35,685 nucleotides of DNA from a bacterium (GTDB taxonomy: Bacteria; UBP14; UBA6098): positions 1 through 35,685 of the forward strand of contig QNEE01000003.1 of the NCBI GenBank assembly GCA_003645085.1, read 5' to 3'. The position numbers were made by a program, and so were the translations under genes. Positions 1 through 35,685 of the stretch are shown here, in pieces; within the stretch, counting starts at the first letter, position 1, and each line of letters starts with the position of its first letter. Below the pieces are notes generated by a model. It saw nothing but the letters and a program-made list of their open reading frames with translations, was not told the DNA's origin and did not search any database.

Positions 1-1
1 C

Positions 2-1657
2 CAAAATAACTATGTCGGCACAGAGGACGGAATAGGTATCTACGCCGTGAGCGTTCCTATAGATTATTACGGAATCGGCGTCATCGGCGAAGGTGGTTAT
101 ATCGGCGTCGAAGGTGATGTCTATCCGACCGGCAGCGATTATTATTATGGTGTCTACGGTTATATCGACGGCGGCGACGGATATAACTACGCTTTATACG
201 GTGAAAGCTACGGTGATGGCGAAAACTACGGCGCTTACCTAAACGCTTTCGATAACGGTTCTGGATTTAGCATAAACTATGGTGTTTATGCCGATGCCTG
301 GGGCGGCGACGAAAACTATGGTATATACGCTACCGCGGGTGGCGGAAGCATTAATTTCGCTGGATATTTCGATGGCGACGTCTATATCGCCGGATGGTCC
401 GAATTCGATGACGATGTAGATTTCAACTTCGATATCTACATTTCCGGTGGTATCAACGATGGTGTCGGGTTCGGTAGCGCGGGCGAGGTTCTCACAGCCG
501 ATGGCGCCGGGAACTTCTCGTGGCAGGTTCCCGCAACGGCTCGGTTCGACACATTGAACGCTACAGCTCACGACACGGTGGTTGTATCCGAAGCGCTCAA
601 AGTTATGGGCGAACTTATCGCCGACTCTATACAGGCCGTTATCGACACCGTTTATATCGATGACGACATCCTGATAGACGGCAGCGGGGTTTTCCAGACC
701 GCAAACACACCTACTATCCTGTATACGGAGAGTTTCGAATCTGGAGACCCGCCGACAGGTTGGGCAGAAACCGACGTTGTCGGAACGGCAGACCTTTCAT
801 ATCTTGGCGCCAGTCAGAATCCTGCTGGATACTCGCCGACCGACGGCGCCACATTAGTTAATTTCAACTCGCATACCTGTGCAAACGGCGACCAGATACA
901 ACTCGAACAAACATCGAGCTTCTCCACGGTTGGCTATAACTTGGTGATTGTCTATTTCGATATGCTACACGATACAGACTACTCCGGAAATAACGACAAA
1001 GTTGTTGTCCGTTATTCGACGGACGGCACCGTCTGGAATAACGCCGCGACCTGCTTCCGCCACGATGGCACTACTGGTTGGTCTACCGAATCCGTTACGC
1101 TGCCGGCTGGAGCGAATAATCAACCTACGTTGTTCATCGCGTTCTTGTTTATCTCATACAATGGCAATGATATGCATATCGACAATATGGTTGTCCAGGG
1201 TTATACATCCGCGTCACCTATGGGCGAGGTCACTATCGCTAACGGCGATATCGATGCTAACGGTATAATCACCGCGAGCGGCGGAAACTCCGATGAATGG
1301 AACACAGCTTATAGCTGGGGCGACCACTCGACTATGGGGTATATTACCTGTGCCGATGTCCCCGGATGCGAAACCGACCCTCAGGTCGGCGCAAATTCGC
1401 CCAACTATATACCGAAATGGAACGGCACGGCACTTGTTCAGGGCACCCTTTTCGACAACGGCAACATCGGTATCGATGTAATCCCCAGCAGCAAGCTCGA
1501 TGTCGACGGCGATATCGAGGTCGGTGATGCCGATGCGTTTTATTTCGGCGACCCGAATACTGACGGGACCTGGCGAATTATAAGAGTCGGTAATAATCTG
1601 GAATTCCAAAGAAGAGAAAGTGGCGTGTGGAATACAAAAGACACAATGACTCCATAA
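2..1657 (+). CDS. Large surface/fibre-like protein, 5'-partial (YG/GVYG beta-repeats, adhesin-like beta-sandwich, fibre-type C-terminus)
   Basis: The frame is open from position 2 (QNNYVGTEDGIGIYAV...), so the true start is upstream of the window. Repeats YGVYG/YALYG/YGVYA/YGIYA/FAGYF, an 'ESFESG..P.GW...IDN' sandwich domain, and motifs WNTAYSWGDH, ETDPQVG, GNIGI..PSSKLDVDG. Confidence 0.75.
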   Translation, partial: QNNYVGTEDGIGIYAVSVPIDYYGIGVIGEGGYIGVEGDVYPTGSDYYYGVYGYIDGGDGYNYALYGESYGDGENYGAYLNAFDNGSGFSINYGVYADAWGGDENYGIYATAGGGSINFAGYFDGDVYIAGWSEFDDDVDFNFDIYISGGINDGVGFGSAGEVLTADGAGNFSWQVPATARFDTLNATAHDTVVVSEALKVMGELIADSIQAVIDTVYIDDDILIDGSGVFQTANTPTILYTESFESGDPPTGWAETDVVGTADLSYLGASQNPAGYSPTDGATLVNFNSHTCANGDQIQLEQTSSFSTVGYNLVIVYFDMLHDTDYSGNNDKVVVRYSTDGTVWNNAATCFRHDGTTGWSTESVTLPAGANNQPTLFIAFLFISYNGNDMHIDNMVVQGYTSASPMGEVTIANGDIDANGIITASGGNSDEWNTAYSWGDHSTMGYITCADVPGCETDPQVGANSPNYIPKWNGTALVQGTLFDNGNIGIDVIPSSKLDVDGDIEVGDADAFYFGDPNTDGTWRIIRVGNNLEFQRRESGVWNTKDTMTP

Positions 1658-1705
1658 TTTGGTATAAGTCAAAATCATACAAAGACTAACCAAAAAGGAG
1701 TCAAA

Positions 1706-3802
1706 ATGAGAAAGCAAAATACAAAAATAACAAAGAAACGAGGCCCGGGGTTTTGGCCACTGTTTCTTTTACCGCTCCTTATCGCGGGCGTTATCGCCGA
1801 AGGCATACCGGAGATGACCGGAACGAGCCATATCCTGGTGCGTGATGTTTTCGGCACAGCCGGCAACTTTGGGCGCACAGGAGCTTCCTATGTTGTTCAT
1901 GACGCTATCGGGCAACCGTATCCGGTCTTCTACCCCGATTCCTCTCTGGGAGCTTCTAACGAACTTCTCGTAGGGTTTCTTCCACCTGACCAATACGACA
2001 ATATTCCACCGCAAAGCTGGGTCTGGGTCGAACATCGTTATAATCCAGATACAATGATAATAGTCCACTGGCTCGGCGACGATTACGACCCGATAACAGG
2101 CTCCGATAACGGTATTTTCTGTTACGATGTCGATTACCGTGTCGACGGAGGCGGATGGCTCAACTGGCTCGTTTGCACAACGGATACCGTGGACACATTC
2201 GGGCCGGGACTGATGGCTCACGATTACGAATTTCGGGTTCGCGCAACAGATGGAGTCGGTAACGTCGAACCGTGGCCTATCGACCCGGATAGCTTTGCTC
2301 TAACAACAATAGACTATCTTATAAACCTAAAAGTGCCAGTAGCGGTTGGTGGATTGCCGCTCGATGCCGCGAACTATATCAATTACTCCCACTACGACAC
2401 TTCAGCTACTATCTTCAGTTCGGGCAATACCTACGATAGCGCTTTCGTATGGTGCGTTCCGGGTTCCGAATTAATTCTATCCCTTACTTCGGTGGGCTCC
2501 GGTTTCAGTGAGCAGTGGATTACAAACGACCCTACGAATCGGACTATTATCGGTCCTGGAACTGAGACCGCGACGTATTACCACCAGTTCAAAACCTATC
2601 TCGAACTAATCGGCACTGACGCCGTCCATGTGGCGACTCTCGAAGAATTGACCCAGTTCGCAACGACGATATCCGGGCTACCTTACTTCGGCTTTTTCGA
2701 CGATTGGGTGGACCGCCTCGGGACGCTCCGGTTCTCCGAATATACGGCAGGAGTTCCGCCGAGAAGGACCTACGATGTTCGCGAGTGGACTAATATCACT
2801 ACCTCGATTTACGACACGATTTGCTACGGTGTGTCGATGGTTACTATAAAAAACGATTTCGGGGTTTCCGATACGGGTTATGTAATCGTCGATTGGGACA
2901 CGTTCCCGTCCCCTTACGTAACCTACTGGACGATTGGAACTCGGCACGTAATCGAGACGATTACACCACAGCTTACAACCGAGTTCGACCGCTATGTTTT
3001 CAATGCGTGGAGCGACGGCGGCGGAATTAGGCATACCGTCGATTTCGACGGAACGACGTCAGAATACATAGCCTATTTCGATAAACAATACCCCGTAACG
3101 ATTTCCAAGACACCCGAAGAGCCTTACGGCTGGATAGCGTTCGACGAAGATACCGCCTGGGGAACGGCACAGGAGACCTTCTGGTCATACCCATCCGAGA
3201 CGCACACTATAGCGGTATCCGATTCGGACGCATATATGGATTCGATATGGACGTTCAGTCATTGGCTCGATGGAATTTCCACCCCGCAACGCGTCGTAAC
3301 GATACATTCCCACGTCCATTATGTCGCTATATACGATGAGTCCATTGCTCCGTATATCCTATCTTTCGATATGTCGGATACCGTTTGGAATATAGGTATT
3401 GTCAATATCGGCGAAACCCGCGTTATGAACGATTACGAGTCGATTGTGCTGACAAATACCGGCGATATATCGCTCGATTGGGGACTTTGGATACGCACTA
3501 CCGGTGAGCATTGGTCCACAGGATTTACACCCGGTTGGGATAGGTTTACACTCAGGGCGCGTTTTACTGGGTCGAGTATCGCTCCTACACCGTTCGAATA
3601 CCACGCTGTAAACGACTGGGTAAAAGAGAGTATGATATGGTCCACGACATCGATATTCGGCCCGGGTGGCAGCGACGTTCCGCCCACTGGCACGAATTGG
3701 GCATATTCCTGGTTTATGTTCAAAGCGCCGACCTGGTCTACATACGGAACGGTAAGCGAGGTTCTTCGCGTAGGAGTTCTCGCGAGGGCGCATATGCCGT
3801 AA
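1706..3802 (+). CDS. Secreted multi-domain beta-rich protein (FN3-like domain, 'Y.F..WSDGG' bacterial repeats)
   Basis: RBS AAGGAG before the ATG; signal peptide; YEFRVRATDGVGN (FN3/Ig-like); RYVFNAWSDGG and WTFSHWLDG repeats. Confidence 0.75.
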   Translation: MRKQNTKITKKRGPGFWPLFLLPLLIAGVIAEGIPEMTGTSHILVRDVFGTAGNFGRTGASYVVHDAIGQPYPVFYPDSSLGASNELLVGFLPPDQYDNIPPQSWVWVEHRYNPDTMIIVHWLGDDYDPITGSDNGIFCYDVDYRVDGGGWLNWLVCTTDTVDTFGPGLMAHDYEFRVRATDGVGNVEPWPIDPDSFALTTIDYLINLKVPVAVGGLPLDAANYINYSHYDTSATIFSSGNTYDSAFVWCVPGSELILSLTSVGSGFSEQWITNDPTNRTIIGPGTETATYYHQFKTYLELIGTDAVHVATLEELTQFATTISGLPYFGFFDDWVDRLGTLRFSEYTAGVPPRRTYDVREWTNITTSIYDTICYGVSMVTIKNDFGVSDTGYVIVDWDTFPSPYVTYWTIGTRHVIETITPQLTTEFDRYVFNAWSDGGGIRHTVDFDGTTSEYIAYFDKQYPVTISKTPEEPYGWIAFDEDTAWGTAQETFWSYPSETHTIAVSDSDAYMDSIWTFSHWLDGISTPQRVVTIHSHVHYVAIYDESIAPYILSFDMSDTVWNIGIVNIGETRVMNDYESIVLTNTGDISLDWGLWIRTTGEHWSTGFTPGWDRFTLRARFTGSSIAPTPFEYHAVNDWVKESMIWSTTSIFGPGGSDVPPTGTNWAYSWFMFKAPTWSTYGTVSEVLRVGVLARAHMP

Positions 3803-3823
3803 TAGTCGGGAATTTAAATGTAG

Positions 3824-3852
3824 AAAAAAAGCCCGCTTCTATGCGGGCTTTT
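3824..3852. terminator. Bidirectional rho-independent terminator
   Basis: AAAAAAAGCCCGC-ttctat-GCGGGCTTTT between convergent genes. Confidence 0.85.
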
Positions 3853-5047
3853 GATATTTATCTTGGACAGGTTCTATCCTTATTTTCAAAATTGACCTGG
3901 GGTTTCGCTTCAACACCAAAAACGACCAATTGTTCCAATAGACAGTTTCGCCTTCGGCCGGTATATTGTGGTTTAGCTCTTCTATAAACCCGGCTATAGT
4001 CTTATAGGGACCTTGAGGAATCTCGGTTTGAATAATAGATTCGAGTTGTTCGATATTCAAGAAGCCATCGACGATATAGCCAGTGGCCGTCCGTCCGCAT
4101 ATAGCTCGCCTGCTTCCCCGCGGAACCCCGGAAAGAAAGTCTATTAAGGACTCGAATGAAACACCGCCAGTAACGCTACCGTGTTCATCGACAACGAAAG
4201 CGAAATCGGTATCCGAATCGTCCATTTCCGCAAAAAGATTTATAACCGATGTCCCTTCGGGGACAAAAAACGGCTCGGTAATCGCATCTTTCAATATGCT
4301 GTATTTACCTGAGATTAAATCTCTTGTGTCGACGGCGCCTTCTATTTCACCCAATTCGCTTTCTACTATAAGCCTTCCGACCTTCCTGCGCTTAGCAAAT
4401 TCTACGACTCGAGGAAGCGGTGTATCCTCCGAAACGACCGTGAATTCCGTTCTGGGCAGCATAATATCAAACGCAGTCCTGTTTGCGAACTCGAATATTA
4501 AAAGTAATAACGCGTTCCTGCTACTCCCAAGGTCGATTTTTCCCTTTCTTGTTACTAATTCCAAATCGCTCCAATCGGGTGGCGGTGCCGGTTTCACAAT
4601 CCTGTGGACAATTTTAACCACCGCGCCGGAAAGCGCGTTTGTAACGGAAGATGCCGGTTTCAGCAACATAGCGGCCAGATTGAACGGCTTCGAAGCGAAC
4701 ATAGCGAATGACTCCGGCGCCGAAAGCGCGCGGCTTTTCGGCAAGACCTCACAGAAAATCAGGCTTATAATGGAGATAGTAATAAGCGAGTAAACTCCAC
4801 CAATCTCCCCGAAAAACCGAATAAACAGTGCCGCCGATATAGAGCTGGCGACAATAATAGATATATTCGTCCCAATAAGTGTAACCGAGAAAATATTCTC
4901 CGGCATATCGAGCCACCGGCTTATAGAGGAAGGCAAATTCTCCAAACGCTTTTTATCGCGAAGAAGCGCAATTAGGGCTGTTTCGGTCCCGGCAAAAAAG
5001 GCCGTTCCGAGAAGCCCGATAAGTATTATAACTATCGATAGTATCAT
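3839..5047 (-). CDS. CNNM/CorC-HlyC family protein (DUF21 + CBS pair + CorC_HlyC)
   Basis: AFFAGTETAL, TLIGTN, EVLPKS, DIMLPR, VVDEHGSVTG and YKTIAGF motifs. Confidence 0.9.
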   Translation of the reverse strand: MILSIVIILIGLLGTAFFAGTETALIALLRDKKRLENLPSSISRWLDMPENIFSVTLIGTNISIIVASSISAALFIRFFGEIGGVYSLITISIISLIFCEVLPKSRALSAPESFAMFASKPFNLAAMLLKPASSVTNALSGAVVKIVHRIVKPAPPPDWSDLELVTRKGKIDLGSSRNALLLLIFEFANRTAFDIMLPRTEFTVVSEDTPLPRVVEFAKRRKVGRLIVESELGEIEGAVDTRDLISGKYSILKDAITEPFFVPEGTSVINLFAEMDDSDTDFAFVVDEHGSVTGGVSFESLIDFLSGVPRGSRRAICGRTATGYIVDGFLNIEQLESIIQTEIPQGPYKTIAGFIEELNHNIPAEGETVYWNNWSFLVLKRNPRSILKIRIEPVQDKYQKPA

Positions 5048-6264
5048 TCCGTCAATTCTTTAACCGCCACGCGGTCGATTTTCTGGGAATCCGCATAAAT
5101 AACCCTGAAAAGAAATCCTTCGACTTCTATCGAATCGCCCGGCGACGGCACTTCCCCAAACGCCTCTATTAGGTATTCTCCGAGATTACTACTGCTATCG
5201 CTCTTGAAGTCTACCCCAAAAGTTTCATTGAATTGAGCTAGTTGAATTGTGGCCGGTAGAAGATAAAATCCCCCGATTCTCGACAGCCGGGAGATATCAG
5301 CCTTACGACCGGTGTCCCCTTTCCCAAATACGGCCTCTAATATACGGTTACGGGTTACTATCCCGACCATATCTCCCTTTTCATTTACTACTATAACCTG
5401 CCTACATTTCGTCGTTCGAACATCGTCCAGCAGGTTCGGCAGTGAGCGGTTTAGAGGGGCGAATATCGGTTTTTCCGCAAATTCCGATATTTTCTTTGTG
5501 CCGCTTTTGAAAAGGAGTTTGTCTCTTTCGATTATCTTTGGTTTTTCTCCCGGTTTGCCCTTTACTATCGCATACTTCGCGTGAATCTCCTGTAATTTCG
5601 TTTGCGCTTCTTCGATGGTCGTCGAAGCATCCAGGAAATGGATTTGCGACCTCGGAACCATTATATCTTCCGCCATAACATTGTCCAGGGCCAGAACGTG
5701 AAGAAGCAATTCTTTGGAGCGTTCCTTTATAGCGCCTCTTTGTTGAGCGAGTTCCAGCGTGCTTTCAATATCGACCTCACCTAAACGCATATCATCTTCA
5801 ATCCGGGGACCGAGGAAAAAAGTTTGTATAACCCTCAAAACCCACACGAAAGGTGATGCAATAATAAGAACAACCTCGAGTGCTCGCGAACCCATTCTCG
5901 CCCATAGCTCGTTATGTTCGACGGCGATTACCTTTGGGGTAATCTCGCCAAAAATGAGTATCAAGACGGTCATAACAGCCACGGCAACAGGGACGCCACC
6001 GGGGCCGAGCAATTCCAAAAACGCACTCGTAGTCAGAGTCGTTGCCGCTACGTTCACAACCATATTGCCAACCAGAATACCCGCCAGAAGCCGCGCCGGG
6101 TCGCCTAACAAACGGGCAACTTCGCTTCCTCCGCGGAGCTTCCGAACGGTCATCCTCTCGACATCGAAACGCGAAAGCGAAAAAAAGGCGGTTTCCGAGC
6201 CGGAGAAAAAAGCGGACATAGCGAGCAGTATTCCGAGACAGATTAGTTCGATAAAGATAACCAT
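5044..6264 (-). CDS. CNNM/CorC-HlyC family protein (DUF21 + CBS pair + CorC_HlyC)
   Basis: SAFFSGSETAFFSL, ILVGN, GEITPK and DIMVPR motifs; 4-bp overlap with the downstream paralog. Confidence 0.9.
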   Translation of the reverse strand: MVIFIELICLGILLAMSAFFSGSETAFFSLSRFDVERMTVRKLRGGSEVARLLGDPARLLAGILVGNMVVNVAATTLTTSAFLELLGPGGVPVAVAVMTVLILIFGEITPKVIAVEHNELWARMGSRALEVVLIIASPFVWVLRVIQTFFLGPRIEDDMRLGEVDIESTLELAQQRGAIKERSKELLLHVLALDNVMAEDIMVPRSQIHFLDASTTIEEAQTKLQEIHAKYAIVKGKPGEKPKIIERDKLLFKSGTKKISEFAEKPIFAPLNRSLPNLLDDVRTTKCRQVIVVNEKGDMVGIVTRNRILEAVFGKGDTGRKADISRLSRIGGFYLLPATIQLAQFNETFGVDFKSDSSSNLGEYLIEAFGEVPSPGDSIEVEGFLFRVIYADSQKIDRVAVKELTE

Positions 6265-6265
6265 C

Positions 6266-7201
6266 TTACAACGACAACTCCTCTGTCTTTATCTGCGAAC
6301 GCAGGTTTTCGATGTCCTCCAAACTACCCTGAGCTGTGCCTTCTGCCATAGCCGTAGCGGTTCCGCAGGCAACGCCGAGACAGACAGCATCTTCTAATGA
6401 AAGCCCGTTCTCGAGGCCCCAGGCGATTCCTGCGACGAGGCTATCTCCGGAACCCACTGTGTTCACAGTTTCGACTTCGGGGGGATAACAATGGAACCCG
6501 GTTTCGGCGGTTAAAACATAAACCCCGTCGGCGCCGCAGGAAATCACCACAATGCTGAGTTCTCCTTTGATAAGTTCTTTCGAGGCTTCTATTAAATCCT
6601 CTGGATGCGGCAATTCGCGGCCGATAAGTCTTTCGAGTTCATGCCGATTCGGTTTAATCATATATGGTGTCGCGGCGAGACCTCGCATAAGAGGTTCGCC
6701 ATCGGCGTCGAAAATAACCCTCGCTCCGAGACCCTCGAACGTAAGTATTAGTTGCGCGTATATACTCGGCGAAAGCCCCGGCGGGACGCTACCAGAAATA
6801 ACGGCGAACGTCGGCGACGGTCTAAGACTGCGAACCTGTTCGAGAAGCAATCCAAGTTCGACCGGCTCAATCTCCGGCCCAGAGGCATTAACCTTAATTT
6901 CCCGGTCGCTATCGGCGGCATGGATTATTATATTCGTCCGTGTTTCGCCGCCTATGCGGATAAAATCGTGAGGTATCCCCTCGTTAAGAAGCCTACCCTC
7001 TATCTCCAGTCCGGTAAAACCGCCTAAAAAACCGAGAGCCACCGAATCTCCGCCAAGCGTTCTAATCATACGCGAAACGTCTATTCCTTTGCCCCCGGGG
7101 TATCTTTCTTCGCGGATTATTCGGCAGGTGTCGTCGAACTTAAACTCCTCGACCCAGATAGTCCTATCCAGAGCGGGATTTAAAGTAACGGTATATATCA
7201 T
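6266..7201 (-). CDS. pfkB: 1-phosphofructokinase family hexose kinase (PfkB)
   Basis: MIYTVTLNPALD, GGKGIDV, KPNRHEL and NTVGSGDS motifs. Confidence 0.9.
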   Translation of the reverse strand: MIYTVTLNPALDRTIWVEEFKFDDTCRIIREERYPGGKGIDVSRMIRTLGGDSVALGFLGGFTGLEIEGRLLNEGIPHDFIRIGGETRTNIIIHAADSDREIKVNASGPEIEPVELGLLLEQVRSLRPSPTFAVISGSVPPGLSPSIYAQLILTFEGLGARVIFDADGEPLMRGLAATPYMIKPNRHELERLIGRELPHPEDLIEASKELIKGELSIVVISCGADGVYVLTAETGFHCYPPEVETVNTVGSGDSLVAGIAWGLENGLSLEDAVCLGVACGTATAMAEGTAQGSLEDIENLRSQIKTEELSL

Positions 7202-7241
7202 AATTCCCCCATTTTTCAGTTCTGAATTTCTAATTCACTTC

Positions 7242-7922
7242 CTAACCGCTTTCCGCAAACGGGCTTTTCGCCTGAGCCTCTGCGACCATTCTCAAGAGCA
7301 TTTTCCGCAAGGTGGTCAGAACCAGATATACAGCCAGCGCGGCCAGGACCTTCGTAAAAAGAAGGAAATCGTAAAGCCCGTGGAAAAAAGCGCTCAATAT
7401 AAAGCCCTTCGCAAGAAGGGATAGTCTATTTTCCCTGCCGAATTTAGCTTTTCCAATAGCATAGCCCCAGATACTGGAAAAAAGCATATGTCCAAGGGTC
7501 GAAAGCGGGCCACGAAGGAGAATAACAAAAGCTCCAAATTTTTTAATATATATAATGTTTTCAGCCGAGGCAAACCCCAGCGCTGCTGCGGCAGCATAAA
7601 CTATTCCGTCCATCGGCTCGTTGAAAGTCCGCCTATACGACACAAGCCCGATTACAAGCAAGAATTTAGCTCCCTCCTCGACAAGTCCGGCCACAAACCA
7701 GCTAACCTTTGCGGCATCGGCGGTCGTTCTTATTGTATCGACACCTAATCCGCTGGATAGAGGTTTTTCGATAAGAACGCACAATGGCACCAATAACGCA
7801 CCACAGATAAAGACCAGAATGACCCATCCGATAGGTTCCGGTTCGAGTTTATCCTTTTTATAGACATATACGAGCCAGATTATCCCGGGGACAAATGCCA
7901 GTATCCATACGAGTATGCCCAC
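7242..7922 (-). CDS. prsW: PrsW family intramembrane glutamic protease
   Basis: DKLEPEP, GLVEEGAK, DGIVY, GFASAEN and HGLYD motifs. Confidence 0.9.
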   Translation of the reverse strand: MGILVWILAFVPGIIWLVYVYKKDKLEPEPIGWVILVFICGALLVPLCVLIEKPLSSGLGVDTIRTTADAAKVSWFVAGLVEEGAKFLLVIGLVSYRRTFNEPMDGIVYAAAAALGFASAENIIYIKKFGAFVILLRGPLSTLGHMLFSSIWGYAIGKAKFGRENRLSLLAKGFILSAFFHGLYDFLLFTKVLAALAVYLVLTTLRKMLLRMVAEAQAKSPFAESG

Positions 7923-7930
7923 AATTTCCC

Positions 7931-9169
7931 TTAGAAACTACCCTTATTGGCAACCTTACCCGCAGTCGAAGCGCTTGCCAGGAATGTCTCTCCGGCACCT
8001 TGTTTCCCCTTGAAATTACGGTTTCCGGTGGAAACCTGGACCTCGCCCGACCCGGTCATCCCTATCTGTCCACTGGCACACCCTCCGCAGGCGGCGTGAC
8101 TTATAACAGCCCCGGCATCGAAAAGTTTCTGGTATATACCCTCTTCTATTGCGAGCCTTAATGTCCGTTTTGTCGCGGGAACAACGCGTAAATTCAATCG
8201 GGGCGCTATTTCGTTTTCTATATTTTCCGCCAGCGCTTTGAGGTCCGATATTCTCCCACCGGTGCAACTTCCTACAAAGACGCTATCGACTCTTCTACTC
8301 TTAAAATCGCTAACAGGATGGATATTATGGGGCTCGAAAGGCGCCGCAACCAGCGGCTCGAGGTTTCCTATATCGATTGTATATTCCGCCTGGTAATGCG
8401 CGTCCGGGTCCGCACTGATAATCCGGTAATCGCCCGAGGTCCACCGGCTAAGCTCTTCTACCAACGAATCTTCGGGCGGGATAATAATGCTAACCAAGCC
8501 CATCTCTGTGGCCATACTCGCTATGGTAATTCTATCATCGAGACCGGCGGCGGACACCCAATCACCATAAAGTTCGACAACATATCCGAGTAATCCGCTG
8601 GCGCCGAATCTTCGGATTATCGCCAAAACGACATCTTTAGCGGAAACGTCTTCCCTGTTGGGCGTTCCTTTAAGGTTCAGTCTGACGACCGGTGGAACCT
8701 CGAACCAGACCCTCCCTGTTTTGAACGCGAACGCGATGTCCCTATCGCCCATACCCTGACCGAAAGCTCCTATAGCGCCCATAATATTGAAATGCGAATC
8801 CGTTCCGACCGCTGTCATACCGGGTTTAATATGACCGTTCTCGATAAGAATATGCGTGCCGATACCGTGCCCAACATCGTAAAGATGCGTTCCCTGTTCG
8901 TGCGCGAAAGTCCTGGCTATGTGCTGATTTTCGGCATAGGGTATAGTATTAGCCGGTGAAACGCAATCGAATGTAAAGTAGGTTTTCTTGGGGTCGTCGA
9001 GCATTTTCGCGCCTCCGTATTCGCGTCGCAGATGCGCAACTACATTCGCTCCGCCGAAATCTCTCGCGCTTCGGATATCGATATCGAGCCATATAGTATC
9101 TCCCACCGAGAATTCCCAGGGAGGTTTTGTATGTTCGGAAAATATTTTTTCTATAATCGTTTTACCCAT
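7931..9169 (-). CDS. Aconitase-family large subunit (3-isopropylmalate dehydratase LeuC / homoaconitase-like), divergent
   Basis: MGKTIIEKI, GTDSH, GSCTGGR and CGGC (three Fe-S Cys), STGNRNFKG, LAS. Confidence 0.85.
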   Translation of the reverse strand: MGKTIIEKIFSEHTKPPWEFSVGDTIWLDIDIRSARDFGGANVVAHLRREYGGAKMLDDPKKTYFTFDCVSPANTIPYAENQHIARTFAHEQGTHLYDVGHGIGTHILIENGHIKPGMTAVGTDSHFNIMGAIGAFGQGMGDRDIAFAFKTGRVWFEVPPVVRLNLKGTPNREDVSAKDVVLAIIRRFGASGLLGYVVELYGDWVSAAGLDDRITIASMATEMGLVSIIIPPEDSLVEELSRWTSGDYRIISADPDAHYQAEYTIDIGNLEPLVAAPFEPHNIHPVSDFKSRRVDSVFVGSCTGGRISDLKALAENIENEIAPRLNLRVVPATKRTLRLAIEEGIYQKLFDAGAVISHAACGGCASGQIGMTGSGEVQVSTGNRNFKGKQGAGETFLASASTAGKVANKGSF

Positions 9170-9224
9170 TTCGACTCCCGGACATTTTTATGATTGAATT
9201 ACCGATACAAAATAAACTAATAGA

Positions 9225-9372
9225 ACGTCATTGCGAGTTATACGAGCCATAGAAGAAGCAAAAGCGACGAGGCAATCTTGTTGAGTCATTACCAGACAAT
9301 AAAATGATAAAATGAGATTGCCACGCCCAAATAAATTGTGGCTCGACCCGTAACCAGTATGTGCAACGACGT
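9225..9372. repeat. GTCATTGCGAG-type palindromic (REP/RPE-like) element, copy 1
   Basis: ACGTCATTGCGAG...GGCAATCT...GAGATTGCCACG...GCAACGACGT, with nested inverted repeats; related to 18228-18343. Confidence 0.7.
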
Positions 9373-9406
9373 AATTATCTAATTTCGCAGAACCCATATT
9401 CGGTTA

Positions 9407-9435
9407 AAAATAAGGAGAACCTTCTTTTTTTGCAA
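9407..9435 (-). promoter_or_regulatory. Putative sigma70 promoter for the aconitase-family operon
   Basis: TTGCAA-17 bp-TATTTT on the minus strand. Confidence 0.4.
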
Positions 9436-9640
9436 GAGGAGAATAATCGAGGAGTGTCGGGTAATGGGACAAGGTATTTAGTATGCGACCAAAGGGGGTT
9501 CGTGAGGCCTCAAATTTAAACGCAATTCTGTTACCCGCTTTAAAACCGTGGACTTATTCCCTTCACCCGTCTGGAAAAGGTTACGAAGGCCTGATGAAGG
9601 ATAATATAATTTTTCGAGAAACTTATCATCCATTATTCGC

Positions 9641-9669
9641 TTGACAATACATTGATAAATAATTATTCT
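9641..9669 (+). promoter_or_regulatory. Putative sigma70 promoter
   Basis: TTGACA-17 bp-TATTCT, followed by RBS AAGGGGG and the ATG at 9692. Confidence 0.65.
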
Positions 9670-9691
9670 ATTACTAAATTAAGGGGGCCTA

Positions 9692-10507
9692 ATGAGAAAA
9701 TTCATTATTCTCGCTATTTTAACGATGCTTGTCGGGGCGATTGTTATCGGTATCGCCTGCACTAATAGCACAGATATTCCGGTCGAACCTCAAAATCCGG
9801 ATGTACCTCCGGTATCGAGTATGAGAATATGTATGACCACCTTTCCGAGTATGGAACGTGCGCGTGTAGCCGAGCATTGCGAGCATTTCGAGGCGGCATT
9901 CGTAATCGTAACCGTATGGGTAACTATAACGGAAGCTGCGTTTCTTATACCGCGGCTTGTCTTCGCTTTAGCGCTAACACAGACACCGGAATATGAAGGA
10001 GATTCTACGTGGTGCTGGACGCTCGGCGTCGATACTAACAACGTAAAGCTATACGCTCAACTTCTTCCGACTGACAGTGTCGATTGGGCTATGCACGTTA
10101 CGAATAACGAACTGGACGACTTTTTATGGTATACCGGTCGTTGCGATTTTCACGCCACAGGAGGTTGGTGGGAATTCTACGACCCGAATTTACCAGCCGA
10201 TTCTAATACCGTTATTTTTGCAGATTGGGAGAAGGACACCGACGATACAACCGCGCACTTTACAATTGTTAATGAGAATATTTACGATGTCGACGGTGCC
10301 GGCGATACTCTTAGATATCAGCTTTATGGAACAATCGCCGAGGTGGTTGTCCACGATGTCTGTGGCGCACAGGTGGAACGGTGGACTATTAACTGGGATA
10401 TAAACGACGGTTTCGGTCGAATAATTTATCCCGATTACTCTGAGGGTTGCTGGGACGAGTGGCTGGAATGTATCGATTGCGACAGCCTCTCTTTTCCGAC
10501 CTACTAA
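9692..10507 (+). CDS. Hypothetical lipoprotein
   Basis: Signal peptide with lipobox-like GIAC; acidic and Trp/Cys-rich; has its own promoter and terminator. Confidence 0.75.
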   Translation: MRKFIILAILTMLVGAIVIGIACTNSTDIPVEPQNPDVPPVSSMRICMTTFPSMERARVAEHCEHFEAAFVIVTVWVTITEAAFLIPRLVFALALTQTPEYEGDSTWCWTLGVDTNNVKLYAQLLPTDSVDWAMHVTNNELDDFLWYTGRCDFHATGGWWEFYDPNLPADSNTVIFADWEKDTDDTTAHFTIVNENIYDVDGAGDTLRYQLYGTIAEVVVHDVCGAQVERWTINWDINDGFGRIIYPDYSEGCWDEWLECIDCDSLSFPTY

Positions 10508-10525
10508 AAACCAAAGTTATTGGAT

Positions 10526-10554
10526 AAAAAAGCCCGGCAGAACCCGGGCTTTTT
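10526..10554. terminator. Bidirectional rho-independent terminator
   Basis: AAAAAAGCCCGG-cagaac-CCGGGCTTTTT between convergent genes. Confidence 0.85.
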
Positions 10555-10571
10555 GTGTTTTGATATAGATG

Positions 10572-10934
10572 TTAATCCCCCTCATCTATCATTTCATCTA
10601 TTTCCTCCATCGGCGAATACCCCACGACATCAGCGTGAGCTTGAAGATGCGCACGCTCGTTTTCCTCGATAAACTTGATGAAACTCTCTTTAAGATTCTG
10701 CCAGAGAGTATCGTCAGGGAAACAACCGATTTCCTCGAGAATTTCTTCTATATGTGCGTAATCCGTTTCTTCGAGGTCGTAGACGATATATAACACCCCT
10801 TTTTCTTCATCGAATTTCGCAGAGATTATACCTTCGGTTTTTGATAAAAATCCCGGCAGTTCGTCGATATCGCATTCTATTCGGGAGAAATCGTGAACGC
10901 TAATCGCGCGCCTCTTTATAGTATCCTCCGACAC
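10572..10934 (-). CDS. HMA-like (heavy-metal-associated fold) small protein
   Basis: 'L.KTEGIISA.FD.....L.IVYD......IEEILEEIG' pattern; no CxxC; RBS GGAGG. Confidence 0.6.
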   Translation of the reverse strand: MSEDTIKRRAISVHDFSRIECDIDELPGFLSKTEGIISAKFDEEKGVLYIVYDLEETDYAHIEEILEEIGCFPDDTLWQNLKESFIKFIEENERAHLQAHADVVGYSPMEEIDEMIDEGD

Positions 10935-11396
10935 CTATTCTACCTCCTTTTCTGGGTTTTCTTCGGGAATAAATTCCTGAATCAATATTGCGAGAATAAC
11001 GGCGTGCCGTGTCGCTCGTGTAGCTGCAGCCTCGAGAGTAGCGGCGAATTCCTTTTCATCTCCTCCTTCTATAGATTTCGCCCAGGCGAGTTTCGCCTCG
11101 CTGTATTCTTTGAGTTGATTTAACGCAAAAGTCGCCATATATGCATCCTCGATGATTGCGGTCTTAATCGGCTCGAGGTCTATCTCCTCTTCTTCGGCAA
11201 CACCCTCGATACTCTCGAATGTGAATTCAACATCGATGCTGTCAAATAATCCATCACAGGCTTCCAGCAGCGGCAAAGCGACTTCGTATATCTCGATTGC
11301 GACGGCTTCCCCCGCCGTGAAAGGTTCTACTTCGATTTCGGCGGCGGGAATTATTGCTGCCAACATTAACGAACATACTACGAATATCTTTATCAT
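10935..11396 (-). CDS. Hypothetical secreted acidic helical protein
   Basis: N-terminal signal peptide; translationally coupled within the operon; RBS GGAGG. Confidence 0.65.
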   Translation of the reverse strand: MIKIFVVCSLMLAAIIPAAEIEVEPFTAGEAVAIEIYEVALPLLEACDGLFDSIDVEFTFESIEGVAEEEEIDLEPIKTAIIEDAYMATFALNQLKEYSEAKLAWAKSIEGGDEKEFAATLEAAATRATRHAVILAILIQEFIPEENPEKEVE

Positions 11397-12172
11397 CGGC
11401 CCTCCTGTAGTTGATATTCCAAAAGTGGTTTTAGATTTTTGGCAACCCTCGCTGCCAGCGCTTTTTCGGCCTGTTTAAGTTGTTCGACCGAATTAATGCC
11501 GAGTATTTCTGCGTTGTCTTCTGCCGCCATTGCAGCTACAATCTTGTTCTCTTTTTTAAGAACTTCTATAACATCGGTCAGGTAGAATTCGCCCTGCATA
11601 TTATCCATATCGACCTTTTCCAGTGCAGGCCACAAATCGTTCGCTTCGAAAATATATGTTCCGCTATTGACCTCGGCGATTGCACGAATTTCCTCGTCTG
11701 CGTCGGCGAACTCGACTATTCGTTCCAGATTTCCCGAGGTGTCTCGGATTATCCGGCCATACTGCGCGGGGTCGTCGAGAACCGCTGTCAGCACTGTAGC
11801 CGATGCAGTTTTATCGATGTGGTGCTTTAACAAAGCTTCGATAGTCTCTGTTCTAAGAAGCGGAGTATCACCACATATTACGATTATCTGACCGCCGAAT
11901 CCCATAAATGGGCCGTGCGCCGAGAGAACGGCGTCCGCGGTCCCGCGCTGCCTTTCCTGAACACAGAATATGACGCGTTCGCCTTTAAGATGAGATATAA
12001 CCTGCTCCATTCTATTGCCGACGACAACGGCTATTTTCGCCGGCTGGAGCTTGCGGACAGTCTCGATAACGTAATCGACCATAGGTCTTCCGGCCAACCT
12101 ATGAAGGACTTTCGCTTTATCGCTCTTCATCCGCTTCCCGGCCCCTGCGGCGAGTATTATTACTCCGAGCAA
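11393..12172 (-). CDS. glmU: GlmU-like nucleotidyltransferase (uridyltransferase domain only)
   Basis: ILAAGAGKRMKS, KVLH, GTADAV, GDTPL, YGRI, EVNSG and EFYLTD motifs; no left-handed beta-helix acetyltransferase domain. Confidence 0.85.
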   Translation of the reverse strand: MLGVIILAAGAGKRMKSDKAKVLHRLAGRPMVDYVIETVRKLQPAKIAVVVGNRMEQVISHLKGERVIFCVQERQRGTADAVLSAHGPFMGFGGQIIVICGDTPLLRTETIEALLKHHIDKTASATVLTAVLDDPAQYGRIIRDTSGNLERIVEFADADEEIRAIAEVNSGTYIFEANDLWPALEKVDMDNMQGEFYLTDVIEVLKKENKIVAAMAAEDNAEILGINSVEQLKQAEKALAARVAKNLKPLLEYQLQEGR

Positions 12173-12176
12173 AAGG

Positions 12177-12527
12177 TTATCCCCTCTCTACCAGTCGGTT
12201 GTTATCATCGACAAAAACGACCTTCGGCGGGCCGACCTCAGACGTTTCACCGATAGCGTATGATAAAACCATTATTTTGTCTCCGGGCATCCCTTTGCGA
12301 GCGGCAGGGCCGTTAAGCAGTATTTCGCCAGTTTCGGGTGCGCCTTCTATCACGTATGTTTCGAGCCTCTCGCCGTTATTCAAGTTAACTACCTGAACCT
12401 TCTCCCCGGCCTTGATATCTGCGGCTTCCATTAATTCCGGGGGCAAAGTTATACTGCCCTCGTAATCGAGTTCCAACCCTGTTATCGTAGCATTCGATAT
12501 CTTTGTTCTACACCATATTCTAAACAT
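12177..12527 (-). CDS. panD: Aspartate 1-decarboxylase
   Basis: YEG/SIT self-cleavage site, NGERLETYVI, LNGPAAR. Confidence 0.92.
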   Translation of the reverse strand: MFRIWCRTKISNATITGLELDYEGSITLPPELMEAADIKAGEKVQVVNLNNGERLETYVIEGAPETGEILLNGPAARKGMPGDKIMVLSYAIGETSEVGPPKVVFVDDNNRLVERG

Positions 12528-12528
12528 T

Positions 12529-13578
12529 CTACACCTCCGTATTCAAATATTCTCTGAAAAGGTCAGCCCTATGAGTATCCATAATAACCCGGTTACCTTC
12601 TCCTGTAATCACCTTCAGATGTGCCGGTTGTCCCACTACAAAAAGCTCCGTAGCGGACATAACATCTATAGTGTCGTTCAGGATGCCTTCGGCGGCACCC
12701 AATCTAAGGGCGTTGGCAAGCGCATAGCCCTCCTGGCAGGCTATCATCCGGGCGTGAGTAAGAACCCCTATTCCTCTTAATATCCTATCCTCTATCTGAT
12801 AACGAGCCTGCGTCATAAGTGAATCCCGTGCTTCGTATTCTTTCTCTATCAGTCCTTCTATCATATTTTGCGCCGATGTAAGTATCTCTTCCTCGTCGAT
12901 TCCAAGGGTATGCGCGGTCTGTATCACAAAGAGATGCCCATCGGAACTCATTGCTTCGTCGGCAACAGACCTTAAAACGGACCCGGTTTTTAATAGGCTC
13001 TCCCTCAGATTTCTAAAGCCGTTAGAGAAAATCACTCCCGGTATATGCACCAGGAACCTGAGCATCAAGCCGGTTCCGCATTCTGCGGGTTTCGCCGTAA
13101 GGAAACCGTAACGGTCGGAATAGGCGAAAGGTAAACATTGCTGGAGTTCCTCCTCGATATTTCGGGCATTGCGATACGCTGTTTCTATGTTACTACCGGC
13201 AATTGCGAAACGGAAACGGAGGTAATCGGTGGTATTCAGACAAAGCCAGCTTGCCTCGTTTTCGGTTAAAAACAACCCGGTTCCGCGAGAGCGTTTCAAT
13301 AACTCCGACGGTGCGCTCATCCGCTCCGTCAAGTATTTACGTTCAGCGCCGTCTAAAGCGTCGGTTTCCCAGAAACGGTAGTCGGAAAAAAGCTCTCCGG
13401 TTGCATCGACAAACTGGCGGCGTGTTTTCTTAAGGTCGTCGACCTTGAGTCTGTCTGGAAACGGACTCCCGACCAGATTGCGGATATACAAGGCCTCGGA
13501 GGCAATAACGACCTCGAAATTATCTCCGCCCGTTGAAATCCAGTCGGGCAATCTCGGTGGATAGTTTTTTTCTATCAA
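12529..13578 (-). CDS. mcsB: McsB-like ATP:guanido phosphotransferase family protein with degenerate catalytic motifs
   Basis: Overall similarity to McsB (RNL..PFP, GFLT..P...GTG, TLG.DEEEI, EDR..R..G.L..AR, QPAHL, RA) directly after mcsA; the NEEDH and TxCP motifs are altered. Confidence 0.8.
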   Translation of the reverse strand: MIEKNYPPRLPDWISTGGDNFEVVIASEALYIRNLVGSPFPDRLKVDDLKKTRRQFVDATGELFSDYRFWETDALDGAERKYLTERMSAPSELLKRSRGTGLFLTENEASWLCLNTTDYLRFRFAIAGSNIETAYRNARNIEEELQQCLPFAYSDRYGFLTAKPAECGTGLMLRFLVHIPGVIFSNGFRNLRESLLKTGSVLRSVADEAMSSDGHLFVIQTAHTLGIDEEEILTSAQNMIEGLIEKEYEARDSLMTQARYQIEDRILRGIGVLTHARMIACQEGYALANALRLGAAEGILNDTIDVMSATELFVVGQPAHLKVITGEGNRVIMDTHRADLFREYLNTEV

Positions 13579-14042
13579 TTATTATCCTTCTCGATTCGCC
13601 TAATCTCGTCGCGCAGCTCGGCCGCTTTCTCGAAATCCTCCGCTTCGACCGCTCCGAACAATTTCCACTTAAGTTGCGCTATATCGAACTCGCGCTCCTT
13701 ACCGGGGCCTCTTCCGCGATGAAAACTGGTTGAATGAAGCCCTTTGAGTATGTCGGCTAGTTGCTTATCGAACGCCGAATAACACACCGGGCAACCAAGA
13801 AGTCCCGTTTTAAGAAACTGCGAGAAGCCGAGTCTACATTCCGGACAAACCGGGTTAGCCTTTTCGAACCCCAATTCCAGAAGTTTACGTGTCTTTTTTC
13901 GGCTCATCCGGGATTGTTCTTTGAAACCAGCTGTCCGTGCGCATTCCACACAAAGATATCTGACCACTCTTTCTCCGTCGACCATAATAACGCAGCGCAC
14001 TTCTGCAGGGTTTTTCTTACATGCCTGACACTTCTTTTCCAT
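13575..14042 (-). CDS. mcsA: McsA family protein (4x CxxC + UVR domain)
   Basis: CQAC, CVEC, CPEC, LGCPVCY, H.GR.P and AVEAEDFEKAAELRDEIR; ATG at 14042 with RBS GGAG. Confidence 0.88.
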   Translation of the reverse strand: MEKKCQACKKNPAEVRCVIMVDGERVVRYLCVECARTAGFKEQSRMSRKKTRKLLELGFEKANPVCPECRLGFSQFLKTGLLGCPVCYSAFDKQLADILKGLHSTSFHRGRGPGKEREFDIAQLKWKLFGAVEAEDFEKAAELRDEIRRIEKDNN

Positions 14043-14069
14043 AGTTCTCCCTAATATCTGCAAATCGAG

Positions 14070-14753
14070 TTAACCGCCGGTGATATCCTTTATCCCGCCG
14101 CTTTCGAGTAGGAAAACCCTATCCGCTTTCGATGCGAGTTTTCGATTGTGCGTCGCGAGAACGACCGCCAGCCCGTTTTCTTTCGCGAGAGAAAACAGAA
14201 GTTCCGTAAGGTGTTCCGCGCTTTTCATATCCAGATTGCCTGTCGGTTCGTCGGCGAGCAGAACCGACGGGTTACATATTAGCGCACGAGCGAGAGCCAC
14301 TCTTTGTTGCTCCCCTCCGGACAGGGTATTCGGTAAATGGTCCGAACGGTCGATAAGATTCACTTTCGAAAGAAGTTCCTCAGCCTGAACCAAAGCCTTA
14401 CTTTCCGGTATTCCCGCAAGTCTGGCCGGAATAGCGACATTCTCGAGCGCGCTGAATTCGGGGAGCAAATGATGAAATTGAAAAACAAAACCAATCTCGC
14501 TACCACGCAATTTTGCACGCTGCGATTCAGTAAGCATCGACGTCTCCCTGCCGTCGAATAACACATTTCCTTTGTTTGGTGTATCCAGAAGGCCCAGAAG
14601 GTGAAGCAATGTCGATTTCCCGACCCCCGATTCTCCTGTAACAGCTACAATTTGGCCTCGCCCAACAGATATCGAAACACCATCCAGAACCGAAAGCCAG
14701 CGGCTTTCTCCTTCAGGATACCCCTTTTTGATATTTACAGCTTCCAGTATCAA
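14070..14753 (-). CDS. lolD: LolD-like ABC transporter ATP-binding protein
   Basis: GESGVGKSTLLH, IGFVFQFHHLLPEFSALENV, LSGGEQQRVALARAL, LLADEPTGNLD. Confidence 0.85.
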   Translation of the reverse strand: MILEAVNIKKGYPEGESRWLSVLDGVSISVGRGQIVAVTGESGVGKSTLLHLLGLLDTPNKGNVLFDGRETSMLTESQRAKLRGSEIGFVFQFHHLLPEFSALENVAIPARLAGIPESKALVQAEELLSKVNLIDRSDHLPNTLSGGEQQRVALARALICNPSVLLADEPTGNLDMKSAEHLTELLFSLAKENGLAVVLATHNRKLASKADRVFLLESGGIKDITGG

Positions 14754-14761
14754 ATCTTATA

Positions 14762-14790
14762 ATTATATAGAATTAAAATCCGTTTGGCAA
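14762..14790 (-). promoter_or_regulatory. Putative sigma70 promoter of the lolD-mcsA operon
   Basis: TTGCCA-17 bp-TATAAT, ending 8 nt before the TTG start. Confidence 0.6.
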
Positions 14791-14933
14791 GAATCAAATT
14801 GAAAAGAATATCTTCGAAAAAATAGTCCCATAAAGAATTATTTTAAAACACCGTATTCCGCGGATTCAATCGAAGCAACAGAAATTTCCGAAATGCCCGA
14901 CCTTTACGGTCTCCCTACGTATTCTCTCACGTC

Positions 14934-15033
14934 GCTGGCGCGAGGGTGGTCTTCGGGATATTTGTGGGGAATCCGTGCTTCCGATATATAGTTTCAATAG
15001 ACCTTGTGAGGAACTCGCACGGAGCGTGCCAGC
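14934..15033 (+). repeat. 100-bp structured element, copy 1 (REPIN/MITE-like or ncRNA)
   Basis: Reverse complement of 33468-33567 with 4 mismatches; terminal IR GCTGGCGCG/CGTGCCAGC; internal TCCGTGC/GCACGGA stem and a cTTCGg hairpin. Confidence 0.9.
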
Positions 15034-15152
15034 GACCGAGAGACCTAAAAAAACCCATAGCAAATAGCTTGTGACTGAAGGAAATCCCAAGATAATCGAA
15101 TGGAGCGAGGATACCGGTTGGAACAACTGGGCATTCGTAACTGCTACCGCGA

Positions 15153-16259
15153 CTATTCGACTAATAATAACCGTCTTGTCGAACGCCGACCGTCAGCAAA
15201 GAGCGTGAAAAGATACATCCCTGTCGGGAGTTTCCGGGCAAAATCGTCTCTGCCGTCCCATATTATATTATAATCACCACAGACTAACCGCTCGGGTTCG
15301 GCGTGCTTTACAACACGACCGCTCAGATTATAAATATTCCAGCTAACATACCGCTCGCGGCCCATAATTTCGAAAGGAACGGTAACGCGTGAATTAAACG
15401 GATTCGGTCTCGGCAGTCCTATCGAGAAAAATTCCGGATTAAAATCCCGCTTTTCTTCTATCCCGAAACCCGGATAACCACCCCCATAATATGTTTGCAC
15501 GATATACCAGTCATAACCGGAGAGGTTTATTGAATTCCATCGTATAGCTATCGCCAAATCGCTTAGAGGGAATCCGGGCAATATATTTAGCGGCCATTCA
15601 TCGGTTTCTAACAAAGAAGCGTCGGCAAAAGCCACAATATCAGGGTAAAGCATCGAACTTCCGAACGGAACGCCCTGAGCCAGCGCGAATGTCGTATCTT
15701 GATGGATAGAGTTCTCGTATAATGTCCAATAAGCCGGTATATCCGCGTCTGTAAACCTTTGTGAAGTCGTCTCGACACCGGTTGCAAATTCCAATACCGG
15801 GTTATCGTTTACCCCCACCCGGGGGTCTATATAGAGTAAAAAACCGACAGAATGCGAATCCGGGGAATCGTTATAAGCCAAAAACTCTATATCACAAAAG
15901 GCATCTAGAGACTCCTCGGGCATTAAATAGAATTTCTCCCAGATTCGAATCGGGTCGCGAATCCACTGGATTGACATAAAAAAATCCTCGACAACGCGCC
16001 CGGTATCCAGAAGAGTGAAGGAGGTGCCCAGACCGGGACGGTTAGAAAGGGTAACACCGTCTATATGCGCGATAAAATGTGCGCCGGTTACCTCTGTCGG
16101 GAATCCATCGATATAGGGAGTTCCGTCCGGTTTCCCGATACCAAAACGTCCTTCTACATCGTCCATAACTACTTTAACCCATCCGTTATCGATTTCGATA
16201 AGTTCGGCGGGAACAGTCAGCACAAGGAAAATCAATGTGATTATAACAATTCTAAACAC
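15153..16259 (-). CDS. Secreted protein with C-terminal T9SS type-A/FlgD-Ig-like sorting domain
   Basis: Signal peptide; C-terminal GIEE...PRPNPFN...IYNLSGRVVK...WDGRDD...LPTGMY; GTG start with RBS AAGGA. Confidence 0.8.
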   Translation of the reverse strand: MFRIVIITLIFLVLTVPAELIEIDNGWVKVVMDDVEGRFGIGKPDGTPYIDGFPTEVTGAHFIAHIDGVTLSNRPGLGTSFTLLDTGRVVEDFFMSIQWIRDPIRIWEKFYLMPEESLDAFCDIEFLAYNDSPDSHSVGFLLYIDPRVGVNDNPVLEFATGVETTSQRFTDADIPAYWTLYENSIHQDTTFALAQGVPFGSSMLYPDIVAFADASLLETDEWPLNILPGFPLSDLAIAIRWNSINLSGYDWYIVQTYYGGGYPGFGIEEKRDFNPEFFSIGLPRPNPFNSRVTVPFEIMGRERYVSWNIYNLSGRVVKHAEPERLVCGDYNIIWDGRDDFARKLPTGMYLFTLFADGRRSTRRLLLVE

Positions 16260-16288
16260 CGTTATCCTTTAACCGGTTAAACAATGGT

Positions 16289-16316
16289 AAAATATAAAAC
16301 GTTTATTATGTGTCAA
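16289..16316 (-). promoter_or_regulatory. Putative sigma70 promoter
   Basis: TTGACA-16 bp-TATTTT. Confidence 0.45.
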
Positions 16317-16323
16317 TCGGTTT

Positions 16324-17526
16324 TTACCCGTTTTTCAAGCGGAGGACTACTCTGTTAATGATTACGCGCGCGAGTTCGTTTTTCGAAACCAGAGGGATAT
16401 TCTCTTCTTCCTCGGCAGTAATTAGGACTCCCGAATTGGTCTCCGCGGCGAAACCCGTGCCCTTATCTTTCGGGTTATTGACGAAAATCATATCGAGGTT
16501 TTTTGCTGCCAGTTTTTTTCGCGCGTTTTCCACCTCGTTTTCTGTCTCGACAGCGAATCCAACCAACAGCTTATTCCCCTTATTTTGTCCCAGACTAAAA
16601 AGTATATCCTCTGTCGGTTTAAGCTCTATAGCCAGGGCTTCGCGTCCGGATTTCTTAAGCTTACCTTCGTGCTTATCGACAGTCCAATCCGCCACCGCTG
16701 CGGCCATAATTATTATATCCGCGTCCTCGAAATGAGTTTTAACTGCTTCGCTCATCTCCGCCGCTGAGGTAACCGGTATCGAATATACAGCATCGGGAGG
16801 CTCCAGTCCGGTTTGCCCGTATATAAGAATAACTTGTGCATCCATACTCGAAGCAACTTCGGCTAACGCGAACCCCATTTTTCCCGTGGATGGATTCGAC
16901 AGAAAACGGACGTCGTCGATATATTCTCGTGTAGGCCCGGCGGTTACGACTACTTTCTTTCCAGATAAAGGTCCCGGGATAGCAAGTATCTCCTCGATAG
17001 TCCGGTAGATTTCGTCTATTTCTGCCAACCTTCCTTCACCGCTATCGCCGCTGGCAAGTTCGCCCACTCCCGGCCCCACGAACCTCACACCATGCTTACG
17101 CAAAGCCTTGATATTAGCCTGAACGGAAGCATCGTTCCACATACGGTTGTTCATCGCCGGTGCGATAACCACCGGGACGTCCATTGCGAGATAACTCGTG
17201 GAAAGTAGGTCGTCGGCAATTCCAGACGCAGCTTTCCCGATAAAATTCGCTGTCGCCGGCGCAACGACAAACAGGTCAGCCCAATCGGAAAGGTTTATAT
17301 GACTCATCGGGCTTTCGCGTTTATCGGGAAACATCTCTACATAAACTGCGTTTCCGGTCAATGTTTCGAACAACGTCGGCCGAACCAGTTCTGTCGCATG
17401 CTCGGTCATAATCGCACGGACTTTTGCGCCGCTTTTGACGAGTATCCTTACGAGTTCGCAGGCCTTATATATTGCCACCGAAGCGGTAACGCCCAAAACT
17501 ACATGTTTGCCGGTTAACTTACTCAT
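16324..17526 (-). CDS. coaBC: Bifunctional phosphopantothenoylcysteine decarboxylase / phosphopantothenate-cysteine ligase
   Basis: APATAN, PAMNNRMW, TAGPTRE.IDDVRFLSNPSTGKMG, AAAVAD, VGFAVET; likely start is the ATG at 17526 (MSKLTGK). Confidence 0.95.
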   Translation of the reverse strand: MSKLTGKHVVLGVTASVAIYKACELVRILVKSGAKVRAIMTEHATELVRPTLFETLTGNAVYVEMFPDKRESPMSHINLSDWADLFVVAPATANFIGKAASGIADDLLSTSYLAMDVPVVIAPAMNNRMWNDASVQANIKALRKHGVRFVGPGVGELASGDSGEGRLAEIDEIYRTIEEILAIPGPLSGKKVVVTAGPTREYIDDVRFLSNPSTGKMGFALAEVASSMDAQVILIYGQTGLEPPDAVYSIPVTSAAEMSEAVKTHFEDADIIIMAAAVADWTVDKHEGKLKKSGREALAIELKPTEDILFSLGQNKGNKLLVGFAVETENEVENARKKLAAKNLDMIFVNNPKDKGTGFAAETNSGVLITAEEEENIPLVSKNELARVIINRVVLRLKNG

Positions 17527-17528
17527 TT

Positions 17529-18032
17529 TTATACATCTTTCCGGTCTTCGAAATCCTCCAGCTCGCGTAGTTTCTGGCATCGAATACAGGCATCGGGCAA
17601 AATACCGTCCTTAAGATAACGATGGAACATCCGCAGCCATTCTGGTTTTTTATTCTCGGCATCGACGAAATGCACGAAGGCGGCGAACCTCGCGGTCGTT
17701 TCAGGGCCTATAGCATGCTCGAGGAGGCAGGCTTCTTTGTCCGCTATTCCGGACGGCACGCCGAGTATATCGCATAAGAACTCGTTAAAAAGGCCGTGTC
17801 GTAAAGCTATGGTTTTCGCTATTTCCCGCCCTTTTTCTGTAAGTCTAACATCGCCGTATGGTTCATGGGTAACCAATCCGATTTCCGTAAGTTTGCCGAC
17901 AATCTGCGTTACGGATGGACGCGAAACACCCATCAACCGCGCGATATCGCTAATCCGCGCACGTCTGCCGCCATCGAGCAAGTTCCCGATGATTTCGAGA
18001 TAATCCTCGAGGTTTGTTGACAGGCGATTCAT
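17529..18032 (-). CDS. DtxR/MntR family metal-dependent transcriptional regulator
   Basis: LEDYLEII, ARISDIA...GVSRPSVT, LTEKGREIA, RH and EACLLEH motifs. Confidence 0.9.
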   Translation of the reverse strand: MNRLSTNLEDYLEIIGNLLDGGRRARISDIARLMGVSRPSVTQIVGKLTEIGLVTHEPYGDVRLTEKGREIAKTIALRHGLFNEFLCDILGVPSGIADKEACLLEHAIGPETTARFAAFVHFVDAENKKPEWLRMFHRYLKDGILPDACIRCQKLRELEDFEDRKDV

Positions 18033-18039
18033 AGGTATT

Positions 18040-18068
18040 AATTTAAGCATTTAACGCCACGATGTCAA
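18040..18068 (-). promoter_or_regulatory. Putative sigma70 promoter (leaderless) of the DtxR-coaBC operon
   Basis: TTGACA-17 bp-TAAATT, then 7 nt to the ATG; no SD sequence. Confidence 0.6.
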
Positions 18069-18161
18069 ATAGATTGAGAATTTTCTCGCGGAAATTTGGG
18101 GATTGCGAGTTCACTGATTAGCACAGATTAAAGCCGTTACCGCACCATTATCTATTACCTC

Positions 18162-18190
18162 TTGCAAACCGAAATCTGGTTAATTATCTT
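18162..18190 (+). promoter_or_regulatory. Putative sigma70 promoter
   Basis: TTGCAA-17 bp-TATCTT. Confidence 0.45.
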
Positions 18191-18227
18191 TATCTATGAA
18201 TAAATCCTGCAAAATAGACGAATTATA

Positions 18228-18343
18228 TGTCATTGCGAGAACGTAGCGATAAAGCAACCTCGATAAATTAACCAGACAATAAGATTAAGTTGTCGCGCTA
18301 CAACCGATTGGGGTTTATCCAAAGACCCTTCCGGACAATGACA
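18228..18343. repeat. GTCATTGCGAG-type palindromic element, copy 2 (degenerate)
   Basis: TGTCATTGCGAG...AGCGA...GCAAC...ACCAGACAATAA...GTTG...CAATGACA; shares ACCAGACAATAA with 9225-9372. Confidence 0.65.
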
Positions 18344-18392
18344 GGAAACCCCGATTTTTCGGGATACGCTATCTCCGAATGAAAGGAGTATT

Positions 18393-18944
18393 ATGAATAG
18401 GACTGAAGCATTAGAACTAGTCAAATCGAACGTTAGTAAAGAAAACCTGATAAAACATATGCTTGCCACCGAGGCCGCGATGAAGGCTCTCGCAGAACGT
18501 CTCGGAGGCGACGTCGAAAAATGGGGCATGGCCGGGCTGTTGCACGACTTAGATTACGACCAAACCGAGCACGATTTCCCGAAGCATGGCCTTCTATCGG
18601 CCGAAATACTCGAAAGAAAAGGGGTCGACACGGAGATAGTCCGCGCTGTAAAAGCCCATCCGGCGCACGAGGGTTTTCTACCGGAGTCGCCTATGGATTG
18701 GGCTCTCTATTCGGTAGACAGCCTTACCGGCCTGATTATCGCCGCGGCATTAATGCACCCGGAGAAAAAACTGAAAGCCATTAATACCGACTTCGTTATG
18801 CGACGTTTCAAGGAAAAAAGGTTCGCGGCAGGCGCAAATCGCGACCAGATAAAGAAATGCTCCAAACTCGGCCTCGAATTAGAGGAATTCGTCGCCATAA
18901 CCCTCGAGGCGATGCAGTCCATTAGCGAATCCCTGGGATTATAA
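18393..18944 (+). CDS. HDIG/HD domain phosphohydrolase-like protein
   Basis: LIKHML, GLLHDLDY, H, AH, D.LTGLI, RFAAGANR; RBS AAGGAG. Confidence 0.88.
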   Translation: MNRTEALELVKSNVSKENLIKHMLATEAAMKALAERLGGDVEKWGMAGLLHDLDYDQTEHDFPKHGLLSAEILERKGVDTEIVRAVKAHPAHEGFLPESPMDWALYSVDSLTGLIIAAALMHPEKKLKAINTDFVMRRFKEKRFAAGANRDQIKKCSKLGLELEEFVAITLEAMQSISESLGL

Positions 18945-18946
18945 AC

Positions 18947-20215
18947 ATGAACGAAAACGGGGAAACTAAACACGCCGGCCGTATTTTGGCCTGGGGAATG
19001 TATGACTTCGCGAATACGATATATTCTATGAACGTCGTTTCTATCTATTTCCCCCTGTTGGTCGTTCTCAATCTGGGCTATCCCGACATATATGCCGGCG
19101 GCGCGAATAGTCTTTCTATGCTGATAGTTGCGCTTTCCGCACCGTTTCTCGGCCAATTGACAGATTCTACCGGCCGGAGAATGCCTTCGTTAATAGCCGC
19201 TACTATTATATGTTGCCTTTTTACGGCGGGAATCGGTTTCGCCGCCGGAGGGAAACTCCCCATATTAAGCGTGCTCGCTTTTTTTGTGGTCGCCAATGTC
19301 GGTTTTCAACTCGGTCTCGTATTCTATAACTCCCTCCTCCCTATTGTCGCCCCGAAAGGCCTTATTGGCCGAGTAAGCGGGATAGGTGTCGGACTCGGTT
19401 ATCTAGGCGCGATTGCCGGAATGATACTCGTTATGCCATTCAACGAGGGCGCGATATTCGGAATCGATATCCCGTGGGTTCACGCCGGAGGCCGTTCTGC
19501 GACGTTTTTGCCTACCGCGACGCTCTTTCTGCTGTTTTCGCTCCCCACTTTTATTGTCATCCGTGAGAGGAAACCCGCAACCCGAATCGAGCCTCGAGGC
19601 AGGCCGCTGCAAAGGATTATCGAAACCCTACGCGACTCGAAGAAATACCCCGGCATAAGGAGATTCCTTGTTGGCAAATTTCTATTTCAGGAAGGTATCG
19701 AAACGGCGATTATTTTTATGGCGGTATATTCGGAAAAGGCTATGGGAATGCCCGATTCCGCGAAAATACCGTTTTTTATTGTAGCGACTTTAGGTGCCGC
19801 TATCGGGTCGAACGTTTTCGGGCACCTCGTAGACAGGATAGGTCCCGGAAAAACGTTGAATATCGTCCTTGTCGGCTGGATTATTGCTCTTTTATTATTG
19901 CTCCCTATAACCGGTAGATTGCCGTTTTTCGGATTGGGAATCGTAATAGGTGCGCTTCTCGGCGGCGTTTGGACTGCCTCGAGGCCGCTCCTGCTGGAGC
20001 TTTCGCCTATCGAGGCTGTCGGCAGGTATTTTGGGCTTTATTCTCTATCCGGTAAGGCCGCCGCGATAACCGGGCCTTTAATATGGGGCGCGATAGTATG
20101 GGTTTTGAAGCCGTTGGGTGATTTTATAGCATACCGAAGCGCCGTAATCGTTTTGATAATCCTAATAGGTGCTGGTTGGCTCGTCATCAGGCCGCTATGG
20201 TCGGGAACAAAATAA
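18947..20215 (+). CDS. MFS transporter (UMF1/BtlA-like family)
   Basis: AWGMYDFANT, FYNSLLP, GRVSG.G.GLGYLG, G.YFGLY...GK.AAI.GP; about 12 TM segments. Confidence 0.88.
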   Translation: MNENGETKHAGRILAWGMYDFANTIYSMNVVSIYFPLLVVLNLGYPDIYAGGANSLSMLIVALSAPFLGQLTDSTGRRMPSLIAATIICCLFTAGIGFAAGGKLPILSVLAFFVVANVGFQLGLVFYNSLLPIVAPKGLIGRVSGIGVGLGYLGAIAGMILVMPFNEGAIFGIDIPWVHAGGRSATFLPTATLFLLFSLPTFIVIRERKPATRIEPRGRPLQRIIETLRDSKKYPGIRRFLVGKFLFQEGIETAIIFMAVYSEKAMGMPDSAKIPFFIVATLGAAIGSNVFGHLVDRIGPGKTLNIVLVGWIIALLLLLPITGRLPFFGLGIVIGALLGGVWTASRPLLLELSPIEAVGRYFGLYSLSGKAAAITGPLIWGAIVWVLKPLGDFIAYRSAVIVLIILIGAGWLVIRPLWSGTK

Positions 20216-20247
20216 AAACAGGCGCCGTTATATCAAAAGCGCCTGTT
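20214..20247 (-). terminator. Probable terminator between convergent genes
   Basis: AACAGGCGC...GCGCCTGTT stem with a U-tract on the minus strand. Confidence 0.55.
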
Positions 20248-20289
20248 CCCCTCCATCCTGCATTACACAGGTATCATTCGTTCGATGAA

Positions 20290-20814
20290 CTACTTGATAA
20301 GGACCATTTTGCCGTTAAAGCTCTTATTTCCAAACGTTATCCTGTAGAGATATGTCCCGCTGGGGAGGTTTCCGGACTCGAAATCGAGAACGTGTTTACC
20401 GGGGACGACATCTTTGTTTTCGCCGTAGACCATTCTTCCGCAAACATCATAAAAACGGGCTTTAAGCAGGCCGTTCTGCGGGATTTCTATGGAAAATCGA
20501 GTTATAGAGTTAAACGGATTCGGCGAGGGCAGGCCTACGCTGAACTCTCGGGGAACCTTGGCGTTGTCGTCCGGCTGCTCTTCGATAGCCACAATCGCGC
20601 CCATTATCGAACCGAGAAATCCCGCGCAATTGTCGTAGGCCCCGCCGGAACTCATACAGATTACCGCCTGTCCGATAGACGCCACATTGTCGTATGCACC
20701 TCCAGAGGTTCTCCCCCCTCCGTTGTCCTGCACATTATTTTTCTCCTCTACGGTGGCAAATAGGCACGATGCTGAAATTAAAACTAACATCATTATAAAA
20801 ACCAGAGCCTTCAT
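20290..20814 (-). CDS. Small secreted protein with T9SS type-A-like C-terminal domain
   Basis: Signal peptide; two SGGAYDN repeats with IGQ and AGF; PSPNPFN...YDVCGR...LPSGTYLY...KMVLIK; RBS GGAGG. Confidence 0.8.
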   Translation of the reverse strand: MKALVFIMMLVLISASCLFATVEEKNNVQDNGGGRTSGGAYDNVASIGQAVICMSSGGAYDNCAGFLGSIMGAIVAIEEQPDDNAKVPREFSVGLPSPNPFNSITRFSIEIPQNGLLKARFYDVCGRMVYGENKDVVPGKHVLDFESGNLPSGTYLYRITFGNKSFNGKMVLIK

Positions 20815-20982
20815 ATCGGCCTCCTATCGGTTCAGACTATTTTTTCACGCATAAAATATAATTATTCGATATGTTTATACAAGGACTTTTTATAACCGCA
20901 AATATCGACGTAAAATTGGGTCTTTTTTACTTTAGTGGGTCCTTCTGCCGTAGTATCCCGCAAGAATCCCTATTTATATGTA

Positions 20983-22998
20983 TCAATTACCTGGGTGAAG
21001 TTCCATAAGAAGGCTGTTGTTGCCGACAATCCAACCGTAATTCGAACCCATCAGGAATATATCGTTCAGGGTTTCTTCGGTGAATCCTTCGCTCTGGCGA
21101 TACCAGCTCTCGCCGCCATCGACGGTGTGCAATACATATCCGAATTTGCCGACTACCCAACCGACCTCGCTATTCTGGAAAGCAACAGATTTGAAAACGG
21201 ATTCGCAATAGGCTGGCATATCGAGCTGGGTCCAGTCCGCGCCGCCATCGGTCGTTTTAAGTATCGTGCCCATACTTCCGCAAGCGTAACCCGTATTGGA
21301 ATCGACCATATCTATATCCATTAAAGATTGTTCGGTTCCGCTCGGTAGGACATCCCACGTCGTCCCGCCATTAGTCGTCTTAAGAATAGTCCCGTGCTGA
21401 CCGACCACAAATGCTTTTCCAGTGTCGAAAACATCGAGGCCGAACAACTCCGCCGAGACACCCGCTTCTTGAGGCGACCAGGTTAATCCACCGTCCTCGG
21501 TTCGCAGGATAAGTCCTTCGTTGCCTATCGCCCAGCCGGTATTCTCATCTGCTAACTCGACTTTATTGAGTCTATATCCGTCGAGGCTATCGACCGCTGT
21601 CCAAAGTTCCCCACCGTTTTCAGTGTAAAGGATAGTCGCGAAAGTATCGACGGGGAGTTGAACGGAGAAACCGACTACCCAGCCTAGATTTTCATCTGCG
21701 AAATAAACGTCCTGGAACGTTTTATCCGTGTTAGCATCCTGATGAATCCACATCGCGCCGCCATCGGTAGTATGCGCGATACGGCCGGATTTACCTACCA
21801 CCCAACCCTCGCTCGAACTTACGAAATGAACCCCATACAGCGAAATACCGAGACCGTAACTTCGGAAACTCCAGGTTTCTCCTCCGTCGTGAGTAACTTT
21901 GATAGCTCCCGTCCCACGCGAAACATCGTCGCCGACAACCCACCCTTCGGTTTCATCGAAGAAACCGATATCTGTTATATCCCCGGTTATATCGACATCG
22001 ACAAGGCTCCATACGCTGCCCCCGTCGGTAGTCTTCGCTACTGTGCCCCCCGTCCCGATAGCCCATCCTATAGTGGCATCGGTAAACTCTATTTCCATTA
22101 AATCGCGTCCCGAACCGACATTAGCGAGACTCGCGGTAGATATCGAGGACTCTGCCACCGAAATAGTATATACGTAGCCTCCGTCACCAACCATAATCCC
22201 GTTCGTTTCGTCGAAGAAATACATATCGGCGAAATGCCCGACAAAAGGATACATTTCCCAGCTACCGCTATCTCCCCCATCCATCGAGCGGAAGAATAAT
22301 AGTGTATCGCCGCTGCCGACGGTGTCGCCAAGCAGGTAAATCAGGTCCTCGGTCGGGGCGTATCCGCCGTAGAATGTAATCTGGTCCTGAGTAACATAGA
22401 GAGTCGTATCATAGAACCAGGTAGTTACTCCGGAATCTACAACCGCGAGGGAATCGAAAAACTCACCGATGTAAAGGTCGATATATTCCCACGAATCGCC
22501 GCCGTTTTCGGAGCGAAGAAGAACCCCTTCGTTGCCGCAAATAAATAGAGGATTATCCTCTCCGGTCGCAGGGTATATTATGTCGTATAAATCCCCATCT
22601 CTGACGCCTGCTGGAAAAACATCCGACCAGTTTTCGCCGTTATCGGAAGATATATAAAGCATACCGCGTTCGCCGACCATAATACCCTTGCTAGAGGTAA
22701 AATAGAAATCGGTCGCTTTACGGCCTGTCTCGGGATTAAGGGTTTTGGTAACCCAGCCATGGCCGTCGTCCTCTGTGATGTATAGATGTTCGTTGTCTGC
22801 GCCGACAATCGCTTTTTCGTGTGCGAGAGGCCAAACCGCGCCGGGGTTTTCCAGTTCTTCGGTAGTAACGACGCTCCAATAACTGCCGTCCTGTAAAGCC
22901 TCCTCTTCTTCCTCTTTCGAACAACCGGAGAAAACGAACAACGAAGCCATAATTAATGTAAATAGTGCGACAGATTTAGTTCCGAGAATGCGACGCAT
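20983..22998 (-). CDS. Ycf48/BNR-repeat (beta-propeller) lipoprotein
   Basis: Lipobox FSGC; many 'GW.VG..G.I..T.DGG..W' repeats; RBS GGAGG. Confidence 0.88.
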   Translation of the reverse strand: MRRILGTKSVALFTLIMASLFVFSGCSKEEEEEALQDGSYWSVVTTEELENPGAVWPLAHEKAIVGADNEHLYITEDDGHGWVTKTLNPETGRKATDFYFTSSKGIMVGERGMLYISSDNGENWSDVFPAGVRDGDLYDIIYPATGEDNPLFICGNEGVLLRSENGGDSWEYIDLYIGEFFDSLAVVDSGVTTWFYDTTLYVTQDQITFYGGYAPTEDLIYLLGDTVGSGDTLLFFRSMDGGDSGSWEMYPFVGHFADMYFFDETNGIMVGDGGYVYTISVAESSISTASLANVGSGRDLMEIEFTDATIGWAIGTGGTVAKTTDGGSVWSLVDVDITGDITDIGFFDETEGWVVGDDVSRGTGAIKVTHDGGETWSFRSYGLGISLYGVHFVSSSEGWVVGKSGRIAHTTDGGAMWIHQDANTDKTFQDVYFADENLGWVVGFSVQLPVDTFATILYTENGGELWTAVDSLDGYRLNKVELADENTGWAIGNEGLILRTEDGGLTWSPQEAGVSAELFGLDVFDTGKAFVVGQHGTILKTTNGGTTWDVLPSGTEQSLMDIDMVDSNTGYACGSMGTILKTTDGGADWTQLDMPAYCESVFKSVAFQNSEVGWVVGKFGYVLHTVDGGESWYRQSEGFTEETLNDIFLMGSNYGWIVGNNSLLMELHPGN

Positions 22999-23048
22999 CG
23001 CGCCTCCTTATAAGTATTAAACGCTGTAGTTTTATAATAAATCTAATG

Positions 23049-23077
23049 AATATAAATCTGTTATATATTCGAGTCAA
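23049..23077 (-). promoter_or_regulatory. Putative sigma70 promoter
   Basis: TTGACT-17 bp-TATATT. Confidence 0.55.
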
Positions 23078-23136
23078 CCTTTTTTTCGTGATAATGAAGT
23101 TTAGATTAAATTCTGAAAACGGTCAAACCTTCTTTT

Positions 23137-23298
23137 ATGAACGGAGCCGCACGCGTTTTCGATTTGGGTTGCGGTTTGCCAAACTACAATCAATCGGAAA
23201 GCGGCGAGGAAGCCGATTACAAAGCTATCCTGAACGATTGGTTGATGGTAGGAAGAGATATTAAAAGCGCTACAAATCGATTCGCCGATGAGCAATAG
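23137..23298 (+). CDS. Small protein upstream of DUF2335, not in the ORF track; 5' end possibly frameshifted or truncated
   Basis: Hand translation (PSF)MNGAARVFDLGCGLPNYNQSESGEEADYKAILNDWLMVGRDIKSATNRFADEQ*; overlaps the DUF2335 start by 11 nt. Confidence 0.6.
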   Translation: MNGAARVFDLGCGLPNYNQSESGEEADYKAILNDWLMVGRDIKSATNRFADEQ

Positions 23299-23719
23299 AA
23301 GCAAAAAGAGCGATTCAAACCACCCGGCTAAGTTTAACAAGAAGCAAGGAGCTTATCTTCAGGCTTTATCGTCTTATAGCGGACCAATCCCTCATCCGGA
23401 TATTCTCGCTCACTACGATGAAATCTATCAGGGAGCCGCTAAAATAATAATAGATAGAGCCGAGAAACAGTTAGACCATAGAGTGGATATGGAGAAAAGC
23501 GTCGTTAAGTCGAATATCCTCAACGAGAAGCTCGGGATAATCTCGGCATTTCTGATAGCGCTTGCGTTTGGCTATATCGCTTATAGATGTGCGATAGCCG
23601 GACATGACTGGCCAGCTTCGATAATTGGTAAAACGGACGTTGTGGGCTTGGTTGCGACTTTTATCAATGGCGGGGGTCGAAATATCAAAGAGCTGTCGCA
23701 AAAAAGAAATGCCGAATAG
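23288..23719 (+). CDS. DUF2335 family membrane protein
   Basis: YSGPIPHPDILAHYD...GAAKII...AEKQ..HR motif followed by two TM helices. Confidence 0.85.
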   Translation: MSNRSKKSDSNHPAKFNKKQGAYLQALSSYSGPIPHPDILAHYDEIYQGAAKIIIDRAEKQLDHRVDMEKSVVKSNILNEKLGIISAFLIALAFGYIAYRCAIAGHDWPASIIGKTDVVGLVATFINGGGRNIKELSQKRNAE

Positions 23720-23740
23720 AAGCCCCGATAGGGGCTTTTC
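23720..23740 (+). terminator. Rho-independent terminator
   Basis: AAGCCCC-gata-GGGGCTTTTC directly after the stop codon. Confidence 0.7.
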
Positions 23741-23914
23741 AATTTCGAGGAGAAAGAAACCGCTTGACCTGGTTTGGGTTTTTGGGTAGGTTGGTTTCGA
23801 GATAGGTTGTTCATTAAAAACGCGAGGATTTTAGGTCGAAGTTCTCGGTTTGGTCTCGAAAAAATTGGATTTGGGGGCAAAACCGGGATTTAGACGGGAG
23901 TGCCGGGCTTTTAG

Positions 23915-24235
23915 ATGGCGTTCCCGAACACGGTGGAGTTCGCGAACTGGCTGCGCTCCGGGCTATATTACCCGGACGCGGATTCCCATGACGCACCAGT
24001 TACCGTAGGGGTGGCGAACATCGCGCAGGAGAACGCGACCAAGGTCTGGAACGAGGCGGTCAAGAATTTGCGTAATTTGCTGGTGAGGTTGCGCATCTCG
24101 CTTCCGATGCTCACGCTGGGGACGATTAGGTGCTGGACACGTTGAATTTGCGCGGCGATGTGCCTCTGCGCGACGCCGTTCAACGAGGCCGAGGAGGCGG
24201 GATTACCGACCGAGGAAGAAATTACCGTGAAGTAA
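23915..24235 (+). pseudogene. GC-rich orphan ORF with an internal in-frame TGA (probable gene remnant)
   Basis: Strong GC3 bias; after TGA 24143-24145 the frame continues ICAAMCLCATPFNEAEEAGLPTEEEITVK to TAA 24235; followed by a terminator. Confidence 0.4.
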
Positions 24236-24260
24236 CGCAGAATGTATAATGTAGAATTAG

Positions 24261-24282
24261 GGCGCGAGGACGCGCCTTTTTT
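24261..24282 (+). terminator. Rho-independent terminator
   Basis: GGCGCG-agga-CGCGCC-TTTTTT. Confidence 0.7.
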
Positions 24283-24288
24283 AATTTG

Positions 24289-24371
24289 CTCTCACCCTCG
24301 CCCCCTCTCTCGCCGAATGGGAAAGGAGGCTCCAAGTCCTTCTCTGCAGGGAGAATGGTTTAAGATGATGG
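24289..24371. repeat. Degenerate CCTCACCC/CCCTCTC-type palindromic element
   Basis: CTCACCC..GCCCCCTCTC...GGGAAAGGAG...CCTTCTC...GGGAGA..GG....GATGA layout. Confidence 0.5.
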
Positions 24372-24480
24372 CTAATCCATCGCACTTTGAAGGGCACGGT
24401 TCATTTTTCGGGTGCCCGCAGTCGCCCGTTTTTATCTCTGAACCCTCGAGCCCTTGAATCTTTTCTTTTTTATTCTTCTC

Positions 24481-24509
24481 TTGTAAATCCGGCTGAACAT
24501 AATTATAAT
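24481..24509 (+). promoter_or_regulatory. Putative sigma70 promoter for nuclease-deoC-rlmH
   Basis: TTGTAA-17 bp-TATAAT, 11 nt before the GTG at 24521. Confidence 0.55.
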
Positions 24510-24520
24510 TGGTCTTAACC

Positions 24521-25039
24521 GTGAAAAAACTAATAACAACCCTGATGATTTCGACGTTGTTTTTCAGCGCTTGCGACCGGGGAGCGGCGTCTCCCCCGCC
24601 ATCTAATAACAGTACCGACGAGACGATTACCTACCGCGTCATCGATGTCTATGACGGCGATACTATCGAGCTGGACGACGGCCAGACGGTGCGGCTAGTC
24701 GGTATAAATACGCCGGAGATGAACTATGGCGGAACACCCGAGCCGTGCGCGCAGGAGGCCACGGATTATACGACTGCGGTATCCCTATATAAGGATTGCT
24801 ACCTCGTTTATAATACCTCGGTCGGCGACTCGATAGACCCATACGACCGGACGCTGGCGTTTGTGCATATTTTGCCGGATAGCTTTTGTCTGAATATCGA
24901 GATAGTCCGTGCGGGCTGGAGCGAGGACTGGGATTATTATCCGGTCAGAAGCGATTACGAGGTTCTTTTCGAGGAGGCCGAGGCCGAGGCTATCGCCGCC
25001 GGTAGAGGTATATGGGACCCCGGCGAAAACTGCGACTGA
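24521..25039 (+). CDS. Thermonuclease (SNase) family lipoprotein
   Basis: Lipobox FSAC; VYDGDTI, VRLVGINTPE, D.YDRTLA, AE.EA....RGIW. Confidence 0.88.
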   Translation: MKKLITTLMISTLFFSACDRGAASPPPSNNSTDETITYRVIDVYDGDTIELDDGQTVRLVGINTPEMNYGGTPEPCAQEATDYTTAVSLYKDCYLVYNTSVGDSIDPYDRTLAFVHILPDSFCLNIEIVRAGWSEDWDYYPVRSDYEVLFEEAEAEAIAAGRGIWDPGENCD

Positions 25040-25049
25040 AGGAAATAAA

Positions 25050-25829
25050 ATGAACGACGAACGAATAAGAGCTATTCTCGACGAGGTTGCCGCCGAATTC
25101 GGGATGCCGAATGCGCCGGATGTCGATAATGATTGGGTTTTGACCGAAAGCGCCCGGCGGGTCCTTGTCGAAAACGTGAGCGAACCGCATTGTATCGCGC
25201 CCCTTATCGACCATACTCTACTAAAACCGAACGCGACCGAGAACGACATCCGCAGGATTTGCGAGGAAGCGATAGAATATCGTTTCGCAAGCGTCTGCGT
25301 AAACCCGTGCTGGGTATTATTCGCGGCGGAATCGCTCGGAAATTCGAATTCGATGGTTTGCACCGTCGTCGGTTTTCCGCTCGGAGCCAATACGACAGAA
25401 ATCAAGGCCGAGGAGGCTATCCGCGCGGTCGAGGACGGCGCGGACGAGCTGGATATGGTGATGAACATCGGCGCGGCAAAATCGGCCGAATGGGAGACCG
25501 TCTATGCCGATATCGCCAGCGTTGTCGATGCTGCTTTTCCCGTTCCTGTCAAGGTTATTCTCGAAACGGCGATTCTCATCGACGAGGAGATAATTCGCGC
25601 CTGCGCCATATCCGCAAGCGCGGGAGCGGCTTATGTTAAGACCAGCACCGGTTTCTCAAAAGGCGGCGCTACTGTCGAAGCGGTCGAGATTATGTCGAAA
25701 ACGGTCGGCGATAAACTCGGCGTCAAGGCGTCCGGCGGAATCGGCGATTTCGAGAAGGCTATGTCTATGATAAAGGCCGGAGCGACGAGAATCGGCGCGA
25801 GCCGGTCGTTAACAATAATAGGACTATGA
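25050..25829 (+). CDS. deoC: Deoxyribose-phosphate aldolase with N-terminal extension
   Basis: IDHTLLKP, VVGFPLG, ELDMV, VKVILET, VKTSTGF, VKASGGI, RIGAS; ATG at 25050 with RBS AAGGA. Confidence 0.95.
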   Translation: MNDERIRAILDEVAAEFGMPNAPDVDNDWVLTESARRVLVENVSEPHCIAPLIDHTLLKPNATENDIRRICEEAIEYRFASVCVNPCWVLFAAESLGNSNSMVCTVVGFPLGANTTEIKAEEAIRAVEDGADELDMVMNIGAAKSAEWETVYADIASVVDAAFPVPVKVILETAILIDEEIIRACAISASAGAAYVKTSTGFSKGGATVEAVEIMSKTVGDKLGVKASGGIGDFEKAMSMIKAGATRIGASRSLTIIGL

Positions 25830-26281
25830 AAATACGAGTTATACACGTTGGAAAAATATCTCCATTGTTAAAAGAAGCTATCGAACTCTACGAAAAACGG
25901 CTATCGAATTACGAAACGCTCGAAACAATCGAAGTCCGTCAGGTCAAGAAATTACCGCAGGATAAGACAGTCAAGAAAGAGGGCGCGAATATACTCGCGA
26001 TTCTCGACGATGAGGAGACGGTAGTCGCTCTGACCGAAGAGGGCCGCAGATTCAGTTCCATAGGTTTTGCGAAATGGCTCGCCGACGCCCGTATTGTGGG
26101 GCAGCAGGTATCTTTCGTTATCGGTGGCGCATTCGGACTGAGTAACGATGTTAAACTCCGGTCGGACCTCGCTCTCTCTATTTCTTCGATGACAACGCAG
26201 CACGATATCGCATTGCTGGTCTTGATGGAGCAACTCTACCGAGCATCGACTATACTGCGCGGCGAGGAATACCATAAATAG
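25826..26281 (+). CDS. rlmH: 23S rRNA (pseudouridine1915-N3)-methyltransferase
   Basis: MKI...VGK, FVIGGAFGL, S.MT..H, EQLYRA.TIL.G..YHK. Confidence 0.93.
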   Translation: MKIRVIHVGKISPLLKEAIELYEKRLSNYETLETIEVRQVKKLPQDKTVKKEGANILAILDDEETVVALTEEGRRFSSIGFAKWLADARIVGQQVSFVIGGAFGLSNDVKLRSDLALSISSMTTQHDIALLVLMEQLYRASTILRGEEYHK

Positions 26282-26337
26282 TTTTGAAGTTTCGCCGGAT
26301 TATTTCCGGCCGTAACCATATCGTTTAAGGAAAATCA

Positions 26338-26364
26338 GCCGGGGGGTCTTTACGACCCGTCGGC
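26338..26364. repeat. Intergenic hairpin (REP-like or terminator)
   Basis: GCCGGGGGGTC-tttac-GACCCGTCGGC. Confidence 0.4.
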
Positions 26365-26391
26365 AAAAGCTGTTTGTGAAAGGAAATTACC

Positions 26392-29300
26392 TTGGCTTTA
26401 GCCGGTATCCGAAGGAAAATTCAGCTTTCCGATAAGTTTGGGGAATTAAGAAACCGTGTGGAGTCCGGCGATATACCCGAATTGGTCGGTATTTCTGGTT
26501 TCGCTACCGCTATAGTTGCGGACTTTCTGGTCCGCGAGCTTAACCGCACTGTTCTCTGGCTGGCCCCGGACGATACTTATAACCGCTGGCGCGATATTGT
26601 AGCAATACTCGGCGAAAAACGCGCTTTATATTTTCCCGAATGGGACATAGAACCATACGAACATAGGCTTCCAACACCGGATATCGTCGCTGCTCGCCTC
26701 GATACATATACGCGGTTAACCTCGGGCGAACCGGTTCTCGTGGTCGCAAGCCCGAAAGCACTTCTTTTCCCGACTATTCACCCCACCGCTTTTTCGGATT
26801 ATACAGCCCATATTTCAGTAGGAGACGAAATAAATCCAATCTGGCTTATCGGTAAACTAATCGGAACGGGTTACGAACGAGAGGACCTCGTGGAGTTTCT
26901 TGGCACGGTTTCGCGTCGTGGGGATGTCGTCGATGTATTCACTCCCACTTATAACGACCCGGTTCGGATAGAGTTTTTCGGCGACAAGGTGGAATCGATA
27001 AGGACATTTTCGGCGCAGAACCAACGGAGCCTCGAGCGTCTCGGAGAGGTCGTTATACCTCCGGCCAACGAATGGGCGAAACATTTCTGGCAACTCGGTG
27101 ATATCGATATCGAGACTCTCCGCGGCGAAACGCTCACCGCGTTCCACGGTTGTTTCAACAAAGACACGGAGGACGAGATTCTCTCGCGGATGCTTCTCGA
27201 CCGGCATCTCCCCGGCGAGATATGGTTCTCTACGGCATTGAAACCGGCACCATCCTGGCCCGACTCCTATTTGCCGGAGAATGCGATAATTCTGTGTGAG
27301 GAGCCGGAAGATGTCTTTTTAGAGGCGGATAATTTGCTGTTTCGCGCGGAGGACTATCATTTTGAGTTAACGCGTGAACACGAGCACCACATTCCTCCCG
27401 ACAGAATATTCGAGGATTCGGAGGCTTTCGCGGAGCGACTTTACCAACATACATTATTGCCTATAAGGCATTTTCAAACGTCGGGGAACGCTATCGACCT
27501 CGGTTTTCGTCCAATAGCGGGTATCTACGAGGGCCCGGTTGCGTTTCGTCGGGCAATCGAGCGTTTCAAGGAACAGGATTATAACCTCTGGATATTCTGT
27601 CAGAATAACTACCAACTGAGGCGTCTCGACGAAATTCTCCCGTCTGAGGAAAGCACACCCGCCGATGTCGCGGATATCTCTAGCAGTATGGTTCACGTTC
27701 CGAGTAAGCAGGTGGCTATCGCGGGAGCGGCGATTTTCGGAAAACGCAGGGCGGTAGCTCCGAAACGTCGTTACCGCGAGGGCAGCTTATACACACTACC
27801 GACCGGTCTTTGCCCGGGAGATTATATAGTCCATACCGACCACGGTATCGGGCTATTTATCGGCACAGAGACGGTAGAAAGCGGCGGTTTTTCCAGCGAA
27901 TGTCTCGTTCTGCAATACGCGGACGAGGAGAAGCTATACGTTCCAATCGAAGATTTCCATCTGGTCCAGAAATATATTGGAGGGGAACACGTAAAACTCG
28001 CTAAACTCGGCGGAGTCGCCTGGTCGCGAGCAAAGGAACGTGCGCGACGCGGGATAATGGCTCTCGCGGGGGAACTCGTTCAGCTTTACGCGCTCCGGGA
28101 GATTAGCGAGGGCTATTCGTTCCCGCCGGAGGACGAACTATCGCGGGCGTTAGCGGAATCGTTCGATTATATCGAAACTCGCGACCAGCTAAGCGCAATC
28201 GAAGACATTATGCGTGATATGGAGAAGGACCGCCCGATGGACCGACTTCAGGTCGGCGACGTCGGTTTCGGGAAGACCGAGGTCGCTATCAGGGCGGCGT
28301 TTAAGGCTGTCCGGGGAGACAAACAAGTTGCGGTTCTGGTGCCGACGACCGTCCTGGCGGACCAGCATTTCAGGACATTTACCGAGCGTCTGGCAAATTT
28401 CCCAGTTAATATCGAGATGTTATCTCGGTTTTGTAGCCCTAAAAAACAAAAAGCTATTATAGAAAGACTCGCGGAAGGCAAAATAGATATAGTTATAGGG
28501 ACACACAGAATTTTGTCGAAAGATATTAGCTTTAAGAATCTGGGGCTTCTGATTGTGGACGAGGAACAGCGTTTCGGCGTCAAACACAAAGAACGCATTA
28601 AGAACTGGCGGGCAAAAATCGATGTTTTAACTATGAGCGCCACCCCGATTCCCAGAACGTTGTATATGTCTTTGGCCGGGGTGCGCGATATGAGCACTAT
28701 CGACACGCCACCCGCCAGCAGACTACCGATATATACGCGCGTTGTGCCGTTTTCCGGCGACATTATCGCCGAGACAATCGAAAGAGAGATTTCTCGCGGC
28801 GGGCAGGTCTATTTCCTTCACAATCGAGTGGGCAGTATCGAAGCGATGGCGCACTGGTTGCGGAAACTCGTTCCGGACGCAAGATTTGCGGTTGCGCACG
28901 GCCAGATGAGCGAAAAAGACCTTTCTACAATAATACTCGAGTTCCTCGACCGCAGGTTCGATGTTCTTGTAACCACAACGATTATAGAATCGGGCACGGA
29001 TATTCCCAACGTAAATACGATTATTATAAACCGCGCGGATAAATTCGGAGTGGCGCAACTATATCAGCTTCGAGGGCGGGTCGGTCGGTCCGATGTGCAG
29101 GCATTCTGCTATTTGATTACACCGCCATACGGTAAAATGACCGCTAAAGCGAAAAAGCGGGTAAAAGCGCTTCTCGAACATTCCGACCTCGGCAGCGGTT
29201 TCGCTCTCGCGATGCGGGATATGGAAATCCGCGGCGCCGGAAATCTACTTGGAGCGCGGCAGCACGGTTTTGTCGAGGAGGTCGGACTCGATTTGTATAG

Positions 29301-29808
29301 CAAAATGCTTTCCGAGGCTGTAGCGGAACTCAAGGGCCAGAAACCGCCACATTTCGTCCCGGTCAACACGCAAGTCGATGTGCCGTTATTTATCCCGAAG
29401 GAGTATATTCTGAGCGCGGAAATCCGTATCGAGTTTTATCAGAGACTTTATATGTCCTCCGATGAAAAACGATTAAACGATATTAGAGCGGAAATGCTCG
29501 ACCGGTTCGGAACGCCGCCGGAAGAAGTTCTGACGCTTCTGGTTTATCTGAAAATGCGGCTGGCGGCGTCGAAAGTAAATCTGCCGCTTAAAGAGGTTAT
29601 ACTCAAGAAGGGCAAAGGGGCGTTTCTGTTCGCGAGAGAATGGCAGCCCGACCTCGCAAAACTCGACCGGGCGATATCTCCGCTCAACCTCGATACGAGT
29701 TTTCGTTGGAATCCTTTCGAGCTAAGATTCAATCTATCGGGCGAAGCGGCGAACGACCTGGTTGTGATGAAACGGATTGCAGAGTGCCTGATGGGAATAA
29801 AATCGTAA
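26392..29808 (+). CDS. mfd: Transcription-repair coupling factor
   Basis: RGDVVDVF, VH.DHGIG, MDRL..GDVGFGKTEVA, DEEQRFG, SATPIPRTL, QLRGRVGRS, DMEIRGAGNLLG, TRCF domain. Confidence 0.97.
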   Translation: MALAGIRRKIQLSDKFGELRNRVESGDIPELVGISGFATAIVADFLVRELNRTVLWLAPDDTYNRWRDIVAILGEKRALYFPEWDIEPYEHRLPTPDIVAARLDTYTRLTSGEPVLVVASPKALLFPTIHPTAFSDYTAHISVGDEINPIWLIGKLIGTGYEREDLVEFLGTVSRRGDVVDVFTPTYNDPVRIEFFGDKVESIRTFSAQNQRSLERLGEVVIPPANEWAKHFWQLGDIDIETLRGETLTAFHGCFNKDTEDEILSRMLLDRHLPGEIWFSTALKPAPSWPDSYLPENAIILCEEPEDVFLEADNLLFRAEDYHFELTREHEHHIPPDRIFEDSEAFAERLYQHTLLPIRHFQTSGNAIDLGFRPIAGIYEGPVAFRRAIERFKEQDYNLWIFCQNNYQLRRLDEILPSEESTPADVADISSSMVHVPSKQVAIAGAAIFGKRRAVAPKRRYREGSLYTLPTGLCPGDYIVHTDHGIGLFIGTETVESGGFSSECLVLQYADEEKLYVPIEDFHLVQKYIGGEHVKLAKLGGVAWSRAKERARRGIMALAGELVQLYALREISEGYSFPPEDELSRALAESFDYIETRDQLSAIEDIMRDMEKDRPMDRLQVGDVGFGKTEVAIRAAFKAVRGDKQVAVLVPTTVLADQHFRTFTERLANFPVNIEMLSRFCSPKKQKAIIERLAEGKIDIVIGTHRILSKDISFKNLGLLIVDEEQRFGVKHKERIKNWRAKIDVLTMSATPIPRTLYMSLAGVRDMSTIDTPPASRLPIYTRVVPFSGDIIAETIEREISRGGQVYFLHNRVGSIEAMAHWLRKLVPDARFAVAHGQMSEKDLSTIILEFLDRRFDVLVTTTIIESGTDIPNVNTIIINRADKFGVAQLYQLRGRVGRSDVQAFCYLITPPYGKMTAKAKKRVKALLEHSDLGSGFALAMRDMEIRGAGNLLGARQHGFVEEVGLDLYSKMLSEAVAELKGQKPPHFVPVNTQVDVPLFIPKEYILSAEIRIEFYQRLYMSSDEKRLNDIRAEMLDRFGTPPEEVLTLLVYLKMRLAASKVNLPLKEVILKKGKGAFLFAREWQPDLAKLDRAISPLNLDTSFRWNPFELRFNLSGEAANDLVVMKRIAECLMGIKS

Positions 29809-29843
29809 TCGAGGTTATAGTCTGGGAAAATAGATACACATAT

Positions 29844-29870
29844 AAAAACGGGAATTCCCTTTCGGTTTTT
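29844..29870. terminator. Possible weak bidirectional terminator
   Basis: Imperfect hairpin AAAAACGGGAA...TTCGGTTTTT between convergent genes. Confidence 0.3.
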
Positions 29871-30177
29871 AACCTACAACTCTCATCGGTCGCGGACCGA
29901 GCCCTGGGCTTTCCGGGTCTTTGTATTTCACCGCAAAATAGTAGATTACGCTGCCGAAAGGCACGAGCATAATCACCAGAATCCAGACCACCTGCTCGTT
30001 GGGATTATCGAAACGCTTTCGCGCACAATCGATAATCATAAGGATTTTCAGAATAAAAAGTGCGATACCGAGAGCGACCGCTGTCAACCAGACCATAATG
30101 TAGAATATCCAGAAAATTCCGCAGAATCCCGCGGCTATACCGGGGGCAATATCGGAATTTAAGAAAACCGGGGACAT
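29869..30177 (-). CDS. PLDc N-terminal domain membrane protein
   Basis: MIIDC...F......WILVI....FGS.IYYF motif; ATG at 30177 with RBS GGAGGA. Confidence 0.8.
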   Translation of the reverse strand: MSPVFLNSDIAPGIAAGFCGIFWIFYIMVWLTAVALGIALFILKILMIIDCARKRFDNPNEQVVWILVIMLVPFGSVIYYFAVKYKDPESPGLGPRPMRVVG

Positions 30178-30200
30178 TATTCCTCCATAGATTTCGACCA

Positions 30201-30614
30201 TTAAAAAGCGGTAATCTCGTATATCCAGTTTATAGCAAGAACAGCAATTAAACCCCATCTTTGGGCTTTTTTCCTTTTGTCGGTTATCGCCCATTTTTTA
30301 AGCGGTTTCCCGATGGAATATCCTATGGTCGCGACCAAACTCCATATAACGAACGCGAAGCCGCCTATTACGAACAGCGGATTTGCTTTTACCGCCTCGA
30401 TTATCTGGAATCGAGACAGCGCGACCAGAGCGGAACCGCTTCCGCAACCGACGCATCTTATCCCAAGAAGACTCCGGGAGGGACAAACAAGTATCTCTTC
30501 CGGAAGACGCGGAAGATACCATCTCGCGGCAGCGACCGCCGCAACTCCGGCAATCGCCCAGACACCGTGAATAGGATTAACGAAAGACCGTTCTTTCGCA
30601 TCAATATCCGCCAT
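30201..30614 (-). CDS. DUF2752 family membrane protein
   Basis: CP....GI.C.GCG...A..AL......EA...NP motif. Confidence 0.85.
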   Translation of the reverse strand: MADIDAKERSFVNPIHGVWAIAGVAAVAAARWYLPRLPEEILVCPSRSLLGIRCVGCGSGSALVALSRFQIIEAVKANPLFVIGGFAFVIWSLVATIGYSIGKPLKKWAITDKRKKAQRWGLIAVLAINWIYEITAF

Positions 30615-30621
30615 AATTGCT

Positions 30622-31434
30622 CTATCCAGCCATGCCGCCCATTAAGCCGGCGCCGATACCGGTAAATATCAGAAGCCCTGCAGCGAAACAGCAGCAAACG
30701 ATAATCGGGAGCAAGATAGCCAGCAGCGCTTTACCCTGAGAAATATCGTGCGCTTCACTCAGTCCCTTAACGTGGAGAACGAGCGCCCATATACTCGCGA
30801 CTGGCCCGCCGATTATCGGCACGACTTGTAAAACCTGAACACTTTGTGAAAAGGCCACCACCCGGAATGTGGCTTCATAATCCTCGTTCGCGCCGCCGAC
30901 AATCATCAGCATAAGATGATATATGCCGGCCCATACGAACGACCCAATCGCCACACCAATCGGTGCGATTATAATTCCTATAATGGCCCCGGCGATACCG
31001 GAGATAGTGCCCGCGGCAAACGAACCAACATCGGGCTGGATACCCAACATACCTTGTGCGCTAAAACCGATAAGATTCAGTAGAATCCCCCATATCTGGC
31101 CAAGAATCGCGCCGACGGTTCCGAGTATAATCGCGTAAATAAGCGGGCTTCCGAAACCGCCGGATAACGGCATTCGGGCGAAAAACTCCGACGGGCCGGT
31201 GAGAACCTCTTTGACGGTCTCGATTAGCGCGGTCCAGAAACCGAGTTCCTGCTGTTTTTCCCACGGTATTTCTTCTCTCGAATATTCCCCGCGCGGACCG
31301 CTCGGTTCTACTATTGGCGGGAGTTCGGGGGCCTTATCCGGGTCGAGTTGTTGTTCGGCAGGCACCATAGCCCCGCAATGTGTGCACCGGTCGTTCTCGA
31401 TAATGCCGCCGCAATAAGGGCATCGCTTGTCCAT
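30622..31434 (-). CDS. Yip1 family membrane protein with N-terminal zinc ribbon
   Basis: CPYC..CTHC; IPWE...LGF....ET.KEVL..P.EFF; YEATFRV.A; RBS AAGGAG. Confidence 0.85.
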   Translation of the reverse strand: MDKRCPYCGGIIENDRCTHCGAMVPAEQQLDPDKAPELPPIVEPSGPRGEYSREEIPWEKQQELGFWTALIETVKEVLTGPSEFFARMPLSGGFGSPLIYAIILGTVGAILGQIWGILLNLIGFSAQGMLGIQPDVGSFAAGTISGIAGAIIGIIIAPIGVAIGSFVWAGIYHLMLMIVGGANEDYEATFRVVAFSQSVQVLQVVPIIGGPVASIWALVLHVKGLSEAHDISQGKALLAILLPIIVCCCFAAGLLIFTGIGAGLMGGMAG

Positions 31435-31522
31435 AATCGCTCCTTTTTCTGAACGCTAAATAGAGTAATCCGTTTTGCTATACACTCTACTCCGGTATAT
31501 ATTCCAAGATGAATATTATTTT

Positions 31523-33316
31523 TTATAAGTCGATTATCTCGAAGACCACTCGCCTGTTGGATTGGCGCCCCTTCTCTGTTCCATTATCTGCGACGGGCTG
31601 AGTTTCGCCGTAGCCGCGCACGCGGAGCCGAGAGGCCTGAATATTATGTTCGATAAGCCAATCTGCAACCGATTGCGCCCGGTCGGTGGACAGTTTCAGG
31701 TTATAAGCTCGAGTTCCGATGCTGTCGGTGTGTCCGGCTATCTCCACGTAGAGGTTCTTATGTTCGAGCATAAAATCTCGGACTCTGTTAAGCTCTCCGA
31801 TAGACTCTGGTCTTAGCGTCGCCTTATCGAAATCGAAGAAAATGTTCTTTAATACCGTTTGTGCGCCCTTCTTAATTGGAGTAATAATGATATCGTGGTG
31901 AACCTCGTCGTATGCGGAGGCTTCGGTCAGGTCGAGGTGTGCGCTCGACGGCAGGTAGTCTTTTTTCTCGGCAACGTAACCGTAAGCTTCGCCTACCGGC
32001 AACACTATCATATACTCGCCGGTAACGTCGTTGCTGCGGGCTGCGCCGATATTTTCGCCGTTAGCGAGCCTTTCCCATGAAATATCCGCTCCCACCGGTG
32101 TCGAATCCGGTTCCATAACCTTGCCGGAAACGGTTACTACCGCGCCCGGTCTGGCGATTAGTGGTAGTGTGATTTTCCAGATATCGCTCATACCGTAACT
32201 GCCCTCGCCACTGGACACGAAGTAGGCGACATCGCCTTGCGCGGGAATCGTATAATATGCGTCCCAGCCGGCGGTGTTAACCTGTTTCCCGAGATTGACC
32301 GGCACAGACCATTTTGTCCAGGAGTCGTCGAGACGTTCCGCTTTGAACATATCTTGGCTTCCCAATCCGATATGACCGTTCGATGAGAAGTAGAGGCTTT
32401 TACCGTCGGGCGCGAGAAACGGGGTTCCGTCGGTTTCCGTGGTATTTATTGTCCGGCCTAAATTAAGAGGCGACGACCAGCTACCGTCAGGTTTCAGGAA
32501 ACAGACATACAGGTCCAAATCTCCGAAACTGTCTTCGCGTTCGAGAGCGAGTATGAGTTCTTTACCGCTGGCGGATAAAAAGGCACTGGTTAGGCGGTTT
32601 TCGTTATAGTAATCGTCGATATCGAGCGCTTCGGGGTCGCGCCAGCGTCCGCCGCGAAGGTGCGCCACGCTGTAACCGTTGTCTTTGTTCCCGCCGGGGA
32701 GGTAGATACCGGCCAGAAGAGCTGTAGTCCCATCGGGGGAAATCGAAAGAATGCCGTCGTGACCATCGGTATTTAGTGGTGGGCCTATATTTTCCGCCGG
32801 GAGCCATTTCCCGTCGGGGCCAAGGCGCGAGAGGTAAATATCCTGTTTCCCTTCACCTCGAGGGGAGCCATCTACGATAAAATACAAGGTTTTTCCGTCC
32901 GGGGATATAACCGGCGCGAGCTCCTCGTATCGGCTATTGACCGCCGGGCCGAGGTTTTCGACAATTATGCCCTTTTCCTCGGGGGCGGTTACTATTTCGA
33001 GAAGGGTTTCTATTCCGGCTTTTCTACGGGCGCCTTTGGTCTTTTTCAAGACCAATCTGAGTTCATCTGCCGCGGAATCCCAATCTTTCAGGCCGATATA
33101 AGCCCGGGCCATAATTTGATGAATCCTGATTTCGTCCTTCGCCTGGACGCCGGGCTTATTCAGACATTGCTCGAATATGTCGAGTGCGTCGTTATAGCGG
33201 CCATCATCGAGGGCCGAAACGCCCTTCTGGAAAAGTAGCGGCAGCCGCGCCTGAACGGTATATACTGGCATAATCAAAAGAGATGCGATTACGATAATCC
33301 TATAATAGTATCGCAT
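31523..33316 (-). CDS. OmpA family protein with TPR + PD40 propeller + carboxypeptidase-regulatory-like domain (PorE-like)
   Basis: Signal peptide, TPR, 'NLG..INT...P.ISPDG..LYF' repeats; C-terminal NIFFDFDK, GHTD, N.KLS..RA, GYGE..P, NRRV. Confidence 0.9.
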   Translation of the reverse strand: MRYYYRIIVIASLLIMPVYTVQARLPLLFQKGVSALDDGRYNDALDIFEQCLNKPGVQAKDEIRIHQIMARAYIGLKDWDSAADELRLVLKKTKGARRKAGIETLLEIVTAPEEKGIIVENLGPAVNSRYEELAPVISPDGKTLYFIVDGSPRGEGKQDIYLSRLGPDGKWLPAENIGPPLNTDGHDGILSISPDGTTALLAGIYLPGGNKDNGYSVAHLRGGRWRDPEALDIDDYYNENRLTSAFLSASGKELILALEREDSFGDLDLYVCFLKPDGSWSSPLNLGRTINTTETDGTPFLAPDGKSLYFSSNGHIGLGSQDMFKAERLDDSWTKWSVPVNLGKQVNTAGWDAYYTIPAQGDVAYFVSSGEGSYGMSDIWKITLPLIARPGAVVTVSGKVMEPDSTPVGADISWERLANGENIGAARSNDVTGEYMIVLPVGEAYGYVAEKKDYLPSSAHLDLTEASAYDEVHHDIIITPIKKGAQTVLKNIFFDFDKATLRPESIGELNRVRDFMLEHKNLYVEIAGHTDSIGTRAYNLKLSTDRAQSVADWLIEHNIQASRLRVRGYGETQPVADNGTEKGRQSNRRVVFEIIDL

Positions 33317-33467
33317 TTTATTCCTTTCTAGGCGGTCGATAACTAGGGTTGTTATTCTTTAGTGAACAGTAACTTAAAATAAATTTTTTTCTAACGCAAG
33401 CTTGTTTTGGTGTAAAAATAAATAATAGCTATGTATCGGAGTATTTAGGTTCTCCTGCGTAAAACGG

Positions 33468-33567
33468 GCTGGCACGCTCCGTGCGAGTTCCTCATAATGT
33501 ATATTGAAACTATATATCGGAAGCACGGATTCCCCACAAATATCCCAAAGACCACCCTCGCGCCAGC
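33468..33567 (-). repeat. 100-bp structured element, copy 2 (inverted relative to copy 1)
   Basis: 96/100 identity to the reverse complement of 14934-15033, counted by hand. Confidence 0.9.
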
Positions 33568-33724
33568 CCTTTATGTGGAGATGTTGAGTGAAAAATTGTC
33601 GAAGCGGTTCGACAGTTACCGAATATTAAGCGGTCTTCGGACTGGATTCTGGGGCTAGTATTGTGTGTATTGTTTCGGTTGTTGAATTATGTTTTTTAAG
33701 GTAACCGTTCTTTTCAGGTTAGGC

Positions 33725-33753
33725 TTGACAGCCTATCTATGCGCGTATAATTT
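33725..33753 (+). promoter_or_regulatory. Putative sigma70 promoter (leaderless) for the DUF192 gene
   Basis: TTGACA, then TATAAT (15-bp spacer) or TAATTT (17-bp spacer); ATG at 33761 without an SD sequence. Confidence 0.55.
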
Positions 33754-33760
33754 GAATTCA

Positions 33761-34246
33761 ATGAAAAAGACTTGTGCCATCGCGTGGATTGTCGCAATTC
33801 TGCTTTCCGGTTGTAAAGAAGAACCGGAGAGAGTTGGGAATACTCTGGAAATACAACCGGAGACTACTATCGTTAGCCAGCGTTACGAACCGAAACTGCC
33901 TACGAGGATTATCGAAGTCGACGGCAATCGGATTACTGTCGAGGTCGCGGATGAGCAAGCGGAACGGCAGAAAGGGCTGATGTTCCGGTCTCATATTCCC
34001 GATACTATTGGTATGCTCTTTATTTTCGATGAGGAAAAACCTCATTCTTTCTGGATGAGAAACACCTCGATACCTCTGGCAATAGCTTTTATCGCGACGG
34101 ACTCGACAATTACGGATATCAAGTGGATGAAACCACACGACGAGTCGCATTATTTTCCGTCTAAACCGATACTCTACGCCCTTGAGACTAATAGAGGCTG
34201 GTTTGTGAAACGGAATATAAAACCCGGAGCTAAAGTAGATTTCTGA
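33761..34246 (+). CDS. DUF192 family lipoprotein
   Basis: Lipobox LSGC; VEVA....ER.KGLMFR, GMLFIF, FWMRNT.IPL.IAF, YALE.N.G. Confidence 0.9.
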   Translation: MKKTCAIAWIVAILLSGCKEEPERVGNTLEIQPETTIVSQRYEPKLPTRIIEVDGNRITVEVADEQAERQKGLMFRSHIPDTIGMLFIFDEEKPHSFWMRNTSIPLAIAFIATDSTITDIKWMKPHDESHYFPSKPILYALETNRGWFVKRNIKPGAKVDF

Positions 34247-34261
34247 TAGCAGGAGGGGCAA

Positions 34262-34567
34262 TTGCGAATAAAAAATCATCCTATACTCGAGTTTAAGCGG
34301 GGCCGGAAAGTGAATTTTACTTTCGAGGGCCGTCAGATGACCGGTTACGAGGGCGAGCCGATAGCCGCGCCTCTTCACGATGCGGGGATTATGGTTCTTC
34401 GGCATTCGATACGGTATAACCGTCCGCGCGGTTTTTTCTGCGCTATCGGCCATTGCAGCAGTTGCCTAATGGAGGTCGATGGTCGTCCTAATGTCCGCGT
34501 TTGTGTCGAACCGTTAAAGGAGGGCATGGTCGTTCGCCGTCAGAAAGGGAAGGGGGAATTAAAATGA
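34262..34567 (+). CDS. 2Fe-2S iron-sulfur cluster-binding protein (sarcosine oxidase / proline dehydrogenase / HcnA-like subunit)
   Basis: RPRGFFCAIGHCSSCLM.VDG.PNVR.C; RBS AGGAGG with a TTG start. Confidence 0.88.
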   Translation: MRIKNHPILEFKRGRKVNFTFEGRQMTGYEGEPIAAPLHDAGIMVLRHSIRYNRPRGFFCAIGHCSSCLMEVDGRPNVRVCVEPLKEGMVVRRQKGKGELK

Positions 34568-35655
34568 TTGAAACCCCCGAAGTCCTTATAATAGGCGGCG
34601 GTCCTGCGGGACTGGCAGCGGCGAGAGAAACTGTTAAGGCCGGTTGCGAAACCGTCATTCTCGACGACGCTCTCGAGCTCGGCGGTCAGTTGGTCAAACA
34701 AACGCATAAATTCTTCGGTTCCGAAATGGAATATGCCGGTGTGCGAGGTATATGGATATCGGAGAAATTACTCGCGGAAATATCGGATAGCCCGAATTTT
34801 AAATATTATCTACATACCGATGCCAGCGGGCACTACGAGGACGGCGTTGTAACGGCGATATACCGGGGCGAGAAGGTTTTAAAATTCAAACCGGCGAAGA
34901 TAATAATCGCGACCGGCGCGACCGAGAAAACTATCCCGTTCCCGAATAACGACTTACCCGGCGTCTATGGCGCGGGAGCCGTCCAAACGCTTATGAACGT
35001 CTATGGCGTTCTGCCGGGAAAACGCGGGCTTATGGTAGGCGCGGGAAATATCGGACTTATAGTGAGTTACCAGTTGCGCCAGGCCGGCGTCGAGGTTGCC
35101 TGTATAGTCGAAGCGCTGGATAAAATCGGCGGATACTGGGTTCACGCCAGCAAAATCGCGCGTCTCGGAGTCCCGATACTCACGAGAACTACGATAACCG
35201 AAGCACTCGGCAAGGAACAGGTTACGGGGGCGATAATAACCGATATCGATGAAAACTGGCAACCAATCCCAGGGACCGAACGAGATGTCGAATGCGATTT
35301 CATATGTCTCGCAGTGGGTCTCTCGCCGCTGTCCGACCTTTTACGGCTCGCGGAATGCGAAATGGTCTATGTCCCGGAACTCGGAGGCGAGGTTCCTTAT
35401 CGAAACGACGAGATGGAAACTACTACAGCCGGAGTCTACGTTGCAGGAGACGCCGGCGGTATCGAGGAGGCTTCGAGCGCTATGATAGAGGGCGCACTCG
35501 CGGGGCTTTCCGCCGCCAATTCGCTCGGGAAAAGCATTCCCGATTTCGGTGAGCGGAAAAACGGCTTTCTCGCGGAACTCGAAAATCTCCGAAGCGGGCC
35601 TATAGGGAGCCACATCCGAGAAGGCTTATCAAAGTGTGTTCTCAAGGAGAAATGA
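34564..35655 (+). CDS. FAD/NAD(P)-dependent oxidoreductase (sarcosine oxidase alpha N-terminal / HcnB-like)
   Basis: IIGGGPAGLAAA, LGGQLVKQTHKFFG, ATGA.E, NDLPGV, VGAGNIG, VAGDA.GIEEA; ATG at 34564 overlaps the upstream stop. Confidence 0.9.
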   Translation: MIETPEVLIIGGGPAGLAAARETVKAGCETVILDDALELGGQLVKQTHKFFGSEMEYAGVRGIWISEKLLAEISDSPNFKYYLHTDASGHYEDGVVTAIYRGEKVLKFKPAKIIIATGATEKTIPFPNNDLPGVYGAGAVQTLMNVYGVLPGKRGLMVGAGNIGLIVSYQLRQAGVEVACIVEALDKIGGYWVHASKIARLGVPILTRTTITEALGKEQVTGAIITDIDENWQPIPGTERDVECDFICLAVGLSPLSDLLRLAECEMVYVPELGGEVPYRNDEMETTTAGVYVAGDAGGIEEASSAMIEGALAGLSAANSLGKSIPDFGERKNGFLAELENLRSGPIGSHIREGLSKCVLKEK

Positions 35656-35685
35656 TGCCATCGAAAATAGAAAGCACAGGAATCC
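35655..35685 (+). CDS. Start of the next operon gene (3'-partial)
   Basis: RBS AGGAG and an ATG overlapping the upstream TGA; reads MPSKIESTGI... Confidence 0.5.
   Translation, partial: MPSKIESTGI

Follow-up and report, generated by a model that had tools for sequence, protein, structure and literature searches.

A large lineage-specific family of dispersed hairpin repeats, most likely a REP/REPIN-like mobile element, in an uncultured bacterial family

The two inverted copies of a 100-nt structured sequence in the window, by which we mean the whole 35,685-nt stretch of DNA analysed here, belong to a large lineage-specific family of dispersed repeats that is most likely a non-autonomous mobile element of the REP/REPIN-like kind, a reading to which we give a probability of about 60%. 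The family has a high copy number and a structure that covaries, occurs in modular and nested variants, lacks direct-repeat duplication at its ends, lies in random orientation and is restricted to one lineage. Movement of the element is suggested by the 96% identical pair at unrelated sites, by consensus sequences that are particular to each genome and by differences in presence and absence between genera. Taken together, the family is new in design and known in general kind.

The unit is a long imperfect hairpin. Its outer stem has nine conserved pairs, among them a G.A and a G.U that are both fixed; an optional G-rich loop of ~28 nt lies on the 5′ side alone; and the inner hairpin carries a 3-nt bulge and has an apical part that can be replaced. 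How the unit is copied, and any role in the host, we infer. Copying would proceed from a folded single strand, which would insert into short G/C palindromes with no direct target duplication, the insertion site contributing two variable complementary pairs to the outer stem. New copies would tend to land beside or inside other repeats, giving rise to mosaics. The original prediction had left the choice between an uncharacterised noncoding RNA family and a REPIN/MITE-like element, and the second alternative fits better because the elements lie outside genes in random orientation, come in modular and nested forms and are restricted to a lineage, with a separate consensus in each genome.

Copies in the window and in the genome

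Whole-window comparison identifies positions 14934-15033 and 33468-33567 as inverted copies of 100 nt with 96% complementarity, and they are the only inverted pair of at least 25 nt in the window. Copy 1 spans 14931..15036 on the plus strand, comprising the core at 14934-15033 and three complementary flank bases on each side, while copy 2 spans 33466..33569 on the minus strand, with its core at 33468-33567 and two complementary flank bases on each side. The covariance model R1, which was built from the family alignment described below, matches copy 1 at C3:14929-15039 with 93.6 bits and copy 2 at C3:33462-33572 with 101.5 bits. One of the four differences between the copies (UUCG/UUUG) is in the G-rich region and the other three are in the apical part of the inner hairpin; as had been claimed from the four mismatches at the outset, none of them disrupts a predicted pair. 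When folded with their flanks, both strands of both copies do better than dinucleotide shuffles, with z of -4.2 and -3.1 for the two top strands and -2.6 and -4.8 for the two bottom strands.

The genes that neighbour the window copies encode an ABC ATPase, a FlgD_ig-domain protein, an OmpA/TPR/PD40 protein and a DUF192 protein, which are unrelated in function. The ABC ATPase gene (14070-14753, minus strand; Pfam ABC_tran match) is probably served by a sigma-70-like promoter at 14762..14790 on the minus strand (TTGCCA-17-TATAAT, 11/12), which lies between this gene and copy 1, outside the element, and is of interest as context only. A scan for tRNA and tmRNA genes found none. No Rfam family matched anywhere in the window at its gathering score, and around copy 1 the sole match at E <= 10 was unrelated (15.5 bits) and fell outside the element. 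Among the papers listed in literature searches, none dealt with such repeats in Zixibacteria and none gave the end strings of the element in a relevant context.

The assembly that contains the window (G000; 2.67 Mb, 268 contigs, 89.9% complete) is fragmented. Searching it by BLAST with the 121-nt stretch around copy 1 gave 42 matches, nearly all of which cover exactly positions 12-111 of the query, and iterative nhmmer rounds increased the number of matches from 51 to 90 and then to 112, of which 79 are full length. The union of the nhmmer matches with pairs of the conserved end motif spaced 40-260 nt apart amounts to at least 134 loci, so that what began as two copies is a family with members throughout the genome and, as described below, in all eight genomes of the same taxonomic family. 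Only 5 of the 112 matches are overlapped over at least 50% of their length by an ORF of at least 200 aa (crude ORF calls), and the family consists of non-coding repeats dispersed between genes. The loci are not appreciably enriched at contig ends (8 of 134, with 5.4 expected).

The family is old and diverged: identity among the G000 copies has a median of 0.62 for all pairs and of 0.86 for nearest neighbours, and any present-day activity is therefore conjectural. Copies 1 and 2 are the most similar pair of the family in the genome, with an identity of 0.96 against 0.92 for the runner-up, and represent its youngest pair or duplication.

The conserved end motifs enclose elements of several sizes, which fall into classes of 48, ~70, ~100, ~150 and 167-255 nt. 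The 48-nt class, the smallest form, consists of the outer and inner stem only; the ~70-nt class does without the G-rich loop; and the ~150-nt class carries a conserved insert of ~85 nt in the apex. In six places either a mini-element occupies the position of the G-rich loop or two copies stand in tandem, and one copy has an unrelated small inverted-repeat element in its apex. At least eight copies are joined at their 5′ end, through a fixed junction, to a second repeat, which we call module X and which is also found, inverted, within the 150-nt forms.

An asymmetric hairpin with compensatory changes

To examine the fold across the family, 69 full-length copies from G000 were placed in an alignment (A1) with a named structure of 27 pairs. 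In A1, 88.3% of cells are paired, compared with 32-41% when the partner strand is slid, and both partners vary in 11 of the 27 pairs. Compensated cells number 180, as against 72 in shuffles, and none of 500 shuffles reaches that count, these shuffle controls taking no account of kinship among the copies. The 23 distinct copies from seven other genomes behave in the same manner: both partners vary in 19 of the 27 pairs, and the paired fraction of cells is 90.9%, compared with 30-44% when slid, in an alignment that was fitted to the model, which favours pairing. Compensatory changes, therefore, are found both in this genome and in its relatives.

The outer stem, P1, corresponds to columns 4-14 and 102-112 of A1 and is 91.2% paired over the 69 copies. 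It comprises 11 bp and has nine conserved pairs, and in copy 1 its 5′ strand (gtc-GCTGGCGCG) at 14931..14942 pairs with its 3′ strand (CGTGCCAGC-gac) at 15025..15036, both on the plus strand. This stem covaries between genera, as seen for example in GUUGG...CCAAC and GCAGG...CCUGC. It also contains a G.U in 62 of 69 copies, with A-U in the remaining seven, and, two pairs from the G.U, a G.A in 42 of 69 copies. The inner hairpin, P3, lies at 14972..15023 (plus strand) in copy 1 and is built from a 7-bp stem, a 4-bp stem and an A/U-rich apical part, with a 3-nt bulge at 15014-15016. Its compensatory changes affect pairs 46-99, 47-98, 48-97, 53-89, 54-88 and 59-83; the 7-bp stem occurs, for example, in the compensated variants UCCGUGC/GCACGGA, UUUUUGC/GCAAAAA, UCCUUGC/GCAAGGA and CUCGUGC/GCACGAG, and the 4-bp stem as GUCC/GGAC, GCCC/GGGC, GUUC/GAAC, GGUC/GACC and GCGC/GCGC. 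A tandem G.A/A.G is present in the inner hairpin of one subfamily (type A), and is replaced by G-C pairs in the other subfamily.

Between the 5′ strand of the outer stem and the inner hairpin is a variable G-rich loop of ~28 nt with about 50% G (51% in columns 15-44 and 47% in columns 13-47), found at 14943..14971 on the plus strand in copy 1. In the original prediction this region formed a cUUCGg hairpin that made the element a three-way junction. The outer stem and the TCCGTGC-TTCC/GGAA-GCACGGA hairpin of that model are present, but the cUUCGg hairpin (P2) and the junction that depends on it are not features of the family, and P2 was rejected as a conserved element: over the 69 copies, folding of the G-rich region is no stronger than that of shuffles (z -0.28, mean MFE -3.2 kcal/mol). 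With no fold beyond that of shuffles in this region, the element is therefore a long asymmetric hairpin rather than a conserved three-way junction. A G-quadruplex was considered for the same region and rejected, with the canonical motif in 2 of 69 and 2 of 21 copies, no more commonly than in shuffles. The proposed likeness of the element's end to GTAG-type REP hairpins fell away, as GTAG occurs solely in or beside the internal 3-nt bulge (18 of 69 copies in G000 and 12 of 23 in the relatives) and never at the end.

Close copies were compared with each other in the same structure, and 26 independent nearest-neighbour pairs have a difference rate of 7.1% in paired columns and of 21.8% in unpaired ones. 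This threefold greater conservation of the stems is also compatible with a role in the host for which every copy would be selected. The compensatory changes throughout the family are evidence that there is selection for structure. Neither of the outcomes that would have spoken against the original prediction was observed, given at least 134 loci, the covariation and the lack of an Rfam match. Selection for structure had been proposed from the flanks of the window copies, an argument that, as described in the next section, does not carry the conclusion.

Insertion sites, distribution and a candidate mobiliser

The junctions of the element with its surroundings were compared in the 77 copies that have 30-nt flanks. 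The base that precedes the core is G in 72 of the 77 and pairs with the last C of the core. Outside this terminal G-C, the first flank pair is complementary in 70 of 77 copies (46.0 expected) and the second in 52 of 77 (32.6 expected), with both GC and CG occurring at these two positions, while complementarity at flank pairs 3 to 6 is at expectation. The left flank is conserved only as S-S-G, and a 12-nt flank motif proved not to be a repeat. The two enriched pairs differ between the window copies (GTC/GAC in one and GG/CC in the other) and switch between GC and CG in other close relatives. Because they differ within a 96% identical pair and flip in other close copies, they were therefore fixed at insertion, and insertion into a short G/C palindrome most simply accounts for them. 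Direct target duplications of 2-8 nt are at or below expectation across the 77 copies (for k = 4, none against 1.9 expected).

The flanks of the window copies had been described as unrelated in sequence and as extending the outer stem on both copies. They are indeed unrelated, and the pairings can be read in them, but the long stems lie within chance: of the mismatched-partner controls, 11% equal or exceed the stability of the first flank duplex (-11.5 kcal/mol) and 28% that of the second (-9.1 kcal/mol). Across the copies the energy of the distal flank duplex (more than 4 nt out) equals that of mismatched partners (p = 0.52), and flank pairing strength bears no relation to the youth of a copy (Spearman -0.005). 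Long self-complementary flanks were accordingly rejected as a sign of selection, the argument being valid for two pairs only. Shared homology of the two right flanks was rejected as well, their best ungapped 22-mer match of 14/22 being below the chance maximum of 16 among other, unrelated copies.

We also looked for an empty site or an excision product in four other DNA runs over positions 14000-33999, where no joint skips copy 1 or copy 2 among contigs that are short and break inside repeats. One contig among the four runs joins 14999 to 33501 on opposite strands.

Orientation relative to genes is close to random. For the 112 matches, both neighbours are opposite to the element in 33 cases and in the same direction in 25, the neighbours are divergent in 27 and convergent in 13, and a neighbour is missing in 14. 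Proxies for replication direction, which in this case come from a fragmented assembly, likewise reveal no bias (GC skew 62 of 112, gene strand 57 of 112). Where the 5′ side of the element faces a divergent gene, the distance to the start of that gene is 114-234 nt in 35 of 44 cases; predicted sigma-70-like promoters lie between the copy and the divergent gene start, and the copies therefore stand just outside promoters. No conserved promoter or terminator was found within or beside the element, and none of the latter at its 3′ end. An intrinsic terminator was rejected, as a T run (TTTT within 15 nt downstream) follows only 8 of 79 copies. In a search for an outward promoter in the A/T-rich apex, copy 1 had no match at threshold and copy 2 had one 9-of-12 match on its bottom strand.

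These observations bear on the first alternative to a mobile element, a functional RNA present in many copies, which would be transcribed either alone or within neighbouring mRNAs and would act through its fold, and which could serve as a stability or processing module, or as a protein-binding aptamer that uses the non-canonical pairs and the G-rich loop. In favour of such an RNA, compensatory changes preserve the architecture over at least five genera, non-Watson-Crick features are fixed on one strand only (the G.U, the G.A and the tandem G.A/A.G of type A), stems are better conserved than loops, and both strands fold better than shuffles, with z of -2.6 to -4.8. We nonetheless consider this explanation unlikely. 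Random orientation (25 against 33 in tandem contexts) would render half of the copies antisense, the neighbouring genes share no function, and conserved transcription signals and an Rfam match are both lacking. Divergent intergenic regions with a copy are more numerous than convergent ones (27 against 13), which is the opposite of what an element of 3′ ends would show, and variants that are nested or have their apex replaced are a hallmark of mobile DNA.

The distribution of the family among genomes was determined with R1, the E-values of which are rough. R1 matches eight of the eight genomes of f1, the taxonomic family of G000, and none of 33 genomes outside it. At E <= 0.001 there are 91 matches in G000 (of 92 candidates scored), 44 in G001, 43 in G006, 17 in G004, 11 in G003, 9 in G002, 8 in G007 and 1 in G005. 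At E <= 1e-5 the numbers are 107 in G000, 42 in G001, 39 in G006, 17 in G004, 7 in G007, 5 in G002, 4 in G003 and 0 in G005, so that R1 matches seven of the eight f1 genomes (G000 included) and none of 18 in the rest of the class. Among the relatives, BLAST detects the family in G001 only and the remaining genomes are visible only with the covariance model; an exact-pattern scan of genome contigs gave one further record, which is also G001. The family spans at least five genera, and each genome has its own consensus.

Some positions are shared. At least four syntenic intergenic regions hold a copy both in G000 and in other genera, with two or three genera in each (19 loci taken from other genera). 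The syntenic copies are not mutual closest relatives, ranking 7 to 75 of 79, which, along with the consensus per genome, speaks for hot spots or turnover and against orthologous copies retained by inheritance. For at least one site with a copy in G001, intergenic space is missing in G000.

The shared positions could instead be taken to mean that the copies are DNA-level sites of the host, either BIME/REP-like sites for nucleoid proteins or gyrase or cruciform sites, that are kept by selection and spread mainly by recombination or gene conversion. Syntenic regions occupied in two or three genera would suit this explanation, as would a genome-specific consensus of the type that concerted evolution would yield and the placement of the 5′ end just upstream of the promoter region of divergent genes. 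We regard it as quite improbable, since a hairpin with fixed G.A and G.U mismatches, a 28-nt loop on one side and a 3-nt bulge would make a poor cruciform and suggests a single-stranded form, since a copy number that ranges from 1 to more than 100 among the genomes of one family speaks against a general chromosomal function, and since a 96% identical pair stands at two unrelated sites.

A Y1 transposase is a candidate for the enzyme that would copy the element. The Pfam Y1_Tnp profile finds one intact gene in G000, at C94:9024-9425 (133 aa, 49 bits), and a second, weak match within a 1648-aa frame. In the intact protein the HUH motif and the catalytic Tyr align with structures of IS200-type TnpA (2F4F, E 5.5e-6), which are its best solved relatives, and no RAYT structure is among the matches listed at E <= 1. 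The protein is grouped with IS200-like clusters in the Atlas, and its scores fall short of the NCBIfam thresholds for IS200 (36.6 < 55) and for RAYT (NF047646; 22 < 80). The gene is single copy, has orthologues of 49-58% identity in seven of seven f1 genomes and of 33-39% identity in 11 of 12 f4 genomes, which have no R1 match, and the sequence beside the orthologues is partly conserved; it is vertically inherited within the lineage. A full element with module X starts 54 nt past the stop codon of the Y1 gene in G000. There is no copy upstream, and the orthologues in the seven other f1 genomes have none closer than 200 nt, with weak matches 0.8-0.9 kb away in G001 and G004. Of the RAYT or TnpA(Y1) gene flanked by copies that the original prediction proposed to look for, the genome offers an intact Y1 gene with a copy beside it, but not on both sides and not near the gene in relatives. 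By our estimate, about one gene in eight would have an adjacent copy by chance (134 loci and ~2,085 crude ORFs). In G001, a GC-rich structure that follows the Y1 gene is single copy and belongs to no repeat family. The link between the Y1 gene and the element is weak, and that this IS200-like HUH transposase, RAYT-like in its lifestyle, is the mobiliser may be entertained as a tentative assignment, more doubtful than not.

Other mobilisers were sought in the same assembly, with its completeness of 89.9%. IS110, TnpB and reverse transcriptase were not found, and DDE enzymes are present only as fragments, DDE_Tnp_1 and rve genes being at contig ends or broken. Seven pairs of element ends lie 1.0-3.9 kb apart, including chance 9-mers in genes and ends of neighbouring copies, and none of the ORFs listed between them is an evident transposase gene, though one may be among them. 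A classical cut-and-paste MITE of a DDE transposase, with the outer stem as its terminal inverted repeats and the parent IS missing from the incomplete assembly, is a very unlikely source of the family. The outer stem can be read as imperfect terminal inverted repeats of 9-11 bp, and the DDE fragments mean that IS elements exist but are unassembled in a genome of this completeness. Yet direct target-site duplication is missing at every length from 2 to 8, the internal stems covary in a way that a double-strand transposase does not require, and no end pair evidently encloses a transposase gene.

Integron attC-like recombination sites, in which the bottom strand folds into a hairpin that has extrahelical bases and an apex of variable form, and whose R boxes have AAC/GTT core triplets, resemble the element formally (an imperfect hairpin with bulged bases, variable terminal structure and structure more conserved than sequence) but can practically be dismissed, as these triplets are absent from the conserved ends and the 134 loci are scattered singly, in both orientations, between ordinary genes rather than at cassette ends.

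A more far-reaching form of the REP/REPIN-like reading is that a partnership resembling that of REPINs and RAYTs arose independently in this uncultured family, with more than 100 asymmetric hairpins each kept by selection as a single-stranded DNA or RNA ligand of a domesticated IS200-type nuclease or of another host protein. We think this rather unlikely; if it were true, the family would be a maintained symbiosis of host and element and not decaying junk. What is known of REP/REPIN-type repeats comes almost entirely from Proteobacteria and a handful of other cultured groups. The present family is clean and alignable, comes with a covariance model, and combines a distinct asymmetric design with diverged copies that number more than 100 per genome across at least five genera of an uncultured lineage. 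It lends itself to two questions, namely whether selection acts on individual copies to maintain repeats of this kind and by which enzyme they are copied. Because its members can be mistaken for riboswitches, sRNAs or regulatory sites, the family, including the 48-255-nt variants and the companion modules, is worth masking by annotators.

Comparison with known repeat systems

The closest parallel is with REPINs, which are described as hairpins of ~100 nt that consist of two inverted REPs and a spacer, in which compensatory changes are common, and which are thought to be copied by RAYTs (PMC3116915). REPs are in turn described as stem-loops of 20-40 nt, tagged GTAG or CGTC and often found in dimers and mosaics, with some families located in short G/C palindromes, and RAYT genes as flanked by REPs or long inverted repeats, with a lifestyle of single copy number and vertical inheritance (PMC3733652). 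The present family has in common with the REPIN/RAYT system more than 100 extragenic copies, a single-strand hairpin of ~100 nt with compensatory changes, an arrangement in clusters and mosaics, confinement to and persistence in one lineage, and a single-copy, vertical Y1 HUH gene with a copy beside it in G000. Like some REPs, it would also be located in short G/C palindromes. In contrast to a REPIN, the element is not composed of two short inverted REP hairpins, and its arms are not themselves hairpins; it is asymmetric, with a one-sided 28-nt G-rich loop, a 3-nt bulge, and a fixed G.A and G.U. Its end carries no GTAG or CGTC tag, and its smallest form is a 48-nt hairpin, compared with the 20-40 nt of REPs. 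The Y1 protein is IS200-like and below the RAYT cut-off, and copies are absent from the other side of its gene and from the orthologues in relatives. Unit size, end tag and RAYT score fail to agree, two-REP symmetry and gene flanking agree at best in part, and the element would therefore work like a REPIN without being a member of that class.

A second comparison is with the MITEs of Proteobacteria. ERIC, YPAL and Correia (NEMIS) elements are intergenic imperfect palindromes of 100-170 nt with size variants that result from indels, and number ~100 or more per 2-3-Mb genome. The present family shares the intergenic imperfect palindrome, the size variants and the copy number. In the ERIC, YPAL and Correia elements a TA target is duplicated and the terminal inverted repeats are longer, whereas the family described here lacks direct duplication and its conserved ends are only 9 bp.

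The third comparison is with non-autonomous elements derived from IS200/IS605. As in those elements, there is no target duplication, and it is structure rather than inverted terminal sequence that is conserved; the only intact transposase-like gene found is also of the IS200 TnpA type. Single-strand transposition of the IS200/IS605 type is biased in orientation relative to the direction of replication, while the present family has no orientation bias against replication proxies. In further contrast to IS200/IS605-derived elements, its 5′ flank has no conserved tetra- or pentanucleotide and shows S-S-G only, and the whole element forms one hairpin in place of separate left-end and right-end hairpins.

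The two copies in the window

Window positions 14999 and 33501, which lie within the two inverted copies of the REPIN-like element (14934-15033, forward strand, and 33468-33567, reverse strand), are joined on opposite strands in one contig of another sample, with a depth of 5.7 and 45 letters that match both sides. This join is either an assembly chimera formed through the two inverted copies or an inversion of the intervening 18.4-kb segment in a related population. Downstream of the ABC ATPase gene, at 12529-14063 on the reverse strand, the window contains McsB-type (ATP:guanido phosphotransferase) and McsA-type (UVR motif) genes.

Further modules at and inside element copies

A second repeat in the window's own assembly, which we call module X, is found at contig C94:9578-9640 and in 33 further places. 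Its long form of ~62 nt adjoins the 5′ end of at least eight element copies with a fixed junction, and an inverted module X is found within the ~150-nt elements, the size variant with a conserved insert in the apex. The 30-nt core of module X also occurs within many large open reading frames of this assembly, in the same sense and in many cases ~110-120 nt ahead of the stop codon, as would be expected if it encoded part of a C-terminal domain that they share.

In a third small module of the assembly, a GGGCTAT-like motif comes after a 5-bp hairpin. It recurs beside ~10 copies (for example on contigs C113, C93, C71, and C107), between the element and a divergent gene and at a distance of 40-70 nt from the element's 5′ end. 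Separately, the apex of a 255-nt copy on contig C73 contains an inserted, unrelated small element with ~16-nt inverted ends and a C/T-rich core; one copy is affected.

Transposase gene fragments and the composite repeat of relatives

Gene fragments matching DDE_Tnp_1 lie at contig starts in the window's assembly (C172:15-149 and C146:2-124), and rve fragments are found at C45:9934-10173 and C145:345-524, with one fragmentary rve gene carrying an in-frame TAG. This genome therefore has insertion sequences, but they are unassembled or decayed. At C60:4615-4767, a 37-bit match to positions 41-97 of the Y1_Tnp profile falls within a 1648-aa open frame. Directly downstream of the orthologue of the Y1 transposase gene in G001, a genome of the same family, locus L118 contains a multibranched, G+C-rich structure at 1955-2105 that is very stable (-99.5 kcal/mol over 190 nt) and is present as a single copy in that genome.

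Two other relatives contain a ~200-nt composite repeat, made up of the element and ~90 nt with CCTTTAC-like repeats at the end, in loci L144 (G004) and L132 (G002), at about 1416-1697. These copies, which lie in two genera and at non-syntenic places, are 86.6% identical, and a second copy within G004 is also 86.6% identical. Repeats like those at the end of the composite, CCTTTTAC, come after the Y1 gene of a further family member, G003.
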